DNA from: a virus
Reading direction: 5' to 3' (one strand)
Virus record (IMG/VR): IMGVR_UViG_3300025073_000027
Location: 73,723 to 137,722 of that record
DNA length: 64,000 nucleotides
Shown here: positions 1-64,000 of the stretch, in pieces
Layout of the letters: each line of letters opens with the position of its first letter
How positions within the stretch are numbered: position 1 is the first letter of the stretch
Translations under genes and position numbers: made by a program
The notes under the pieces: model-generated
Database searches by the model: none
Told to the model about the DNA's origin: nothing
What the model saw: the letters and a program-made list of their open reading frames with translations, nothing else

Positions 1-1
1 T

Positions 2-3000
2 GTTCGTTTATTAAATATACAATCTTTAGTAAATATAAAGTATGGTGCAGCAAAAGAGGGCATAACTTTATATAGCGATGCTATTGATAATAATTCAAAA
101 GCAATACAAAATAATATTGATTGGTTAAAAAGACGCGCAGAATTTGAAGCAAGAGAATTTTTAATTAGAAATAAACGCACTATTGAAGAAGCTAAAAAAG
201 GATTAAGTGAATCAATAAGAAGAGATCCTACCGATGTATTTGGATATGAAAGTCCTAAAACTTTATATGAAGAGCGAGATTATTTATCTAAAAGACTTGA
301 ATTAGAGGGAGATTTATTTGGGCTTACGCAAAGGCGCTTAGATAAAATAAACGATGAAATTTATGCATATGAACAAATATTATTAGTTGCAGAAGAATAT
401 AGAAATCTATTAATATTTATTAATGATGTTTCCCCTGATTTTTCTGATGCTGGTGTTCATAATATGTTAAATTCTCTTGGAATTGTTGGAGAATTAACGG
501 AACAATATAAAGGTTTAACTGATACTCTAAAATCTTTAGGTGAAACCTCCGATATAGTTTATTCTACAATCCGTAAAAATGCTGAAGGAACACTTACTTT
601 TGCTGATATTCAAAAACTTGGTGAATCTTATGAAGATTATATTGATATTCTTGAAATAGAGGGTGATCGAGTATCAATTAATACTGATAAATTACAAGAA
701 TATAATATCGCTAATATTGAAGCATCACTTAGTAAGGCGCAACTTGCTTTAGCTACAGATACAAGCAATGAAAAACTCCAAAAAGAAGTATTAGTATTAG
801 AAGCATATCTTTCTCAAGCAAAGAAAGCAACAGATCAATCTAGAGATTTTGTAAATAATTTTAATACAATGATTGATACTGTAACTGCCAGTATGTCTAA
901 AGAAGAATTATCTGGTGGTTTTGATATATTGAGTAGAAAATTAATTGAAGTAAATGGTCAATTCGAAGATGGTGTAATTACAGCTAAAGAATATGCGGAT
1001 GGGATTAATGATGCTTTAAAGAGTATTGATTTTGATCAAGTATTTAAATCTAAAGATTCTGCTGAAATATTCTTTTCTGGAATGGTTGCAAATGCGGCAC
1101 AATCATTAAGTCAAATGAATTCAGAATTTAATGCTGGAAGTATTTTGTTTTCAGAGTACACCGATTCTCTTGTTAGTTTTGCAGGAGTAATGGATACTAT
1201 TAGTGGTTTAACTCAAAATCTGGCAGAGGCATTTGGGGATGCTGGTGATATTGTCAGTACAATTGCAGATGAAACTACAGGCGGGTTTAGTAGAATTGCT
1301 GATGGTATGCGAGAATTGCAAGAATTACAAGAAACAAATGTTTTAATGGAATCTGCTGTAGCACAAATTCGTTCTGCTGCAATTCAGCAAGGTACAGAAG
1401 ATTATAATATTTTAATGGATAAGATTGCTGAATCTGCTTGGGCAACTAGTCAAAATTGGGTTGATATGGATGGTCAAGCATTTACTTCGGCAGAAAATTT
1501 AGCAACATATTTAAAGGGTAGCACATCTAATTTCTTTAATTTTGCTAATCAAACTGCGAGTGCTTCGGGTACAGCCATTAAAAATATTATGACTGGTGCG
1601 GGAACAGTATTAGAAGCATTAGGAAAAGCAATTCAAAATTTTGATGCCAAAATAACTTTTACTCCAAAATTAAAAGGACCAGTAGATTTTGCTGCTATTA
1701 TTGGTGGTAAACCCATTAATGATTGGTTTCAAATGCCAAGTATTGAATTTGATATTACTGGTTCAGGTGGTGAATCTGTTCAAGGTTTAGGAAAGGCTAT
1801 TTCTGCCTTTGGTTCAAGTTTAATTCCTAAAAGCCCTGGTGGTGGTTGGAGAGATGCGGGGGCGGGTGTACGAGATGATGGTGATCCATTTGGTTTTGAT
1901 TGGACTATTTATGAAAAAGAATTAAATCAAGTAAGTGGTAATGCTGGTAAAGCCGCTAATGCAGCTAAAGATTTAGAAGATGCTCTTGGTGGTGCTGGTA
2001 AGGTTGCAAAAGAAGATCAAAAAAGTATTGCCGATTTATTCAATTTGGTTATTGATAAAATCAAACAAGAAAAGAAGGAACAAAAAGAACTTCTTAAACA
2101 ACAGCAAGAAACAATAAAAGCACAGCAAGAGGCGTTGAAAGAACAACTTAATGCTTATAAAGACATTATTGATGTTCGAAAAGCATTATTGGATACTCAA
2201 AAAGAAGAATTAAATTATGCTGATGAAATAGCAGATAAGAATAAATCAATTGCTCGTTTACAAGATGAACTTGCTACTTTGGCATTAGATGATTCTTTGG
2301 AATCTCAGGCAAGACAACTTGAATTAAAGAATGAACTTGCTGAACAGATGGAGGATCTTGCACGTACTCAAAGAGATCATCAATTTGATGAACAAAAAAC
2401 TGCATTGGATGCAGAATATGAAACTTATAGAAAATCTATAGAAATTCAAGATGCTCTATTACAACAGCAATATGACGCAATAGATCTGCAAATAAAAATA
2501 ATTGAAGAATTTTTATCTAAATCTGGAATAATCGCTCAAGAAGCATTGCGTAGAATCGCAGAACAAGCTCCTGGATTATATCAATCATTAATTGATTGGA
2601 ATTCTGAATATGGAAGTGGCATTGATCGCGATGTTACAGATGCGTGGAACGAAGCATATGAAGCATTATCAAGATATGTAGATTTAATAGATGCTTTACG
2701 TGGTACTAGCGAATATGGCGATGTTCTTCTTAGCACAACATTTCCAACACATCATACCGGATTAGCTTCTGGCCCTGTTGGTGGAGTTAAAACACCAACA
2801 AATGAAGTGTTTTCTAAATTAATGGCTGGAGAAATTATTCTTAATGAAAATGATATGCTTGGAATTATTCGTAGAATTCCTGAAATAGCTGGTAAATTAC
2901 AAACTGCTTCTACTCCTATGGGTTTAACAATAGCGGGTAATTTGATTAATATTGAAGGTAATGTAGATGAAAACGTTATGGAAGATATAAAGAAAATTGC

Positions 3001-3079
3001 CGATAAAGTTATGAATCAAATTAATCAATCTCTTTTAAGAAGGGGTTATACAAGAGGAGCGCAATTGTTTCAGTTTTAG
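2..3079 (+). CDS. Tape measure protein, C-terminal part (5'-truncated by window edge)
   Basis: Frame is open from position 2 into the ORF-track start at 464; long Ala/Gly/Glu-rich helical protein with a coiled coil and a C-terminal 'HHTG..G.V...EV...L..GE.IL' motif typical of TMP ends; precedes a Dit-like gene. Confidence 0.85.
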   Translation, partial: VRLLNIQSLVNIKYGAAKEGITLYSDAIDNNSKAIQNNIDWLKRRAEFEAREFLIRNKRTIEEAKKGLSESIRRDPTDVFGYESPKTLYEERDYLSKRLELEGDLFGLTQRRLDKINDEIYAYEQILLVAEEYRNLLIFINDVSPDFSDAGVHNMLNSLGIVGELTEQYKGLTDTLKSLGETSDIVYSTIRKNAEGTLTFADIQKLGESYEDYIDILEIEGDRVSINTDKLQEYNIANIEASLSKAQLALATDTSNEKLQKEVLVLEAYLSQAKKATDQSRDFVNNFNTMIDTVTASMSKEELSGGFDILSRKLIEVNGQFEDGVITAKEYADGINDALKSIDFDQVFKSKDSAEIFFSGMVANAAQSLSQMNSEFNAGSILFSEYTDSLVSFAGVMDTISGLTQNLAEAFGDAGDIVSTIADETTGGFSRIADGMRELQELQETNVLMESAVAQIRSAAIQQGTEDYNILMDKIAESAWATSQNWVDMDGQAFTSAENLATYLKGSTSNFFNFANQTASASGTAIKNIMTGAGTVLEALGKAIQNFDAKITFTPKLKGPVDFAAIIGGKPINDWFQMPSIEFDITGSGGESVQGLGKAISAFGSSLIPKSPGGGWRDAGAGVRDDGDPFGFDWTIYEKELNQVSGNAGKAANAAKDLEDALGGAGKVAKEDQKSIADLFNLVIDKIKQEKKEQKELLKQQQETIKAQQEALKEQLNAYKDIIDVRKALLDTQKEELNYADEIADKNKSIARLQDELATLALDDSLESQARQLELKNELAEQMEDLARTQRDHQFDEQKTALDAEYETYRKSIEIQDALLQQQYDAIDLQIKIIEEFLSKSGIIAQEALRRIAEQAPGLYQSLIDWNSEYGSGIDRDVTDAWNEAYEALSRYVDLIDALRGTSEYGDVLLSTTFPTHHTGLASGPVGGVKTPTNEVFSKLMAGEIILNENDMLGIIRRIPEIAGKLQTASTPMGLTIAGNLINIEGNVDENVMEDIKKIADKVMNQINQSLLRRGYTRGAQLFQF

Positions 3080-3109
3080 TTTTATATAATTAGATTTTAT
3101 TTTATTGAG

Positions 3110-3141
3110 GAAAGAGGGATTATTCTAGTCCCTCTTTCTTT
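3110..3141 (+). terminator. Stem-loop, possible weak intrinsic terminator
   Basis: GAAAGAGGGAT-TATTCTA-GTCCCTCTTTC followed by TTT. Confidence 0.5.
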
Positions 3142-3173
3142 AATATTTTATAAAGTATTGAAGGAGGTAGCGT

Positions 3174-3968
3174 ATGGGATTTTATTCTCGCAGTTTCGTG
3201 TATAACAATATCCCAAGCGAACAATTTAATTTAGAAATTGCTAATATTGAAGGTGGAACAAGTTCTAATCCTGGTTCTGGATCAGTAGATATTATTGAGC
3301 AATTTATTTTTCGGCGTAGTGTCCCGTTTTTCTATGGAGTTAAATGGTCTAAGAAGCTTGAATTTCCAGTTTCATTTTTTTCTCCTGATGAAATTAGTGC
3401 AGTTGATATATCTTATATTTCCTCATGGTTATTTGGGCATTTGTCTTATAAAAGACTTGAACTTTCTCAACCGGATATGAGTGGAATATATTTAAATTGT
3501 ATTTTTACAGATCCGAGGATAATACGTGCAGGAAATAATATATTTGGTATTTCAGGTACTTGTGTGGCAGATTCACAATTTGCTTGGAAATATCCTGAAA
3601 CCACCACATATAATTACGGCAGTTCAATTGTTTCAGGTAGTACGATTTTTTATAATAATTCTCATTATCAAGGTTATTTATATCCAGATATGACAATTAC
3701 AACTGGTTCTGCCACAGCAGGAATTACTATTGTAAATATGTCTGATGATGATAGAGAATTTGTTTTTACTGAATTGTCTCCTTATGAAACACTTACTATT
3801 AATAATGATTTAGGAATTATTACCAGTTCTTTAGGAACAAGAAGGTTAGCTAATTTTAATAAAAATTTCTTTAGATTTGTTCCAGGTTTAAATAATTTAT
3901 CATTTTCGGGAAGTAACATTAATCAAATAACAATGACTTATTCATTTGCCCGAAGAATTGGGGGATAA
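3174..3968 (+). CDS. Distal tail protein (Dit), SPbeta YomH-like
   Basis: Follows TMP; 'F.YN.I.S..F.L' start and 'F.RF.PG.N.L' end typical of Dit; AAGGAGGT RBS. Confidence 0.75.
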   Translation: MGFYSRSFVYNNIPSEQFNLEIANIEGGTSSNPGSGSVDIIEQFIFRRSVPFFYGVKWSKKLEFPVSFFSPDEISAVDISYISSWLFGHLSYKRLELSQPDMSGIYLNCIFTDPRIIRAGNNIFGISGTCVADSQFAWKYPETTTYNYGSSIVSGSTIFYNNSHYQGYLYPDMTITTGSATAGITIVNMSDDDREFVFTELSPYETLTINNDLGIITSSLGTRRLANFNKNFFRFVPGLNNLSFSGSNINQITMTYSFARRIGG

Positions 3969-3971
3969 TAT

Positions 3972-5747
3972 ATGGAAATTAATTTTAATGTTTTTGATCA
4001 AATTGAAAAACCATCCATTTCGCTCTGCAATCCTGAACGCACTCAATTATATTCTTTAAATGCTTGTTATAACACATTAATGAAACTTAGATGGAATGGT
4101 CAATCGGAATTTATATTTACTTATCCTCAACAAGTAGGTGATATAGAATTAGATGCATTTGATTATCTTGAAGGAAAAAGAGAAATATTAATAGAAGGAA
4201 TAGGATATTTTCAAATTACAGATGTTCAAGATGATTCAGATGGTACACCCAATATTAAAACAGTAACTTGCTATTCTCAAGATTCCGAGTTGGTTTATAA
4301 AAAGGTATTAAGATTTTCGGGAACATATTCATTTAGCGATTTAATGACAACTATTCTTGAATTAGTTCCCGAATGGTCTTTAGGAACTATACATGCTGAT
4401 TTGTTAAGCGTGAGTAGAACTTTTGATATAAGTGATTCAAATGTTTATCAATTTTTAACTAAAGATGTTTCTGCCGCCTTTGATTGTGTATTTATTTTTG
4501 GATATATTGATAAAACAATATCTGCGATTCCTACTAGTTATCCACCGTTAGAAACAGATATATTTTTATCATTTGATAATTTAATTAAACATACTGAATA
4601 TAAAGAAGTAACTAGTGAAATTGCTACTTGCTTATATTGCTATGGAGGCAATGATTTAACAATACGTTATGTTAATCCGTTAGGTACTAATGCAATTTAT
4701 GATTTTACATATTATAAAACTACAGATTGGATGTCTCAAGGATTAGTTGATGCTTTAACTATTTGGGAAACTAGTGCAAGTGCTATTCAAATATCTTATG
4801 CTGATTTAGTAGAGAGTTTAAGCACTTATCAAACAGATATGTTAAATTATCAATCGCAATTAGTTGAACTTGAAACTCAATTGGCGATATATAGAGAATT
4901 AAAAATTGTTCAAGAATTACAAGAACTAGATACTACTGTAGTAGATGCTCAAATTGCTCAATGGGAATTATATGTAATACAACAGAATTCATTAATTTCT
5001 CAAACTCAAACTACTATAGATGATATAACAAGTCAATTAACTGAGATAAATTCTGATCTTTCTTTTACAAATACAGATAATTTCACAGATGATCAATATT
5101 TGGAATTAAGCAATTTTATATTTGAAAATATATATCAAAATGATAGTATTTTAATTACTGATTCAATGACTTTTCCAGAAATACAAGATCAATCTCAATT
5201 ATTATATGATATGGCATTAGATGTATTAGCAAAAGTATCATTGCCTCGCTATCAAATTACTATTAATTCAGTTAATTTCTTAGCATTAAAAGAATATGAG
5301 CCATTTATTGAACAATTAACTTTGGGAGATCAAATAACTGTTGACAGCGGTAAAGGATATATGATTGATGCTACTTTATTAGAAGTAGATTTTAGTTATG
5401 ATAATCCTGAGGAATTTACAATAATTCTTGGAAATAGACAAAGATTAGGTGATGCAAATTTTGTATTTGCTGATTTATTTGGTCAAAGTTTAAGTACATC
5501 TTCATATAGTTCAGCAAGTGGAAGCAGTATTGGTGAAACATGGGTAATGGAAGATTTAACTGGACAAATAGGAGTATCTTTTTATACTGCTCAAACTTAT
5601 ATTGCTGATTCATTAAGAATTTATGTAAATGGTATTTTACAAAGAAAACTATATACATATACGGAAAGTGTTAGTTTACAATCTTTTACTATGCTTGATG
5701 AAGTATTAACTGATGATACTCTTGTAATTGAATATAGAATAGCTTAA
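3972..5747 (+). CDS. Tail-associated (Tal-like) hub/spike protein
   Basis: Follows Dit; hub-like N-terminus, central coiled coil, 'L.LGD.I.V' C-terminal motif. Confidence 0.7.
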   Translation: MEINFNVFDQIEKPSISLCNPERTQLYSLNACYNTLMKLRWNGQSEFIFTYPQQVGDIELDAFDYLEGKREILIEGIGYFQITDVQDDSDGTPNIKTVTCYSQDSELVYKKVLRFSGTYSFSDLMTTILELVPEWSLGTIHADLLSVSRTFDISDSNVYQFLTKDVSAAFDCVFIFGYIDKTISAIPTSYPPLETDIFLSFDNLIKHTEYKEVTSEIATCLYCYGGNDLTIRYVNPLGTNAIYDFTYYKTTDWMSQGLVDALTIWETSASAIQISYADLVESLSTYQTDMLNYQSQLVELETQLAIYRELKIVQELQELDTTVVDAQIAQWELYVIQQNSLISQTQTTIDDITSQLTEINSDLSFTNTDNFTDDQYLELSNFIFENIYQNDSILITDSMTFPEIQDQSQLLYDMALDVLAKVSLPRYQITINSVNFLALKEYEPFIEQLTLGDQITVDSGKGYMIDATLLEVDFSYDNPEEFTIILGNRQRLGDANFVFADLFGQSLSTSSYSSASGSSIGETWVMEDLTGQIGVSFYTAQTYIADSLRIYVNGILQRKLYTYTESVSLQSFTMLDEVLTDDTLVIEYRIA

Positions 5748-5766
5748 TAATTAGAAAGGAGGTCGA

Positions 5767-6111
5767 ATGACATATAATACGTCATATTCCACGATCAATT
5801 CTTTGGGAGATATTCCTTTCGTTGGTGGAACAACTTATACATTATTTTTTGAATGTAATGATCAAAATGGAGGCGAGGTAGATTTAAGTGGGGCTACAGC
5901 GCGATGGAAAGCCGCTCCTTTTGGAACTTCGTATGCAGTAATTAATAAATCGGGTTCTATAATTTCCACAAATGTATTTGCTGTATATTTAAGTTCAGCA
6001 GATACTATTGCTTTAAGTGGTAAATTTAGTCATCAACCTCAAATTACTTTTGCAGATGGAACAGTTGTAATTCCAGCACAAGGAACAGTAACTATAGTTG
6101 GAGGTTTATAA
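5767..6111 (+). CDS. Baseplate upper protein (BppU N-terminal-like)
   Basis: 'VDLSGATA.W....' and 'LSSADT..LSG.F..Q' pattern; position in tail module; GGAGG RBS. Confidence 0.55.
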   Translation: MTYNTSYSTINSLGDIPFVGGTTYTLFFECNDQNGGEVDLSGATARWKAAPFGTSYAVINKSGSIISTNVFAVYLSSADTIALSGKFSHQPQITFADGTVVIPAQGTVTIVGGL

Positions 6112-6353
6112 TGCCCGTAACTCCCATTGAAGTAGAAAATACTTTATATATTTATATTGAAAGTAGTGGAAGTAGAGTTGTTAGAACAGGTTTACTTGGT
6201 TATTATGATCCTTTAATGATGACAGATTTATTTAATTTAACACTTGGAGAGCTATCAGTAAGAGATGATACATTACCTAGTTCAGTAGATGCAATAATTG
6301 ATGATCTTCCTGCTGGAATAAATGCTCACAAATTTGATTTAATAATAGGATAA
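6111..6353 (+). CDS. Hypothetical tail-module protein
   Basis: Start overlaps upstream stop (TAATG); GGAGG RBS. Confidence 0.55.
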   Translation: MPVTPIEVENTLYIYIESSGSRVVRTGLLGYYDPLMMTDLFNLTLGELSVRDDTLPSSVDAIIDDLPAGINAHKFDLIIG

Positions 6354-6358
6354 AAAAT

Positions 6359-7168
6359 ATGGGAAATACTGATAATTTAAATTTAGAAACTCATGATTTA
6401 GGAATAGATACAAATAGGGGTTTTGAAAGTTATCGAATGGGATTAAATGGTTCTGGTTCTATTTGCGATTATCCAGATAGTAATATGATGCTTATTTCTG
6501 ATTGGGCTGGAACTTTACCAATTGCAATGCTTGCATTATTATCTGTTACAAGTGCATCTGTAGCAACAGTAAATACATATGCTACTTCGGCTAGTAGTTC
6601 TGCATCTTCTTTATTAGCTGGAATTAATGCTGTAGATAGTAGGTTCGAAATAATAGATGAATTTTCAGGATCAGGACAAGCGGATTTTGATAGTATATCT
6701 CAAGATTATACTCATGTAATTATTATAGGTACTGCTGGTGTTAATCGAGGGGTAGATTTAGCTGATGTTGGATGTGATTTCAATGGAGATTCTGGTAGTT
6801 CTAATTATGCAACTGTTGAATGGATAAGGTCCGGTTCAGCGGGTGGAAGTGGAGGAAGTTCTGTTGACTTTGCTTCTTCATCAACTGCTCAAATTTTATT
6901 AGGAAATGTTTCTGGTTCTGTAAATAGCGGATATGGAGGTACATTTTTTGCTATTGTTCCATATTATTCTGGATCTACGGGTTTTTATAAAACGGCAATG
7001 GGCTTTTCTATGAATCATATGAGCGATTGGATGTCATCAATGAAAACGGGTGGTTATTGGCAAAGTGTAGATCCAATTACTAGAATTAGAATATTTGGAA
7101 GCGATAATACTGCTACACGCTATAATTTTTTAACTGGAACAAAAATTACATTATATGGTTTATTGTAA
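6359..7168 (+). CDS. Putative tail fibre/receptor-binding protein (paralog 1)
   Basis: Ser/Gly-rich; C-terminal domain clearly paralogous to 7180-7962 (IDEFS..GQADFD.I.Q..TH...GCDFNGD...FYKT.M.F...RIRIFG...GTK..LYG). Confidence 0.6.
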   Translation: MGNTDNLNLETHDLGIDTNRGFESYRMGLNGSGSICDYPDSNMMLISDWAGTLPIAMLALLSVTSASVATVNTYATSASSSASSLLAGINAVDSRFEIIDEFSGSGQADFDSISQDYTHVIIIGTAGVNRGVDLADVGCDFNGDSGSSNYATVEWIRSGSAGGSGGSSVDFASSSTAQILLGNVSGSVNSGYGGTFFAIVPYYSGSTGFYKTAMGFSMNHMSDWMSSMKTGGYWQSVDPITRIRIFGSDNTATRYNFLTGTKITLYGLL

Positions 7169-7179
7169 AGGAATAATAT

Positions 7180-7962
7180 ATGACTACTGAAAGCGTAAAT
7201 TTAAATTTAACACTGTATGACAATGATGGCGATCAATCTGGAAGTTTTATAACATGGGTACAAGATATGAGCGGTTCTAGCAATAGTAATATGACCAAAA
7301 TTGATGATTATGCTGGAAATATGAGCGGTTCACTCACAGGTATATCTACTTCTGTTAGTGGTTCAATGGTAAATATATCTGGATCTATGGCATCAATTAG
7401 TGGTTCTTTAGTTACACTTACTGCAAGTTTAGCAGAATTACAATTAAGATTACAAAAAATAGATGAATTTAGTGATGCTGGTCAAGCTGATTTTGATGAT
7501 ATTCCTCAAACATTTACACATCTTGTTATTATGGGAGTAGTTAATGTCAATCTAGTATATAATAGCAATGGTTTTGGATGTGATTTTAATGGCGATGCCA
7601 ATTCTGCTCATTATAATAATGTTACATGGATAAGATATAATACTCCCCCAACTGAATCATTTTCAGAAGATCTTACGGGAGAATTATTTTTAGGTAGTGC
7701 GCCAGGTAATACTAATTTACAATATGGTACACCTGTCCTTGCCATTATTCCTAATTATTCAGCAAGTGGAGGATTTTATAAAACTGGAATGAGTTTTACT
7801 ACTTATCATCTTGGAGGAACATATATAGTATCCTCAACACAAGGAGGAGTATGGAAAAGTACGGCGGCAATTAATAGGATTAGAATATTTGGATTATGGG
7901 CTGGTTCTACTCGATACGATTTTTCTGAGGGAACAAAATTATCGCTTTATGGTTTTGGTTAA
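7180..7962 (+). CDS. Putative tail fibre/receptor-binding protein (paralog 2)
   Basis: SGS-repeat stalk followed by the C-terminal domain shared with 6359-7168. Confidence 0.6.
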   Translation: MTTESVNLNLTLYDNDGDQSGSFITWVQDMSGSSNSNMTKIDDYAGNMSGSLTGISTSVSGSMVNISGSMASISGSLVTLTASLAELQLRLQKIDEFSDAGQADFDDIPQTFTHLVIMGVVNVNLVYNSNGFGCDFNGDANSAHYNNVTWIRYNTPPTESFSEDLTGELFLGSAPGNTNLQYGTPVLAIIPNYSASGGFYKTGMSFTTYHLGGTYIVSSTQGGVWKSTAAINRIRIFGLWAGSTRYDFSEGTKLSLYGFG

Positions 7963-8038
7963 ATAATAAAATTATAATTTATAAAATTATATATAATTTA
8001 CAAATTTATAAATAATAAAATAATAATAAGGAGAAATA

Positions 8039-8977
8039 ATGTCCGAAGTAATTGAAAATTTAGTAGGAACTGAACGACCTTTATGGCGAGATTATTCATA
8101 TTATCAACAACTGGTAAATTTTGATAAAGCGAAAGAAATTGGTGTTCAAGGAATGGCTGCTAGAGCAACTATTTCTTGGGGATATCAAGATTCTTGGTTT
8201 CCTAGAAATTGGGAAGAATCTAAACGAGTTAATATGTTTAGAACATCTTATCATGTTTTATATCCCGAAGAAGATATTTTAAGACAATTAGATAATTGGT
8301 ATAAAGTTCATCCTCATATTGATATTATTCCGAGGGTTATAGATCTTGAATTAGAACACGATCAAACACCAAATAAAATTGCTGATGTAACTTGGAGAAT
8401 GTCAGAAATTATATTTTCCAGAGATGGAATTAGGCCTATTATTTATTCTAGATATTTACTTATCAATAAATGGTTAGTATCTTGGACAACTGAAATGCTT
8501 AATATGCATTTTTGGTGGTTAGCACAATATTTATATGATCGCACTATTGAACATTCTGGACCTCCAACCCCTCCATTAAGAGTAAATCCAGAAAGAATAA
8601 TTTTACATCAAACTGCCGATAAAAAATTATCTATTGGTGAAACTATAGGAGCAGTAGATTATGATCGTTGGTGTATTGGTAATATTTTAAATCAAAATAA
8701 CTTTATTGATAGAGAGTGGATAAAAAAAAACGAATCTTCCTCCCTACCATCTTTAGATGAAACATCACAAGTTAAAAGTTTATTTAATAATTTAAGAGTA
8801 AGAAAAATTCCAAATAATACAACTAGTTCGTCTACAATAGTGGAATATTTATCTGAAAATGAAATAGTAGATGTTATTGAAGAAAAACAATTTGGAGATA
8901 ATATTTGGCTTAGAATAGGTTATAAGCAATGGATTGCTAAAAAACATCTTGGCACTTATTATGTTGATGAAGTTTAA
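8039..8977 (+). CDS. Endolysin, GH25 muramidase with C-terminal SH3-like domain
   Basis: 'D.SYYQ..VNF', 'YH', 'IDLE' (DxE), 'PIIYS', 'WLAQY', 'HQ', 'VDYD' GH25 motifs; 'NLRVR..P.......V....W.RIG..QWI' SH3b-like end. Confidence 0.85.
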   Translation: MSEVIENLVGTERPLWRDYSYYQQLVNFDKAKEIGVQGMAARATISWGYQDSWFPRNWEESKRVNMFRTSYHVLYPEEDILRQLDNWYKVHPHIDIIPRVIDLELEHDQTPNKIADVTWRMSEIIFSRDGIRPIIYSRYLLINKWLVSWTTEMLNMHFWWLAQYLYDRTIEHSGPPTPPLRVNPERIILHQTADKKLSIGETIGAVDYDRWCIGNILNQNNFIDREWIKKNESSSLPSLDETSQVKSLFNNLRVRKIPNNTTSSSTIVEYLSENEIVDVIEEKQFGDNIWLRIGYKQWIAKKHLGTYYVDEV

Positions 8978-8985
8978 GATGTTGT

Positions 8986-9744
8986 ATGGCAAATTTAATA
9001 TTTATCTTTCTATTTTTATTTAATTTAATATTACCAATAAATAATAACAATAATATAGATTATAAAAATGAATTAGAAAAATATAATATTATATTTACTG
9101 GTAATTGGTCTGAAACCAATTTATTTTATGTTTATTCGGGTATTGAATTAGTGGGAAATAAAATACTTGATTATTCTGATATTCAAGGCAATTCTATTGA
9201 TGCATTTGTATGGGCTTATAATATAACTAAAAGGAATCCATTTAAAATAGAATATTATGGTACAGGAAAAGTAGGAGGAATAGCGAGTTCTTCTAATAGA
9301 ATAGGGTTTTCTGGTTTTTATAGAAATTATTATTCTTTATGTGAAGACATAGAATTAAGTTCTATAAATTTAGTAATACATGAATTAGGACATGCTTTTG
9401 AATATTTGGTAGATGAAGAATTAGAGGTAGTTGAATTAATACCTTATATGGTATTAATAGATACAATAAAAAATACTTATTTTCCAACTAGGGACGGTAC
9501 AAATAATAATTTTGGTTTTTGCGGAATAAGGTGGGATTATCAACAAAGCCCAAGTATACATCCTAGAGAAGAATTTGCAGATATGTTTATAGGTTGGGTT
9601 TATGATTGTTGGGAGGATTCTGAAGATGGTAAATTGCGTAGTGAATTTATGGATATTCATATGTCGGTATGGTTAATATTAGTAATAAAAGAACATTTTT
9701 ATCATAAGAGTTACACATTTGGTAGTCGGTATTTTGTATATTAA
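8986..9744 (+). CDS. Putative secreted/membrane-anchored zinc metallopeptidase
   Basis: Hydrophobic N-terminus; HELGH (HExxH) and downstream EEFAD third-ligand motif. Confidence 0.6.
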   Translation: MANLIFIFLFLFNLILPINNNNNIDYKNELEKYNIIFTGNWSETNLFYVYSGIELVGNKILDYSDIQGNSIDAFVWAYNITKRNPFKIEYYGTGKVGGIASSSNRIGFSGFYRNYYSLCEDIELSSINLVIHELGHAFEYLVDEELEVVELIPYMVLIDTIKNTYFPTRDGTNNNFGFCGIRWDYQQSPSIHPREEFADMFIGWVYDCWEDSEDGKLRSEFMDIHMSVWLILVIKEHFYHKSYTFGSRYFVY

Positions 9745-9778
9745 TGGTGGTTTTTGATATTTATTGGTATTTTTATAT

Positions 9779-9817
9779 AAAAAAGAGACTCGATTTTATT
9801 CGAGTCTCTTTTTTTTT
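9779..9817. terminator. Bidirectional intrinsic terminator between convergent modules
   Basis: AAAAAAGAGACTCGA-TTTTAT-TCGAGTCTCTTTTTTTTT between the + structural and - metabolic operons. Confidence 0.9.
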
Positions 9818-9828
9818 ACGTTTTTGGA

Positions 9829-10146
9829 TTATTGTAGATAAGGTGGTAAATTTAATTGTTCTAACTTTTTAGAAAGTTTATTTGCTAATGCTTGTTCTAC
9901 ATCTACTCCTTCAGCAATTCCAGCAACAATAATCATCATTACAACGTCACCTAATTCTTTAGCGAGATCGTTTTTATCAAATTCTGGTTTATTTTCTGGA
10001 TTATTTCTTATCCATCCACCATCTCTAGATAAATCTAATTCGTATACTTCTCCTAATTCTGTATGAACAAATTTAAGTGCTTGATGAAAATCAGGCCATT
10101 TTAAATTACGTTTTATGTAATAATCTTTTATTATATCAATTAACAT
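9829..10146 (-). CDS. MazG-like nucleotide pyrophosphohydrolase
   Basis: 'TELGEV.E' and 'KELGDV' ExxE...ExxD motifs. Confidence 0.75.
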   Translation of the reverse strand: MLIDIIKDYYIKRNLKWPDFHQALKFVHTELGEVYELDLSRDGGWIRNNPENKPEFDKNDLAKELGDVVMMIIVAGIAEGVDVEQALANKLSKKLEQLNLPPYLQ

Positions 10147-12049
10147 TTTTTTCCTTTGCTGGTTGCTCTAATATTTGAAATGTTTTTGAATTTTGTCTAT
10201 ATATCGTACCACCTTTTAATCCAACTTTCCACATATATAAATAAATATCATATATATCTTGAATGGTAGAATTTTCGGGAATATTAATAGTCTTAGATAT
10301 TGCATTACTAATATATTTTTGCCATGCCGCTTGAATATCTACATGAGTTTTCCAATGAATTTCATTGGCAGTTTTAAATAAATTTTGAATATCTTTAGAA
10401 ACTAATTTGCATCCCGCAATAGTTCCATTGTTAAATGTATATTCTAAAATTTCTACTATTTCTTCTTTTGAATACCCAAATTCTTTTAGTTTTTTCTCTA
10501 GAGATGGATTTGTCTCAAATATGGAGTCTTTAGCCACATTTCCGATACCTTCTGTAATATTTCGCTTATACGCAAGTGCATAAAAAGGTTCTATGGAACT
10601 ATTAACTCCTGCAATAATAGCAATGCTGCCCGTAGGTGCAAGGCTGGTGCAAGCAATATTTCGTAAACCCACTTCTTTCAATACATTAAAAGGTATTTTT
10701 GATATGTCATAAGGGTTATGATATAAAACCTTAGTAACTACATCAAGATTCACTTCATCTTTATTGTAATATCCAAAAGCACCACGTTCTCTTGCTAATT
10801 CAAATGATGTTTCCCAAGCGTGAAAATTAATAAACCATGATAAATATTCAGATAATTTGATTGCATCTTCAGAATCATAGGGTATATTTAATTCTACCAA
10901 TAAATCAGCAAATCCAAGTATCCCTACACCGAGTCTTCGAAGATTTTTGGTCATATCATTGATGTAATCCAATGGTGCTTTTGTAACTTCAGTTACATCT
11001 TCGAGGAATCGAGTTATTGTTTTTGTAATATCTTTCAATAATTCATAATCTATATCTTTTGTTTTCTTGTTGTATACTTCATGCAAATTTATTGATGCTA
11101 AAATACAACTTTCACCAGCAAGTAATGGAACTTCTCCGCAAGGATTCGTTGATTCAATATTACCCATATAAGGAGTCATATTGTCTCGATTGATCGCATC
11201 GTAAAATAACTCCCCCGGATCTCCTGATAACCATGCCTGTTCTGCCATTTGATAAAGTATATCTCTTGCTTTAACAGTTTTAACAACCTTATTATTCAAT
11301 GGTGAAATTAAATTCCAATCATCATCTTTTTCAACCGCTTGCATAAAATCATCAGTTAATAAAACTGAAATATTAAAATGAGTAAGTTGATCATCTAATA
11401 AAGTTTTTTCTAATACTTTTTCATATTTTGTGTTTTTCAATCTACCGTCAAAGGCTTTTAAATTTCTATCATATTCTTCCATCAATCTTTCATTTCGATG
11501 ATTCAATCTGGCTTTAAATCGAATAAAATGTTCTATGTCGGGATGAATTACGCTCAAAGAACCCAGTTGCGCTCCTCGTCTAGATGCTTGTTGAATTACT
11601 TCACCTGTTTGATCGAATAAAGACATGAAACTTAATGGGCCAGATGCTTGACCACCAGTAGATTTAATTTCAGCACCTTCTTCTCTAACATGACTAAATG
11701 AATAACCTACGCCACCACCCATAGCAAATATTTCTGCTGCATCTTTAAGCGTATTATAGATAGATGTTCGAGAATCTTCTACTCCAAGCACAAAGCAATT
11801 GGCAAGATTTTTAATTCCTGTTCCAGCATTAGCAATAATTCTACCGCCAGAAATGAATTTTAAATCATATAAATATTCATAATACTTATCTGCAATTTCT
11901 TGTATTTCACTTTCAGTTTTTCCGTAAGGCTTTTCTCCCTCTGCTATAAAATCTGCAATATTTCTACATGCTTCTTTCCATACTTTTGTTTTTTTGGTTG
12001 AATATTTTAATGCAAATACCTTTTTACCCTTATCGTTAAGTTCTCCCAA
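10136..12049 (-). CDS. nrdJ: Class II (adenosylcobalamin-dependent) ribonucleotide reductase
   Basis: 'NCFV', 'GGGVG', 'RRGA', 'TNPCGE' (catalytic Cys), 'APTGSI', 'ISKTIN'; TTG start with GGAGG RBS; no NrdB adjacent. Confidence 0.9.
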   Translation of the reverse strand: MGELNDKGKKVFALKYSTKKTKVWKEACRNIADFIAEGEKPYGKTESEIQEIADKYYEYLYDLKFISGGRIIANAGTGIKNLANCFVLGVEDSRTSIYNTLKDAAEIFAMGGGVGYSFSHVREEGAEIKSTGGQASGPLSFMSLFDQTGEVIQQASRRGAQLGSLSVIHPDIEHFIRFKARLNHRNERLMEEYDRNLKAFDGRLKNTKYEKVLEKTLLDDQLTHFNISVLLTDDFMQAVEKDDDWNLISPLNNKVVKTVKARDILYQMAEQAWLSGDPGELFYDAINRDNMTPYMGNIESTNPCGEVPLLAGESCILASINLHEVYNKKTKDIDYELLKDITKTITRFLEDVTEVTKAPLDYINDMTKNLRRLGVGILGFADLLVELNIPYDSEDAIKLSEYLSWFINFHAWETSFELARERGAFGYYNKDEVNLDVVTKVLYHNPYDISKIPFNVLKEVGLRNIACTSLAPTGSIAIIAGVNSSIEPFYALAYKRNITEGIGNVAKDSIFETNPSLEKKLKEFGYSKEEIVEILEYTFNNGTIAGCKLVSKDIQNLFKTANEIHWKTHVDIQAAWQKYISNAISKTINIPENSTIQDIYDIYLYMWKVGLKGGTIYRQNSKTFQILEQPAKEKNVN

Positions 12050-12071
12050 AATTTTTAAACTACCTCCTAAA

Positions 12072-12089
12072 ATAAAAGATGAATTTCAT
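12072..12089. repeat. ATAAAA-N6-TTTYAT boundary site (ATAAAA GATGAA TTTCAT)
   Basis: Contains the stop codon of 12086-12622 and precedes the nrdJ RBS. Confidence 0.7.
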
Positions 12090-12622
12090 TGTAAATTAAT
12101 AATAGATATAAATTTATCTACTTCAATTTCTAATTTATTTAATCCGCTTTCTGAATAAATATTGTAATCATGTTCAAAATTGATTAATTCTGTTTCCGAT
12201 ATATGATTTTTCTGTTTTTCTGTTAAATTATTTTTAAAATTTAATCTATGTACTCGCATAGATATAACATTATTTGGAAATCTTGCTTGTGGATAATATA
12301 TTTCGTTTTTATATCTGGTATCAGCAATGGCAAAATAATCATAATAATCACTTAATATATCAATAATATCGCAAGATTTTTCAATCCAATATAAAGGTTT
12401 TTTTAATTCCCATCTTACTTTTTCTGTTCCTAATGTTTGTAGCAATGTTCTTCCTATTTCATCTTTTTCTCCATTCCAATTCATATATTGTTTAGCAATA
12501 TATTTTAAATAATCTGCATTATGTAATATTAAAGTTTTACCAGATAATTTTTGTTTTAAAAAATTGGCAGTAGAATCTTTACCGTGTTGAGCTAAACCAC
12601 TAATTAAAAATATTTTGTTCAT
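12086..12622 (-). CDS. Deoxynucleoside monophosphate kinase
   Basis: P-loop 'ISGLAQHGKD', 'R.LLQ.LGTE..R', 'D.R..NE', 'H.SE'. Confidence 0.8.
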   Translation of the reverse strand: MNKIFLISGLAQHGKDSTANFLKQKLSGKTLILHNADYLKYIAKQYMNWNGEKDEIGRTLLQTLGTEKVRWELKKPLYWIEKSCDIIDILSDYYDYFAIADTRYKNEIYYPQARFPNNVISMRVHRLNFKNNLTEKQKNHISETELINFEHDYNIYSESGLNKLEIEVDKFISIINLQ

Positions 12623-13148
12623 TTTTATATGCTTTTATAGTTTTTATTATATCTTCCCAACCATTTACTCTATTTTTATAATTATAATTTTCATTCCATG
12701 GAGCATTTATTAAAAGTCCATATGCTGTAGTATTTATAATATTATCGTAATTATCATCTATCATTATTGTTCCATTTAATAAAAATTTTGATGCCGTTTG
12801 TATATAATGATCATCTTTATTCCAAAATTTATTATTTTTTAACCATTGATATTTATATACTGATCCTTCGGGTGTACCACCAGTTACATAAACAATTTTA
12901 AAATTTAAATCACGTAAAATATTTATTCCTTCGAGGGCATACGGTAGTGGTTTTATATAATTATAAAGAGTTTTAGATTTTAAAAATTCATAAATTTTAT
13001 CTCCACATTCGGGAACTGTATATTGAACTAAATTCCAATCTTTAATTTGTTTAATTTTAAGTTTATCTTTATATTTTTGATTATATCTACGAATCCAGAC
13101 CTTAATTGTATCTGCAATTGTATCGTCAATGTCTATAAGGGCATACAT
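12600..13148 (-). CDS. 5'(3')-deoxyribonucleotidase (NT5C, HAD family)
   Basis: 'DIDDTIAD' motif I, 'K..WL', 'IDD', 'APWN'. Confidence 0.85.
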   Translation of the reverse strand: MYALIDIDDTIADTIKVWIRRYNQKYKDKLKIKQIKDWNLVQYTVPECGDKIYEFLKSKTLYNYIKPLPYALEGINILRDLNFKIVYVTGGTPEGSVYKYQWLKNNKFWNKDDHYIQTASKFLLNGTIMIDDNYDNIINTTAYGLLINAPWNENYNYKNRVNGWEDIIKTIKAYKNEQNIFN

Positions 13149-13157
13149 ATTTATTCC

Positions 13158-13424
13158 TTATAATTTTATAACTTCTAGTTTGGGTTCTTCTCTTATTTCA
13201 AAATCGACTTTATTATCAGTATTAGGAAAAATAGTGGCCCTCATTCCAATATATTTTTTACATAATTTTTTTGCTTCGAACCATTTAAGGTTTTTACCAA
13301 GAATAATTAATTTTCGTATACGATGTGTTCTTTTTGTGTTTTTCTTTATATCTATTACCTCTTTTTTTTCATAAGACCATCCTTTCACACTAAATAGTTT
13401 CTTTTCTTTTTTATCAGTATCCAT
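13158..13424 (-). CDS. Hypothetical protein
   Basis: ORF track; co-oriented within the operon; AGGAG upstream. Confidence 0.55.
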   Translation of the reverse strand: MDTDKKEKKLFSVKGWSYEKKEVIDIKKNTKRTHRIRKLIILGKNLKWFEAKKLCKKYIGMRATIFPNTDNKVDFEIREEPKLEVIKL

Positions 13425-13460
13425 TATTTATTATTTTCTCCTTTTATTTGTTATAAATTT

Positions 13461-14399
13461 TTATATAATATTTTCGTTTATTGGAACTGCTTTAGCCTTA
13501 TGTGGTATTTCTTTATATGATTCACAATTAAGATAAGTACATGCGCTACGAATACCCCATAAAATCTGATTGAGAATTTTTTCTAACGGTTGTCTTTGAG
13601 CAATATCTAATTCTGTTTCTTTTCCTTCAATAGATTTAATTTCTTTACCGTTGTTGATATGATTTTTTTCAGAAGCCATACCGAAAATTTTACCTGTATT
13701 TTCTGCTTCAAATGTATTGGCAATCATTCCACCTAACATAGCAAAATCTGCACCTGCATAAAAAGAATGAACTATATCGCCAGATTGTTTTATACCTCCA
13801 TCTGCCACAATTCCAATATTTATTTCAGAACATTCTTTAATTGCCGCTAATTGATTTCTGCTTACGCCAGTTACACGGCGAGTAAGGCAATTTGACCCTG
13901 GTCCAATTCCTATTCTTGCCCAGTTAAATCCACAATCTAATAAATGTATAGCAGCTTCTTTTGTAATAATATTTCCACACATTATAGAAATATCATCGCC
14001 TAGTTCTTTTCTTAATTGTTCCCCATATTCCTTGAGATTAGATAAATATCCATTAGCTATATCCACTGTAATTAAGATTGCTCCATGATCTATTGCATAT
14101 TTAGCAAGATCAATTTCCCATTGACCGCTTAATCCAATCGCAACACCAAAAGGAACATCAGCTTTATAAACTTTGCGAATATCTGCTTGTCGATCAATAT
14201 AGACTTTAAATCTATGAAGAATTCCCAAACAATTATTTTTACCCATTTCAATTACGAGTTCACTTCCCGAAATTCCAGCCATAGGTGAACTCATTATTGG
14301 GTATAAATTATGAAAATTACTTTCTAATTTAACATTCCCTCTATGATTTATACAACTAATGCTTTTTGGGATTAAATAAATACTATCATAATCATCCAT
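13461..14399 (-). CDS. GMP reductase / IMP dehydrogenase family protein
   Basis: 'GILHRF', 'VDIANG', 'GIGPGSNCLTR' (catalytic Cys), 'ADGGI', 'MLGG', 'GMAS', 'EG'; no CBS domains. Confidence 0.85.
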   Translation of the reverse strand: MDDYDSIYLIPKSISCINHRGNVKLESNFHNLYPIMSSPMAGISGSELVIEMGKNNCLGILHRFKVYIDRQADIRKVYKADVPFGVAIGLSGQWEIDLAKYAIDHGAILITVDIANGYLSNLKEYGEQLRKELGDDISIMCGNIITKEAAIHLLDCGFNWARIGIGPGSNCLTRRVTGVSRNQLAAIKECSEINIGIVADGGIKQSGDIVHSFYAGADFAMLGGMIANTFEAENTGKIFGMASEKNHINNGKEIKSIEGKETELDIAQRQPLEKILNQILWGIRSACTYLNCESYKEIPHKAKAVPINENII

Positions 14400-14453
14400 T
14401 AATACTTTATTGAATTCTCCTTTATTATTTATAATTTATAAATTATTACATTA

Positions 14454-14546
14454 TAATATAAAATAAAAACACTCAATCTGTTCACTCGATTGTTTTCCCC
14501 CATATTAACCGGGTGAAGCACCGTTGAGTATTTTTATTTTGTATTA
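14454..14546. other. Long imperfect inverted repeat in the guaC-like leader, upstream of the serine recombinase
   Basis: TAATATAAAATAAAAACACTCAA...TTGAGTATTTTTATTTTGTATTA outer arms plus inner TTCACTCGATT/AACCGGGTGAA pairing. Confidence 0.6.
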
Positions 14547-14615
14547 AAATAATTGTTTGTTTTTATTTTTATTTATTATTATTATCTTTTATTAAATATT
14601 GAAATTATAGAATAT

Positions 14616-14644
14616 ATTTTACCACAAAATGTAAATTTTGTCAA
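14616..14644 (-). promoter_or_regulatory. sigma70/sigmaA-type promoter with extended -10
   Basis: TTGACA-17bp-TAAAAT (TTGACAAAATTTACATTTTGTGGTAAAAT). Confidence 0.75.
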
Positions 14645-14775
14645 GCAAATTTATTACCCTTATTTTTATAGTAATATTGTTCTTGCATTGATTTTGATTT
14701 TATATTATACTTCTGTATGTAACATTTATGTTGGATTGTTTCATAAACATTGTGTTAAATATTTGAGGTTAAATT

Positions 14776-16629
14776 ATGAATCAATATGCAGAAAAAGAAT
14801 TATCTGGTTTAGTCTTTCAAACATTTGAACAACTGGCAATAAATGGTTATATTGGTGATCCCTCTGGTGAAGACGCTTATGGATATTTGAGAGTATCTAC
14901 AGATCAGCAAGCAGATGAAAATCGTGCTGGATTACCTAGACAAATTGAACGAATTCATGAAATATCAAAAGAAAAAAGAAAACGAATTAGTTGGGATAGA
15001 ATAGTAGCAGATGATTTTTCTGGTTTTGATTTTGAGCATAGACCTCAATTACAAAAGTTATTAAAAGAAACCATAAATCCTAATACTCGTAGAGCAAATG
15101 TAATTGTAATGGAACAATTAGATAGATTAAGTCGTCAAGCTGATTGGCATCAAGGTTATTTGCTTGAAAAATTTATTAAAGATCGTGGGATGGAAGTTAT
15201 TTTTTGGAAATCCTTTGGCAGTCGAATTGAAAGAGTAGTAATGGGGGCTATTTCTCAAGATGGCATGGAAGATGCTCAAGGAAGAATGAAAGATGGTAAA
15301 AAACGTAAAGCAAAAAATAAAAAAGTTACCGCTTCTGTTCGTGCCTATGGATATGAGCGAGTAGATCCAGATGGTAAATTTTCAGAAAGAACACAAAGAG
15401 AAACGCATTATAAAATAAAAGACGATGAATCTATTTGGATTATTTTTATTTTTAATGAAATTGCTATTAAAGGTACATCTGCTAGGCAAGTGGCTAAAAT
15501 GTTAAATGAAAAGAGTGTACTTTGTAGAAATTCTAAAGCGTGGGAAGCAAGTGATATTACTCGTATTATACATAATCCACTATATAAAGGTATGTTCACA
15601 GCAAATCGATATCGTGAATATAAAATGGAAGTGGTGGAGAACGGTGTTAGTCGATTAATTAATAAAACTGAAATGCGACCAGAATCAGAATGGATTTATG
15701 TTCCTGTACCCCCCACAGTTAGTGAAGAAATGTGGGAATTAGCAAATAATATGCTTTCTAAAAATAAGCAAATGTCTCCTCGAAATCAAAAAAAATATAT
15801 TTATATTTTATCTGGATTAATTAAATGTGCTACTTGTGGATATACACTTGTTGGAGATGTTAAAACTGTTAAAGCTGGTACTAATCGAATGAAAGAAACT
15901 AAAACCTATCGTTATTATCGTTGTACTTCTACTACTGCTTGGCGTAAAAAAAACTATAAAATGGAATGTAATCAAAAATCTATCTCAGTTGAAAAATTAG
16001 AGGAAACCGTTTGGTCAGTCATTAGGAAAGTAATATATGAACCAGAAATATTATTGCAAGCAATGGATGCTGAATATAATAGTATAAGCAATCAACAAAT
16101 TATTGATACAATTAAACACTTAGAAAATGAAATAAATAAATTAGAAAAACATTTGGCTAAAGACTATGAATTATATAGAAATGATTATCTTACTGCACAA
16201 GAATTTGGAGAAAAGAAGCGTTTATATGAATTAGATATTAATAATAAATCAAGAGAAATAGAACAACGCAATAATCAAATTATTACTCAGGATAAATTAG
16301 AACAACGCAAAGAATTTATATTGGGATTATCTGAAAGGGCAAAGCAATATGATTATGGTAAAAACGCCCCTACTAACATAAAACAAACATTGATTAAGTC
16401 TATAGTTGAAACAATATATGTTAATTCTAATGAAGGTTGGGTGACAATAACTGGTCAAATTAAGGGAACATGGTCATTGATTGATAATAATGCTTTACAT
16501 ATTGTGAAACAATCATTGGAACGAATGTTATACAATAGGGAAACATTGCGTTTCAAAATACATTATTGGATAAAAGATGGCATTACATCTTCTATAACAT
16601 TGCTCTCTAGTGATCCAAATCTAGATTGA
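14776..16629 (+). CDS. Large serine recombinase (probable integrase)
   Basis: 'YLRVSTDQQ' catalytic Ser, 'DRLSR', 'AYGY', 'NPLYKG', 'LSGLIKCATCG...YYRC...C' zinc ribbon, coiled coil. Confidence 0.92.
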   Translation: MNQYAEKELSGLVFQTFEQLAINGYIGDPSGEDAYGYLRVSTDQQADENRAGLPRQIERIHEISKEKRKRISWDRIVADDFSGFDFEHRPQLQKLLKETINPNTRRANVIVMEQLDRLSRQADWHQGYLLEKFIKDRGMEVIFWKSFGSRIERVVMGAISQDGMEDAQGRMKDGKKRKAKNKKVTASVRAYGYERVDPDGKFSERTQRETHYKIKDDESIWIIFIFNEIAIKGTSARQVAKMLNEKSVLCRNSKAWEASDITRIIHNPLYKGMFTANRYREYKMEVVENGVSRLINKTEMRPESEWIYVPVPPTVSEEMWELANNMLSKNKQMSPRNQKKYIYILSGLIKCATCGYTLVGDVKTVKAGTNRMKETKTYRYYRCTSTTAWRKKNYKMECNQKSISVEKLEETVWSVIRKVIYEPEILLQAMDAEYNSISNQQIIDTIKHLENEINKLEKHLAKDYELYRNDYLTAQEFGEKKRLYELDINNKSREIEQRNNQIITQDKLEQRKEFILGLSERAKQYDYGKNAPTNIKQTLIKSIVETIYVNSNEGWVTITGQIKGTWSLIDNNALHIVKQSLERMLYNRETLRFKIHYWIKDGITSSITLLSSDPNLD

Positions 16630-16751
16630 TCTTCTTGAATTAGATATTCAAGCCAAAGAGATAAAGAGTTTTGAAAACTCAGCATTTGGAGATTGCTTAT
16701 TTCTGATAAATTTAATGTTACTTCGTTTAATACATTATTATCATTATTCAT
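16563..16751 (-). CDS. Small hypothetical protein, convergently overlapping the recombinase 3' end
   Basis: ORF track; AGGA upstream; last gene of the minus-strand run. Confidence 0.4.
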   Translation of the reverse strand: MNNDNNVLNEVTLNLSEISNLQMLSFQNSLSLWLEYLIQEDQSRFGSLESNVIEDVMPSFIQ

Positions 16752-16771
16752 TATGAGTTCCTATTATTATT

Positions 16772-17032
16772 TTATTTATTATAATGTGAAAGATCTAAAA
16801 GATCTAAAGGATTGTTTCTTTCTAATCTTAGAACAGTTTCAATTAAACCATCTTCGCTATCTAATTCAAAACCTAAAACTTCACATTTATAGCGTCCATT
16901 ATATCTTTGCTGATTTTCCTCAGTAAGTCCTATTTCAATTGCTTTTTTTGTACTGGTGTAAACACCCACAATATAGGAGTGAGCATGGCGATCACCATAT
17001 TTATACATTATTACTGTATAGATTTTATTCAT
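16772..17032 (-). CDS. Hypothetical phage protein
   Basis: AAGGA RBS; 'YG....HSY.VGVY....KA' pattern seen in small phage proteins. Confidence 0.6.
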   Translation of the reverse strand: MNKIYTVIMYKYGDRHAHSYIVGVYTSTKKAIEIGLTEENQQRYNGRYKCEVLGFELDSEDGLIETVLRLERNNPLDLLDLSHYNK

Positions 17033-17088
17033 TGTTATTTATCCTTATATAAAAGCTAAATTTCGTTATATATTATTTGAATATTTTA

Positions 17089-18306
17089 TTAGATTATATT
17101 AACTCTAATTGGGTACAACGATATACCCTTTATCCTGTCATCATATATAAATTCAGGATTACATTTTCTTAAAATATTAAAACTTCCATTTACATCAGCA
17201 TTAATCAAAGTGCCATTTTTGGATTGATATAAACCTCTTTTAATTCTTTTTCCACTAAATTTATATTTACCAAATTTATCAGGTATAACATCATTATCAA
17301 TAAAACTGGATTTACTCGTATATTGTTCAGTCATTATTTGAACTTTAATTCCATTTTCCTCTGCTTTATAAATAATCTTATTTATCAAAGATTCAAAAGG
17401 AATTTGAACAAATTTTTGATTATTCTTTTTTCCAATATTGCTTTTTCTTTGCCAATCTTTATTTCTACCAATCACTATGTTGTCTATATTATTTTCAATA
17501 CAATAGTTTATAATCCAGCGACTTACTTTATGTATATGATCTTCTGTAATATTATTTTTTTTAGTTGATATTTTTTTAATTCTATTGGATGTACCCTTTC
17601 CTATATAACCTTCAGCTTTAGCGAACAATTTATTGTAATAATTATTTATTGATTTTATTATTTTGCCATTTATAACAATGGGCTGTAATCCTATGTTATT
17701 AGTTAATGTAGCAAAATTATTTATTCCTAAATCAATTGCTAGATGGTTATTATTATAATTTGTTTTTTCTTCAGCTTCTTTCTCATAAACTATTTCTATT
17801 TTATAGCAAGATCCATATGGTACTATTCTGATTTGTTTTAATTCATTTTTGACTATATTGGTTTCTATAAATTTATTTCTTTTCAAAGAACCCTTTTCTT
17901 GAAAATAACATTTATTATCTATTATTTTTAATTGTTGTTTATCAAAAAATGTAACAAATCTTCCATTTTTATTTTTATATTTGGGCAATTTTGGCATACC
18001 GCAATATTTCGATTTATTTTTACTCCAATCTTTTATCGCTCTAAAATATGATTTCCAATCTGATCCTAATCGCATAATGGTCATTTGAGAAGTTTTAGAT
18101 GGCAAGGCTTTAAATAATTCATGATGTTTATATTGTTTATTTAAATCAAAAGCAAATAACAATTTTTTATTATTTATAAATTCCTGTCGCATTATATAGT
18201 TGATAAAATTATATAAATTCTTTGATTTATAACATAAATCATCACAATATTTAAATAATCTGTGATTTCGATCAATGATATGAATTTGAGTTCTTAATAA
18301 TTTCAT
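17089..18306 (-). mobile_element. tnpB: Solo TnpB (IS200/IS605-superfamily RNA-guided nuclease), no TnpA adjacent
   Basis: 'SKNLYN..NY..RQ', 'P.LPKYK', RuvC-I 'AIDLGINN', 'EQYTSK', RuvC-III 'NADVNGSFNI'. Confidence 0.88.
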
Positions 18307-18314
18307 TTTTTTTA

Positions 18315-18899
18315 TTATATATTATATTTTTTATCGGCAATATCTATTTCTACAAATTCTAATTGTTGAGGCAGATTAAAATATCGAGTTAACCAAAAAC
18401 TATGATAATAAGAAGAATGACCTGTAGCACCCGATTTTCCACTTGGGGTTATGTAATCTATTCTTCTCGTTGGAACTAATCCTTGACAATCATATTCTGA
18501 AAATAATTTTGCCATCTTTTGACACATATCAAACGGTATAAGAAAGGCAAATGGTATATCGTGTTTAATTGCTTTATCTATGAATCTGTATTTTAAAGAA
18601 AAAGGCGGGTTTGTAATAATTGCTGTCGGTTCATTAAACATTAATGTGTCTTCTAATAGAAAATTAATTGGTTGATTGCCATTTACTATTCTAATATCGG
18701 ATGCAAATATATAATATCCATATTTTTGAAGTCTATTAATAATTTTTCCTTCGCCAGCAGAACATTCCCAAATTTTGTGAATATTTTTTGGAATAAATGA
18801 TACTAATAAATCAACAGCATAATTAGGAGTTTGAAATAGATCTCTACCCTGCACTTCATTTATTATTTCCGGTTGATTTGTTTTAGGTTTATTACTCAT
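18315..18899 (-). CDS. Small DNA N6-adenine methyltransferase
   Basis: 'D.FQTP', 'IWECSAGEG' SAM motif, 'ITNPPFS'. Confidence 0.8.
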   Translation of the reverse strand: MSNKPKTNQPEIINEVQGRDLFQTPNYAVDLLVSFIPKNIHKIWECSAGEGKIINRLQKYGYYIFASDIRIVNGNQPINFLLEDTLMFNEPTAIITNPPFSLKYRFIDKAIKHDIPFAFLIPFDMCQKMAKLFSEYDCQGLVPTRRIDYITPSGKSGATGHSSYYHSFWLTRYFNLPQQLEFVEIDIADKKYNI

Positions 18900-18917
18900 A
18901 TTATTTATTATCCTTTA

Positions 18918-19184
18918 TTAATTAGGTGGTGTTACTTTCACATTATATTTAAAACTATCTATAAAATCTTTTAAACAATCTTCACAAATATCAAACTGCC
19001 ATATTTCCATGTCATATTCACTACCATATTGATATTCAATTGCGAAAGATTGAATAACATCCATCCAAAAGAAATCTTGTTTATTTTTAGGCTTGAAACT
19101 TTTTCCACATTTATTGCATATGATTTCAGTAATTTCTAATTCTTTAATTATTTTTTTTATTTCTCTTGTTTTTTGTACCACCAA
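18918..19184 (-). CDS. Small zinc-finger phage protein
   Basis: CNKC...YGSEYD...DICEDC. Confidence 0.65.
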   Translation of the reverse strand: MVVQKTREIKKIIKELEITEIICNKCGKSFKPKNKQDFFWMDVIQSFAIEYQYGSEYDMEIWQFDICEDCLKDFIDSFKYNVKVTPPN

Positions 19185-19217
19185 TTATCTCCTTATAAAA
19201 TAAACTTTTTATTGGTA

Positions 19218-19475
19218 TTACATCGAACTGCCCCACATATCTACTACTTCTCCAAATTCTATCCACATTCGTTTTACATATGAACCACAATTTTCACGTT
19301 TACCATTATCGTTTCCCCAAATAGCATAACTACAAGCTATCATACCTTCTACTTCTTCAGTAATCCATCTTTCTCCGCTATCTTGATCAAATATTAACCG
19401 ATGAATTTTTACCTTTGGACCAAGGAAATTATTTTCTGTTTCTCGCTTATTAACATTAATATCTACATCACCCAT
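19218..19475 (-). CDS. Hypothetical protein (between two boundary sites)
   Basis: ORF track; sites at 19195 and 19474. Confidence 0.6.
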   Translation of the reverse strand: MGDVDINVNKRETENNFLGPKVKIHRLIFDQDSGERWITEEVEGMIACSYAIWGNDNGKRENCGSYVKRMWIEFGEVVDMWGSSM

Positions 19476-19497
19476 AAAATTATCCTTTTATTATTTA

Positions 19498-19710
19498 TTA
19501 CATATTTTGTAAGTATCGTATTATTTTCATTATGAAATCATCTGCTTTATTTCCTAAAGATGCAAGTAATAGCAAAAAATAAAATATAGAAAATAAACCC
19601 CAAAAATAAATTGCTTTGTTTATTGCATGAAGTTTTCGTAATTCTTCTATTATTACTTCTGGAAATATTGAGAAAATAAAAGCAAGCAACATTAAGCCTG
19701 TTTGTTTCAT
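19498..19710 (-). CDS. Small membrane protein
   Basis: Two hydrophobic stretches. Confidence 0.5.
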   Translation of the reverse strand: MKQTGLMLLAFIFSIFPEVIIEELRKLHAINKAIYFWGLFSIFYFLLLLASLGNKADDFIMKIIRYLQNM

Positions 19711-19814
19711 TGATAAGAATTTTTACAAGTTTTACAATACCAACTCAATCCCCATTGATAAAATTCTCGATATTTTTTACAATGAGGACACCAGAGAATT
19801 TTTAAATTCCTCAC
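19707..19814 (-). CDS. 35-aa zinc-ribbon peptide (not in ORF track)
   Basis: Manual translation MRNLKILWCPHCKKYREFYQWGLSWYCKTCKNSYQ; GTGA/ATGA overlaps with both neighbours. Confidence 0.55.
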   Translation of the reverse strand: MRNLKILWCPHCKKYREFYQWGLSWYCKTCKNSYQ

Positions 19815-20011
19815 CAAGGACAACCTCCTTCTGTATATAACCAAGATCGACAAAAATATATTTTTAAATGTTTATCATAAAACATTCTATCTCCACAATG
19901 AGAACAAATACGAGTGTTAGACCAAGCTACATGTCTTTCTCGTTCTAAACCGTCATTTAATTCCCATTGGGGTAGATTTCTTTCACTTACTTTAGGTTTT
20001 TTATATTTCAT
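19811..20011 (-). CDS. Small zinc-binding hypothetical protein
   Basis: Probable start MKYKK after AGGAG; CSHC...C...C. Confidence 0.55.
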   Translation of the reverse strand: MKYKKPKVSERNLPQWELNDGLERERHVAWSNTRICSHCGDRMFYDKHLKIYFCRSWLYTEGGCPW

Positions 20012-20248
20012 TATTTTTATTCTCCTAGTAAAATTCACGTTTCATATCCAACTAGCTTCTAAATAAGTTGTTTTATTGGATTGTTTTTTATTGCATAGAT
20101 GATCTTCATCTAACCAATAAAATTCACCACAAATATCACAGATATCACAATCGGGAGTTTCTAAATGTGGATATGATATTTGAATTGATATTCCGTATGC
20201 CCATTCTGGAAATGTATTCATGTATTTATTCCTTATAAAATCCTTGTT

Positions 20249-20575
20249 TTATTTGATTGCAGGAAACTTTTTATTTTTCTTTCTAGCACCCTTTACTATT
20301 TCATCCCATTCATTCTCTAATTCTGTACGTTTTTGTACATGTTGTTGACACAAACTCCATAATTCATCTGAGTATGGATAGCAACGGCGAAAAGGATAAA
20401 AACCGTATCTGCCATTATTTAATTCTTCTAAGTCTTTATTACCTCTAAGTTCAATACATTTACCTTCACTCGTTGTATAAGCATCAGTATAAATAATAAT
20501 TGGAAATCCTTTAATTGTTCCTGCTTCTAAGCCGGTGGGAATAAATATGTATTTGTTATTTATTATTTTATCCAT
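20249..20575 (-). CDS. Hypothetical protein (between boundary sites)
   Basis: Stop codon lies inside the site at 20235. Confidence 0.6.
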   Translation of the reverse strand: MDKIINNKYIFIPTGLEAGTIKGFPIIIYTDAYTTSEGKCIELRGNKDLEELNNGRYGFYPFRRCYPYSDELWSLCQQHVQKRTELENEWDEIVKGARKKNKKFPAIK

Positions 20576-20637
20576 TTGTTATTTTATTCTAATAAAAATA
20601 TAGTTTTATCTGGTTTTCTTATAATAAAAACGTTATT

Positions 20638-20853
20638 TTATTGGTTCAGAGCAGGTATATTCCAGAAAGCAGGATATTCCCTTCTCATATGTCTTGTCGC
20701 TAATATTCTTTGCAAGATATGAATACTGTTTTTAAAATCATTAACATCATCGGCATTTAAATCCTCTAGCCTAATAAAAGTATTCCACGCCTGAACAATG
20801 TGATGTATAACACAATATTCCTCATAAGTTAAACCAGTTTCTTCGTGTTCCAT
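20638..20853 (-). CDS. Hypothetical phage protein (between boundary sites)
   Basis: Sites at 20624 and 20865; AAGGA RBS. Confidence 0.65.
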   Translation of the reverse strand: MEHEETGLTYEEYCVIHHIVQAWNTFIRLEDLNADDVNDFKNSIHILQRILATRHMRREYPAFWNIPALNQ

Positions 20854-20878
20854 TTTTATTCCTTATAAAAGCATTATT

Positions 20879-21037
20879 TTATTGTTTATAAAATGGTAAT
20901 CGTGAATCCGCTCCACGTTTTACTTTATCCTTAGAAAGTCCTAAAGATTTTGCTACTTTTTCTATATTTTGAAGATGACTACATATACGATAATTTTTAT
21001 CTTCTATTGTAATTGTATAAAAGTATATATTGTTCAT
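20879..21037 (-). CDS. 52-aa hypothetical protein (not in ORF track)
   Basis: Manual translation MNNIYFYTITIEDKNYRICSHLQNIEKVAKSLGLSKDKVKRGADSRLPFYKQ; stop inside the site at 20865. Confidence 0.5.
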   Translation of the reverse strand: MNNIYFYTITIEDKNYRICSHLQNIEKVAKSLGLSKDKVKRGADSRLPFYKQ

Positions 21038-21086
21038 TTTGTTTTTTTATAACCAAAACTTATTTATTTTTTTATATTTATAATAT

Positions 21087-21344
21087 TTACATTTTTTTTA
21101 CTGGCTTATCGGGTATAAAATTAATCTTATGTGAAAGCCATTGTTTTAAACTATATTCAATATCGAGGTAATAAAATATTTCATTCATATATTCTTTTAT
21201 CCAACTATAGATTTCTCGTAAACCAAAATTTAATAAGCTGAATTTTCTCGCTTTACAAATATACCAATCCCAATATGATATATGTTCACAATGAAGGCAT
21301 AGGTGATTTTTGTATATTTCTTGCATTTGTTTATTTTTATCCAT
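21087..21344 (-). CDS. Hypothetical protein
   Basis: ORF track; CxxC...C. Confidence 0.5.
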   Translation of the reverse strand: MDKNKQMQEIYKNHLCLHCEHISYWDWYICKARKFSLLNFGLREIYSWIKEYMNEIFYYLDIEYSLKQWLSHKINFIPDKPVKKM

Positions 21345-21376
21345 TATCCATTTGTTTTCCTTATAAAATATCGGTT

Positions 21377-21544
21377 TTATTGTTTATTATTTTCTACCCA
21401 ATATAAAAATTGATCCAATTCGGATTTAGCATATCCATGCCTTGATTGTATATCTTGATAATCATCATATTTATCTAAGGTTTCAAGATATTCTGTTACC
21501 CATTCATTATATAATTCTAAAAATATTCTTGTTTCAATATTCAT
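21377..21544 (-). CDS. 55-aa hypothetical protein (not in ORF track)
   Basis: Manual translation MNIETRIFLELYNEWVTEYLETLDKY...WVENNKQ; fills the interval between sites 21363 and 21559. Confidence 0.55.
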   Translation of the reverse strand: MNIETRIFLELYNEWVTEYLETLDKYDDYQDIQSRHGYAKSELDQFLYWVENNKQ

Positions 21545-21572
21545 TTACTTATTTCCTTATAAAATTGTGGTT

Positions 21573-21776
21573 TTATTCTGAAATATATTTATTTGTATCC
21601 ATAAATTTAATATCAATAGCACTCGATAAAATATTTATAAGTTTTCCTGTTTTAACATCTTCTAAACAATAGCAATGATAATTATCAATCATATATGAAT
21701 ACCAAAATAATCCCATCTTCCATTCAATACCTATTTGATATTTACATAATCTATATTGAGGTTCTAATTTAATCAT
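21573..21776 (-). CDS. Hypothetical protein (between boundary sites)
   Basis: Sites at 21559 and 21789. Confidence 0.6.
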   Translation of the reverse strand: MIKLEPQYRLCKYQIGIEWKMGLFWYSYMIDNYHCYCLEDVKTGKLINILSSAIDIKFMDTNKYISE

Positions 21777-21808
21777 TTGTTTTTCCTAATAAAATCTAAT
21801 TTTTATCA

Positions 21809-22042
21809 TTATAAATTTTTAAGTTCCCATTCTAAATCTTCTATTTTATTTTTTAATTCTTCTATGTCATCATCATATCTTTTTTCAAGAACATCCAATT
21901 CATCTGCATATTCATAACATAAATTTCTTAATCGATCATTGACTTTTCTAATTACTTTCAGTTCCTTTTCAATTTCATCAATGCTAGGGCAAGAGTGTTC
22001 AATGTTATCAATTTTTCTAGTTCGTTCACTATAAATAGTCAT
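21809..22042 (-). CDS. Coiled-coil hypothetical protein
   Basis: 'CP.ID...L..IR..N..LR' pattern. Confidence 0.6.
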   Translation of the reverse strand: MTIYSERTRKIDNIEHSCPSIDEIEKELKVIRKVNDRLRNLCYEYADELDVLEKRYDDDIEELKNKIEDLEWELKNL

Positions 22043-22046
22043 AATA

Positions 22047-22592
22047 TTAATTATTATTGTCCTTTTTTTCTGTCATTATCATTCTTATTTCTTCTAAACT
22101 AACTGGATAATAATTATTATTATCTATTCCAACATCATATGCTAAAGATCCATTTGGGTAAATATAATTACCGTGAGAGTGAGCATGTAAATGCCATGAC
22201 CCATAATGTTTTCTATCCCATTCCGCAAGAGGATAATGACATAAAACAATTGGTACTTCAAATTCTTCTAATACAATCATTGGTGGCAATAATTTAACGG
22301 GATGATTTTTAGAATAATATTCTTCTTTATAAGATAGCCAGCGCTTATCGTGATGCCAAGGATTAGATAAAACAGAAATTATTCCATTTAATTGTATAAA
22401 ATATTTTTTGGCAAGAGCAACATTCCCTAAAGTAAAATCACTCAAATGATAAACTATGTCATTTTTAGAAACCTTTTCATTCCATTTATTTATTAATTCT
22501 TGATCCATTTCTTCTACGGATTGAAAAGGTCTTTTTGTATATTTGATTACATTAGTATGGCCGAAATGTTGATCTGAAGTAAAAAATATCAT
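22047..22592 (-). CDS. Calcineurin-like metallophosphoesterase
   Basis: 'TSDQHFGH', 'YHLSDF', 'HD', 'CHYP', 'HLHAHSH', 'DVG.D'. Confidence 0.85.
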   Translation of the reverse strand: MIFFTSDQHFGHTNVIKYTKRPFQSVEEMDQELINKWNEKVSKNDIVYHLSDFTLGNVALAKKYFIQLNGIISVLSNPWHHDKRWLSYKEEYYSKNHPVKLLPPMIVLEEFEVPIVLCHYPLAEWDRKHYGSWHLHAHSHGNYIYPNGSLAYDVGIDNNNYYPVSLEEIRMIMTEKKDNNN

Positions 22593-22596
22593 AAAA

Positions 22597-22803
22597 CTAT
22601 CCTCTTATTTGGTTTTCATTATATTTAACAACTGCTTGACTATAAATAATCATATCGTTTATACCAGGAGAAAAAAGAAATGCATATGATGGGCCATATA
22701 ATTTCCATTTCTTTTTTAAATAACTATTTACATTATTATTAAACGTAGATAAATCACAAGATTCAATCATACAATATTCTTCAATATTTTCTATATTATA
22801 CAT
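22597..22803 (-). CDS. DUF1737-like small protein
   Basis: 'VN.YL...W.LYG......Y.QAVVK'. Confidence 0.55.
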   Translation of the reverse strand: MYNIENIEEYCMIESCDLSTFNNNVNSYLKKKWKLYGPSYAFLFSPGINDMIIYSQAVVKYNENQIRG

Positions 22804-22824
22804 ATTATTATACCCTTATTTTGT

Positions 22825-22878
22825 TTTCATTATATTTATGGGTTTCATCGTTTGTTGAAACTCATAGATATAATGAAA
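22825..22878. other. 23-bp-stem inverted repeat
   Basis: TTTCATTATATTTATGGGTTTCA-8nt-TGAAACTCATAGATATAATGAAA, two mismatches. Confidence 0.8.
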
Positions 22879-22888
22879 TTATTTGTTT

Positions 22889-23083
22889 TTATGGCAACAT
22901 TGCTCGAACAAAACAATCCTTTGCCTCAAGTAACTTCCTCATTCCTGCTGATTTTTCTGGTCCATCAGGAAGGATGTTTTCCATATAAAATGCTAATTCG
23001 GCTACTTTTTTAGATACATCACGTAATTCACCAGAAAGATGTTCATATATAAAATATTTAATTGTTGTACTTGGCATTTTCAT
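22889..23083 (-). CDS. Small helical-hairpin protein, possibly Acb2/Tad1-like
   Basis: 'F.YEHL...L..VS.....LA......LP.GPE.SAG.RKLLEAKD.FVRA'. Confidence 0.5.
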   Translation of the reverse strand: MKMPSTTIKYFIYEHLSGELRDVSKKVAELAFYMENILPDGPEKSAGMRKLLEAKDCFVRAMLP

Positions 23084-23089
23084 TCTCCT

Positions 23090-23380
23090 TTATTCTTCTA
23101 TAAAAAATTGCATAGATTCTAGTTCTTCTAACCATTTATCCATACAATTCAAGCAAGAATAAGTGCTACCCCATTCTCCTTCAACAATTGCATGTTCTCT
23201 CATTGCCAATTCACCAGTAAGTATTTCATGATATGAATTTTCACCAACCAGTTCTGCTAAACAGCAATTATGAGGTTTTCTGGTTTTTACTATTTTCCAA
23301 GTATATACCTTTATATTTGTATCTCTATCTGTACCTAAAAACGGATTCCAATTTTGATATGTTTCTTTTTTGTATTTCAT
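23090..23380 (-). CDS. Zinc-binding hypothetical phage protein
   Basis: 'KTRKPH.C...GE...C..C'. Confidence 0.6.
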   Translation of the reverse strand: MKYKKETYQNWNPFLGTDRDTNIKVYTWKIVKTRKPHNCCLAELVGENSYHEILTGELAMREHAIVEGEWGSTYSCLNCMDKWLEELESMQFFIEE

Positions 23381-23432
23381 TATTAATCTTTTTTCCTTTT
23401 TTGATATTTTTTTTATTAATCCTATTCCTTAT

Positions 23433-23705
23433 TCATTCTACACTTGATTTATTAAATATGTGCTCACCGCCCCTAGTAGAACTATACCAATATAAAATCC
23501 ATAAAAGACAATTATCTTTTATAGCGGCTATAATTTCTTCGTTGCCAGACCATCCACCTGTAATTAAGTGCCAATCTTTTCCGATCTTTGATATATATTC
23601 GGGCCAATGCCATAGATTAGATACATAGTTCATCAGTCCATCAAAGTCATCAGCGTCCCACTCTCGTATCTTTTGCAATTCGTTATCTTCTGGATAGTCA
23701 CTCAT
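23433..23705 (-). CDS. Hypothetical phage protein
   Basis: 'YP...L..I..W', 'TGGWSGNEEII', 'RGG.H.F'. Confidence 0.7.
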   Translation of the reverse strand: MSDYPEDNELQKIREWDADDFDGLMNYVSNLWHWPEYISKIGKDWHLITGGWSGNEEIIAAIKDNCLLWILYWYSSTRGGEHIFNKSSVE

Positions 23706-23735
23706 GTTATATTTTTTCCTATGAAATTTACTTTT

Positions 23736-24086
23736 TTATTGTAAAATTTTATTCATAATATATTTATATGTTTCAATGGCCTTATCTGATCCTCTAAATT
23801 CAAATGAATATTTTCCAGCTGAAGTCATAATAACAATTGTACTTGTTTTTATAAATGTTCCGGAATCTAATGCGGATACGGCAACGATTTTAGAATATGG
23901 TACAGATGCCATATTTTTGTTTTTTACCCATCCAGTCATTTCTTGATCATAAAATATAAGTCTTTTATTTGTTATACCAACAAATCCAGTTCCGACACCT
24001 TTACAATCATATACCGATATTAATTCTTCTCCGCTAAGAATATATGGTGCTATTTTTTCATATTGTTCTTTTTTATCGTAATACAT
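23736..24086 (-). CDS. Bacterial PH-domain protein
   Basis: 'L..GE.......GITNKRLIF.D......S.PYSKI..V' bPH pattern. Confidence 0.7.
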   Translation of the reverse strand: MYYDKKEQYEKIAPYILSGEELISVYDCKGVGTGFVGITNKRLIFYDQEMTGWVKNKNMASVPYSKIVAVSALDSGTFIKTSTIVIMTSAGKYSFEFRGSDKAIETYKYIMNKILQ

Positions 24087-24119
24087 TTTAAATATCTTTC
24101 TCCTAATAAAACTTAATTT

Positions 24120-24305
24120 TTATTCTAAATATTCCCAATACTCTTTACCTAGTGATATTTCACTATCCGATAATTCTGGTAATCCCAATGTCTTTCTAAT
24201 CCTATTAATTATTAAATAGCCATCATAAACATAACACCAAGCATGATCAAACCCTTCCATAACAAACTCTTTAATATCATTAATTGTCTCTCGATTAATA
24301 TCCAT
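24120..24305 (-). CDS. Hypothetical protein (between boundary sites)
   Basis: Sites at 24106 and 24315; AGGAG RBS. Confidence 0.6.
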   Translation of the reverse strand: MDINRETINDIKEFVMEGFDHAWCYVYDGYLIINRIRKTLGLPELSDSEISLGKEYWEYLE

Positions 24306-24328
24306 ATTTCTCCTATAAAATTGAAGTT

Positions 24329-24541
24329 TTATTGTTCTTCATCATCTTTATAAAATTCTTCAACATCGTGATAACCTGAATATGGGTTAAGCACATAACC
24401 AAGAGCATTTACCTTGTCTTTATGAACAGGTGCATCGTAACCACAAAAGTAAAAATTGTTGTCTATATAACGTGCTATTTCTATATCATCATCTGCATAT
24501 CTTACCCAATAATACATTCCGTCATATAAGTTTATGTCCAT
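24329..24541 (-). CDS. Hypothetical protein
   Basis: 'G.YYWV' pattern; stop inside the site at 24315. Confidence 0.6.
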   Translation of the reverse strand: MDINLYDGMYYWVRYADDDIEIARYIDNNFYFCGYDAPVHKDKVNALGYVLNPYSGYHDVEEFYKDDEEQ

Positions 24542-24751
24542 TTATATCTCATCTTTCTTTCGCAATCTTTCAACTGAAAAATAACTTGGATAATCTAACG
24601 TAAATAAAATTTTATAAATATCTGGAAAATTATCAAATACTTTAATTGCGTGTTGAATTAAAGCATCATTTACAGTTTCGTTATCTTTTATATATGTTTC
24701 TTCTTTACCTGTAAATGGATCGTCATAAATGCATTTGTATTTATATTCCAT
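24542..24751 (-). CDS. Hypothetical protein
   Basis: AAGGAG RBS directly after the site at 24764. Confidence 0.6.
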   Translation of the reverse strand: MEYKYKCIYDDPFTGKEETYIKDNETVNDALIQHAIKVFDNFPDIYKILFTLDYPSYFSVERLRKKDEI

Positions 24752-24777
24752 ATTTTTCTCCTTATAAAAGAATTATT

Positions 24778-27021
24778 TTATAATAATTTAAGCCACGTAT
24801 TTCTACTTGTATTTTTATCAGTTTCAATTGCTTTATTGAAGGCCCAAGGTTCAGCAAGAATAAGACATCGCTTTATTGCTCTGGTAACAGTTGTGTAAAG
24901 ATAACATCGATCTAAAAGCATAAAATGTGTATTATCAATTAAAGATATTATTGTATGACACTGGCTTCCTTGGAATTTGTGTGTTGTTAAAGCATAAGCT
25001 AAATCTATATCTTTTAATTCTGTTTTAGTGTATTGAATATATTGATCATCGTATTTCACCACTAAAACCTTTTCTCCATCTGGATTTATACCTAAACTAT
25101 CTACATATCCTAAAGTTCCATTCATTACACCTTTTTCGTAATCGTTTCTAATATGTATTACCTTAGAACCAATTTTATATTTTATTTCACCATATTCCAT
25201 ATAAGGAACATCATCTGATAATAATATATCTTGTATTTGTCTATTTATTTTTTTAGTGCTATTAATACAATCCTTTTTTCTAGGTGTAAGAATAATTACT
25301 TCATCTAAACTTAGACTTTCCTCAGTAATTGAACGTAAAAATGTTTTTACCGCTATTTCATTCAAAGCATCGCGTGAATCTCTAAACATATAATAAAGAT
25401 CTTCTAATTCGCCATGAACAATTTTAAAACTCTTTTGTGGAACAGGATTTTTACCAACTCTTATTTTGTTAGCATCTGAAATAATTCCTGATTTTTCAGC
25501 TTGCCGATGTATCTTAGTTAATTTATTTAATTGTAATCCTTCTTTATCCAATAAATCAGAAAAAATATTGGCATAGCCGATAGGAGGTAATTGGAAGTTA
25601 TCGCCTACTAAAATAACTTTTGTTCCAGTTTGAATTGCCTTGAATAAATTAAGAAATAAATAACCATTTAACATTGAACATTCATCAATTAAAATAACAT
25701 CATAAGGCAATTTTAAATATTCATCAAATTTAAAGTTATTTAATCCATCTGCCCCCAAGAGTCTATGCAGCGTTGAACTAGGATATCCGGTAACTTCTTC
25801 TAATCTTTTAGAAGCTTTAGCGGCAAGTGTAGCGCAAGCAATAGGGTGATTACTATAAATATTTAGGATACCTCGTGATATAGACGATTTGCCAGTACCG
25901 GCAGGACCACAAAGAAGATTGAAATTGTTTTTAGTGATATTTATTAATGCTTCCCTTTGTTCTTCAGAGAAAATAAATCCCTGATCTTCTTCAGCTTTCT
26001 TTATACCTTCATTAATTTCTTCTTGTGTAATTTCAAGAAGCTCACTTTCACTAAATTCTTTAACGTATCTCCATATTTCTCGTTCAACCCAATAATAATA
26101 GTCTAATCCTACTTTCCAATTATCATCTTCATCTTTTTCAAAATGTAAAAAAGTGGTAAACCCTTTTTCTTTTTCAATTACGGATTGATAAATTTCTTCA
26201 CACTCAATTAGGTTTTCTTTTACAGCAATTGTAAGATCATCTAAATACAGCCAAGTATGTCCAGAACCATCACCTAATTCTCGTAGATAATTTTTTATAA
26301 ATGAAATGACTCTTTTATCAGAATGTTTCATTTCTGGATTAAGTTTTATTGCTATATTATCTGCTTGTTTGAAACTTATTCCAGGTATATCTATAATAAT
26401 ATATGGATCATTTAATAACTTTTGTTTCAATAATTCGGCATTAGGTTCAAAATTTAAAAGTTTGTGTATTTTTGAAAACGAAATCCCAAGGGGAGATAGT
26501 AATGTAAGAACATCAGCAATAGCATAATTACTAATAATCTTTTCCCTAATCAACTTCCAAGTATGATCTTTAATGCCCTTAGTATTATTTAAATCAATAT
26601 CACCTTCGTTACCACTAATAACTTTCTCAATAATGTCTGGATATGCTTCTAATAGAACTTGTGCCTGATTAGGAGTAACAATACTTTCTAAAAACTTTTG
26701 TTGTTGATCTACAGTCTTAGGAAGTTCTTGACTACTCTTAAGAATCTCGTAACCCCAACCATACTTTGAGTGATTTGTTAGTTTAGCTTTGAAACGATAA
26801 GGCATACCGATTGTAAGTTGTTGAGTTTTACCGGATAAATTAATTTGATAATAAGAATCAATTTTATCGGTTATAAAATCAGTATTGAAAATTTGTTTCG
26901 CCTGAGGAATTTCTTTATCAAGAGAAACCAAATAAGAACCCCAACTGGAATCGGGACTATAGAATTTCTCAAATGTGGGTGTTCCATCAAATTCAACAAT
27001 TTGACCTTCGGAAAAATCCAT
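24778..27021 (-). CDS. recD2: RecD2-like SF1B helicase
   Basis: N-terminal OB/HhH region, 'GPAGTGKS', 'IDECSM', 'GD.FQLPP', 'HRQA', 'YALT.HK.QGS', 'YT.VTRA'. Confidence 0.9.
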   Translation of the reverse strand: MDFSEGQIVEFDGTPTFEKFYSPDSSWGSYLVSLDKEIPQAKQIFNTDFITDKIDSYYQINLSGKTQQLTIGMPYRFKAKLTNHSKYGWGYEILKSSQELPKTVDQQQKFLESIVTPNQAQVLLEAYPDIIEKVISGNEGDIDLNNTKGIKDHTWKLIREKIISNYAIADVLTLLSPLGISFSKIHKLLNFEPNAELLKQKLLNDPYIIIDIPGISFKQADNIAIKLNPEMKHSDKRVISFIKNYLRELGDGSGHTWLYLDDLTIAVKENLIECEEIYQSVIEKEKGFTTFLHFEKDEDDNWKVGLDYYYWVEREIWRYVKEFSESELLEITQEEINEGIKKAEEDQGFIFSEEQREALINITKNNFNLLCGPAGTGKSSISRGILNIYSNHPIACATLAAKASKRLEEVTGYPSSTLHRLLGADGLNNFKFDEYLKLPYDVILIDECSMLNGYLFLNLFKAIQTGTKVILVGDNFQLPPIGYANIFSDLLDKEGLQLNKLTKIHRQAEKSGIISDANKIRVGKNPVPQKSFKIVHGELEDLYYMFRDSRDALNEIAVKTFLRSITEESLSLDEVIILTPRKKDCINSTKKINRQIQDILLSDDVPYMEYGEIKYKIGSKVIHIRNDYEKGVMNGTLGYVDSLGINPDGEKVLVVKYDDQYIQYTKTELKDIDLAYALTTHKFQGSQCHTIISLIDNTHFMLLDRCYLYTTVTRAIKRCLILAEPWAFNKAIETDKNTSRNTWLKLL

Positions 27022-27075
27022 TTATTATTTATTATCCTTGTTATTATTTTATAATTTATTATTTATAGATGTTAT

Positions 27076-27104
27076 ATATTATCACAGAATTACAAATTTG
27101 TCAA
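27076..27104 (-). promoter_or_regulatory. sigma70/sigmaA-type promoter with extended -10
   Basis: TTGACAAATTTGTAATTCTGTGATAATAT. Confidence 0.75.
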
Positions 27105-29710
27105 GACTTGGATAAAAATTCATGTTCCTTTTCTGTAATAAAATAAGTTTCCATCCACCAATCTATCTTATCAGGAACTTGTTCCCACTCACCATTCTCA
27201 TTCTTACGCATAGAATTTTTCTTTTTGAATGATTTACAGAGAAGAATATCACCTTCAGTAAAAGGATGAGAATCAAATATTTTTTTAGATACTTTTACAA
27301 CTTGGCAAGTGCCAGTCGATAAAGGATATAATTCTATTTTAGGAGTATATTTAGTATCAATTTTCTTTACAACAGCATATCTTTTATCTACATCAAACTT
27401 AGTTCGAATATTGCCAGCAACTTCTATCTCGTTATTTATTTGCTCAAAAATAGTAAAACTTTTTTCATCCTGAAAATCATACGATAAACGTAATTCTTCT
27501 AATCGTTTTACTTTAGATTTATCGGTTAATGTTTTCTTGTATCTATTCTTCCCATTAGTAAATTCTTCAAAAAACCAAAGTTGTTTTTTATTGCTACCAA
27601 ATTTATCAAAATAATTTATTTTTATCAAGTCTTTAAATTTACTAGAAATCAGAGAATTTTCTTCACAATATACAAGCAAGTCTAAGAAATCATTTCCAGT
27701 AAAATTTTTATTTATGTATGCTAAATTATCAATTAATTTACTAGGTATACTTTTAATACCTTTTAGAATAGAAACAACACCTTCAATTTCTGTTTCTCGT
27801 AACGCTTCTGGATCTACATAATCTTCTGGCTCATCTTCAAAACTAAATGGTTCAATATCTTGATTATTTTCAATGTCTGTAATGTATTTTTGGGCTTCTT
27901 CTTCATAAAAGGCATAATCAATATTATATTTTTCTATAGGTATGGAAGCATCATAATCATTTAATATTGTAGTTAGTTTGCCAACATATAAACCAATTTC
28001 TGTTCCATTAGACATTCTGCGTTTGATTAGTTTACCACCGTTGTTTGACACGAAAAATCTATTGTTTTTTTGAAGTTGAATAATATTATCATCTTTATGA
28101 AACTCTAAAATAAAATCTCCACCTGTCTTTTGAGATATACAGAAATCCAAAATATTGTCAGATTTCTTCAAAGTGTCAATAACGGAAATCTTATTTACAA
28201 AATAATCATACAACGCTTTAGGAACAATGGGATGACGAAATGCCCGTTTTAATTCAACAGTTTTTAAGTAACGTCCTTTTTCCTTAGTTTTACCATCTGG
28301 TTTAACCGTTATGTAGTTATTAACATCGCTTCTATAATATGCCAGATATTCAGTATCTTCAAGAACAAAACCTGTTTTCTTTTGCCACCATTCAGAAATT
28401 TCTTGACATTTATTTTCTAATTCTACTGGCAAATGTAATACTATACCGTCTGTATTTGTAGAAATAACTTCAATTCCTTCTACTACCAAGGCTTCTATTA
28501 ACATTAATAAATATAACTGTCCACTTACCGTTACAGATAATAATTGTTTTGGATCATAAAGCCAAAAAACATCACTGCCCAATTTTCCAAAAATGCTATT
28601 AATTGTGATCTTAAGACTATCGGCTTTAATTTTATCTCCGCTTTTCTTGGCTTTCAATCGTTCTTTAGTAATACGCTTAAGAATATTAACAAATTTAGGA
28701 TCGAGATGTTCAGAATAAAGATTATTGTTGATCATAATAGATGGGTAGTATGACGCTACATCTTTATCCATTATTTTTATCTTATCCGTAGATATAAAAT
28801 ATCCTGGTTTATCAACACTATGCAAACCACCTACTCCTAATTCATAAGTAACATTTGCAAACTTTACTGTCTTACTATATTTAAAATTATCTTCTTTGTG
28901 AACAACCTTTTCTTCAATTTCTCTTTTTATTCGTTTTAGACGATTAGTTTTAAATTCAATGTTCTTACCTAAACAATCACCAACACGAATACTATCTCTT
29001 TCTGTTCGCAAGTTACGCAATTCTTTAGAAGTTATTCCTGTTGCTTTGCAGTATATATGCTCTAAAATAACATCTGCCATCTTGGAATCACTTGCACTCA
29101 TTAAATCAACTTCATATTCTTCACTTAGTTTTTCACGTAATTCAAGTTGAGAAGATAAGGATTGAAGTAATTTTTGAGTAATAAGAACATCGTTCAAGTT
29201 ATAACTTAAAACCTTTTCGTATTCTTCTAGTTGAACATGGTGATCATAAGGTAAAGGTAAATCTTGTACTTTGTGCCAGAGAAGATTGATACTAATTTGT
29301 TTGAGGGACACGCCTAACTTATCAAAGGCCATGAGTTTCATCAAGTCAATTTGTTTGTACTTTACATTATTCGGTCTTTGATGATTACGTGTTTTTGTAT
29401 CAAATGCCATACGATTAGAATTAATAAGAGAGTTGGAAAAATTATATATTTCAGGATTTATTTCTTTTGGTTTTACATTTATATTTTGTTGATAATATTC
29501 AGTAATAAAATGTAAAATAGCACCATCAAAGAGAATGTTGTTAAAACCAATAAGTATCATTTCATGGTCTAAGAAATGATAGAGAGATTTAATATCGTTT
29601 CGCCCTGGCGCTATTACAAATACGTGTTGCTCTGATTCATTATCAGAATTTAAAAATGTACTTGAAAAAAAATTGGGAAATATTTCTACATCGTATGTAT
29701 ATCTGACCAT
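27101..29710 (-). CDS. DNA polymerase: family-B core with a DnaE-like C-terminal extension
   Basis: Exo I 'YDVE', Exo II 'GFN...FD', Exo III 'YNLNDV'; PolB motifs 'DVASYYPS', 'KITINSIFG', 'NTDG'; extra ~230-aa C-terminus. Confidence 0.85.
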   Translation of the reverse strand: MVRYTYDVEIFPNFFSSTFLNSDNESEQHVFVIAPGRNDIKSLYHFLDHEMILIGFNNILFDGAILHFITEYYQQNINVKPKEINPEIYNFSNSLINSNRMAFDTKTRNHQRPNNVKYKQIDLMKLMAFDKLGVSLKQISINLLWHKVQDLPLPYDHHVQLEEYEKVLSYNLNDVLITQKLLQSLSSQLELREKLSEEYEVDLMSASDSKMADVILEHIYCKATGITSKELRNLRTERDSIRVGDCLGKNIEFKTNRLKRIKREIEEKVVHKEDNFKYSKTVKFANVTYELGVGGLHSVDKPGYFISTDKIKIMDKDVASYYPSIMINNNLYSEHLDPKFVNILKRITKERLKAKKSGDKIKADSLKITINSIFGKLGSDVFWLYDPKQLLSVTVSGQLYLLMLIEALVVEGIEVISTNTDGIVLHLPVELENKCQEISEWWQKKTGFVLEDTEYLAYYRSDVNNYITVKPDGKTKEKGRYLKTVELKRAFRHPIVPKALYDYFVNKISVIDTLKKSDNILDFCISQKTGGDFILEFHKDDNIIQLQKNNRFFVSNNGGKLIKRRMSNGTEIGLYVGKLTTILNDYDASIPIEKYNIDYAFYEEEAQKYITDIENNQDIEPFSFEDEPEDYVDPEALRETEIEGVVSILKGIKSIPSKLIDNLAYINKNFTGNDFLDLLVYCEENSLISSKFKDLIKINYFDKFGSNKKQLWFFEEFTNGKNRYKKTLTDKSKVKRLEELRLSYDFQDEKSFTIFEQINNEIEVAGNIRTKFDVDKRYAVVKKIDTKYTPKIELYPLSTGTCQVVKVSKKIFDSHPFTEGDILLCKSFKKKNSMRKNENGEWEQVPDKIDWWMETYFITEKEHEFLSKS

Positions 29711-29720
29711 TATTATCCTT

Positions 29721-31430
29721 TTATTTATTTATGATGTAATCTGAAACAACCAATTGTGGACTAGAAATTTGATTAAAATTATTTATGCCACATCTTCCAA
29801 CAATTGTAACACAAATCTCCGTACCACCCCAATCTTCATTAATTAATCGTAAAATTTCATCATCCTCTTTGCATTTAAAGCGAATTATTGAAACATCATC
29901 ATTTAGCATAAACTTCCATGTATCTTTATTAGCACCCATAATTTCAATGTCTTTAGTGTTCATTTTGATGTTTTCTACAGCTACTAGACATTCTCCAATG
30001 TTCTGCCCATAATAATCTTTTAATTCATTTACCTGTAATACAAAATCATAAGTTAATTCTTCTGGTGAAAGAATAAAATCTACATGATAAACTTTATCGA
30101 AATCAACATCAATAAGCATTTCATTGGTTTTAGCAATAACATCTTTGATATTTTCTTTTTTGATTTCACAGCCAAATGCAGAATTATGTCCAGCGGCAAA
30201 ACTAACCAAACCTGTACTCAACATAAAATCTTTTAGATTGTCAATCGCTGAATTGTCATAGTTTCTGCCACTACCATTAAGAAAACCTTTTTTCCAATCC
30301 AGTTCACGTACTAAAATACAAGGTTTAGAATATTGTGAAGCAAGTTTCATAGCAACTAAACCAATATAACTACCGTCTAAATTATCAGCATTAGCAAATA
30401 AAATTTTGTTTTCATTCCATTTATATTTCTCAATGTTCTGATTTATAGACTCTAATACCTTATCCACTTCCCTATTCTGCTTTGCTTTACAATTTACGCA
30501 CAATCTGGCAACTCTAGTATAAATATCTTCTTTGACTAGTTCTGTTTCACCACGTTTCTTATAATCAAATTCTTCATACATTTGAGAAAACGCTTTAAAC
30601 ATCATTTCTTTTTCTTCCTGAGTAGAAGAACGAATCAATCCGTTGATTAATGGAATAATATAAAACATCACATTAATAATATTTACTACACCACCAATAG
30701 AATAATCTTGCTTTTGAATTAGTGCTTGAAATAGAGGATTTTGAATATTGCTTAATCCCTTATCCACTAGTCTTTTGTTTTCATAGGGGCGAAGATCCAT
30801 ACTATCAGCAATAATAGATAATGCAACTAAATCCAAATACTTATCTGCTCTATTTTCCCATAACTCATCGTCCAATGCCTGCAAATACTTATATACTACA
30901 GCACCACCAGATAGTTCATTATTCGGATAATTGTCAAGTTGAGGATTAACAATAACAGCATAAGGGTTATCTATTTCTCTTTGGTGGTGATCTAAAATAA
31001 TAACATCAATACCTCTTTCTCGTAGTGCCTTACATTGATTAACATCATTAGTTCCAGCATCCGGTACAAAAAGAAGTTTAATATTATTTGGTATTTTTAT
31101 CTCAGAACTAAGGCCATGTTGTTTTTTGGTATGAATATAATATTCAATATGTCCTTCAGGATAAATTTCTTTCAAATATTGATATAAAATACTAGCAGAA
31201 CATTGTCCATCAGCATCGGAATCTACAACAATACCAATATCACTTAAAAGTTCAATGTGTTTTAAAAGTAAACTTACCGCTTCTTGAATGTTCGCCAATG
31301 ACGAAAAAGAATGTAAGCAAGAGTCGTCCAACGTGAGATATTTTTTAGCATCTATTCCTCGATTATTTAATATTATCTCTTTGGGAGAATTTTTGTTTAA
31401 ATTATAATCATTAACTAATTTATATTTCAT
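29721..31430 (-). CDS. recJ: RecJ-like DHH single-stranded DNA exonuclease
   Basis: 'DSDADG', 'HGL', 'DAG', 'LDHH', 'GSGR', 'GH..AFG'. Confidence 0.9.
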   Translation of the reverse strand: MKYKLVNDYNLNKNSPKEIILNNRGIDAKKYLTLDDSCLHSFSSLANIQEAVSLLLKHIELLSDIGIVVDSDADGQCSASILYQYLKEIYPEGHIEYYIHTKKQHGLSSEIKIPNNIKLLFVPDAGTNDVNQCKALRERGIDVIILDHHQREIDNPYAVIVNPQLDNYPNNELSGGAVVYKYLQALDDELWENRADKYLDLVALSIIADSMDLRPYENKRLVDKGLSNIQNPLFQALIQKQDYSIGGVVNIINVMFYIIPLINGLIRSSTQEEKEMMFKAFSQMYEEFDYKKRGETELVKEDIYTRVARLCVNCKAKQNREVDKVLESINQNIEKYKWNENKILFANADNLDGSYIGLVAMKLASQYSKPCILVRELDWKKGFLNGSGRNYDNSAIDNLKDFMLSTGLVSFAAGHNSAFGCEIKKENIKDVIAKTNEMLIDVDFDKVYHVDFILSPEELTYDFVLQVNELKDYYGQNIGECLVAVENIKMNTKDIEIMGANKDTWKFMLNDDVSIIRFKCKEDDEILRLINEDWGGTEICVTIVGRCGINNFNQISSPQLVVSDYIINK

Positions 31431-32378
31431 TTATAATCCTTTATTATTTATATTTATATATGCCTTTTTTAACCATTCTATAAATAAATTTTGAGGCATA
31501 TTATTTTTTGATTTATTACATATTTTACAGCACGAAACTACATTATTTTCAATATATCCCTTATTTGAATCAATTCTGTCTATCCCATTATAATTAAAAA
31601 TTTCACCTGTTTTATTAATCAATATATTACTTGCTATTTCTCCACAATAATAACAATTTCCGCGTACTAATTCGGTAAAATATTCCCTTGACAAATTAAA
31701 TTCTATATTTTTATTTTTAGCCCTTTGTTTATAGTTTTTAATAATTCTATTTATAAGTACATAATCTCTATCTTTATTAATTTTATTAATATTTAATTTA
31801 TCAAAAGAAAGACATCCGCAAGATTGAGTATTACCACTACGTAAACTACCATGTTGTACAATAATTTTATTTCCGCAATCACATATACATTCCCAATAAG
31901 TTTTTTTCTTATTTTCGTATTTAATTTGTCGAAGAACTAATAGACGATTAAATTTTATGCCAGTTAAATCTACAAAACAAGCTTCTCTCAATTTTTCGAT
32001 TCTAAGGCAACCACACGATTGAGTTGTTCCATTTTTTAAATTACTACCTATAACAACCGCGTTTTTTCCACAATCACATAAACAATTCCAATAACTATGT
32101 TTTCTATTCATATACGCAAAAGATAAAACCAATAATCTTCCAAATTTCTGTCCATTTAATTTTAAAACACTATTTCCCTTATTTCCTTCTTTTAATAAAC
32201 AACCGCAAGATTTTACTCTACCCGATTTTAAATCACTTGTTTTTAAAATTTTTTCATTTCCACAATCACATACACATAACCAAAATGCACCGGATTTTTG
32301 ATTTTTCGGTTTCTCAACTCGTTTTACAACAGTTAATTTATTAAATTTTTGTCCAATTAAATCTTTAGTTTTATTCAA
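31431..32378 (-). CDS. HNH homing endonuclease with three CxCDCG repeats
   Basis: 3x 'G.KF..L.V...W.C.CDCG....L..G...SCGC'; C-terminal 'CYYC..GIDRIDS.KGY...NVV.CC..CN..K'. Confidence 0.8.
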   Translation of the reverse strand: MNKTKDLIGQKFNKLTVVKRVEKPKNQKSGAFWLCVCDCGNEKILKTSDLKSGRVKSCGCLLKEGNKGNSVLKLNGQKFGRLLVLSFAYMNRKHSYWNCLCDCGKNAVVIGSNLKNGTTQSCGCLRIEKLREACFVDLTGIKFNRLLVLRQIKYENKKKTYWECICDCGNKIIVQHGSLRSGNTQSCGCLSFDKLNINKINKDRDYVLINRIIKNYKQRAKNKNIEFNLSREYFTELVRGNCYYCGEIASNILINKTGEIFNYNGIDRIDSNKGYIENNVVSCCKICNKSKNNMPQNLFIEWLKKAYININNKGL

Positions 32379-32402
32379 TGTATTTATCTCTTATAATTTA
32401 TA

Positions 32403-33304
32403 ATAAAATAGTCCTTTTATTGGTTTTTTACCCCCTATATATAGGGATCAATTGTTTATATCTCCCATATATGGGGTGTGATTTACGATAAAACTTTCTT
32501 TTTATTATATTTTTTCTAGTCGTTCTTCCGCTATTTCACAATAATATTTGTTATTATCAATTCCTATATAATTTCGATTTAATTTTTTTGCACAATAAGC
32601 AGTAGTACCAGATCCCAAAAAACAATCCAACACTATATCATTTTTAGTTGTATGAGCGAGAATTATTCGTTCAATTGCTTTTTCTGGTTTTGGAGTAAAA
32701 TGATTTTTATCTTTCTTAATAATATCTTTTATTCCTGTAAGACCAGATAAAGTTTCCTCTTTTATATCAGTCCACACATTTGTTAGTCTTTTATATTCTT
32801 TTTTTAATCTCTTAATCCAGGCATCATCATATTTTTCTGTAGAATATTGACATTCTGTATTCCAAATAAACTTTTTATTATCTTTTACAAACCACAAAAC
32901 TTCTTCTCTGGTGTAAAGCCACCCCTTTCTCATTCCCATTCCACGTTGTTTTTTCCATGTAATCCAATCTTTAAAATACCATCCAGTATTTTTGAATATC
33001 AAAAACCAATTAATTATAGTTTGAGATTTTTCACCAATACCGCCCCAACAATAAAAATTTCCAGTTGATTTCAATACCCGAAATAATTCTTTGGATAATT
33101 GAGGGGAAACAACATCTTTTTTGTCCCATTGTTCTTTTGTAACTATGTATGGAGGATCAATAATTATTAAATCTACAGAATTATCTTCTATTAAATTTAA
33201 TCCTTGAACACAGTCCATATTATATATTTTATTTATTTCAAGCATTTTATCCTTTATATATTATTCTTATTTATTATAAAAACCCAATAAAAACTATTTT
33301 TTAT
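32403..33304. repeat. Three ATAAAA-N6-TTTTAT sites inside the replication module
   Basis: Exact sites at 32403, 32488 and 33287, bracketing a 67-bp non-coding unit and the methyltransferase gene. Confidence 0.85.
32505..33245 (-). CDS. DNA methyltransferase (N6A/N4C, beta class)
   Basis: 'DPPY' followed by 'H.TPKP' and 'DCFLGSGTT'. Confidence 0.9.
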   Translation of the reverse strand: MLEINKIYNMDCVQGLNLIEDNSVDLIIIDPPYIVTKEQWDKKDVVSPQLSKELFRVLKSTGNFYCWGGIGEKSQTIINWFLIFKNTGWYFKDWITWKKQRGMGMRKGWLYTREEVLWFVKDNKKFIWNTECQYSTEKYDDAWIKRLKKEYKRLTNVWTDIKEETLSGLTGIKDIIKKDKNHFTPKPEKAIERIILAHTTKNDIVLDCFLGSGTTAYCAKKLNRNYIGIDNNKYYCEIAEERLEKI

Positions 33305-33732
33305 TATAAATTTCTCCAATACTCACGAATTCTTTCCATTAGTTCAGGAGAATATACTTCTAATCCAACCAATTCTCTTAATTTATTTATTAATGGAAAA
33401 TTCTCTGATTGCCAATAATCATCAATACCTTCTTCTAAAATAATTTTTAGATCATTTGAATTTATGATTTTATATTTATTTACCTGCGATATTGTAAATT
33501 GACCACCACAACCACATAAGGGACAATCTTGATCGTGCAATTCATCAACCATAATAACCAATGATCCACACTTATCACAATTCCATGCACTTTGAACATA
33601 ATGATCATTTATTTTTCTATTTAACACGCGTATTCCTACTAATGGTTGACAACAATTATTAGGACATTCTTCATCATTTCTATCTAATGGAATTGATTCC
33701 CAAAATTTATCAAAATCTATTTTATTTTCCAT
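33304..33732 (-). CDS. Zinc-finger hypothetical protein
   Basis: Several CxxC motifs; C-terminal part resembles 24120-24305 ('IN..R...GL'). Confidence 0.55.
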   Translation of the reverse strand: MENKIDFDKFWESIPLDRNDEECPNNCCQPLVGIRVLNRKINDHYVQSAWNCDKCGSLVIMVDELHDQDCPLCGCGGQFTISQVNKYKIINSNDLKIILEEGIDDYWQSENFPLINKLRELVGLEVYSPELMERIREYWRNL

Positions 33733-33744
33733 ATTGTGTTCCTA

Positions 33745-34758
33745 TTATTTAATTCTATATATATTGTCCTTTGCCAATTTTTCAAATTTTTGGCAATTAT
33801 CGGAAGGTGATTCCTTTTCTCCCAAAATATTATCTCTATCGAACATTGCCCAAATTTCTATTCCATCTATAAATTGATTTGCCATATGTTGTACCTTTTC
33901 TTCACTCACATCTTTATCAAAAGCGATACAGATAGGAACAGCTAATCTACTTAATTTCTCTATTTGGGTTTTAGATACCTTTTCACCACCAGTAGCAACA
34001 GCGTTTTTGTAACCATAACTCCATAGTTGTAAAACACCTTTTTCTGCTTCTGTGACCCATGCCCAATTCTTTTCTTTTATATAAGGATATGTAAGATGAT
34101 ATCCATAGAGTATTTTTTGTCTTGGACAAGGCTCGATATAGAGGTACTTTAAATCATCTTCATCAAGTTTATCTTTGAATAGCCTTCCCTTTACTCCACA
34201 TAAAATGCTGGTTTCATCACGTATTGGAATAGTTATTCTATTTGTAAAACTATCATATCCAATTTCAAAAATTTTCTGAGTCTCATAACTTATACCATCT
34301 CGTAGAAACATATCATTGACGCAAGGGGTTTGATAATATGTAAGAATGTTTTCTGAAATAGGTTTTATTGGTATATCTTCTTCATGACAATTGCCAGAAT
34401 TCATTGCCTTTAATTCTTTAGTTATTCGAAGAGATTCAGGTAAATTAGCATCTACCAAATAAGGATTTATTTCAAATAACTCACAAATATATTTAAGTGC
34501 TTGAAAGAAATTTAGTTCTTTATAAAATTGTACTAACGTAAATATATCACTTGGAATAGATAAATCTCTTGTATAATTTATTACATTTAAATTCGGAGCA
34601 TATATAGTAATTGCTTGTTTATTATCGGCAGGAGGTGGATTACCCGCTGTCCAATATCCAGAAGAATGCCATTTTATATGCTGACATCCAATATGTTCAA
34701 GTAAAGTTTCTACTTTTTGATTATTGTATAAATATTCCTTAATCTCTTGAGCATTCAT
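33745..34758 (-). CDS. DNA primase (TOPRIM; SPbeta YorJ-like)
   Basis: 'RITIPIRD', 'KY.Y', 'LYG', 'EAEK', 'FDKD'. Confidence 0.85.
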   Translation of the reverse strand: MNAQEIKEYLYNNQKVETLLEHIGCQHIKWHSSGYWTAGNPPPADNKQAITIYAPNLNVINYTRDLSIPSDIFTLVQFYKELNFFQALKYICELFEINPYLVDANLPESLRITKELKAMNSGNCHEEDIPIKPISENILTYYQTPCVNDMFLRDGISYETQKIFEIGYDSFTNRITIPIRDETSILCGVKGRLFKDKLDEDDLKYLYIEPCPRQKILYGYHLTYPYIKEKNWAWVTEAEKGVLQLWSYGYKNAVATGGEKVSKTQIEKLSRLAVPICIAFDKDVSEEKVQHMANQFIDGIEIWAMFDRDNILGEKESPSDNCQKFEKLAKDNIYRIK

Positions 34759-34764
34759 TCATTA

Positions 34765-36294
34765 TTATTTTTTAAATACCTCTCCTAATTCTATCCATTT
34801 ATTTAAATCAAGATCCACGCTAAAGACCAGTTTCTTTCTAGCACCAGCTCTATTTTTTTGTACAACTGCAATATAATGTTTTTTATTTAAATCAAAACTA
34901 CGCTCTTTTGCTTTACCCCAATCTTCATCAGGATTGCTTTCAAAATAATAATATTTGCAATAATCTTCTTTATCAACTTCTTTAAACATAATCATTTGAT
35001 CAAGTATATGAACTGTATGTTTAGCAGAAGCTATATTTGAAGAATTTAATTCCATCGGTGGAGTAAAATTGGAATCATCACTAAGTTGTTGAGAACAATA
35101 TAACCATATATCTAATTCTGATACCAATTCTCTTAATTTAGTTGTAACTTCTTTAAGTGCCGCCCAATTACCAATATCACTAATTGGATTTTTTAAAGTA
35201 TCATAAAACATATAAGAAACAGAGTAAATCATTTTCATTTTACGCATTTGATGTTCTAAGTTTACAAAACTATAATCTGTAGAAACATCCATTACATAAA
35301 TAAGTCCATCTGATTCTTTTTCAATCCAATTAGCAACTTCCATTATTTGATTATATTCAACAGATTTCTTTTTTAATTTTCCAATAAATATATCAATAGA
35401 TTCAACAAAATTACCATCATCATCTCGTTCACGATATATAAATTCACCATTATTGTCTTTATATAATCCCAATGCTATTTCACGCTCTTTTTTATGCATT
35501 TTATAACCATGTATTTGTTGAAATTCGGGATTATTAAGACAAGTTATTAATAATGCCAATTTCATATCTTGTAAACTCATTTCATTTAACATTACAAATA
35601 CTTTTTGCTTTTGAACCAATGCCAGATAAGCTATTGCTTTAAACATTAATCTTGATTTTCCAAAATTGGAAAGCATGGCAATTGACATCATTGTTTTAGT
35701 TCTAATTCCACGAAATAAATCATTTAAGATAGGAAACGGAAATGTAACGCCCATGTCGGGAACTTCTAAACAATCAGTAATAATATTACTCATGCCTTCA
35801 TTCAATACTTTTGCTTCATTATTAGTTAAAATTACTGTATGAATTTTATCGGCTTTGCTACGAATTAATTTATAAATATCTAATGCACCAAATAAATTAA
35901 ATTTAGGATGATCTATTATTTTTTGAACATTAAAACCGTTTCTTCCATATTCCCTCAATAATGAATATTTTTTTAAAACTTCAAAATATAATTTAAAGTC
36001 ATCCGTTTGTGCTAAATTCATCCATGCATCAATTGTGTCCCAACCACCGTATTTTCTATATATTGTTAATCTTTCACTATCTTCTGACATAAAAAGATTT
36101 ATAGAACTTTGATTAAAATTCTGTGTTCTTTTCTTGAAAATTATTTCACCGTTATCATATAAGAATTTGCATACTTCATCTTGAAAATCATATTTTGACT
36201 TAATGAACTTACTATATTCTATAAACAAACTAGGTTCTTTAAAAAAACAACCAATTAATAATATTTCATTCTGTACATTGGCAATTGCTTCCAT
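34765..36294 (-). CDS. Replicative DnaB-like helicase (YorI-like)
   Basis: Walker A variant 'SNFGKS', 'NEM', 'YD.LK', 'QQL', 'KNR.G'. Confidence 0.8.
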   Translation of the reverse strand: MEAIANVQNEILLIGCFFKEPSLFIEYSKFIKSKYDFQDEVCKFLYDNGEIIFKKRTQNFNQSSINLFMSEDSERLTIYRKYGGWDTIDAWMNLAQTDDFKLYFEVLKKYSLLREYGRNGFNVQKIIDHPKFNLFGALDIYKLIRSKADKIHTVILTNNEAKVLNEGMSNIITDCLEVPDMGVTFPFPILNDLFRGIRTKTMMSIAMLSNFGKSRLMFKAIAYLALVQKQKVFVMLNEMSLQDMKLALLITCLNNPEFQQIHGYKMHKKEREIALGLYKDNNGEFIYRERDDDGNFVESIDIFIGKLKKKSVEYNQIMEVANWIEKESDGLIYVMDVSTDYSFVNLEHQMRKMKMIYSVSYMFYDTLKNPISDIGNWAALKEVTTKLRELVSELDIWLYCSQQLSDDSNFTPPMELNSSNIASAKHTVHILDQMIMFKEVDKEDYCKYYYFESNPDEDWGKAKERSFDLNKKHYIAVVQKNRAGARKKLVFSVDLDLNKWIELGEVFKK

Positions 36295-36303
36295 ATACCT
36301 CCA

Positions 36304-36948
36304 TTAAACTTCATCAATAAGTTCATTTAATTCAAAACTATTATTGGTTTTACTTTTAACTTTTGAATTAATATTATCGTAATTAATTTTATTTCGATTT
36401 TCTAATTGTAATTCTTTTATTTTTTGTTCAGTTATCTTTTGATTTTCTTTCCATGAATAATAACTAGTTGTTTTTGCTAATATTACTGCTAAATCATAAA
36501 GTAATCTACCAATAGAATCCATGCTTTTACCTTTTTTAACATTCCAACCATAAAGATCATTTAAATCACTCCATTTTCTTTTCCACATATCTAATAAATC
36601 TTCAGCCGGAATAGATCTATCCATACCTTTATAATCACCTTTAAATACACTTTCCAAACGTGTAAAAATATAAGAAGGCATAACAATTATTTCATATTTT
36701 TTTCGCAACCAAGTATAAAGATGATTTTTTGCTATAATATCATTTACAACATCTTTGCTTTGATCTTTCAATTCTCTCGCAATCCTTCTCGCCTCCCCTA
36801 TTTCTAAAGGATTACGCTTTTTATTCACCAAACTACTTACATAACAATCAAAATGATAATATTTATTCTTGTAAAGAACAAAATTATATTCTTCAAGAAC
36901 CACATTGGTTTTACATTCATTGCAAATCCTAGTTGTTTGTATAATCAT
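36304..36948 (-). CDS. Zinc-finger replication protein (YorH-like position)
   Basis: CxxC...HxxC N-terminus; immediately upstream of the helicase. Confidence 0.55.
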   Translation of the reverse strand: MIIQTTRICNECKTNVVLEEYNFVLYKNKYYHFDCYVSSLVNKKRNPLEIGEARRIARELKDQSKDVVNDIIAKNHLYTWLRKKYEIIVMPSYIFTRLESVFKGDYKGMDRSIPAEDLLDMWKRKWSDLNDLYGWNVKKGKSMDSIGRLLYDLAVILAKTTSYYSWKENQKITEQKIKELQLENRNKINYDNINSKVKSKTNNSFELNELIDEV

Positions 36949-36969
36949 TTTGCAAATTTCCTTTATTAT

Positions 36970-37010
36970 AAATATGAGCAGGAAAGAATAAATCGTTCCT
37001 GCTCATATTT
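36970..37010. terminator. Stem-loop between the AAA ATPase and the next gene
   Basis: AAATATGAGCAGGAA...TTCCTGCTCATATTT, 15-bp perfect stem. Confidence 0.6.
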
Positions 37011-37035
37011 TCACCATAACATCATTATTCTTTTA

Positions 37036-38109
37036 TTAATTAGAAATAACTTTTAAAATCTGTTTTAAAACTTCAACATCTTCAATAGTCTTCAAATTTG
37101 TTGGAAGTCCCTTTTCTTTTACTTCAGCACGTTTTTGATTTTTAGTTTCTTTATCTAACTCAGAAAGTTTTTCATCAATTAATTTGCGATAATCATCTGA
37201 TGTTTGAAGTTCGGCGGCATGTTCAACATCGCCGGTTTTAGCTTTTTCAACATATTCAGCAGCTTTTTCTTCTTTTTCTTTAAGTTCTTGTTCTTGTAAA
37301 CGCTTTAATTCTTTATCTGTCACTTTATTATCAAAGGCAGACATTACACCAATTTTAAATGCTTTCAAATATTCTTTTGCCGATAATGGTACTCGTTCTG
37401 GTATATTGGGAAATCGTGTACCAGCATCTACAAATCCATCCGATCTAAAATAAATATAACGTTCTGTACTTACTAACTCGCTATCTTGAACATTTTTTTC
37501 AATGTACATGGTGGCGATAATATCGGCTTTGTCACTAAAAATTTTGTCGAAACGGGATTCCATATTGGATGTCAATTGCATATATGCACTATCCATATTC
37601 TTTTCTTTAATTTCTCTAATCTTAGTATGAGAAATAAAAACTAATCCATATCCAGCAGCTTCTAAGCGGCGAATTTGATCATTAATTAATTTTTGAACCA
37701 TTGTATGTCCCTGTCCGAATCCCCCAAGCGCGGCATTGAGACTGTGGCATTTTTCTCCTTTTCGCTGAAAATGAATCTTCAAAACCTTTTCGGTTGCTAT
37801 AGAAACAAGTTCATCTACAGTATCAATAGCAATAATTTTAAATTCATTTTCTGACTTATTTTCAACCAAGTCATCTATATGTTCAACAAATGTATTCCAA
37901 TCAGGAGCTTCCACCGGATAAAGATTCGATAAACTAGAAAAACCCGTTTCATTACCGGGGGCTATTAGCAAACCGTGTTTTGGATCGCCATAAGCTTCAA
38001 TAACTAAATCTCGAAACAAAGATGTTTTTCCTATTTTTGGTATACCGCGCCAATAATGCCTGAATGATCCAAGACTTGTTTTAGGAACATTAAGTTTATA
38101 TTTTATCAT
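37036..38109 (-). CDS. AAA_24/Sak4-like ATPase (YorG-like)
   Basis: 'GIPKIGKTS', 'IDTVD', 'G.G.G', 'FISH', 'ADII', 'AGTR'. Confidence 0.8.
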   Translation of the reverse strand: MIKYKLNVPKTSLGSFRHYWRGIPKIGKTSLFRDLVIEAYGDPKHGLLIAPGNETGFSSLSNLYPVEAPDWNTFVEHIDDLVENKSENEFKIIAIDTVDELVSIATEKVLKIHFQRKGEKCHSLNAALGGFGQGHTMVQKLINDQIRRLEAAGYGLVFISHTKIREIKEKNMDSAYMQLTSNMESRFDKIFSDKADIIATMYIEKNVQDSELVSTERYIYFRSDGFVDAGTRFPNIPERVPLSAKEYLKAFKIGVMSAFDNKVTDKELKRLQEQELKEKEEKAAEYVEKAKTGDVEHAAELQTSDDYRKLIDEKLSELDKETKNQKRAEVKEKGLPTNLKTIEDVEVLKQILKVISN

Positions 38110-38127
38110 TTATGCTTTTCTCCTTTA

Positions 38128-38862
38128 TTAGTTATGCAAAATTATATTTAATTTTGCATTAGGCCCAAATATTTCCAATGCTTTTTTATTATAAACCAAT
38201 GCGGCTTCTATTTCAGTTTTATATCTTCCTAAATAATATGTTTTTCTTTCATGGGTTATATGAACAGACCAACTATTATTTGATGTTTTTGCTACACCAA
38301 CATATTTACTAGTAGTATTTTTTCTATTTTTAGAACCCTGTTGAACTTTAGAATTTTGTTCTCTTAGTTCTTTACTGTGTTTTTTTCCATATTGAGGATG
38401 ATTTTCACCAGAATAATCTTTATGACTCGCTTTCATTTTTTTTCTTGTTTCATCGGTATGTTTTCTGCCATAAAAACCATTCTTTTCACCTCGTACAGAA
38501 TTACCTATTTGTTTTTTTGATTCTTCTTTATGTGTATAACCTTCAAATAAATTTCCTGCTGTTCCTCCCCAAGCAACATTATATCCCCACTCAGTAAAGT
38601 GAGATTTTAATTCTCTTATATAATATATTTCTTTTTCATCTAGCTCCTCTAACGATAAATTCTCTTCAACAATCCAAAGAATATAGCTATTTTCTCCAAA
38701 TTCGTTCCATTCTTTTTGTAAATAAGGATTATAGTGATTATTCTTTTTTAAAGCAGCAAAATGATGATTATTTCTATCTTGTATGTTGATACTAGCACCA
38801 ATATATTTTTTATTATTTATTATATTTTCAATACAATATATACCGCTTATATTATTATTCAT
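38128..38862 (-). CDS. GIY-YIG homing endonuclease with NUMOD3 and AP2 domains
   Basis: 'GIY.I.N..N.K.YIG', 'GYN...GG', 'G.KH..E' repeats, 'SKY.GV..W...YLG.Y..E.EAA..YN'. Confidence 0.85.
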   Translation of the reverse strand: MNNNISGIYCIENIINNKKYIGASINIQDRNNHHFAALKKNNHYNPYLQKEWNEFGENSYILWIVEENLSLEELDEKEIYYIRELKSHFTEWGYNVAWGGTAGNLFEGYTHKEESKKQIGNSVRGEKNGFYGRKHTDETRKKMKASHKDYSGENHPQYGKKHSKELREQNSKVQQGSKNRKNTTSKYVGVAKTSNNSWSVHITHERKTYYLGRYKTEIEAALVYNKKALEIFGPNAKLNIILHN

Positions 38863-38929
38863 ATTATCAATTATAGAAAAGAAAGGAATGATCGCACCAT
38901 TCCTTATATTTACTCACTCCTACCCATTC

Positions 38930-40003
38930 TTACCAAGGAGTATCCGAATCATCCTCATCATCATCAGATTTACTACCCCAATCATCATCGTTACTACTAC
39001 CACCAGCAGTTTCAAATTCCTTTTCTTTATCTGCTAACTTCTTTAATTCTTCCAAAGCCGCATCCATCTTCTTTTCAGAATAAGTTTCTGTATCTACGGT
39101 ATCCTTGTCAGCACCAGTAATTAGCCTGAGGGTTCTATAAGGAGCAAAAGTACGCTTCATTTTATTGCCTGTACCCCACCCATCATCATCTTCATTATCC
39201 ACATCTACTTCATCGGTATTGCGAATAGTTGTAATGTCCCCATAGGTTTCAATAAAAGTATAAGGCTTAAGATTTTTCCTAAAATTAGAAGCCAACTTAT
39301 TATTTTCAATATAAAATTCAGAAGTTTCAATAGAATTATAATTTACAACATTGCCGATAAGAACAAATCTACCCTCTTGTTCTTCGTCTTTTTCAATACT
39401 TTGGAAAACAAGATTTTGAGTAAAGTTCGCTGTTACCTCAAAATCATCAGCATCAAAATCAACATCTTGGCAACGAGAGATTTGCTGAGGAATTAGTTTT
39501 ACGGAATTAACAATATCACCATTCTGATTTTGATAATGACTATATTCCAACTGCCCTCGAATAAATACAGACATGCCATCTTCAAGATGTTCCTTTACAT
39601 ATTCAGCAGCATCAAAGGGATGAAGTGTACGCTTATCATTTACTTCCTTGCCCTTTTCGTCATGGGTTTTCACTAATCCGAGGTTAATTCCTATTAAACG
39701 ATAACCTTCTTTGGAAAACTTATTGCGATTTTTCCATTCAACTTTTACAGTTTCATTCTTTGTATTTTTATCAGCACCCTTTGGTTTGCCAGAGTAGTAT
39801 ACAAAGTCCTGAGGCATACCATTGAAGGTTACATATAAAACACTATCCTTGGAAACCTGAACGCCAAAATTCACAGACCTCCAATCCTTATTGGTCTTGG
39901 TCTTTGTTGACTTATAAAACGTGTCTTTTGATACTCCTAACACCTTCCCTTTTAGTTGAAAATTACCGCGAGTCTGAGGCAGTTCCAATCCTTTACTTGC
40001 CAT
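38930..40003 (-). CDS. Single-stranded DNA-binding protein (YorF-like)
   Basis: OB-like beta pattern; highly acidic C-terminus ending DTPW; upstream of the AAA ATPase as in SPbeta. Confidence 0.65.
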   Translation of the reverse strand: MASKGLELPQTRGNFQLKGKVLGVSKDTFYKSTKTKTNKDWRSVNFGVQVSKDSVLYVTFNGMPQDFVYYSGKPKGADKNTKNETVKVEWKNRNKFSKEGYRLIGINLGLVKTHDEKGKEVNDKRTLHPFDAAEYVKEHLEDGMSVFIRGQLEYSHYQNQNGDIVNSVKLIPQQISRCQDVDFDADDFEVTANFTQNLVFQSIEKDEEQEGRFVLIGNVVNYNSIETSEFYIENNKLASNFRKNLKPYTFIETYGDITTIRNTDEVDVDNEDDDGWGTGNKMKRTFAPYRTLRLITGADKDTVDTETYSEKKMDAALEELKKLADKEKEFETAGGSSNDDDWGSKSDDDEDDSDTPW

Positions 40004-40071
40004 ATTTAATTATTCTCCTTTATAATTTTTATTTCTTATAATTATTATTTTTTATAACATTGTGAAATATA

Positions 40072-40089
40072 ATAAAAACAACATTTTAT
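40072..40089. repeat. ATAAAA-N6-TTTTAT site
   Basis: ATAAAA ACAACA TTTTAT between the glycosylation cluster and the replication module. Confidence 0.75.
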
Positions 40090-40166
40090 TTGAAATTCAA
40101 TATATTTTTAGGTCAAATTTACTCCTTTTATATATTTTTTATTACTTTTATAGGGGGATTACAAAG

Positions 40167-40195
40167 ATTTTATCACACATTTGTAAATTTGTCAA
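40167..40195 (-). promoter_or_regulatory. sigma70/sigmaA-type promoter for the replication operon
   Basis: TTGACAAATTTACAAATGTGTGATAAAAT. Confidence 0.8.
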
Positions 40196-40818
40196 GGGTT
40201 TTTATCGAACAACTTTAATTTTGCATAATACCGTTTTTCCATCCAACTAGAATAATTTACATTTTGCATTTCAATATCGCTATATGAATCTCTTTGAATG
40301 GCAATCATTTTAGGTACTGTAATATAGCAAGGTAAATTTGGAATAATATAATTACAATAAATTAGATCCAGCGGCATTCCATAAATACCTAGAATAGTAA
40401 AAATAATTTGAGGAATATATTTGTAATTTACACATATAGAATGTGTACTTTGGCAAAATGTTAATCTTCCGAGATGGTCTGTTTCTTGTATCACTTCACC
40501 TTGATAAATGTTCCCTCCAAGATAAAACAAACTCCAATCTTTTTGTTCTAATTCATTTAATGCTTTTGGCAATATTTCATTATATTCATTAATAAGTTTA
40601 AAATCATCTTCAAATATCATTGCTGATTTTTGTTGCTGATATGCAAAATTTAAGCAATAAAGATGAGATAATAAGCAACCAAATAAACCATTTTCAGTTT
40701 TTATCGCCGGAAAACGTATTACATCTGTAAAACCTAACTTAGCAATTTCAACTTTTGATTCTTCTAGCCTATCTTTTCTTTCATCAAGATTTATTAGAAA
40801 TTTCATAAATTCAATCAT
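40192..40818 (-). CDS. Glycosyltransferase family 25
   Basis: 'INLD.R.DR', 'RFPAI', 'GC..SH', 'IFEDD'. Confidence 0.85.
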   Translation of the reverse strand: MIEFMKFLINLDERKDRLEESKVEIAKLGFTDVIRFPAIKTENGLFGCLLSHLYCLNFAYQQQKSAMIFEDDFKLINEYNEILPKALNELEQKDWSLFYLGGNIYQGEVIQETDHLGRLTFCQSTHSICVNYKYIPQIIFTILGIYGMPLDLIYCNYIIPNLPCYITVPKMIAIQRDSYSDIEMQNVNYSSWMEKRYYAKLKLFDKNP

Positions 40819-40826
40819 ATTTATAC

Positions 40827-41801
40827 CTATTGATCATTAAAAACAATTCTACTTCCTCCTTTTTCAAATTTAAATGGTAAATTTTGAATATTTTTTATTT
40901 TGGTTTCTTCTAATAATTTTTTTTGTTTATCGGGTAAACAAAACGCTAATATAAATCCTCCTCCTCCCGCACCTAATAATTTTCCACCACTTACACCATT
41001 TTTAATTAAAAAATTATATAATTCATCAATGTTATTATTTGTAATTTTAGAAGCCAATTGTTTTTTTAATTTCCATGATTCATATAATAATGTGCCAATT
41101 ATTTCTATATTGCCTTTTATTAATTGATATTTCGCTTCTTTACATAAGCCCAATAATTCAATTAAAATATTAAAATTTTTTTCTGAATTATTATTTTGTT
41201 CTTCTAAAATATTTGTTGCCATTCTTGTATTGCCAGTATAAAAAAGTAATAAATTTTTTTCTAATTCTTCAACAATATCTTGAGAGCAAAATGTAAAAAC
41301 ATTAAAATGTGGTTGTTGATTTGTAAATTTTATTTGATTAAAACCACCATAAGTAACCGCTATTTGATCTTGAATACCGATATGTTTATGCAATTTATTT
41401 ATTTCTATATCTATTGCTTCCTTTACTAACATATCCTTTGATATAGATTTATTTTTATAAGCATAAAGTATATGTAATAATCCTACCGTTACTGCACTTG
41501 AACTTCCTAAACCAGAACCCCCAGGAATATCGGCCATAGTTGAAATTTCAATACCACATACATCAACTTTTTTAATTGCTTCTCTAGCCAATTCGTGTTT
41601 TAAATTATTTAAATTTGACACGTTTTCTGTTGTACTATATCCCAATCGAATATTATTATCAAATCTCTTTTTAGCAATTACATATACATATTTATCTATA
41701 GTTGTCGAAAGAACCTCTCCATTATGTCGCTTATAAAATGATGGAAAATCCGTACCACCTCCAAATAAAGATATTCGAAATGGTGTTTTACTAATTATCA
41801 T
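40827..41801 (-). CDS. hddA: GHMP kinase, D-glycero-alpha-D-manno-heptose-7-phosphate kinase-like
   Basis: 'PFRISLFGGGTD', 'PGGSGLGSSS', 'G.QDQ', 'KLLGAGGGGF'. Confidence 0.82.
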   Translation of the reverse strand: MIISKTPFRISLFGGGTDFPSFYKRHNGEVLSTTIDKYVYVIAKKRFDNNIRLGYSTTENVSNLNNLKHELAREAIKKVDVCGIEISTMADIPGGSGLGSSSAVTVGLLHILYAYKNKSISKDMLVKEAIDIEINKLHKHIGIQDQIAVTYGGFNQIKFTNQQPHFNVFTFCSQDIVEELEKNLLLFYTGNTRMATNILEEQNNNSEKNFNILIELLGLCKEAKYQLIKGNIEIIGTLLYESWKLKKQLASKITNNNIDELYNFLIKNGVSGGKLLGAGGGGFILAFCLPDKQKKLLEETKIKNIQNLPFKFEKGGSRIVFNDQ

Positions 41802-42333
41802 TTAAACGCCTTTTTAATTCATCAATAATAAAATGAAAAATTATTGAATGAATAGATTCGCCAATAAATATATTTTTAGCATTAATACATATATCTAAAT
41901 CAGTATATAAAGACAATGTTGATTTTTCATAAGACGGAGATGTAAAACTTATTGCAGGTAAGTTTCTAGTAAATTTTGTATACCAAACAGCATTAATAAT
42001 GTTTTTAGAACAACCAGAACAGGAAATAGCAATCAATAAATATTGTTCATTATACCGTTTTAATTGTTCTAAAAAAATTGACGCATAATCAACATCATTA
42101 GCAAAAGCTGTGACTAAACCAATATTATCCGTTAAACTACTTGCTTTCGCATTGCAAACCTTTACTAGATCCTGCGCAAAATGAGAACCAGAATATGCAC
42201 TACCGCCATTGCCAATAATAAAAATTTGAATATTATTATTAATACAATATAAAATTCCTTGAATTGCCTGTTCTATTTTATTATTATCAATTTTAATTAC
42301 ATAATTATCTTTTATATATTGAGTAAATTTCAT
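41791..42333 (-). CDS. gmhA: Sedoheptulose-7-phosphate isomerase (SIS domain)
   Basis: 'GNGGSA...SHFA.D', 'TA.AND', 'IS.SG.S.NI', 'E.IH...H'. Confidence 0.8.
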   Translation of the reverse strand: MKFTQYIKDNYVIKIDNNKIEQAIQGILYCINNNIQIFIIGNGGSAYSGSHFAQDLVKVCNAKASSLTDNIGLVTAFANDVDYASIFLEQLKRYNEQYLLIAISCSGCSKNIINAVWYTKFTRNLPAISFTSPSYEKSTLSLYTDLDICINAKNIFIGESIHSIIFHFIIDELKRRLNDN

Positions 42334-42408
42334 TTTATTTCCAAAAATAATTTATGGTTTTTATATCGTATTTTTAAATAATTAAAATTATTATAAAAAG
42401 TAAAATAA

Positions 42409-43380
42409 TTATATACTGCCATATGTATTAAACCACCTCCAAGTATCTTTTATAACACATGATAGATTAGAATAATCTGGTTGCCAACCTAATTTATTTA
42501 TAGCCCTATCTCTTGATGCAATTAGTACAGAAGGATCACCTGGCCGTCTATCTGTAAATTCATAATTTATTTTATACTTAGTAATCTTTTCAGATAGTTC
42601 AATAATTTCTAACAAAGAAAAACCTTCTTCACTCCCTAAATTATAAACATCATTTTTTACAGTATCAAATTTATTCATTGCTAAAATATGAGCATTAGCT
42701 ACATCGACTACATGCAAATAATCTCTTACTGCCGTACCGTCTTTAGTATCATAGTCATTTCCAAATATTTTTAAGGTTTGATTATTTTTTATACATCTCA
42801 TTATAGTTGGCAATAATCTTGTTTCTTCTTTACGTCTTTCACCATTTAACAAGGTAGAACCGCCCACATTAAAATACCTAAACATTACATAATCAAGATC
42901 ATAACATTTTTGATACCACTTTAATATTCTTTCAAAAATATATTTTGATTCACCATAAGCATTTATAGGATTTTGAGGATGATTTTCATCAATAGGAGTA
43001 TATAATGGTATTCCATATGATGATGCAGTAGAAGAATGTATAAATTTATTAACTCCATGTTCTCGCATTGTATCTAATAATGTAATTCCACCACTTATAT
43101 TAGCATTAAAAAATAAAGAAGGATCAATCATAGATTTATCTATAATTGATTCGGCGGCAAAGTGAAATACGAAATCTATTTTATTATCGGCAAATATGCG
43201 GTTTAACACATATTTATCTTGTACATCTCCATAATAAAATTTTATATTTTTATTTACTGCCTCTGGATAACTGGATGAAAAATTGTCTAATCCAATTACA
43301 CTATATCCTTGCTCTACAAGTATTTCTGTTGTAATTGCACCTATGAATCCAGAACAACCAGTCACTAAAACATTATTCAT
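42409..43380 (-). CDS. galE: UDP-glucose 4-epimerase
   Basis: 'TGCSGFIG', 'HFAA', 'SSTA', 'YGESK', 'RYFN', 'DGT.VRDY.HV.D', 'RRPGDP'. Confidence 0.9.
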   Translation of the reverse strand: MNNVLVTGCSGFIGAITTEILVEQGYSVIGLDNFSSSYPEAVNKNIKFYYGDVQDKYVLNRIFADNKIDFVFHFAAESIIDKSMIDPSLFFNANISGGITLLDTMREHGVNKFIHSSTASSYGIPLYTPIDENHPQNPINAYGESKYIFERILKWYQKCYDLDYVMFRYFNVGGSTLLNGERRKEETRLLPTIMRCIKNNQTLKIFGNDYDTKDGTAVRDYLHVVDVANAHILAMNKFDTVKNDVYNLGSEEGFSLLEIIELSEKITKYKINYEFTDRRPGDPSVLIASRDRAINKLGWQPDYSNLSCVIKDTWRWFNTYGSI

Positions 43381-44246
43381 TATTTAATATAATCCTTAAA
43401 TTTATTTTGGTTTTCTACAATATATAATGGATGGGTTTCTAATGTAATTGGTACTATACTAAATTTGCTTGGGCGAAAATATAGATCGTGACCATTGGTA
43501 ATACAATTGTCAATATTATCTTGAATACTATCTTTTATTTTTGAAGTATTTAACATTTGCTCCGCATGAGATTCAATTTTATATTTGATTTTATCCGCAC
43601 CTCCCATATATGAAAAATGCCATCCAGCATTAGAAACTGAAAATCCACGCCTACGCATTCTCAATTCACAAAGAGAAAATTGCTTGAAATTTTTTAGAGT
43701 TAAAATTGTATTACCAAACCAATGTTCTTCTTTAAGACAATTGAAATAATAAAAATACATATCGTTTTCTAAATTATAGATTTCATTTAAATCCAGTTGA
43801 GGAATAAGAGATTCAATAACGTTCTTACGAGGAATTTCATCAGCCTCATCTAAAATAAGAATATCATTTAGATCAAATCTATCCATTGCCCTAATAAGAC
43901 ATTCTGATTCATAAGTAATGGCGACATAATCGGGTCGATTTTTAGGAAACCAATCCGCTCGAATAACCTTATCGATTACATTTTTATGCAATTCATTTTT
44001 AGGATGCATAGACAACATTTCATCATAGTTGTTAGGGGTATCGTCTATAATTTGATGAATTATCTTATCTTGAAATTTTTTGAAATAATCTTTATTCTCG
44101 TTATAAAATAAAGGTTTGGGATTTTGTGAATGAGTTTTTGTGCTTTCCGATAGGATAAAATAATCAACCACATCGTATAATTCATTTAATCTTACTTCCA
44201 ATTGCGCCAATTCATTAAAAAAAATAAAAGCATTGATAACTGTCAT
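43380..44246 (-). CDS. Glycosyltransferase family 17 (MGAT3-like GlcNAc transferase)
   Basis: 'FFNEL..LE.RL.EL..VVD.F...ES..T', 'ADEIP', 'GWHFSY'. Confidence 0.8.
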   Translation of the reverse strand: MTVINAFIFFNELAQLEVRLNELYDVVDYFILSESTKTHSQNPKPLFYNENKDYFKKFQDKIIHQIIDDTPNNYDEMLSMHPKNELHKNVIDKVIRADWFPKNRPDYVAITYESECLIRAMDRFDLNDILILDEADEIPRKNVIESLIPQLDLNEIYNLENDMYFYYFNCLKEEHWFGNTILTLKNFKQFSLCELRMRRRGFSVSNAGWHFSYMGGADKIKYKIESHAEQMLNTSKIKDSIQDNIDNCITNGHDLYFRPSKFSIVPITLETHPLYIVENQNKFKDYIK

Positions 44247-45130
44247 ATATTTTTCCCTTTTGTTCTTTCTTCTTCAATAATCTGTTCATAATTAAATAAC
44301 TTACCATATCTATTCATAAAATTAAATCCAAATGTCCATATGTCTGAATTAGCCCAAAAACCATTTGAAATATTATGCCTTGACCAATATTTAGGAGCAA
44401 TAATATTTATTGCATTTTTATTTAACCAAGCTGGAAATATAGCAAATCCACTATTAGATAAAATTAAATTTTTTGCTTGATTAATAACATAATAATCACA
44501 ACCAATTGAAAAATGATATACGGGTACATTGAATACGTTTTTATAAAATTGAGGATCTTCAGTAATAACAATAAATTTCATTCTAGGATTGATTTTCAGC
44601 ATTTGTTGAAAAGCATGATTCCAGTATTCTTGTCCTAAAAATAAAGACGGAATTCCTCTATATTCTCCACCTCGACAATTTATCACACAAAGATTTTCAT
44701 TAAATTCAATACCATTATTATTTAAAATTTGATTATATTCATTAATCTTTTCTTCTTTTATCGATAACCATTGCCTAACTTTTTCTTTATCATAGTATCG
44801 AGCATCATGACAACAATAAATAATCAATTTTGTATTATCTGGAACATTGAATATATCTGGTTGAAAAGGATGATAGTTATAATCTGGATATCGAATTATT
44901 TTTTCTTCCCAAGTATTTGTAATGCTTGAATGTAATTGACCGTAAGGTGTATGATTTATTTCACCATAATCAATTTCAAGAAAATCCATTTGTTCTTTAC
45001 CGCTATAATAATCATGTGATGTTACTGGATTGATACCCCATGAATAATTATTCTTTTCTGCAACTGATCTAACCATGAGATATCGAACTAGATGATCGCC
45101 AATATTCCCTGTTAAATCCGTTGTGATCAT
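44243..45130 (-). CDS. Glycosyltransferase family 11 (alpha-1,2-fucosyltransferase-like)
   Basis: 'GN.GD', 'N.RGGEY', 'I.SNS.F....AWL', 'IAPKYW'. Confidence 0.7.
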   Translation of the reverse strand: MITTDLTGNIGDHLVRYLMVRSVAEKNNYSWGINPVTSHDYYSGKEQMDFLEIDYGEINHTPYGQLHSSITNTWEEKIIRYPDYNYHPFQPDIFNVPDNTKLIIYCCHDARYYDKEKVRQWLSIKEEKINEYNQILNNNGIEFNENLCVINCRGGEYRGIPSLFLGQEYWNHAFQQMLKINPRMKFIVITEDPQFYKNVFNVPVYHFSIGCDYYVINQAKNLILSNSGFAIFPAWLNKNAINIIAPKYWSRHNISNGFWANSDIWTFGFNFMNRYGKLFNYEQIIEEERTKGKNI

Positions 45131-45783
45131 AATTTTTTCTTTTCAATAACCGCTAATTCGCCATATATTTCGATATTAGCAATTTCATTTATGATTATAT
45201 TTAATCTATCTTGTGAAATATAATGAGAAAATAAAATATTATTTTTTAAATTTAAAATCCAGTTTAAAGTTGATGAATTTGGATCATCAAATTCTCTAAA
45301 TTCTCTAATTAAACAAACAGCTAAATCTTCAATAAAATAATAACCACCAGGAATAAGATAATCCCATAATATATTAAAACTTTTTTGTTGATCCCAAGAT
45401 CGATGAGAACCATCATCAATAATAACATCTAAAGATATATTATTAAAATAATTTAATACTTCTTCATCTGCCTGATCGCCTACAATAACTTTAATTTGAG
45501 TAGTTTCAATATCTTCTTTTTTTATCGTACAAGCAGGATCAGAGAAATTATCAATTCCATAAATAGTAGCGAGTGGCAACCATTCTGCCCACATTTTATG
45601 ACTCCAACCTTCTCTAATTCCTATTTCTAAAAAATTTTTAATAATGTGTTTTTTATTATTTAAATATTGATAATAAATAGGAGTATATCCGTGATAAATA
45701 TTTTGACCAATATCATTTGTTCTTTTATCTGTACCATATTTTCTAGCTAATATATCTAATTCATTCATTATTTCTCTCGCCAT
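45127..45783 (-). CDS. Class I SAM-dependent (sugar O-)methyltransferase
   Basis: 'YGTDK', 'LEIGI', 'GID', 'GDQ', 'IIDDGSH', 'GG.Y.IEDL'. Confidence 0.8.
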   Translation of the reverse strand: MAREIMNELDILARKYGTDKRTNDIGQNIYHGYTPIYYQYLNNKKHIIKNFLEIGIREGWSHKMWAEWLPLATIYGIDNFSDPACTIKKEDIETTQIKVIVGDQADEEVLNYFNNISLDVIIDDGSHRSWDQQKSFNILWDYLIPGGYYFIEDLAVCLIREFREFDDPNSSTLNWILNLKNNILFSHYISQDRLNIIINEIANIEIYGELAVIEKKKL

Positions 45784-46448
45784 TTATTTGTAAAAATATA
45801 ATATAATGCTCGTTCTATTAAAAATGCCTCAGCAGGAATTCTATGATAATCTACATAACTCATTAATTTCTCATAAAACTTTTTACTATAAAATAAAATA
45901 TTTTCTTTTGGCACAATATATTGTCCACCTGGAGAAAATCTAATCCATTTTAAATATCTTGGATTTTTAAATTCTGGATTTTCAAATATAGCATCTAAAA
46001 ATTCATTATAAAAAGTAAAATAACGATGTGTCTCAGAACCATGTGTTTCAGAATGAGAATAAAGATACCATGATGTATTTATTTCCATATATCCACCATC
46101 CACAGGATCTTTACGATAAGCAGAAGATTCAGGCACATTAGAATAATCTTCTAGTGGTGTAAAAAATTCATTATAAATAAGTTTATCAAATGTTTCTCGT
46201 TTACAATGAGTCCAAGGATCACCTTCCAAAAATGCTACAAGAGGAGGTAAATTATTATAATTTTCAATAATATATAAACAGATATCATTTATGTTATATC
46301 CTACATTATTTATTCTTCGTATCTTGTCACTTTCAGGCAAGTTGTGGCTTTTATCGAAAATCAAATAATCATCTGTATATTCTTCCACCCATGAAACATC
46401 ATTGTTCCACGCACTTATTACAAAAAATGCTTTTGGTTTAATTTTCAT
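45768..46448 (-). CDS. DUF3431-like putative glycosyltransferase
   Basis: 'D.SW', 'NVG......YI..NY.NLP...AFL.GDP..H', 'G.QYIV.KE.I', 'ER'. Confidence 0.65.
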   Translation of the reverse strand: MKIKPKAFFVISAWNNDVSWVEEYTDDYLIFDKSHNLPESDKIRRINNVGYNINDICLYIIENYNNLPPLVAFLEGDPWTHCKRETFDKLIYNEFFTPLEDYSNVPESSAYRKDPVDGGYMEINTSWYLYSHSETHGSETHRYFTFYNEFLDAIFENPEFKNPRYLKWIRFSPGGQYIVPKENILFYSKKFYEKLMSYVDYHRIPAEAFLIERALYYIFTNKWREK

Positions 46449-47101
46449 AAAACTCCTTTATTTGCAGGATTCATAAACTTATGAAATCCGAAACTAGGAA
46501 CACCTTGATTTTCTGGTACAGGATTTTCATAAGAAAATTGTGCAGCCAATTCTACAGGAGCATATTTAATTCCTTCTTCTAAAAATTCTTTTTTATAGTA
46601 ACAACAAATATTCCCATCCTCATTTTTCCAACCTTGTTCACTTCTCAAGTTCCATCCCTTTTGTTCTGGCAAAGAAAGTAATCGCTTAGATCTCATTGAA
46701 AGCCCACCGTTGCCCACCCTCGAACGAGTTCCATCATTTGCCATATATGCACCATCAATTATCTTCCAAGGCGCACCGCAATAATCATAATTTAAAAACT
46801 CATTAGTCCAAAGTGAAGAAGTTGCAATCCACGCATGATATTGAATAGTTAAACAATATTCTGTATCTACATGTTTATAAAGTTTTCGAAAAAAATATTC
46901 ATTAAAATTATCAATATGATTTATTGTTGGTGCAAATTCCCATGTAATAAAATCGGGTAAATTATCTGGTTTTTTATCAGAAATCAATTTCACACTACCA
47001 AAATTAATATTTTTGCAACTTTTTTGTATCGCCCAAATTGTTTCAGGTATTTTTATGCAGGAATAAGCAATCAATGTTACATCTGGTAATTGTATTTTCA
47101 T
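46445..47101 (-). CDS. DUF5672-like GT-A protein
   Basis: 'L.IQ......W..EFL.YDY.GAPW', 'VGNGGLS.RSK.L', 'NED', 'A..FS.E', 'FGFH'. Confidence 0.7.
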   Translation of the reverse strand: MKIQLPDVTLIAYSCIKIPETIWAIQKSCKNINFGSVKLISDKKPDNLPDFITWEFAPTINHIDNFNEYFFRKLYKHVDTEYCLTIQYHAWIATSSLWTNEFLNYDYCGAPWKIIDGAYMANDGTRSRVGNGGLSMRSKRLLSLPEQKGWNLRSEQGWKNEDGNICCYYKKEFLEEGIKYAPVELAAQFSYENPVPENQGVPSFGFHKFMNPANKGVL

Positions 47102-47793
47102 ATTTTAAGACCATATTTATCGAGAATATATTTATTTTCTTTTTCGATCAAATTACTTGATATAGACGAAGTAATAGAACCATCCCACAAATAATTTACC
47201 ATTCCCATTTGTCTAACAAGTTTTGGATATCCATATTTTATAAACAATCTAAAATACCAATCACAATCGTAGGCATAACTCAAATTTCCATCCATTTCAG
47301 GTAAACCATTTATATTTTTTACCGTTACTGCTGAAGGTGATCCTAAAGTATTTCTAATAAAAATTTGTGGATTTATATCTGGTAAATGCCTACGAAAATA
47401 ATTATGCCAATCATATGTATGAATATAATCTGTAAATAACCAAATTACATGTTCTTCTAAATTATCTACAATAATGTTCAATGAATATTCATCATATAGA
47501 TAATCATCCATGCACAATACTTTTATCCATTTGCCGATTGATTTTTTTATTGCGCTATTTGTATTTAAAGCTGCTCCCAACCTTGTTTTATTTTTATGGT
47601 ATTTTATATCTAATTTATTGTCCCATTCTTTACACAAGTTCATAACATCATTATTTTGCGAGTCATCGCTTATTGTAATATCAAAATTTTTATAATTTTG
47701 CCGATATAAGATTTCAAAAGAATGACTTAAAACCAGTGTGCCATAACCATTACATTCATAAGTTGGAATCGCTACACTTAAATATTTACTCAT
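47098..47793 (-). CDS. Glycosyltransferase family 2
   Basis: 'SVAIPTY', 'SDDS', 'N.N.AI', 'MDD'. Confidence 0.85.
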   Translation of the reverse strand: MSKYLSVAIPTYECNGYGTLVLSHSFEILYRQNYKNFDITISDDSQNNDVMNLCKEWDNKLDIKYHKNKTRLGAALNTNSAIKKSIGKWIKVLCMDDYLYDEYSLNIIVDNLEEHVIWLFTDYIHTYDWHNYFRRHLPDINPQIFIRNTLGSPSAVTVKNINGLPEMDGNLSYAYDCDWYFRLFIKYGYPKLVRQMGMVNYLWDGSITSSISSNLIEKENKYILDKYGLKI

Positions 47794-48485
47794 TCAAAAG
47801 CTTCCTTCATTTTATCAATATTCATAGTTATATCTAAAGGCATAGAACGATGTATTTTTTTATTTGTGATTTGAATATCTTTATTTGTTTCTTGTGCTAA
47901 TTGTCCCATAGATTTAACTTTAGTACCAACATTATAAACACCAATCGCATTTTTATTTATTAATTTAATAATTAAAGAAGCAACAATATCCACATAATCA
48001 AAATTTCCAAATTGAAGTATTGCTTCCGAATATGGAAATGGACGAGGTTTAAAAGAAGTTCTAATAATAAGATAATTTAATAAACGTAATTGAACATGTC
48101 CATCTGCCAATAATTTAGTATATGTATACCAGTTAGGGCAATTAGCAGGAGGATCTTTTTCAGAAGCATTAGGGGAAGAATTACTGTAAATATAATCAGT
48201 ACTTATATGAATAATTTTTTTTCTATATTCCGAACAATAATCTGCTAAATCAGCTACACCTTTATAATTAATATCCCAATGCTTTTGTTTATTATCACTA
48301 TAAGTATCTGTATAACCAATACAATTTAATATTTCATCATATTTTTTTAAATAATCAACATAAGTATATAAAGCAGTAAAATCAAAATTATCTTTTTTAC
48401 GACTTATATAATCCCATCCGGTTTGTTTTTGTATTTCTAAACCTAGTAAACCATCTCCTAAAATTAAAATTTTACTCATTATCAA
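47790..48485 (-). CDS. RmlD-like NDP-sugar reductase
   Basis: 'LG.GLLG', 'HISTDY.Y', 'Y..TK', 'IIRTS'. Confidence 0.8.
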   Translation of the reverse strand: MIMSKILILGDGLLGLEIQKQTGWDYISRKKDNFDFTALYTYVDYLKKYDEILNCIGYTDTYSDNKQKHWDINYKGVADLADYCSEYRKKIIHISTDYIYSNSSPNASEKDPPANCPNWYTYTKLLADGHVQLRLLNYLIIRTSFKPRPFPYSEAILQFGNFDYVDIVASLIIKLINKNAIGVYNVGTKVKSMGQLAQETNKDIQITNKKIHRSMPLDITMNIDKMKEAFE

Positions 48486-49785
48486 ATTTCCTTAACATAT
48501 CCTCTACATAATTCAATATATTTGGACCATAATGTGGGGGATTTCCAGTAAAAAATGTTAAATCCAATACAGTATTTGCCACAGGGTACTTCTTATGATC
48601 ATCTAAAAACGAATATGCGGGATGCAAGAGTAGATTACCAGAAAATAATGACCGAGTTTGTATTTTTGAATTTTCTAAATATGCTACAAGTTTTTGCTTT
48701 AATTCTTTATTATCACAAATTATAAAATTACCAAACCATGCCGTATCAGAATGTTCTAATTCTTCTGGTAGATGGATATTCTTTATATACCTCATAAACA
48801 ATTCAGAAATAATTTTATGATTACATTTCCTTTTATCTAATATTTCATCTAGTTTATCTAATTGTTTTAAACCGATAGATCCCAAAAGTTCAGGGGGAAT
48901 CAAGTTAAAACCAATTTCCGTAAACGTGTAGCGATGATCAACAGTTTCGCAATATTTTGGGGCAAGCCAATTATTAAAGCGTTCTCCACAAGCACCTAGC
49001 GGTAAAAGATTTTGTGTTGATTGACAATGGCAACCTCTACCCCAAGTCGCTAATCTACGAGCAATCAAAATGATTTCTTCATTTGATGAACTAATCATGC
49101 CACCTTGAATCGTAGATATTGTATGTGCAGGATAAAAAGATTCAGAAGTTGCTACAGCATATTGATTCAAATTATTATATCGCCAAAGAGATCCTAAACT
49201 ATCACATCCGTCTAAAATCAGCTTTATATCATGACTTACACATATTTCTAGTATAAAATCTAAATCTGGACTATTGCCTAAAACTGGACTTAGAAATATT
49301 GCCTTAGTTTTATTCGTTATTTTTTCTTCAATTAAATTAAGATCAATGTTATATGTACTTTTTTCAGAATCAATAAAAACAGGTATTAAATTATTTTGAT
49401 ATATTACACTAATGGTTGTCGGAAAAGCAACTGGCGATACTAATATTTCTGATCCATCAGGCCAATCATAATAAATTTTTAACGCATTTATCATAATCAA
49501 ATTTGCACTACTACCACTATTCAAAAAAACAGCATACTTATCACCAATTTTTTTAGCAAATTTAGTTTCAAATAAATGAGTATCACTTCCACCAACCAAC
49601 CATTTACCAGCAAGCAATGATTTAATTCCTGAAATTAATTCATTATAATCCCAATAAGGTGAAGAATAAAGTACAAAAGATTTTCCAGGTTCAAAAGTTT
49701 TATCATTTAGATATGCGTAGGGCATTATATTATGTTTATATTTTAATTCTTCAATAAATTTTAGTATTTCATTATCAATAGACAA
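48472..49785 (-). CDS. RfbH/DdhC-like PLP-dependent NDP-4-keto-6-deoxyhexose 3-dehydratase
   Basis: 'NSGSSANL', 'FPTT', 'SFYPAH' with His in place of the aminotransferase Lys, 'WGR.C.C...C' Fe-S-type motif, 'TR.LF.GNL..HPAY'. Confidence 0.8.
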   Translation of the reverse strand: MSIDNEILKFIEELKYKHNIMPYAYLNDKTFEPGKSFVLYSSPYWDYNELISGIKSLLAGKWLVGGSDTHLFETKFAKKIGDKYAVFLNSGSSANLIMINALKIYYDWPDGSEILVSPVAFPTTISVIYQNNLIPVFIDSEKSTYNIDLNLIEEKITNKTKAIFLSPVLGNSPDLDFILEICVSHDIKLILDGCDSLGSLWRYNNLNQYAVATSESFYPAHTISTIQGGMISSSNEEIILIARRLATWGRGCHCQSTQNLLPLGACGERFNNWLAPKYCETVDHRYTFTEIGFNLIPPELLGSIGLKQLDKLDEILDKRKCNHKIISELFMRYIKNIHLPEELEHSDTAWFGNFIICDNKELKQKLVAYLENSKIQTRSLFSGNLLLHPAYSFLDDHKKYPVANTVLDLTFFTGNPPHYGPNILNYVEDMLRKFDNE

Positions 49786-49791
49786 CTTATA

Positions 49792-50391
49792 TTATTCTCC
49801 AATATTATCAATAATATTTAATTTAGCATTACTACCATAAATTTCTAATGCTTTTTTGTTATAGGCTAAAGCAGCATCAATTTCATTATCATATCTTCCA
49901 ACAAAGATACTCTTTCCCCTATGTTCCATAGTAGCTCTCCATTTGTTTCTAGGTTTTTCATATGAAACACCAGAATATTTACTACTTGAATTTTTTGTAT
50001 GTTTTGTTCCTTGTTTATCATAAGAATCAATTGTTTTATGTTCTTCTGTATGATGTTTACCATAAAAAGGATTTTCTTTTCCTTCTAAAATTTTTCCTCC
50101 ATTGGTTTGATTTAATAAATTTTCTTTACCAAAATAATTAATCCAATATCTTTCTCTAGAATCTGCATTGATCGCATTTGTAATTTCTAAAATAATTAAT
50201 ATTGGTTTTAAATTAAATAATGCTAATTCATTTACCCAATAATTTTTCAGAGTTTTTTCATTTTTTCTAGTAAATTTAGATAAATGATTATTATATCTAT
50301 CTTTATAATTTTTGGTAGCTCCAATATATTTTATTTTAATGTTTCTAGGATCTATTAATGCGTAAATATAAATATTATTTTTATTATTCAT
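49792..50391 (-). CDS. GIY-YIG-like homing endonuclease with NUMOD3 and AP2 domains
   Basis: 'YIYAL.DP....KYIG', 'E..WI', 'L.N.T.GG'; AP2 C-terminus similar to 38128-38862. Confidence 0.8.
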   Translation of the reverse strand: MNNKNNIYIYALIDPRNIKIKYIGATKNYKDRYNNHLSKFTRKNEKTLKNYWVNELALFNLKPILIILEITNAINADSRERYWINYFGKENLLNQTNGGKILEGKENPFYGKHHTEEHKTIDSYDKQGTKHTKNSSSKYSGVSYEKPRNKWRATMEHRGKSIFVGRYDNEIDAALAYNKKALEIYGSNAKLNIIDNIGE

Positions 50392-50405
50392 TATTTATAA
50401 TTATT

Positions 50406-50442
50406 ATAAAAAGAACATTTTATTATAAAACATACATTTTAT
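50406..50442. repeat. Two tandem ATAAAA-N6-TTTTAT sites 1 bp apart
   Basis: ATAAAA AGAACA TTTTAT T ATAAAA CATACA TTTTAT. Confidence 0.85.
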
Positions 50443-50642
50443 TATTCCAAAATAACTCGCTCTAATTCTTTTTCAATTTCATCTGCTTGCTTAAAAATAA
50501 ATCTACGAACCACACCATAATACTTTAATGCCATAACTCTATACTTTCCAATAATTATTTTTACATCCCTAATATCATCTTGATCTTTAGTTTGTGCAAT
50601 TTTTTGGATTTTATGATAAACAGTATTTTCCATTATAAGCAT
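50442..50642 (-). CDS. Hypothetical protein
   Basis: ORF track; stop abuts the site. Confidence 0.5.
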   Translation of the reverse strand: MLIMENTVYHKIQKIAQTKDQDDIRDVKIIIGKYRVMALKYYGVVRRFIFKQADEIEKELERVILE

Positions 50643-50831
50643 CCTTTTTTATAATATTTATTATTTATAATATACTAGAACTAAGGACTAGCATCCTCAA
50701 AACCTTCATCATAACCAGCTTGAAATGTAAGCCATAATATATTTTCTACCTCACTCATTTCATAATTATTCAAATCTAACAATTCTTCCATCTTTTTTAA
50801 AAATTCTTGAAGTTCAGGATACATATAATTA

Positions 50832-51146
50832 TTATTTTACAACCTCCTTATTATCATTTATAATATTATTTATTTTATTATTTACAAGTATTGCCACATG
50901 CTTAGAAATTTTATCATAATATATTAGATTATTTATTTCACCATATTGTTCTTCGTATTCTTTTATAACTGCTCCAATATCCCCCCAATACAATCTATAC
51001 TCTTGTAATAATTTAACACTAAAAGGAAAACTTTGTTCTATAATATCATATTTATCACGATCAAATTCAACTTCTTTTAATTTTGTTGGTTCATGAATCC
51101 TAAAATTATTTTTAGGATTTATAATTCCTTTTCGAGGTCTACCCAT
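50832..51146 (-). CDS. Hypothetical protein
   Basis: ORF track; overlaps the upstream stop. Confidence 0.5.
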   Translation of the reverse strand: MGRPRKGIINPKNNFRIHEPTKLKEVEFDRDKYDIIEQSFPFSVKLLQEYRLYWGDIGAVIKEYEEQYGEINNLIYYDKISKHVAILVNNKINNIINDNKEVVK

Positions 51147-51507
51147 TAGATTTATTTAAATTTTTGGGTAGTTGAACATATGCTTTTTCTACCGCTCTTA
51201 GAAACGCACTTCTGCTACCAAATATTTTTTTAGCAATGGCGTGTGCCACTCCTGCTTCTACTGTAAACACATCATCATCAGAACAAGTTACTTTTGTTTT
51301 AGATCCATCTTTCCATATGCAAACTACTGTTTTATTATTAACAATAATTTGTTTTGGAATAAATTTATTATTTTCCTTGAAATTATGAATATCTATATCA
51401 TCAGGTTTTATAGTATATGAATCACAACCCCAATCAGATCCCCAATCATATGTATAAGATTTTAAATAATATGCCGCCATTTTATTATTGTTCTCCTTCA
51501 TAAACAA
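51139..51507 (-). CDS. Conserved phage hypothetical protein
   Basis: 'I.N....V..W.DGSKT.V.C...D.F..E.G...AIAKK.FG' pattern; true start probably MAAYY. Confidence 0.65.
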   Translation of the reverse strand: MFMKENNNKMAAYYLKSYTYDWGSDWGCDSYTIKPDDIDIHNFKENNKFIPKQIIVNNKTVVCIWKDGSKTKVTCSDDDVFTVEAGVAHAIAKKIFGSRSAFLRAVEKAYVQLPKNLNKSNG

Positions 51508-51769
51508 TTCCTTCTAACCAAGCTTCGCCATGTTCATAAGCATCTTGAAATGCACCATCAATAAATCTAGAAAATGCCGTAGAACCATCTTCTTTATCGT
51601 CATATTCAATTAATTTACTATGCAACCATTCTAACATATTGCCCTTATCTGTAATTTGAAAAGGTAAATCTTCACGATTTTCTTGCATAAATAAAAGTGA
51701 ATCAATTGGAATTTCTATAATAATCTTTTCATCATCATAATTAGTATATACATTAATTTTTTCATCCAT
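51485..51769 (-). CDS. Hypothetical protein
   Basis: ORF track; AGGAG RBS. Confidence 0.55.
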   Translation of the reverse strand: MDEKINVYTNYDDEKIIIEIPIDSLLFMQENREDLPFQITDKGNMLEWLHSKLIEYDDKEDGSTAFSRFIDGAFQDAYEHGEAWLEGIVYEGEQ

Positions 51770-51787
51770 TATTATTTATATTCTCCT

Positions 51788-52687
51788 TTATAAAATTAAT
51801 TGCTTTTGACCTCTCATTGCTTTTTCTACAGCAGAATTTCTAAGATTTGCATATCGCATTGTGGTGGAAAGCGCAGAATGACCTAATACGCCTTGAATTA
51901 CTCGAATATCAGTTCCACCTTCTACTAAATTAGTAGCTGCCGTTCTTCGAAGAGTATGAGGAGTTATATCTTCAATACGCTCTTCTTCAATACCAGCACG
52001 ACCAGCAATAGATTTAATTTTTTGTCTAATTGCTTCAGTAGTATATTTATTACCCATTTTAGAACGAAACACATACTCAAAATCCTGATGTTTACGGACA
52101 GAAAGAAATTCATTTAATAGTTTATAAACATCATCTTGAAGATATAAAGAACGATATTTTGATCCTTTTCCTACAATGTTTACCTGATAATCTTTAATAT
52201 CATTAACTTTTAAATCAACCAATTCAGATCTTCGCAATCCAAGAGATAAAAACAATGCGAGAATGGTTTTTTCTTCAATATTTTTACATCCAGTAAACAT
52301 TTGAGTAACTTCTTCTTCAGAAAGATAAGATAAACTTTTTTTAGGTTCTTTCATATTACGAACTTTTCCAAAAGGATTTTCATTAATATATTCATTTTCA
52401 AGCAACCAGGAAAACAACGCTTTCAATGCTCGGATGTGAGCATTTATACTAGATGATTGTAATCCATCATCTTTTAATTTAAATTGATATTCTCTAATAT
52501 TGCCAGATATGATTTTAGAAATACTTTCAGTTGTTTCAACTTTCATAAAATCAAAAAACCGTTCTATAGAAGTTAAATACATTCGCAAAGTATGTTTAGA
52601 TTTATCTAAATTTAAATAACGAGTGTATTCTGCAATACAAGGAATATAGTGATATTTAGAAATAAATAAATTATTTTTCTTTACCAT
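51788..52687 (-). CDS. XerC/D-like tyrosine recombinase
   Basis: SAM-like N-domain; catalytic R (GLRRSE), K (GKG.K), HxxR (PHTLRR), H (LGH), Y (TMRY); no arm-binding domain. Confidence 0.92.
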   Translation of the reverse strand: MVKKNNLFISKYHYIPCIAEYTRYLNLDKSKHTLRMYLTSIERFFDFMKVETTESISKIISGNIREYQFKLKDDGLQSSSINAHIRALKALFSWLLENEYINENPFGKVRNMKEPKKSLSYLSEEEVTQMFTGCKNIEEKTILALFLSLGLRRSELVDLKVNDIKDYQVNIVGKGSKYRSLYLQDDVYKLLNEFLSVRKHQDFEYVFRSKMGNKYTTEAIRQKIKSIAGRAGIEEERIEDITPHTLRRTAATNLVEGGTDIRVIQGVLGHSALSTTMRYANLRNSAVEKAMRGQKQLIL

Positions 52688-52762
52688 TTTGTTTTCCTTT
52701 TTCTTATAGAATAAATTGACATTATGAAATTATTTTACTATATATTTAATAATTTGTAAATA

Positions 52763-52957
52763 CTATGCTTTATAACAATCATTGCATAAAGGATACTTTA
52801 TCGGATCGCATTTATCACAAGGTTTTTCTTTCATAGAAAATAAATAATTATGTTTAGGATGAGGCATACCGGCTTGAACAGGCATACCGCATTCAGGACA
52901 TTCAATAATTCCAATACTTTTTTTATACATTCTTGGATCGAAATTACATATTCTCAT
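52763..52957 (-). CDS. Small Cys-rich protein
   Basis: CPECG..V.AG.PHP and CxxC motifs. Confidence 0.55.
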   Translation of the reverse strand: MRICNFDPRMYKKSIGIIECPECGMPVQAGMPHPKHNYLFSMKEKPCDKCDPIKYPLCNDCYKA

Positions 52958-52968
52958 TTTATTATTCC

Positions 52969-53160
52969 TTACTCATTATCTTTATTTGAAAATAATTCAT
53001 TGCCTCTATGAAAATTGCCATGTTCCCGTAATTCTTTATCAAAATCTCGTAATGCCTTTTTCTTATTGCGACCAAAACCAGTTACTAAAATCCAACCACC
53101 TATGATTCCTACAATAAGTGTTCCAATTGGAAATAATAAAGTGTAATAATCAATGGGCAT
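52969..53160 (-). CDS. Small membrane protein
   Basis: N-terminal hydrophobic helix; AGGAGG RBS. Confidence 0.6.
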   Translation of the reverse strand: MPIDYYTLLFPIGTLIVGIIGGWILVTGFGRNKKKALRDFDKELREHGNFHRGNELFSNKDNE

Positions 53161-53197
53161 CCTCCTTCTCCTTTATATTTTATTTATTATATTATAA

Positions 53198-53226
53198 ATC
53201 TTATCATAGAACTATAAATTTGTCAA
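53198..53226 (-). promoter_or_regulatory. sigma70/sigmaA-type promoter with extended -10
   Basis: TTGACAAATTTATAGTTCTATGATAAGAT. Confidence 0.7.
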
Positions 53227-53239
53227 TAACGAATTTTAT

Positions 53240-54349
53240 TTATAACAATATATTTGCGTGATTTTTAGCAATTAATCTAAAATTGTCTGCTATACTTTCT
53301 ATATTTTTGTCAATATCTTGAGATAAAGCAAATTCATAAGATTCGCCATTCATTTTCTGTTTTTCTATTTCAAAATTATCAATATAGTGTAGAATTGCTT
53401 CAGTCCAATTATTTTCAGTATTAGGTATCAAAGTACCAAATTGAGATATATCGTTGTATGCTGGCCCTTGTGACGCTATCCAGGGGGTACGCGTAAGCAT
53501 ATACTCCATTGGCTTGATCCAACTACGATATTTATCATATTCTCCACATAACGGGGCAATACCAATATCAAACTTTTTAGCAACTATACTTCCCCATTGA
53601 TCATGAGGAACAAAAGATTGAAATATTTTATTTTCATCTGGTAATTCAACTTTTTTATATACCCTATCATCGCCACAAATCATAACTTTAACATTAGATC
53701 TTACTCGACAAACATTTTGTAATGCTTGTAATACTCCACTATCTCTAAAACTTTGCAAATGGGATAAACTACCTCCCCAACCAATAGTAATATAATCTCT
53801 TTCTTCTTTTTGAATATTTATATAATGCTGTGTTTCAAAATAATTTGGAATAAAATATGTTGGAGAATATTCACTATAATATTTCATTAATTCTTTTGAG
53901 GGTACAATTTGAGCATGGCACAATTTTAATCCTAATTTAAATTGCCAAAGCGGATGAGGAAATACAGTAAGTGTTTTCAATTCCCCATCTTTCATAATTT
54001 TTATAGATCCATCATGCCAGTAATTATAAGAAGCATTTGTAGATTCAATAACATCATAATTATCATCAAAATTAGCAATTACTACTTTACCACGAACAAT
54101 CCAATATATTGCTCTTGTTAAAACATCACCAAATAAATTTCTTTCAATAACAATTATATGAGAATTATTACAAGCTTCTTCGGCTTCTTTTGTGTGTTCT
54201 TGAAATAATTGAGCAGGAATTAAACTTGCTCCATAACCAGCACGACCAAATGCTTTAGCAGGTATCATACATCTAAAAACAGATGTATTCAATTCTCCGG
54301 GTCGATCAGCAAAGACATAACTAATAGCAAATTTATTTTTTTCCTCCAT
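53240..54349 (-). CDS. Glycosyltransferase (GT-B, GT4-like)
   Basis: 'R...PA', 'DD.Y', 'IPN', 'IGWGGS.SH', 'DIGIAPL....KS.IK..EY'. Confidence 0.8.
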   Translation of the reverse strand: MEEKNKFAISYVFADRPGELNTSVFRCMIPAKAFGRAGYGASLIPAQLFQEHTKEAEEACNNSHIIVIERNLFGDVLTRAIYWIVRGKVVIANFDDNYDVIESTNASYNYWHDGSIKIMKDGELKTLTVFPHPLWQFKLGLKLCHAQIVPSKELMKYYSEYSPTYFIPNYFETQHYINIQKEERDYITIGWGGSLSHLQSFRDSGVLQALQNVCRVRSNVKVMICGDDRVYKKVELPDENKIFQSFVPHDQWGSIVAKKFDIGIAPLCGEYDKYRSWIKPMEYMLTRTPWIASQGPAYNDISQFGTLIPNTENNWTEAILHYIDNFEIEKQKMNGESYEFALSQDIDKNIESIADNFRLIAKNHANILL

Positions 54350-54546
54350 TATCGATCAAACTCTTCTTCAGTAATTTCATCATTTAAATCTTCATAAAAT
54401 TCTTCTGCCGTATTTCGTTCATAATCAGTAATTCCTACTTTATCCATAACAAGATTACAAATTTCATTTGCAAATTCCATTACTTCAATTTCATTACCGT
54501 TTGAAAGAGATTCCAGCAAATTACATATTGTTTTTAAATAATGCAT
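54349..54546 (-). CDS. Acidic hypothetical protein
   Basis: ORF track; AGGAG RBS. Confidence 0.5.
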   Translation of the reverse strand: MHYLKTICNLLESLSNGNEIEVMEFANEICNLVMDKVGITDYERNTAEEFYEDLNDEITEEEFDR

Positions 54547-54611
54547 TAATAATTTCTCCTTTTATAATTTTATAATTTATAATTTTTATAACAAATAAAA
54601 CACCAATTTCA

Positions 54612-55232
54612 TTAGTTAAATTTTTGATTTAATAAATTATATTTACAATTTTCAATCATCCATTTTTTATGTGATTTACTATCGGGAAGCAACCACATAT
54701 ATCGATTTTTAGCAGCTCGTATTTCTGGTATCCATCCTAATTCTATCGCCATTTTTCTAGTTATATTTACCCCACATTGTCTAGGATGTCTTAATCTACC
54801 ATCTTTATCACGATAAAAAATTGCTTTACCCGTTGCACCTAGTCTATAAGCATTGGTAGCTTGATATATTACTCCATTGTGTCCTTCTGTCATGTCACTA
54901 AAACTTAATATTGCCCAAATTTCAGGTTTATCTTTTTTTAATAATCTTAAACACTTGGAAATAAACCAACTTTCAGTATTTCTAGGTGTAACGTCTAATA
55001 TGTGCAATCTATGTAATTCAGTAACGTGGTTTTTATAATCTTTACCAAACAAACTTGATCTAACTGCTTCGCTACAAGGCGTAGCAAACATTAAAACTCC
55101 GATTAATAAATCATTATCGTACAAACCATAACAAGGACTAGGACCATTATGACTACCGTGAGAATAATGATTTTCTCTTATGTAATTTTTTGCCAATTTT
55201 GCAGATATTTTTTCAATTTTATAATTTATCAT
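54612..55232 (-). CDS. Mom-family DNA modification enzyme (GNAT-like)
   Basis: 'I..NHYS', 'GV..F', 'EL.RL', 'N.ES.FIS..LR.L', 'SFSD...GH.G.IYQATN'. Confidence 0.75.
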   Translation of the reverse strand: MINYKIEKISAKLAKNYIRENHYSHGSHNGPSPCYGLYDNDLLIGVLMFATPCSEAVRSSLFGKDYKNHVTELHRLHILDVTPRNTESWFISKCLRLLKKDKPEIWAILSFSDMTEGHNGVIYQATNAYRLGATGKAIFYRDKDGRLRHPRQCGVNITRKMAIELGWIPEIRAAKNRYMWLLPDSKSHKKWMIENCKYNLLNQKFN

Positions 55233-55451
55233 TTATCCATTATATTAATTTCTAACTATCTATTATTTTTTATAATATTTACTACACTTTGGACAAGTTT
55301 TAAAATGCCATAACCAATTAGATTGTGTCATTTCAAAAAGATAATCATCATTATTCTTTCTTTGTTCTTCAAATCTTTCAAGTAATTGTTTGCCATCTTT
55401 GCATAACTTCATATTTTTTTGTCCATATCTCCTTATAAAATTACAGTTTCA

Positions 55452-56564
55452 TTAGATATTTATTCTTTTTTTTGCAATTTCAATAGAATCTTCATTCAAT
55501 TCAATTCCAATAAAATTTCTACCTAAATCTCTTGCTACTTTACCAGTAGTACCAGATCCTATAAAAATATCTAAAACAATACCATTTTCAGGACAACAAG
55601 CTAAAATTGGAGTTTTTACTAATTCTTCAGGATAGGTTGCAAAATGAGGATCTTTTATACCTTGAGTATTGATGCTCCAAACTGTACGTTTATTTCTCAT
55701 TCCATCTTTTCTAAATTTACCAGATTCATTTTGAGCATATTGTCCTTGAGAACATTTGTTTCCTTTTGTTGGTCCATTTATAAATCTTTTATCTTTATCT
55801 GCCCATAAACTTTTTTCTAATTGCTGCTCAAAATAATATTTACTATTTTTTGTAAACCAATAAAATTTTTCATAATCTCCGGTAAATCTATCTTTAGCAG
55901 ATGAAGGCATTTGATTAGGTTTATGCCATATAATTTCATTTCTACATATCCAACCATTATCAATCATAGCAATCTTAAAGCGATCAGGAATGCCCATAAG
56001 AGATTTTTTAACAATGCCTGTATTTACTAAAAGTGATTTAGAACCCTTTGCTGATAAATATAAACTACCTTTGTTTGTCCCTTGCTTTGTTCCATTTCGA
56101 TTTGCTCCTGCACCTTGATTGCTACCACTACTATAACTATCGCCTAAATTCACCCAACAAGAACCTTCCGATTTTAATACTCTTCGTGCTTCTTCAAATA
56201 TTTCTAATAAGTGTTGAATATATAATTTAAATGTTGGTTCTAACCCTAATTCGCCTTTCCATGCCCCACACTTAACACAAAAACCTTGAATGCTGTCTGG
56301 AACTATTTGAAAATTTATTTTATCTTTTATTTGTACTTTTAGAGATTTTGTGCCACCCGTTTGACCTTTACGAGTAAAAGTTTCCCATTCATGATCACAT
56401 CCATTATGGTTGTCCCAAATTACAGGATTGGTTTCATACTTTCGTAAGCCATAATAAGGAGGAGAAGTAATCATTAAGTCAATTGAATTATTGGGGATTT
56501 TCTTTAATTGTTCTAAAACATGACCAAACAGAATGGTATTTACTATATTTTCAATTTTATACAT
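55452..56564 (-). CDS. DNA methyltransferase (N4-cytosine-like, beta class)
   Basis: 'TSPPYYGLR', 'NLGDSY', 'IIW.KPN.MP.S..DR', 'HFATYP', 'DIFIGSGTT'. Confidence 0.9.
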   Translation of the reverse strand: MYKIENIVNTILFGHVLEQLKKIPNNSIDLMITSPPYYGLRKYETNPVIWDNHNGCDHEWETFTRKGQTGGTKSLKVQIKDKINFQIVPDSIQGFCVKCGAWKGELGLEPTFKLYIQHLLEIFEEARRVLKSEGSCWVNLGDSYSSGSNQGAGANRNGTKQGTNKGSLYLSAKGSKSLLVNTGIVKKSLMGIPDRFKIAMIDNGWICRNEIIWHKPNQMPSSAKDRFTGDYEKFYWFTKNSKYYFEQQLEKSLWADKDKRFINGPTKGNKCSQGQYAQNESGKFRKDGMRNKRTVWSINTQGIKDPHFATYPEELVKTPILACCPENGIVLDIFIGSGTTGKVARDLGRNFIGIELNEDSIEIAKKRINI

Positions 56565-56602
56565 TTATTTCCTTATATATTATTTATTATAAAATAGTGA
56601 TT

Positions 56603-56797
56603 TTATATTCGTTTCTCATACAACTCATAAAGAATATAATCAAGTTCATAAACACGACCACAATCACATTCATAAGGACCAAATTCTTTTTCAATATAAA
56701 TAGGTTCACCGCAATCAAAACACATAAACTTTAAACCTATATCCTCCCAAATAATTTTTAAAGAATCTGGCTCTAATTTCACTCGCTTATATGTCAT
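56603..56797 (-). CDS. Small zinc-ribbon protein (between boundary sites)
   Basis: CxxC...CxC; AGGAGG RBS; sites at 56589 and 56818. Confidence 0.6.
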   Translation of the reverse strand: MTYKRVKLEPDSLKIIWEDIGLKFMCFDCGEPIYIEKEFGPYECDCGRVYELDYILYELYEKRI

Positions 56798-56895
56798 TAT
56801 TACCTCCTATTAAACTAATAAAAATTATCTTTTATCATATTCAATTGACACTTATTTTTCTATTTAATTACATTATATTACATCTTTTATCATTA

Positions 56896-57096
56896 TTATT
56901 TATTTAATAAACTTTTCCATTCGACACCAATAGTAAAAAGAAATTTAAACATTTGTAAATAGATAATATTCATCGCATCATCTCCCCATTTATTTAATAA
57001 TTCAAGTTTAAATAAACATGGATCTTCACCTTTATACCATCCAATATTAATAAACGGTTCAATTTTATTACCTTTTATATATAGTTCTATATGCAT
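56896..57096 (-). CDS. Hypothetical protein
   Basis: ORF track. Confidence 0.5.
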   Translation of the reverse strand: MHIELYIKGNKIEPFINIGWYKGEDPCLFKLELLNKWGDDAMNIIYLQMFKFLFTIGVEWKSLLNK

Positions 57097-57140
57097 TTTA
57101 TTTTTATTTAATCCTTTCTATTTTATATTTTCCATCATTT

Positions 57141-57494
57141 TTATTTGGTTAACATCTCTCGTAAATAGTTTATAAAATCTTCGTAATCCATATATTTGAC
57201 TAATGCATCTAATGAAACACCACCAACTACCTTAACTTCTGCACTTATGTCAATGATTTTATAATCTTTACCATCTAATCCATAATAATTTTCTTCCCAT
57301 CTAAGGTCATATGGAAATTTTTCACCACGATATTTTTCTAATTTCAATACTTGCATTTGTGCTGAATGAGGTGTTTCAGCCACAAAAATACGATCTAGAC
57401 TATGATAAATTTCAAATACTTCTATTTTCTTTTTACGCCAACCTTTTTTTAATTGTATTTTATAAACAATTTCTGCTTTATATAATTTTTTCAT
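57141..57494 (-). CDS. Hypothetical protein
   Basis: AGGAG RBS. Confidence 0.6.
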   Translation of the reverse strand: MKKLYKAEIVYKIQLKKGWRKKKIEVFEIYHSLDRIFVAETPHSAQMQVLKLEKYRGEKFPYDLRWEENYYGLDGKDYKIIDISAEVKVVGGVSLDALVKYMDYEDFINYLREMLTK

Positions 57495-57503
57495 ATTTCT
57501 CCT

Positions 57504-57827
57504 TTATAAAAACAATGTAACGATCCAACCAACACCCACAAATAATAATGGGGCAATAAATGCTGCTCCAAATCCTTCTCCTATAATCTCAACCCAATCC
57601 TTATTTTTACTTTGATTGTTGGCTGTAGTATTTTTAAACATTCCAACAATTAAGCTAATTCCAATAGCAAACGTAATAGTTAATTCAGGTAAACCAAATA
57701 AGGGAACAATAAACCAACTCCATAGGATTTTCAAAGCCCAACCATGAATAATTGGACCGCCAATCATTAAAATAAATAAATATATCCATATACCGAGGCA
57801 AGCCAACGTCTTATTATCCTTATCCAT
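57504..57827 (-). CDS. Membrane protein
   Basis: Multiple hydrophobic helices; 'LW.WF.VP.FGLP.L....AIG'. Confidence 0.7.
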   Translation of the reverse strand: MDKDNKTLACLGIWIYLFILMIGGPIIHGWALKILWSWFIVPLFGLPELTITFAIGISLIVGMFKNTTANNQSKNKDWVEIIGEGFGAAFIAPLLFVGVGWIVTLFL

Positions 57828-57865
57828 TTTATTAATTCTCCTTTTCAGATAAAATCTTGTTTTTA

Positions 57866-58480
57866 TTATAATTCTTTATCCCAATCTTTATTTATTTTTC
57901 CACTTGCCCTATAAGAAGTAGTTGTACTACTAACCGTATCATAAAGATTCTGAGTACCAATAGGAGTAGCAGTATAACTAGCAGCCGCGCTAATACCATA
58001 ACTTCCAGCCACAGAAATAGCATCCATATTTGCACCTAGAAAAATAAATTGCCAATTATATTTATCTGTTTGATGTTCAATCATTTCCTTAATTACATCT
58101 TGAGTAAATTCTTTACTGGAATTTTCATAGCCATCTGTTGTAATAACAAAAATAATTTTTGAGGGACAATCATTTTCCTTTATATTATTGAGTCTTTCAC
58201 CAACTATATTAATTGTTTTACCAATAGCATCCAATAAAGCGGTCATACCTCGCGCATAATATTCTTTCACGGTTAAATCTTCTATATCCTTTAAATCAAT
58301 ACCATTATGTAAAATTTCATAACGATCATCAAAAAGAACAGTTGTTAACTTAGCTTCTCCAGGCTCTTGTTTTTGCGTTTCTATAAACGAATTAAAGCCC
58401 CCTATTGTATCCTGAGTTAAATCCCTCATTGATCCACTTCGATCTAAGACAAAAATAATTTCAGTTAAATTGTCATTCAT
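57866..58480 (-). CDS. von Willebrand factor A domain protein
   Basis: MIDAS 'DRSGSM', 'T.L.DAIG', 'TDG.ENSS', 'W.F.FLGAN'. Confidence 0.9.
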   Translation of the reverse strand: MNDNLTEIIFVLDRSGSMRDLTQDTIGGFNSFIETQKQEPGEAKLTTVLFDDRYEILHNGIDLKDIEDLTVKEYYARGMTALLDAIGKTINIVGERLNNIKENDCPSKIIFVITTDGYENSSKEFTQDVIKEMIEHQTDKYNWQFIFLGANMDAISVAGSYGISAAASYTATPIGTQNLYDTVSSTTTSYRASGKINKDWDKEL

Positions 58481-58803
58481 TATATATTTTCTCCTTTTGT
58501 ATTTTCTTTTATATTATTAATATATTCTAAAAATATTTCATCTCTTTCTTTAATGCCCTCTACCAATCCAGTAATAATTTCGTGAGCATCATTAATACCA
58601 TCTGAAATTTTATTCCAGTTATGCGCAATACTTTCATATTCATCACTATTTATAAGATATTCTTGCATTTGTAAAAGTAGTTTATTCGAATGCTCAATAA
58701 TAGATTTATGAATAAAATTATATCTCGTTAATTGTGTTCGTGTTACTTCGCCAGAATCATTATATTTTGTTAAAGTATTATGCAATATTTCTTCTTCGTC
58801 CAT
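58480..58803 (-). CDS. Hypothetical protein
   Basis: Stop overlaps the vWA start. Confidence 0.55.
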   Translation of the reverse strand: MDEEEILHNTLTKYNDSGEVTRTQLTRYNFIHKSIIEHSNKLLLQMQEYLINSDEYESIAHNWNKISDGINDAHEIITGLVEGIKERDEIFLEYINNIKENTKGENI

Positions 58804-58820
58804 AATGAAATTCCTTTTTA

Positions 58821-59063
58821 TTATTCCGTTGGCCTTAATTCTACTATTAATTCATATTTATTATTATTTTCTTCTAGCCATTCACTTGCATATCTTTGAT
58901 CATCAAAAACAAATAAATAAAAATAAGATCCGTTTCGTGCAAAATAAACAGGACATTTATAAATATATCCCATAACTTCAATTCGCCCATAGTCTTCATC
59001 TATATTTAAATAAGCATCACCGCCATCTTTAGATTGTAATTGATGAACCGTTACCTGTGCCAT
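58821..59063 (-). CDS. Hypothetical protein
   Basis: ORF track; coupled to the upstream gene. Confidence 0.55.
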   Translation of the reverse strand: MAQVTVHQLQSKDGGDAYLNIDEDYGRIEVMGYIYKCPVYFARNGSYFYLFVFDDQRYASEWLEENNNKYELIVELRPTE

Positions 59064-59353
59064 TAATTTTCTTTTTCTCCTTCCACAAACATTTCTTTAT
59101 CATTATCATAATGTAACACATCTCTTTGGAATGCCTTTTTATAAAGTTGCCAACTTCTTGTTAATTCTATAAAATTTACACCAGTTGGAGATACAGGATT
59201 TTTTGTAAATCCATCAGGAGGATCATGAAGTTTAGGATAATAAATTTCATGTATAGCATATAAATGCCAAACTTTTTCTGAATCTGGATTATTTCTGAGA
59301 TATTTAGGGTTATGTGTTCCAAATTGATGAACTATCCTGTAGTTCCAAGACAT
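59063..59353 (-). CDS. Conserved phage hypothetical protein
   Basis: 'MSWNYRI...Y.IHE.YY' pattern. Confidence 0.65.
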   Translation of the reverse strand: MSWNYRIVHQFGTHNPKYLRNNPDSEKVWHLYAIHEIYYPKLHDPPDGFTKNPVSPTGVNFIELTRSWQLYKKAFQRDVLHYDNDKEMFVEGEKEN

Positions 59354-59372
59354 ATTATTATCTCCTATAAAA

Positions 59373-59672
59373 CTATTGTTTTATGTTTTTACATATTTCA
59401 CAATCACAATCATTTATAAATAATTCAGGTATTAAATATTCGCCATCAATATCTAAATATAGAAAATCGGCATTTTTAGAATTTTCATAAGTAATTGGTA
59501 AATTATCTAATCCTCGAATACGTTTTGTTCTAATTTCTGTCCAATAATCAGAATCAGACATCCAAGGATCGGGTTGTACTCGCATAAATCGACTTTTTGC
59601 TTGTCCTCTGGTTTTACCATGTATTAATGTACACCATTCAGAATTTAAAAATTCAATTCTATATGCTTTCAT
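59373..59672 (-). CDS. Hypothetical phage protein
   Basis: 'MKAY.......T.GQAK'; last codons read through the site at 59367. Confidence 0.6.
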   Translation of the reverse strand: MKAYRIEFLNSEWCTLIHGKTRGQAKSRFMRVQPDPWMSDSDYWTEIRTKRIRGLDNLPITYENSKNADFLYLDIDGEYLIPELFINDCDCEICKNIKQ

Positions 59673-59676
59673 AACA

Positions 59677-59898
59677 TTAATTTAATCTACCCGACATTTT
59701 CATTATATTATTTATTGTATATTTTTCACCTTCTTCAGTAAGTGAATATAATATTTCACCATCTATATCTTTCATAGTTTTAATATATCCCAAATCCATT
59801 AATTCTTGCAAATAAAATAAAACTTCTTCTTTAGAAACACTATAACTATTTAAATCTAAATTAACATAAATTTCATTATCATCTACGTTATTATCCAT
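59677..59898 (-). CDS. Small winged-helix-like protein
   Basis: 'L.EL...GYI.......Y.LTEEG'. Confidence 0.55.
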   Translation of the reverse strand: MDNNVDDNEIYVNLDLNSYSVSKEEVLFYLQELMDLGYIKTMKDIDGEILYSLTEEGEKYTINNIMKMSGRLN

Positions 59899-60102
59899 TA
59901 TTATGTTTTTGTCCTTTTATCTACTGATTTTTTTATTTTAATGGTTTCATCTAATATTTCATCCATTGTAATTATTACATAATAGGACATAATAATTATA
60001 AATCCAAGAATACCAGCACCTATACCAATTAATAAATATTGAGTTATTTCTGATTGTGCCTGAATTACACTTAACATATTATCTCCTTATAAAACATTCA
60101 TT

Positions 60103-60375
60103 TTATTGTATTATTTTTGATTGCTCATAATGAATAGGAATATATCTTTTATAAATACTTTGAAATTCTTCATCTTTATCTAACTCTAAAAATCCAGCAG
60201 TTACTAATAAATCCAATGTTTCTTTTATATCATCTGGTGACACTACAGATCCAGATGATGGATGATTTTTTATAAATTTTTGCACAACCCCTGTTGATAC
60301 CTGCCCATCGGTTTCTAAAGCCATTCCAACAAATACGGCAATGTGCATTTTATCCATAATTAATTTCTCGCACAA
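60103..60375 (-). CDS. Small winged-helix-like protein
   Basis: 'I...LD.LV.AG.L'; stop inside the site at 60089. Confidence 0.5.
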   Translation of the reverse strand: MCEKLIMDKMHIAVFVGMALETDGQVSTGVVQKFIKNHPSSGSVVSPDDIKETLDLLVTAGFLELDKDEEFQSIYKRYIPIHYEQSKIIQ

Positions 60376-60578
60376 TTAAGGCAATATGGATCACAATGTA
60401 TTGTAATTATTTTTTCAGGGGGGAATTCTCTACCACAACAAAAACACGGTATTAATTTTGATTCTTGAAATAATTTAATTTTTAATTCATTTTCTGTTGT
60501 TACATTAAAATTTCTAAACAGAGAATTAATACGACCTTCAAAAACATCATAATCATCTAGCTTTATTTTATTACACAT
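60360..60578 (-). CDS. Small zinc-finger protein
   Basis: CxxC...CxxC; AAGGAG RBS. Confidence 0.55.
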   Translation of the reverse strand: MCNKIKLDDYDVFEGRINSLFRNFNVTTENELKIKLFQESKLIPCFCCGREFPPEKIITIHCDPYCLNCARN

Positions 60579-60618
60579 ATTATCTCCTTATTTTTATATA
60601 TTATTAATTATTTTGTAA

Positions 60619-60647
60619 ATATTATCACAATTATGTAAATTTGTCAA
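60619..60647 (-). promoter_or_regulatory. sigma70/sigmaA-type promoter with extended -10
   Basis: TTGACAAATTTACATAATTGTGATAATAT. Confidence 0.8.
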
Positions 60648-60653
60648 GGGTGA

Positions 60654-61484
60654 TTATTCTGATTTTACATCTTCTTCAATTTGTTTAAAACTAAACATTT
60701 CTGGTAAACCTCTTGATTTTAAAACAGAATTCATGGCTTTGCAAGTCCAAACTTTATCGTGTGCAGTTTCCCAATATCGCTCATAAATTATTGGTAAAAG
60801 AGTGGTAAACAAATTATCGGGTGTGCTAGACATAGATGTACCATCTAAATCATTTCGCCACGTAAATTCACAAGTGGGAATTGGAATATGTAACATTGGA
60901 TATTTACGGGAAATTTTTATCCACGCATCCCAATCTTCATACCTGGATAATGTCGAATCAAATAATCCAATTTCTTCAATAGATTTCCGACTAAAACCTA
61001 CCGATTCTACCGGAGTAATATTTTGTACCAATATTAAATCGAAATTAAAATCAATATCGTAAGGAATATCCTTGGCTACAGATTGATAAATTCCATTTTT
61101 ATCTTTTTGCATAATATTACGTATAGCATTCGTATAAACTATTTCATAATTTAATTCTGTTAGATATCTTACTAAAAATTCCAAATGCCATTTACCCAAT
61201 ACATCATCGTCATCTAAACATGTTAAAAATTGACTATTTAAATTCTTAATCCCCGTATTTCTAGCTTGGCTCAATCCTAAACTTATATCATGTTGAAAAT
61301 AATAAATTCGAGGATCATTAAATTCATTAATAATATGTTCCACATTCTCTCCACCATCATTTGTTACAGCAATATAGAAATTTTGAAAGGTCTGATTTAT
61401 TACAGATTGAATAGCTTTACGTAATAAATTGGGACGATTTTTAGTAGCAATAATTATATCTATCGAAACATTTTTATTTTTCAT
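60654..61484 (-). CDS. Glycosyltransferase family 2
   Basis: 'III.T.NR..LL..AI.SV..QT', 'NDGG', 'ARN.G', 'LDDDD', 'EDWD.W'. Confidence 0.9.
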   Translation of the reverse strand: MKNKNVSIDIIIATKNRPNLLRKAIQSVINQTFQNFYIAVTNDGGENVEHIINEFNDPRIYYFQHDISLGLSQARNTGIKNLNSQFLTCLDDDDVLGKWHLEFLVRYLTELNYEIVYTNAIRNIMQKDKNGIYQSVAKDIPYDIDFNFDLILVQNITPVESVGFSRKSIEEIGLFDSTLSRYEDWDAWIKISRKYPMLHIPIPTCEFTWRNDLDGTSMSSTPDNLFTTLLPIIYERYWETAHDKVWTCKAMNSVLKSRGLPEMFSFKQIEEDVKSE

Positions 61485-62566
61485 AATATTAATTTCCTAA
61501 TTGATTTATAACCCTTGCCTCTTTTAAATATTGGTCTTTTAACGTTTTTCCATCCTGTTCCTGTGGCTATTCTATTAATGGTGGTAGGAACAACTTTATA
61601 TAATTTAGCAATATCCGCATAGGTATAATCTTTTTGTATTAAATCAACAATTTCGTAAATTTTCTCCTCCGTTAATTTAGAAACAGGATGCTTACTGCCA
61701 CTTGGATGATATTCTCTTCCTTTTTTAATCATGTCATCAGAATTATCTTTAACCGTTCCTAAAAATAAATGATTTGGATTTACGCAACTAGGATTATCGC
61801 AATAATGTAAAACACATAAATTATTACCAATTACACCATGAGTTAATATAAAGGACACCCTATGCGCTCTTTGAATTTTTTTGTTAAAATAAATTGTTCC
61901 ATATCCTTTTTGATCTTTAGCTCCTCGCCATTCCCAACATTCACTAAATTCTTTTACATTAACTTTAGACCAAAAACGATTTAATTGTTTTTGATCAATC
62001 ACAAATTTTTTATCTTTTTTATTTATAGATAAATGTTGAGGGTTACAACATAGTTTATTTCCGCATTTATAATAAATTTTTTTTATTGATTTATAATCCT
62101 CATTATTTAATTTATAAACAAAATGACTGGCCGGAAACGATTTAATTTTTCCATTTTTGTCATAAGCGAAAAACAATCCATTGCCATTTCGAGAAACATC
62201 CCCTAACCAATTCCAGCATTCATCATCATTTCTAATATCAACTTTGTTCCAAAAATATTCTAAAAATTTTTGATCATTAAATTTATCGTTATCACTTCCA
62301 TTCATTCTTACTATAAATAAATGCTTCGGATTACAACATAAAACATTATTGCAAAGTTGTTTTATTGTTTTTCTTTTTATCTCTATTTTGTAATATATTT
62401 CATAAACAATCCTTTTAACACTATATATATTTGATTTTCCATTTTCATAATAACATACTATCGGAAGATTATTTCTTATTTTACCAATCCAATTCCAACA
62501 TTTATCTTCCGATGTTTTTTCTATATTATCCCAAACTTTATTTATTAATTCTTTATCAAATTCCAT
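61481..62566 (-). CDS. HNH homing endonuclease with three tandem HNH-like repeats
   Basis: 3x 'W.KV....CW.W.G...C.N..C.NP.HL'; only the third keeps 'AHR..VLHYCDNP.CVNP.HL..GT..DN..D'; C-terminal HTH. Confidence 0.8.
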   Translation of the reverse strand: MEFDKELINKVWDNIEKTSEDKCWNWIGKIRNNLPIVCYYENGKSNIYSVKRIVYEIYYKIEIKRKTIKQLCNNVLCCNPKHLFIVRMNGSDNDKFNDQKFLEYFWNKVDIRNDDECWNWLGDVSRNGNGLFFAYDKNGKIKSFPASHFVYKLNNEDYKSIKKIYYKCGNKLCCNPQHLSINKKDKKFVIDQKQLNRFWSKVNVKEFSECWEWRGAKDQKGYGTIYFNKKIQRAHRVSFILTHGVIGNNLCVLHYCDNPSCVNPNHLFLGTVKDNSDDMIKKGREYHPSGSKHPVSKLTEEKIYEIVDLIQKDYTYADIAKLYKVVPTTINRIATGTGWKNVKRPIFKRGKGYKSIRKLIL

Positions 62567-62570
62567 ATTA

Positions 62571-63413
62571 TTATTTGTAATTATTCTCCTTATTAAATAA
62601 ATCTACTAATATATGACACCCGTTGCTTACAAAACCATAAAATTTATCAGGATCAATTCTATATCCATTTATATATTTTTCTAAAAGAATATCGCTCTCA
62701 TATAATTTATTATTACCCACTCTATTTAATGGAGCAACCGTCTGAATTTTGTTCACCGGATTAGAAAATGCTACCGATTGATGATAATATAACATAAATG
62801 GTCTAATCTCCCTAAATACCATCGAATTATAGTCTAGAAGGGCTTCTAACTGATTTGGATTACTATAATCACCTCCAGATAGGATAGGATAAATATCTTG
62901 TGTCCTGTAGACACTGGACGATACTTCTAATGGATAAGCAAAATCATATTGAGCATTATTCCAAGAATAAAATAAAATACCACTTTTATTAGTTGAAAAA
63001 CTATGAGGAATTTCTTGATATTTATCTAAAGGATAACAATATTTTGTATTTGTCCCAAGTCGTAAAGAAAAACCCAATGCTGGCGGCAAATTATTTAAAG
63101 CATAAACAACTTTATTTTTTAAAATAAAATCTTGTGTAAAAATAGTGTCGTCTACACAAAATAGAATGTGATAATATTCATTTATAGAATTTAATAGATC
63201 TTGCTTAAAATTATTTTCTTTAATAAATTCAACACTAGGATGTTCTGCTTGTAATATTTTATATGATTGTTTATGCAATTCATCATACGTATAAATTACT
63301 TTGATATTTAAATAAGAAGAATCGACACAGCGATTATAAAAACTATTTAAACATAAATCAAGTTGCAAAGCACGATTTTTACTAAAAATCACCATGACTA
63401 TTTCTTTATTCAT
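62571..63413 (-). CDS. Putative GT-A glycosyltransferase
   Basis: 'IFSKNRA.QLD..L.S', 'F.VDD..F', 'FSLRLG', 'YP', 'NPN.LE'. Confidence 0.65.
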   Translation of the reverse strand: MNKEIVMVIFSKNRALQLDLCLNSFYNRCVDSSYLNIKVIYTYDELHKQSYKILQAEHPSVEFIKENNFKQDLLNSINEYYHILFCVDDTIFTQDFILKNKVVYALNNLPPALGFSLRLGTNTKYCYPLDKYQEIPHSFSTNKSGILFYSWNNAQYDFAYPLEVSSSVYRTQDIYPILSGGDYSNPNQLEALLDYNSMVFREIRPFMLYYHQSVAFSNPVNKIQTVAPLNRVGNNKLYESDILLEKYINGYRIDPDKFYGFVSNGCHILVDLFNKENNYK

Positions 63414-63459
63414 TATTTTTATCCTTATTTATTTTTATAATTTTTATAATTTTTACAAT

Positions 63460-63515
63460 AAAAATAAAGAAAAATTCCCTGCTCCCCCAAATGGGAACTT
63501 TTTTTATTTTTTTTT
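63460..63515 (-). terminator. Probable intrinsic terminator
   Basis: Minus strand GTTCCCATTTGGGGGAGCAGGGAAT followed by a T-rich tract. Confidence 0.5.
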
Positions 63516-63530
63516 GTTTATACCAATTTT

Positions 63531-63728
63531 TCAAATATAAACCAGTTCGCCCCCAAAAAAAGTACCCACGATTTCATCGTTATCTAATAAGTTATTAAAA
63601 AGCACAACTTTATATTGGCGATGAGAATTATTGTTCACTATGCAAATAATTTCATCTAAAGATAACGACCACTCGGCAGCAGTAATTTCAGCAATGCTTT
63701 TATTCATCTTATTTTTCTCCTTTATCAA
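63531..63728 (-). CDS. Hypothetical protein
   Basis: ORF track; probable start MNKS after AAGGAG. Confidence 0.5.
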   Translation of the reverse strand: MIKEKNKMNKSIAEITAAEWSLSLDEIICIVNNNSHRQYKVVLFNNLLDNDEIVGTFFGGELVYI

Positions 63729-63935
63729 TTAGATTTTAGTGAATAATCACCAAACTATAGAACGTATCGTCATTATATTTGTTACAGTAAAATATACCAA
63801 TATATTTATGCTTACAATTCTGAAAGGTATAATTAAAAAGTATGTGAAAAATTAAATAAATTTATAATTATTATCTCTATAGTTTTTAAATATTATTAAA
63901 ACATTATTTTTCATCACAAAAATTGAAGCAAACAC

Positions 63936-63964
63936 ATATTATCACATTATATTATTTTTGTCAA
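63936..63964 (-). promoter_or_regulatory. sigma70/sigmaA-type promoter with extended -10
   Basis: TTGACAAAAATAATATAATGTGATAATAT. Confidence 0.75.
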
Positions 63965-64000
63965 GATAAAACGTAAATTCCCCTAACTTTTTTATCTTGA

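Follow-up and report, generated by a model that had tools for sequence, protein, structure and literature searches.

We identified a tightly packed array of co-oriented small genes in a 64,000-nt window (the whole stretch of DNA analysed) of a 137.7-kb phage genome, and a palindrome, ATAAAA-N6-TTTTAT, that is a genome-wide and family-wide gene-junction element. The reading that we prefer, at a probability of roughly 0.55, is that the interval is an accessory small-gene segment punctuated by a family-wide double-stranded DNA docking site for a putative phage factor, and that it is not an integron. The palindrome is conserved between this groundwater phage and SPbeta, the laboratory model, and knowing its function would bear on how the many small accessory genes of large phages are organised and renewed.

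The small-gene array of an SPbeta-like phage

By sequence comparison, the phage is SPbeta-like. It encodes a YonO-type single-chain RNA polymerase (PF05183, 4e-24), and tblastn returned matches to SPbeta YonO, YonG, the terminase YonF, YomM, the RecJ protein YorK, YorJ and YorI, with 26–37% identity to YonO, YonF, YorK and others. Gene order follows the SPbeta annotation: Sak4, DnaB, primase, RecJ, polymerase, small ORFs, kinase, nucleotidase, MTase and RNR.

From position 24751, just after the recD2 stop, to position 17089, where TnpB ends, lie 24 minus-strand ORFs, all co-oriented (Table 1). All but three are shorter than 120 aa (21 of 24), the exceptions being a phosphoesterase (181 aa), an MTase (194 aa) and TnpB (405 aa), a mobile-element gene at the closing end of the array. 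The first-pass annotation's description of more than 20 tiny co-oriented ORFs downstream of recD2 therefore holds. PHROG matches were found for the small ORFs at 23736–24086, 23090–23380, 22889–23083, 22047–22592, 20638–20853 and 18918–19184; otherwise only weak ones were obtained. The 194-aa MTase had no Pfam, NCBIfam or PDB match. The cargo had been thought to look like host-interaction or anti-defence genes; it consists mostly of ORFans, and no array ORF matched an anti-defence family.

We compared the array with 80 related recD2 loci. The recD2 gene was matched in 80 of 80, and 17 of the 24 array ORFs had no tblastn match at these loci. Gene content is thus not conserved, and identical gene order, which the first-pass annotation had named as evidence against a cassette array, was not seen among the relatives.

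Table 1. Array features and related elements, in window coordinates.
Coordinates	Strand	Feature	Details
51788–52687	-	Xer-like tyrosine recombinase, 299 aa	candidate site-binder; PF00589, 1.3e-37
27076–27104	-	best sigma-70-like match upstream of recD2	TTGACA-17-TAATAT with TG; consensus match, putative promoter
24778–27021	-	recD2 helicase gene, 747 aa	Pfam AAA_30, HHH_RecD2, SH3_13, UvrD_C_2
24764–24781		perfect palindrome	holds recD2 TAA stop (24778–24780)
18918–24751	-	22 small ORFs, 34–181 aa, mostly ORFans	start coupled or preceded by an AAGGA(G)-type RBS in every case
24315–24332		perfect junction palindrome
24106–24123		perfect junction palindrome
23736–24086	-	bacterial PH-domain protein, 116 aa	Pfam bPH_1 1.9e-9, GRAM 5.5e-9; phrog_7115
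22824–22878		strong 55-nt hairpin	in sole long gap of array; overlaps TCAACA-18-TATAAT match
22047–22592	-	phosphoesterase, 181 aa	phrog_547, 4e-41; homologues at 4 related loci
21789–21806		perfect junction palindrome
21559–21576		perfect junction palindrome
21363–21380		perfect junction palindrome
20865–20882		perfect junction palindrome
20592–20641		tandem pair of perfect palindromes	20624–20641 and 20592–20609, in a single 62-nt gap
20235–20252		perfect junction palindrome
20028–20045		degenerate junction site	2 mismatches
19474–19491		perfect palindrome	next gene's GGA in spacer, 3' arm into ATG
19195–19212		perfect junction palindrome
18315–18899	-	small DNA methyltransferase, 194 aa	phrog_799, 1.9e-27
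17089–18306	-	TnpB, IS605 OrfB-type, 405 aa	Pfam OrfB_IS605, Cas12f1-like_TNB; NF040570, 2e-51
17049–17066		degenerate site after TnpB	2 mismatches; lower boundary of the first-pass interval

Sigma-70-like matches occur at chance level (135 versus 143.2 ± 10.4). The first-pass annotation reported no consensus TTGACA promoter inside the array; among the best 60 of the 135 matches, none inside the array has an exact TTGACA, and the match upstream of recD2 is present. We found no credible internal promoter, except a possible one in the 85-nt gap at 22804–22888. This gap also holds a hairpin of −20.5 kcal/mol (z −4.0), equalled in 0 of 200 shuffles and assigned to no Rfam family. The array is most likely read through from upstream, with this hairpin as a possible internal boundary.

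A palindrome at gene junctions

The array contains 12 perfect palindromes within 5.6 kb, plus two to four degenerate copies. Perfect sites fill 11 of the 25 array junctions, or 11 of 16 when only gaps of at least 18 nt are considered. By eye we also noted a variant with a 7-nt spacer near 23721 and a match at 22591 with one mismatch, lying across an RBS and start; together with the 12 perfect and two two-mismatch sites, these account for the earlier count of about 16. The recD2 stop does fall within a site, as had been claimed, and 8 of the 12 perfect array sites contain the upstream TAA. Perfect sites also flank all four of the single-ORF units that had been singled out (20638–20853, 21377–21544, 21573–21776 and 24120–24305).

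The palindrome is not special to the array. We identified 53 perfect copies in the whole phage, nearly all intergenic, some of them between core replication genes and in the structural block. The window holds 25 perfect sites against 0.37 expected, a number reached in 0 of 100 shuffles. At least 25 of the 53 copies start at a stop codon (by rough gene calls). The sites lie between co-directional genes, usually with 9–22 nt left between the site and the next start. In the four most closely related records there are 32, 32, 22 and 12 copies. SPbeta itself carries the palindrome as ATAAAA-N6-TTTTAT or TAAAA-N6-TTTTA, with 13 perfect copies against 0.3 expected and 34 relaxed ones against 2.4, and it is the top 6-N-6 palindrome of the SPbeta record. 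SPbeta palindromes mostly follow stop codons directly, even where the stop is outside the palindrome. We found no description of the palindrome in the literature searched.

The first-pass annotation likened the array to an integron array read from an upstream promoter; a true integron-type array would have IntI, attC and Pc. The integron reading has on its side the single-ORF units (at least four) lying between repeated sites, co-oriented and with no obvious internal promoter. Of the two tyrosine recombinases in the genome, however, neither lies beside the array (one, the sole Xer-like gene, is 27 kb away, the other in the structural block), and no integron integrase is present (TIGR02249, 94.3 bits for the Xer-like gene versus a cut-off of 265; NF011946, 58.9 versus 435). 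An attC site is a long, imperfect inverted repeat whose single strand folds, whereas the sites here are 18-bp perfect palindromes with a marginal fold and no attC-like length. The same sites also stand between core replication and structural genes, and breakpoints are not significantly enriched at them (see below). With the defining integrase and attC features both failing, we rejected the integron array, the chance of which we consider negligible. A small-gene stretch of the kind seen here is the usual cargo beside the replication genes of large temperate phages, so the integron idea can be dropped.

Docking, RNA-level and recombination readings of the palindrome

Folding of the 12 array sites gave hairpins of −0.3 to −4 kcal/mol with z near 0. 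The stem is not G+C-rich, and classical terminator-like hairpins occur elsewhere. Between orthologous sites the arms are identical at 108 of 108 and 450 of 450 positions, and compensatory change is absent. Spacers match at 52 of 54 and 264 of 270 positions, versus 78–82% and 93% in the flanks, and conservation falls sharply beyond the 16 bp of the site. Each arm has six invariant base pairs and two further, weakly conserved ones. One-mismatch variants (16 sense A>G, 13 T>C, p 0.71) show no wobble bias of G-U over A-C. The marginal fold, the invariant arms and the missing wobble bias argue for sequence recognition at the DNA level rather than for an RNA fold.

We propose that the interval is an accessory segment of the early, replication-side block and the positional counterpart of SPbeta yorM-yorQ and yorV-yosL. 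The element begins at the upstream stop or no more than a few bases from it, and mostly ends just ahead of the next RBS. There it may serve as a double-stranded DNA docking site for a putative phage-encoded protein of two-fold symmetry, which probably tunes the expression strength of each downstream gene. Alignment of the 53 sites revealed no conserved −35 or −10 around them, and the abutment of the site to the RBS leaves no room for a leader. On this reading, gene swapping at the junctions would be a by-product, since they are the sole non-coding DNA available.

Several observations count against the docking reading. The tight abutment to stops and RBSs would also fit an element that acts on RNA. 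A simple operator model does not predict that each spacer is individually conserved; the one appeal is to the phage 434 operator, in which non-contacted central bases tune affinity. Site junctions are somewhat more often mosaic breakpoints, which leans towards a role in recombination. Recombinase orthologues appear only in site-rich relatives, a pattern confounded by kinship.

A possible but doubtful alternative is an intercistronic element in the polycistronic mRNA, an AU hairpin bound by a putative phage or host RNA-binding protein that would govern how translation of the next gene is initiated or mark a point of processing or stability. This would suit sites that separate co-directional genes, beginning at the stop codon and usually ending shortly before the following start, with like placement in SPbeta, and a conserved spacer could reflect recognition of the loop. 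Against it stand the thermodynamically marginal hairpins, the lack of a G-U preference among variants, arms that are invariant instead of covarying, and loops with no excess complementarity to their own flanks.

We consider it unlikely that the palindromes are dedicated recombination joints, each a core site in which two arms enclose the 6-bp region where a phage tyrosine recombinase would cross over; the phage would then have its own counterpart of the cassette systems of integrons and pdif modules. The geometry does equal that of Xer-type sites, two inverted arms and a 6-bp centre, and the phage encodes two tyrosine recombinases with putative catalytic motifs visible in sequence. The 299-aa protein matches XerC-like/XerA structures at 4e-30 and scores under all NCBIfam cut-offs; R, K, HxxR, H and Y motifs, which we take to be catalytic, are visible in its alignment. 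Among 18 records, only the four site-rich relatives have a clear orthologue, a distribution confounded by kinship, and SPbeta has sites but no orthologue. The conserved arm also spans only 6 (to 8) bp, versus 11 bp in dif.

Spacers are unique per site (no identical pairs within five genome sets) yet conserved between orthologous sites, a combination that fits no simple model. If the sites are recombination joints, unique spacers would block intragenomic deletions and permit in-register exchange between co-infecting relatives. Against a null that preserves composition, the spacers are nevertheless no more distinct than expected by chance (z −0.2 to −1.7; +0.3 in one genome).

Gene replacements in closer relatives do terminate at sites, and two of them end at sites with shared spacers. 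Enrichment of breakpoints at sites is weak and not significant (odds ratios about 1.4–2.2). Comparison of G018 with G002 placed breakpoints at 8 of 18 site junctions and 21 of 79 others (odds ratio 2.2, p 0.16; 1.35, p 0.77 when only gaps of at least 15 nt are counted). In the Bacillus set, the odds ratio exceeded 1 in 18 of 20 ordered comparisons, with p <0.05 in one, and in none of the 20 under the control for gaps of at least 15 nt. The crossovers of the laboratory hybrid Hyb2 lie in parent-identical stretches of 1.4 kb and 4.9 kb, as ordinary homologous recombination gives.

A fuller proposal, that of a system in SPbeta-like phages dedicated to exchange at gene junctions, appears quite improbable to us. 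Its 16–18-bp junction sites would share common arms and each bear its own conserved 6-bp "address", and a phage tyrosine recombinase would cross only sites of the same address. If true, co-infecting relatives could swap whole genes in register while leaving their own genes undeleted.

Comparison with known systems

Integron cassette arrays and pdif modules resemble the present arrangement in that single genes are bounded by repeated sites whose ends are conserved and whose centres vary. Here, however, there is no IntI and no attC-like folded single strand, and sites also lie between core genes. Mycobacteriophage L5 stoperators, bound by the immunity repressor, and the Cluster K start-associated sequences are asymmetric and orientation-dependent. 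They share many copies and short intergenic spaces in temperate-phage operons; the site here is palindromic and differs from its family's published repressor box.

Xer/dif-type sites have the same plan of two arms and a 6-bp centre, but the arms are 6 bp here and about 11 bp in dif. In difH and difSL the arms close with GAAAA and open with TTTTC (PMC5357621), a point in favour of the recombination reading.

The PeSLs of the T4-type phages RB49 and phi1, each described as combining a strong sigma-70 promoter with a terminator stem-loop (Arbiol et al., 2010; PMC2839356), are likewise short repeated non-coding elements. Dozens of them stand between small, non-essential genes in the variable parts of a large phage, and relatives differ by gene indels and replacements at these elements. 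Relative to PeSLs as described there, the palindrome has no conserved −35/−10, its hairpin is too weak to terminate, each copy has its own spacer, and breakpoints are not significantly enriched at the sites.

The SPBRE operator of MrpR (SroF) is also a repeated intergenic element in these phages, and the phage protein that binds it has a tyrosine-recombinase fold. It is reported as an asymmetric, monomer-bound A-tract box of 15–26 bp (26 bp in phi3T, 15 bp for SPBRE) at about 10 promoters, and the cited accounts mention ChAP-seq peaks only at SPBRE promoters (PMC10516654; bioRxiv 10.1101/2025.11.27.690993). The palindrome is symmetric, three to five times more frequent and located inside operons. 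As the box described in those accounts is different and asymmetric, we rejected identity of the palindrome with the known SPbeta/phi3T repressor operator. In SPbeta, judged by eye, the published boxes adjoin some palindromes and do not coincide with them.

The closest counterparts are the yorM-yorQ and yorV-yosL small-ORF clusters of SPbeta (NC_001884), which share the position after the RecJ-polymerase genes, the kinase, nucleotidase, MTase and RNR neighbours, and palindromes abutting stop codons. The groundwater phage differs in its polymerase type, its additional recD2 and its higher site density, and we detected no protein homology between the small ORFs of the array and those of SPbeta. 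The array itself is usual replication-side cargo for a large temperate phage; the junction palindrome is what differs. SPbeta is genetically tractable, so a function of the palindrome in expression control, RNA handling or gene exchange is directly testable.

Gene content downstream of recD2

We identified 24 co-oriented ORFs downstream of recD2, the last being a TnpB gene that ends at 17089; 21 of them encode proteins shorter than 120 amino acids, in agreement with the dense small-gene array described in the first-pass annotation. The window covers positions 73723-137722 of an IMG/VR virus record of 137,722 bp that CheckV rates as complete, and its G+C content is 29%. In most array ORFs, the start is either preceded by an AAGGA(G) ribosome-binding site or coupled. 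The phosphoesterase, PH-domain protein and methyltransferase named from the sequence are each backed by a family match (see table); a PDB sequence search with the methyltransferase returned no match. Four further ORFs match PHROGs of unknown function, and the remaining ones match no PHROGs or Pfam family (NCBIfam covered some of them). In an atlas look-up, one 90-aa ORF falls in large unnamed phage clusters, while nothing usable was returned for a 108-aa ORF. No array ORF matches a named anti-defence family, and the suggested anti-defence role of the cargo finds no support in these searches.

Coordinates of features in and around the array (window positions unless prefixed G000:C1, the phage's whole record)
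Feature	Position	Strand	Evidence and remarks
recD2	24778-27021	-	Pfam AAA_30, HHH_RecD2, SH3_13
PH-domain protein, bacterial	23736-24086		Pfam match
Phosphoesterase	22047-22592		phrog_547, 4e-41
Small DNA methyltransferase	18315-18899		phrog_799
TnpB	17089-18306		closes array; no TnpA nearby
Large serine recombinase	14776-16629
HNH endonuclease	31431-32378		phrog_374
Xer-like tyrosine recombinase, 299 aa	51788-52687	-	motifs read in alignment to XerC-like and XerA structures
YomM-like tyrosine recombinase, 349 aa	G000:C1:68904-69953		motifs read from own sequence
YonO-type single-chain RNA polymerase, 926 aa	G000:C1:32450-35230		outside window; heads structural gene block; PF05183, 4e-24; 26% identical to SPbeta YonO over 512 aa

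Sigma-70-like matches occur at chance level in a consensus scan (135 versus 143 +/- 10 expected). An exact TTGACA is absent from the 60 array matches listed, in line with the first-pass annotation. The nearest upstream match, TTGACA-17-TAATAT at 27104-27076, was likewise recovered. The array's only long gap is occupied by a strong hairpin (22824-22878, -20.5 kcal/mol, z -4.0) that overlaps a TCAACA-18-TATAAT match and may divide the array in two. This hairpin had been called sponge-like; the structure is real, and it belongs to no Rfam family, the Rfam scan giving sub-threshold chance matches only.

Three related loci (L015, L042 and L059) also have a TnpB gene past recD2, about 40% identical to that of the array. 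RecD2 homologues of 3.1-3.2 kb instead of 2.2 kb are found in loci L013, L065-L067 and L160-L162 (proteins P0033, P0037 and P0038), and P0033 is probably intein-bearing because it has intein and LAGLIDADG Pfam domains. Upstream of the HNH endonuclease gene, two CCCC(T)ATATAT(A)GGG(G) palindromes lie about 30 bp apart at 32432-32476, with a similar motif at G000:C1:69981.

A palindrome at gene junctions

The array is punctuated by a palindrome, ATAAAA-N6-TTTTAT, and the first-pass observation to this effect is confirmed. We identified 25 perfect copies in the window, versus 0.37 expected from dinucleotide-preserving shuffles. Twelve of these lie in the array between 19195 and 24781, where they fill 11 of 25 gene junctions. 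Together with two 2-mismatch variants (20028 and 17049) and two looser ones found by eye, they account for the "about 16" sites counted originally. The first site encloses the stop codon of recD2, the upstream TAA is contained in 8 of the 12 perfect array sites, and perfect sites bound all four units described as holding a single ORF.

The site is not specific to this array: the genome as a whole contains 53 perfect copies, almost all intergenic, and 37 one-mismatch matches (15 expected), 26 of them intergenic. Sites fill both minus-strand gene blocks; they are also found between core replication genes (e.g., 33287 and 40072) and, less often, in the structural block. On rough gene calls, at least 25 of the 53 copies start at the stop codon of the upstream gene or 2 nt past it, and most copies end 9-22 nt before the next start. 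In an alignment of the sites by gene orientation, the arms do not vary and the spacer lacks a consensus; beyond the arms, conservation is weak and limited to two positions on each side, and neither a -35 nor a -10 element is seen.

The placement of the sites had suggested an integron read from an upstream promoter. This reading fails on the defining features examined: no integron integrase is encoded, and the sites are not attC-like. The Xer-like tyrosine recombinase scores 94 bits against the integron-integrase model (cut-off 265), and its gene is 27 kb from the array. All 12 sites folded as RNA fall between -0.3 and -4 kcal/mol, a level that shuffled sequences also reach. As perfect 18-bp palindromes with shuffle-level folding, they resemble neither attC sites nor terminators. 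An intrinsic terminator is further ruled out by the weak AU stem and the lack of a separate U tract, a sigma-70 promoter by the absent -35 and by a site that abuts the ribosome-binding site, and mobile repeat copies by a spacer that differs in each copy.

The palindrome is also abundant in SPbeta (NC_001884): perfect copies number 13 (0.3 expected), and the shorter TAAAA-N6-TTTTA occurs 34 times (2.4 expected); ATAAAA-N6-TTTTAT is the commonest 6-N-6 palindrome in that genome. The SPbeta copies lie directly past early-gene stop codons, 10-25 nt ahead of the next GGAGG. Among 18 related IMG/VR records, five contain 32, 32, 22, 12 and 11 perfect copies and the others 0-4. In some more distant relatives (L077, L081 and L094; also L076 and L111) the site is replaced by ATGAAA-N6-TTTCAT, a change symmetric across both arms, at 2-4 copies per 22 kb.

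Recognition of the site and gene turnover

Spacers are unique within a genome and conserved between orthologous sites. Across nine orthologous site pairs from two related records (G018 and G002), 108 of 108 arm positions and 52 of 54 spacer positions are identical, versus 148 and 141 of 180 in the two flanks. Five Bacillus phages (SPbeta, SPR, Goe11, Goe12 and phi3T) show the same pattern over 45 non-independent site pairs: arms 450/450, spacers 264/270, flanks 837/900 and 836/900. With wider margins, all six Bacillus spacer differences trace to one substitution at one site. Orthologous spacers are about threefold less diverged than flanks, and conservation drops sharply beyond the 16 bp. Within genomes, we found no identical spacer pairs in five genome sets, which is within chance (0.6-1.7 expected in each), and a shortage of near-identical pairs is no longer seen with a composition-preserving null. 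None of the models tested explains spacers that are unique yet conserved.

Several observations bear on whether DNA or RNA is recognized. First, one-mismatch variants in six genomes show no preference for changes that keep G-U pairing (sense A>G 16 versus T>C 13, p 0.71); a hand count in this genome alone gave 10 wobble-compatible variants and 16 others. Second, complementarity between loop and flanks is not in excess for 5-mers (upstream 29 versus 26.3 +/- 3.2; downstream 21 versus 25.1 +/- 2.8) or 6-mers (13 versus 9.8 and 12 versus 8.5). Taken with the invariant arms and weak folding, these results favour sequence recognition on double-stranded DNA by a putative two-fold-symmetric protein. 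Most likely, the site would dock a phage protein on DNA. An RNA element bound by a protein is a possible, less likely alternative.

We considered recombinases as candidate binders of such a DNA site; in SPbeta, YomM, YopP and the small HTH proteins would be candidates. The catalytic motifs of tyrosine recombinases are R, K, HxxR, H/W and Y, and both the Xer-like and the YomM-like proteins appear to carry complete sets. Among the 18 related records, Xer-like orthologues (39-41% identity, E <1e-60) occur only in four site-rich relatives, which are also the closest kin. SPbeta has no Xer-like orthologue (YopP, E 0.003, N-terminal only; YopR, E 0.71). Genes with a tyrosine-recombinase fold are present in 17 of the 18 records irrespective of site count, and no dif-like site was seen by eye beside the Xer-like gene.

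Gene exchange at the sites is possible and would be the boldest reading of them. Array content, which the first-pass annotation proposed to compare among close relatives, is not conserved: in tblastn against 80 related recD2 loci, 17 of the 24 ORFs go unmatched, and the few matches to the others sit at different positions. These relatives are distant (28-56% RecD2 identity), and divergence alone could account for the difference. A megablast search of the array against phages gave no match, viral contigs scanned with the RecD2 protein alone yielded no relative, and a metagenome scan found nothing closer than 56% RecD2 identity over full length. Eleven contigs carry an identical RecD2, and contigs from four DNA runs are identical to the window over 14500-29800 wherever long pieces are listed. 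No structural variant was established in these runs: the joints had sides of 20-27 letters at 80% likeness, and joints of that kind often come from other organisms.

Turnover in closer pairs is real. Locus L014 has three genes in place of one in L010, with homology resuming precisely at a site whose spacer is the same in both. In L012 and L014, different genes follow a common site that has an identical spacer in the two loci. The statistical link of breakpoints to sites is weak. Between G018 and G002, breakpoints fall at 8 of 18 site junctions and at 21 of the 79 other junctions (odds ratio 2.2, p 0.16). When only junctions with a spacer of 15 nt or more are counted, the figures are 8 of 18 and 13 of 35 (odds ratio 1.35, p 0.77). 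Among the five Bacillus phages, 18 of 20 ordered comparisons give an odds ratio above 1, with p <0.05 once and never with gap control. We also compared laboratory hybrids, covering Hyb1 and Hyb2 beyond their first 50 kb. The two crossovers of Hyb2 lie within 104630-106035 (1.4 kb) and 114170-119066 (4.9 kb), stretches in which the parents do not differ. The left stretch reaches about 20 nt beyond a junction site; the crossover there may or may not be at that site. Hyb1 has no parental switch within 50-131 kb.

Comparison with known phage systems

As far as our searches show, the junction palindrome is family-wide and undescribed. Literature on SPBRE, the repressor box of SPbeta-like phages bound by MrpR, describes the box and not the palindrome. 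The passages of an SPbeta review on palindromes, intergenic or repeated elements mention no such element, and matches listed for the arm sequences in phages concern CRISPR, promoters or the SroF box. A master-repressor operator was rejected, as the published SPbeta/phi3T box is asymmetric and unlike the palindrome. At three places in SPbeta (~76171, 99498 and 129297 of NC_001884), the palindrome adjoins an A-rich run, ACAAA(A/T)ACAAAAAATAT, that is SPBRE-like by eye. All three are promoters reported as MrpR-bound (aimR, yorE and yosX), where palindrome and run may act together. The closest published kind of element is the promoter-early stem-loop of T4-type phages, described in PMC2839356 as a strong promoter plus a terminator stem-loop; neither part is present here.

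The phage itself is SPbeta-like. Its YonO-type polymerase belongs to PF05183, which we take to be the family of SPbeta YonO, and tblastn against SPbeta also matches YonG, terminase YonF (36%), YomM, RecJ YorK (37%), YorJ and YorI. In PMC5467207, YonO is demonstrated to be SPbeta's own RNA polymerase for late genes. The large serine recombinase parallels the annotated SPbeta integrase yokA. Genes here run Sak4, DnaB, primase, RecJ, polymerase, small ORFs, methyltransferase, then nucleotidase, dNMP kinase and RNR, the order of SPbeta yorG-nrdEF except for the position of the methyltransferase relative to kinase and nucleotidase. By this order, the array is the positional counterpart of two SPbeta clusters of small genes of unknown function, yorM-yorQ and yorV-yosL. 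It is an ordinary stretch of accessory early genes in an SPbeta-like phage.

Follow-up and report, generated by a model that had tools for sequence, protein, structure and literature searches.

The catalytic folds of replicative DNA polymerases from families B and C are unrelated, and the two are commonly assigned to separate replisome designs. The 64,000-nucleotide stretch of viral DNA analysed here (the window) raises the question of how parts of both families come to stand in one protein, and what the borrowed part is for. The gene concerned lies on the minus strand at 27101..29710 and, according to the list of open reading frames and its translation, encodes 869 residues plus stop, exactly where the initial annotation had placed it. 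That annotation had read the gene as a cross-family fusion, in which a family-B polymerase (PolB) replaced the core of a DnaE gene in place and kept the DnaE tail. Our analysis supports such a fusion, with full DnaE genes at the same slot in relatives: the gene is a natural chimera of a family-B core, an acidic linker and a family-C tail made of helix-hairpin-helix (HhH) and OB domains.

The core comprises an N-terminal DEDDy 3'-5' exonuclease region (29021..29710, minus strand; about residues 1–230, limits approximate), recognized from phrog_1252 and Foldseek PolB matches, and a family-B polymerase region (27851..29020, minus strand; about residues 231–620), recognized from motifs A, B and C and from PDB sequence and Foldseek matches. 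In a PHROG profile search residues 3–618 match phrog_1252 ('DNA polymerase') with E 6.7e-151; in the PDB, residues 343–484 match the sequence of S. solfataricus PolB (1s5j) with E 1.1e-6 and that of E. coli Pol II with E 3e-4. Foldseek ranks listed for the full model are all family-B enzymes (9N, Tgo, KOD, Pol II, Pol alpha, ASFV), with archaeal PolB on top, a best E of 2.7e-13, and 9N, Tgo, KOD, Pol II and Pol alpha at about 1e-13 to 1e-11. Residues D7/E9, N57..D62 and Y170..D174, which by their consensus patterns we take to be Exo I, II and III, are invariant among 31 aligned relatives. Consensus patterns also underlie our assignment of motif A (DxxSLYPS-like; DKDVASYYPS, with D315/D317..S320 Y322 P323), motif B (KxxxNSxYG-like; KITINSIFG, K367..N371..G375) and motif C (DTD-like; TNTDG, N419 T420 D421 G422). 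In the 31 sequences every polymerase motif residue is at least 90% conserved, with D317, S320, Y322, P323, K367, N371, G375 and N419–G422 invariant, and DVASYYPS (residues 317–324), KITINSIFG (367–375) and NTDG (419–422) had all been picked out in the initial annotation. No Pfam PolB family is listed for the core even at E up to 10, and the sole Pfam match of the whole protein is a sub-threshold one in the tail; this PolB clade is too divergent for the Pfam PolB models, while the PHROG profile does match. The N that replaces the first D of motif C (NTDG) would be in line with the statement of Kazlauskas et al. (2020, PMC7544198) that motif C is divergent in the crAss-like/phrog_1252-type PolB group.

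The core gives way to an acidic linker (27797..27850, minus strand; residues 621–638), the junction region of the original fusion, where the AlphaFold2 model of the full-length protein (pLDDT 89.0, pTM 0.70) dips to pLDDT 68–78; the phrog_1252 match stops at residue 618. The acidic stretch EPFSFEDEPEDYVDPE, noted before, occupies residues 620–635 and is followed by a tail of about 235 residues. With the whole protein as query, none of 1012 matching phage records covers at least 80% of the chimeric polymerase. When core and tail were matched separately, as had been proposed, the core led to PolB and the tail to phage DnaE, and this split is well beyond chance.

The tail consists of a helical HhH domain (27401..27796, minus strand; residues 639–770), counterpart of the 'beta-binding domain' of Pol III alpha, and a C-terminal OB-fold (27131..27400, minus strand; residues 771–860) with barrel strands at residues 778–858 of the model. 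Taken alone, it matches phrog_11119 (E 1.6e-18, PHROG profile search) and positions 869–1068 of the 1190-position phrog_405 (E 1.1e-5). Pfam HHH_6 (PF14579) falls on residues 645–711 below threshold (E 0.0048; score 17.5 bits, cut-off 25.6). A tblastn search matched 56 phage records; among the 40 rows listed, 36 lie under DNA polymerase features (33 of them Pol III alpha/dnaE), one under 'hypothetical protein' and three in unannotated records. Indeed, PHP, pol3_alpha and finger domains precede the tail in 19 of 31 tail homologues, where it forms the extreme C-terminus and is 36–52% identical to ours (top, 52% over 222 residues), a similarity to DnaE tails that bears out the earlier reading. 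The structure agrees: for the tail model (pLDDT 90.3), the best three of 48,161 PDB representatives in VIA-align are Pol III alpha chains from Taq (Z 9.1, 174 residues aligned), M. tuberculosis (Z 8.5, 186) and E. coli (Z 8.3, 177), and all three alignments cover both subdomains in the same order, starting at tail residues 15–17, i.e. protein residues 639–641. The HhH domain corresponds to 2hpi_A 874–1122, 7pu7_A 845–1099 and 5fku_A 820–1071 in VIA-align, and the OB domain aligns with the OB of Pol III alpha and with SSB, RPA and PriB OB folds (Z 6.6–8.0). Foldseek likewise places Pol III alpha on top for the tail, with weak E of about 2e-3, and the tail alone, searched by sequence against the PDB, matched just one entry, an unrelated antiviral protein (E 0.84). 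Across 46 tails F701 never varies, and G705 is conserved in at least 90%. The first HhH hairpin reads IKSIP, IKGIP or IKGLS in PolB-linked tails versus IKGFG in DnaE tails; with G-x-G lost, the DNA-binding surface may be partly degenerate. PHP, the Pol-beta-like catalytic core (PF07733) and the fingers (PF17657) are absent from the chimeric protein, which is thus not a family-C polymerase and carries only the family-C C-terminal module.

The surroundings of the gene connect it to DnaE a second time. Its upstream neighbour and left flank of the swapped cassette is a RecJ-like ssDNA exonuclease (29721..31430, minus strand; phrog_2484, E 2e-150; Pfam DHH and RecJ_OB), and its downstream neighbour and right flank is a RecD2-like SF1 helicase (24778..27021, minus strand; phrog_4412, E 7e-167; Pfam AAA_30, HHH_RecD2 and SH3_13). 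The order RecJ–PolB::tail–RecD2 is found at loci L002, L003, L004, L005 and L016, and the order RecJ–DnaE–RecD2 at L031, L032, L034 and L040; in L117 and L118 a full DnaE also lies between orthologous RecJ and RecD2-like genes. The gene downstream of recJ in relatives, to which the initial annotation had pointed, is therefore a complete DnaE at all six of the latter loci. From the DnaB-like gene through RecD2, window and L032 are collinear, the polymerase core excepted; the window's RecJ is 58% identical to that preceding DnaE in L032, and its RecD2-like helicase 49–56% identical to the gene after DnaE there. Both flanks are common to only four of 80 DnaE loci from IMG/VR, neither RecJ nor RecD2 was matched at the other seven long-tail PolB loci within the locus DNA examined, and no PolB core was matched at DnaE loci L031–L110. 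As a proxy for the SPbeta order yorK–yorL cited in the initial annotation, we took the cultured Geobacillus virus E3, whose genes run helicase, primase, ssDNA exonuclease, Pol III alpha. For P0005 (PolB type) and P0019 (DnaE type) the longest contig is 8683 nt each; the two might lie on one contig.

At the DNA level the limits of the exchange are sharp. Homology between PolB- and DnaE-type loci ends at the polymerase start codon and restarts at the FLDLL codons inside the tail (27686..27691, minus strand; codons 674–675), from where it continues downstream; in a blastn comparison of the window with L032 it begins at nt 27691 and runs for 1,725 bp into the RecD2-like gene. Both limits appear in one group of sister loci. 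L117 (DnaE) is 82.5–84% identical in nucleotides to PolB loci L111–113 over about 5.3 kb, from 194 codons before the DnaE stop, and L118 (DnaE) matches them along the RecJ end as far as the start of the polymerase and then again from the same tail point. In this group the flanks are 79–84% identical in nucleotides and the cores are without similarity, while the tails after FLDLL (the last 194 codons) are 96–99% identical between PolB and DnaE genes (L117 versus L113, 95.9% in nucleotides and 96.4% in residues); the 38 residues upstream of the boundary are 21% identical between the same genes. The exchanged unit thus begins at the start codon of the polymerase and reaches to the FLDLL codons, and the sharp second boundary is one of homologous recombination inside the tail.

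For the tail kept on a foreign core we infer a role in DNA, clamp or replisome tethering: the retained HhH and OB domains would do for the PolB core what they do for Pol III alpha, namely hold duplex product and single-stranded template and/or dock the polymerase to the clamp or another replisome partner. With these contacts retained, the catalytic core would become exchangeable and the rest of the replisome could remain unchanged. A bolder form of this idea, to which we give a little less than an even chance, is that HhH plus OB constitutes a portable, family-independent replisome adaptor, upstream of which engines of family C or B plug in. The tail would then make the contacts with DNA and with the remaining replisome of phage or host, the conserved FLDLL stretch and the RecJ end would serve as arms for frequent cassette exchange in phage populations, and the pressure may come from host defences or inhibitors aimed at one polymerase core. 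If true, the locus is a natural experiment in which a family-B enzyme joins a bacterial-type (Pol III-style) replisome via a borrowed tail.

Conversely, the tail could be a functionless passenger, kept only as a homologous-recombination arm that happens to fall in the 3' portion of the former DnaE gene, with a PolB core that works alone. A recombination arm would be expected to place the exchange boundary at a conserved stretch inside the tail, as seen; the loss of the first hairpin signature also agrees with this, as does the fact that the closest tail-less PolB relatives (37–41% identical) function as proteins of 607–624 residues. Yet the tail has remained an open, confidently folded pair of domains across PolB-fusion clades whose tails are only 35–48% identical, and the 38 residues upstream of the boundary, unneeded as an arm, have also been kept and lie under the sub-threshold HHH_6 match. 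Furthermore, other PolBs of the same clade keep just the OB part, and the 194 tail codons of the PolB-type loci L111 and L112 differ mostly synonymously (40 synonymous versus 19 non-synonymous codon differences), which, as far as a crude count goes, is a sign of selection on the tail in PolB genes. We therefore regard a mere passenger as improbable and retain a functional tail as the preferred reading.

A role other than replication is less probable still. If host Pol III replicated the genome, the chimera could be an accessory or repair polymerase; the phage encodes neither DnaN nor a clamp loader. However, the gene stands in the replicative DnaE slot of a helicase–primase–RecJ–polymerase–RecD2 module, its proofreading and polymerase motifs are intact, and the phage genome (CheckV 100% complete; no match to PF07733 or PF00476) shows no detectable polymerase of another family. 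The source is a groundwater phage with this hybrid as its only DNA polymerase. A dnaN gene is present in the phages of L011 and L009. Clamp-binding peptides follow a QL[SD]LF-like consensus; the tail-less relatives L017–L022 end in QLSLF, QLKLF, QLTLF or QQQLF, and short-tail relatives retain QxxLF after the core, where the window protein has only 'QDIEPFSF', which, as judged from an alignment, may derive from the end of the DnaE fingers. No clamp-binding motif was identified in the window tail; 'KKQLWFF' was considered as such a peptide and dropped because it is predicted to be helical and its Q is not conserved in relatives. A complex prediction for the post-core region of the L009 fusion with DnaN of the same phage, run without controls, scored 0.01 and speaks neither for nor against an interaction. 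A scan of MAG contigs for a host returned only three, in Patescibacteria, Woesearchaeota and Holosporales bins, two of them below 5 kb; we assign no host from them. No RNA data are among the sequencing runs listed with the sequence.

The phylogenies of core and tail are discordant, which indicates repeated exchange of cassettes. The PolB cores that bear a tail group in a single clade (UFBoot 95, SH-aLRT 98; 23 of 31 rows). PolB-linked tails, in a tree of 20 PolB and 63 DnaE tails, fall into four clades among DnaE tails, and supported branches force at least four switches of core type. For the 31-tail set an AU test rejects a single PolB-tail clade with p only 0.028, and both the tail trees and this test assume a single tree, an assumption that recombination within the tail violates. 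Because the tail-bearing cores are monophyletic, a single old, illegitimate fusion would have made PolB::tail; the core cassette would then have spread between related phages by homologous recombination through arms at the RecJ end and in the conserved tail, repeatedly trading places with DnaE cores. Recent swaps may have run in either direction, PolB replacing DnaE or the reverse. This freedom, together with the one old origin that monophyletic cores would allow in the PolB lineage, might be taken to mean that HhH plus OB is native to this PolB clade and that phage DnaE genes took the module from it. We consider such a reversal highly unlikely, since the same two domains occur in the same order in cellular Pol III alpha of Thermus, Mycobacterium and E. 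coli, and the nearest PolB outgroups are tail-less. Moreover, among the best 150 of 1229 tail-bearing representative clusters 104 are DnaE-linked and nine PolB-linked (37 are too short to classify), PolB-linked tails are nested among DnaE tails in a first tree, for which the two most distant DnaE tails served as root, and the earliest splits of the larger tree, midpoint-rooted for drawing only, are DnaE-only.

The fusion is a conserved family and no one-off. It accounts for 12 of the 31 protein clusters of tail homologues and, in the long-tail form, for 12 of 29 IMG/VR loci found with a fusion profile; these 12 loci are on separate contigs and represent 10 distinct sequences, with identical tails in L004/L005 and in L010/L012. 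Hence, although the record is a metagenome-assembled virus contig and near-identical tail DNA in PolB-type and DnaE-type relatives could in principle mislead an assembler into joining a PolB gene to a DnaE gene, an assembly chimera is practically out of the question: long-tail fusions elsewhere are 42–77% identical to the window protein, the reading frame is unbroken over a junction that is conserved in relatives, and Logan contigs of 857 nt (27089–27945) and 244 nt (27674–27917), which come from two runs without a source flag, cross it with no differences.

Altogether, we estimate a probability of roughly 85% that the best explanation, taken jointly, is a B/C chimera in a shared slot, produced by an old fusion and cassette exchange, with a retained function of the tail. 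In this phage lineage, B and C cores are interchangeable on one shared C-terminal module, and sibling phages carry 96–99% identical tails on unrelated cores. This bears on the modularity of replicases and on which part of Pol III alpha serves replisome integration as opposed to catalysis; with the breakpoints mapped to the codon, it also bears on the mechanism of polymerase replacement across phages. A compact, proofreading PolB with a natural, putatively DNA-binding tail is an enzyme to characterise, and the matched PolB/DnaE sibling pairs offer a ready comparison for the drivers of polymerase swapping.

In-situ polymerase swaps as such have been published. Yutin et al. (Virol J 2024, PMC11348598) describe polymerases of unrelated families at the same locus in close Caudoviricetes with unchanged neighbours; in their clade 4 (Spbetavirus and relatives) the ancestral enzyme belongs to the PolC family, and a RecJ-like exonuclease, a DnaB-like helicase and a DnaG-like primase are encoded nearby. 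The swaps described in that text are PolA/PolB and PolA/PolC and involve whole genes or gene blocks, whereas ours pairs family C with family B, has one intragenic breakpoint and leaves a chimeric product that keeps a family-C accessory module. The terms 'fusion', 'C-terminal' and 'DnaE' do not occur in the text of PMC11348598. We found no natural PolB–DnaE chimera in the literature searched, including the texts of PMC7544198, PMC11348598, PMC12926913 and PMC7824862, whose supplementary tables might list some, and in the same sources no report of an intragenic swap that yields a B/C chimera.

Among known polymerases, the core is closest in kind to the phrog_1252-type enzymes of crAss-like, 9g-like and phage-73-like phages, to which it is about 30–34% identical over residues 1–618. 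These end at about 607–625 residues, the nearest tail-less relatives in a QLxLF-type peptide, whereas the window protein continues for about 235 residues of family-C origin. With phage and bacterial DnaE (Geobacillus virus E3 gp96; Taq 2hpi, M. tuberculosis 7pu7, E. coli 5fku) it has the HhH-then-OB C-terminus in common, at 27–52% sequence identity to the phage proteins. Unlike DnaE/Pol III alpha, it has no PHP, Pol-beta-like palm, thumb or fingers and no tau-binding C-terminal domain; in their stead it has an unrelated family-B palm and its own DEDDy proofreading. A parallel has also been engineered: in Phi29 Pol-HhH (PMC8313265), as here, a DNA-binding helix-hairpin-helix module sits at the C-terminus of a family-B polymerase, and by the title of that report this gives better salt tolerance and replication performance. 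That enzyme is a laboratory construct with HhH motifs from other proteins, whereas the window encodes a natural, conserved fusion that also includes an OB fold.

The minus-strand ORF at 27101..29710 encodes an 869-aa protein that joins a family-B polymerase core (residues 1-620) to a DnaE-type tail (residues ~639-860), and thus confirms the chimeric polymerase proposed in the initial annotation. The core matched phrog_1252 'DNA polymerase' (residues 3-618, E 6.7e-151) at profile positions 54-656 of 663, indicating that typical family members stop where this core stops. Its PDB sequence matches were family-B enzymes (S. solfataricus 1s5j, E 1.1e-6; E. coli Pol II, 3e-4). None of the Pfam PolB models matched the core, hence the clade is divergent. 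Invariant in 31 relatives are D7, E9, N57, D62, Y170 and D174 of the exonuclease, as well as D317, S320, Y322 and P323, K367, N371 and G375, and N419-T-D-G422 of the polymerase motifs. By tblastn, 1012 phage records with (family B) DNA polymerase annotations, from crAss-like, 9g-like and phage-73-like phages, matched the protein at ~28-34% identity over residues 1-618, and in none of them did coverage of the whole protein reach 80%. The full-length AlphaFold2 model (31-sequence alignment; pLDDT 89.0, pTM 0.70) retrieved family-B polymerases exclusively among the Foldseek matches listed (best E 2.7e-13). Two PolB-type homologues (P0022 and P0027; 929 and 922 aa) carry a ~60-aa insertion within the core.

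The tail, searched alone as residues 625-869, gave a sub-threshold Pfam HHH_6 match and matched phrog_11119 (E 1.6e-18) and positions 869-1068 of 1190 of phrog_405 (E 1.1e-5). tblastn found it in 56 phage records, 53 of them spanning at least 80% of the tail; among the best 40 of the 56, 36 lie under polymerase annotations, 33 of these Pol III alpha/dnaE, the phages being Geobacillus virus E3, phages of Bacillus related to Tsamsa and phiCD211-like phages of Clostridioides. From a 5.8-billion-protein collection we obtained 31 homologues: 19 are full DnaE proteins (PHP, DNA_pol3_alpha and finger domains) with the tail at the extreme C-terminus (28-52% identity), and the 12 without a Pfam domain are PolB core plus tail. 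A tail profile retrieved 1229 representative clusters at E <=0.001 (961 at <=1e-10) among 1.84 billion, and the best 150 comprise 104 DnaE-linked clusters, 9 PolB-linked ones and 37 fragments without classification. The tail model (46 sequences; pLDDT 90.3) folds into seven helices and then a barrel of five strands. Against 48,161 PDB representatives, its best three chains are all Pol III alpha, each spanning both subdomains: Thermus aquaticus 2hpi_A (chain 874-1122; Z 9.1, rmsd 4.7, 174 aligned), M. tuberculosis DnaE1 7pu7_A (845-1099; Z 8.5, 186 aligned) and E. coli 5fku_A (820-1071; Z 8.3, 177 aligned). Isolated OB folds rank below (Z <=8.0), and Foldseek agrees weakly (E ~2e-3). In the Pol III alpha structures, the matched region comprises the 'beta-binding' domain with its HhH motifs and the OB domain; the tau-binding C-terminal domain of Pol III alpha has no counterpart here. 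After the OB fold, residues 861-869 (27104-27130) form a semi-conserved, low-pLDDT acidic-aromatic peptide (e.g. HEFL, DEFT or DKL), present in PolB-type and DnaE-type proteins, which may be a short docking motif.

The polymerase sits in the final 64 kb (G+C ~28%) of a 137,722-bp IMG/VR virus record of 100% completeness (CheckV), within a replication module encoded entirely on the minus strand: SSB-like protein (38930-40003), GIY-YIG/NUMOD3 homing endonuclease (38128-38862), AAA_24/Sak4-like protein, DnaB-like helicase (34765-36294), DnaG-like primase (33745-34758), N6/N4 methyltransferase, HNH endonuclease with repeated Cys-rich units (31431-32378), adjoining RecJ-like exonuclease (29721-31430), the polymerase and RecD2-like helicase (24778-27021). 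DnaE-core and PolA matches are absent across the phage's whole genome. A 21-nt direct repeat (86% identical; 27029-27049 and 29710-29730) that directly precedes the start codons of the RecD2-like helicase and polymerase genes probably reflects a common ribosome-binding context. Homologues of the HNH gene adjoin polymerases at three other loci (L015 13322-13942, L032 ~6154-6705, L106 13134-13655), and the HNH and GIY-YIG nucleases could seed gene conversion that shifts polymerase cassettes.

That a PolB had entered a DnaE slot downstream of RecJ, as first suggested, is supported by the relatives. RecJ and RecD2 flank PolB::tail at five of the 12 long-tail loci (L002, L003, L004, L005 and L016) and DnaE with its tail at four of the 80 DnaE loci retained from the search (L031, L032, L034 and L040); within the locus sequence searched, the other seven long-tail loci have no RecJ or RecD2 match. 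The window's RecJ is 58% identical to that of DnaE-type L032 versus 49-50% for PolB-type L003-L005 and L016. Furthermore, the window's collinearity with L032 covers the DnaB-like helicase, the primase and RecJ and resumes at the tail to include RecD2, leaving only window 29730-27766 (PolB core) and L032 9932-12473 (DnaE core) without counterpart. Gene order in the cultured phage Geobacillus virus E3 is likewise helicase, primase, ssDNA exonuclease, Pol III alpha. Among DnaE relatives, L086 (12416-13063), L094 (12440-13051) and L098 (12434-13060) show one or two in-frame stops (table 11) in the tail-coding part, which could be stop-codon recoding, pseudogenes or sequencing error; P0019 (1493 aa) and P0024 (1334 aa) carry intein insertions (PF14890, precomputed domains), and a long match at L054 10001-14251 suggests another intein.

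One breakpoint lies inside the tail, which extends the original proposal. DNA homology between window and L032 begins at nt 27691, in codon 674 immediately ahead of the FLDLL motif, and runs for 1,725 bp; tails of the window's clade are 52-56% identical to the nearest DnaE tails downstream of this point and 18-28% upstream. From FLDLL to the C-terminus, PolB and DnaE tails are 96-99% identical (P0012/P0019 99%, L005/P0017 97%, L003/P0016 96%), versus 21% over the 38 residues directly upstream. In one group of loci, DnaE-type L117, which like L118 comes from a metagenome, aligns with PolB-type L111-L113 at 82.5-84.0% nt over ~5.3 kb, starting 194 codons ahead of the stop codon of DnaE and extending through and past RecD2. 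DnaE-type L118 aligns with them over the 3' end of RecJ as far as the start codon of the polymerase (79-82%), shows no alignment from there to the tail point, and resumes where L117 begins. Over the FLDLL-to-C-terminus segment, L113 is closer to DnaE-type L117 (95.9% nt, 96.4% aa) than to other PolB-type loci (86% nt). In a second junction type (L007-L010 and L012), ~25 additional residues from the end of the DnaE fingers are retained, and this segment resembles a different DnaE lineage (43-51% identity).

The fusion is real DNA and recurrent. Its junction stretch occurs in groundwater and soil metagenome runs of seven studies, and contigs of two runs not flagged as possible source cross it with no difference (27089-27945, 857 nt; 27674-27917, 244 nt); two further runs, which may be the source, span the entire gene. 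In all four runs compared, a 32,254-nt high-depth contig matches 27634-27655, just inside the tail boundary, and 29647-29668, near the gene start (22 nt and one mismatch each, opposite orientations), which could be a chance match in AT-rich sequence or stem from a related element. A fusion profile recovered 29 IMG/VR loci, 12 with a long tail (complete ORFs of 862-907 aa), three with a short tail and 14 with none or another architecture.

The PolB core tree, built by a careful search from 31 rows and 621 columns, groups the 23 tail-bearing cores into a single clade (UFBoot 95 / SH-aLRT 98); tail-less relatives (607-624 aa) fall outside it. The tail trees give the opposite picture. With 31 tails, the PolB label requires three changes and the AU test rejects a single PolB-tail clade (p 0.028), although recombination inside the tail weakens such single-tree tests. 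With 83 distinct tails (20 PolB-linked, 63 DnaE-linked, two of the latter truncated ORFs; nine identical duplicates dropped; quick search, SH-aLRT support only), supported branches force at least four changes, and the window's tail clade (n=5) is sister to DnaE tails P0008, P0010, P0009 and L031 (SH-aLRT 90). We propose that one old illegitimate fusion would have created PolB::tail, that the cassette would then have spread via homologous recombination, and that further tails may have been re-sampled from the DnaE genes of resident phages; the recent exchanges may have run in either direction.

What does the tail do? In Pol III alpha, the HhH + OB module contacts duplex DNA, clamp and single-stranded template. 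A crude tally of differing codons (40 synonymous versus 19 non-synonymous of 194) indicates that the tail in PolB genes is under purifying selection. Its first HhH hairpin has lost the G-x-G signature in PolB-linked tails, and the second (YFDKFG) is conserved. The closest tail-less PolBs (L017-L022, e.g. L018 5811-7670 and L021 9995-11836), which share 37-41% identity and measure 607-624 aa when complete, terminate in QLSLF, QLKLF, QLTLF or QQQLF, which looks like a beta-clamp-binding peptide. Short-tail PolBs (752-782 aa; L011 9977-12325, L013 9989-12259, L015 10001-12259) have QxxLF right after the core; beyond a linker, the OB part is all that they retain of the DnaE-type tail (hhalign probability 94-97%, E 1e-7 to 1e-10). 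Since these peptides match the clamp-binding consensus, the PolB lineage probably worked with the beta clamp before gaining the tail. At this position the window protein has only a degenerate 'QDIEPFSF'. dnaN is encoded by the phages of L011 and L009, and was not found in the window's phage or in those of L005 and L032; in L011, the DnaN-like gene (12686-13825; PF00712 E 5e-25) lies ~360 nt downstream of the polymerase, after a small ORF. Altogether, we favour a predicted role in DNA tethering or replisome docking over a mere passenger, at about even odds.

Engineered Phi29-HhH polymerase chimeras reportedly exist (PMC8313265), and searches of full article text turned up no natural PolB-DnaE chimera. 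In the passages searched, surveys of PolB diversity (PMC7544198), bacterial polymerases (PMC12926913) and jumbo-phage replication (PMC7824862) describe no B/C chimera. In-situ phage polymerase swaps are known for PolA/PolB and PolA/PolC, and the Spbetavirus clade is among the cases, with the family-C enzyme taken as ancestral there; that text mentions neither 'fusion', 'C-terminal' nor 'DnaE' (PMC11348598). Polymerase swapping as such is known; here, one breakpoint is intragenic, and in the product the core is of family B and the tail of family C. It is this in-gene swap, with its B/C chimeric product, that sets the present case apart from the swaps described.
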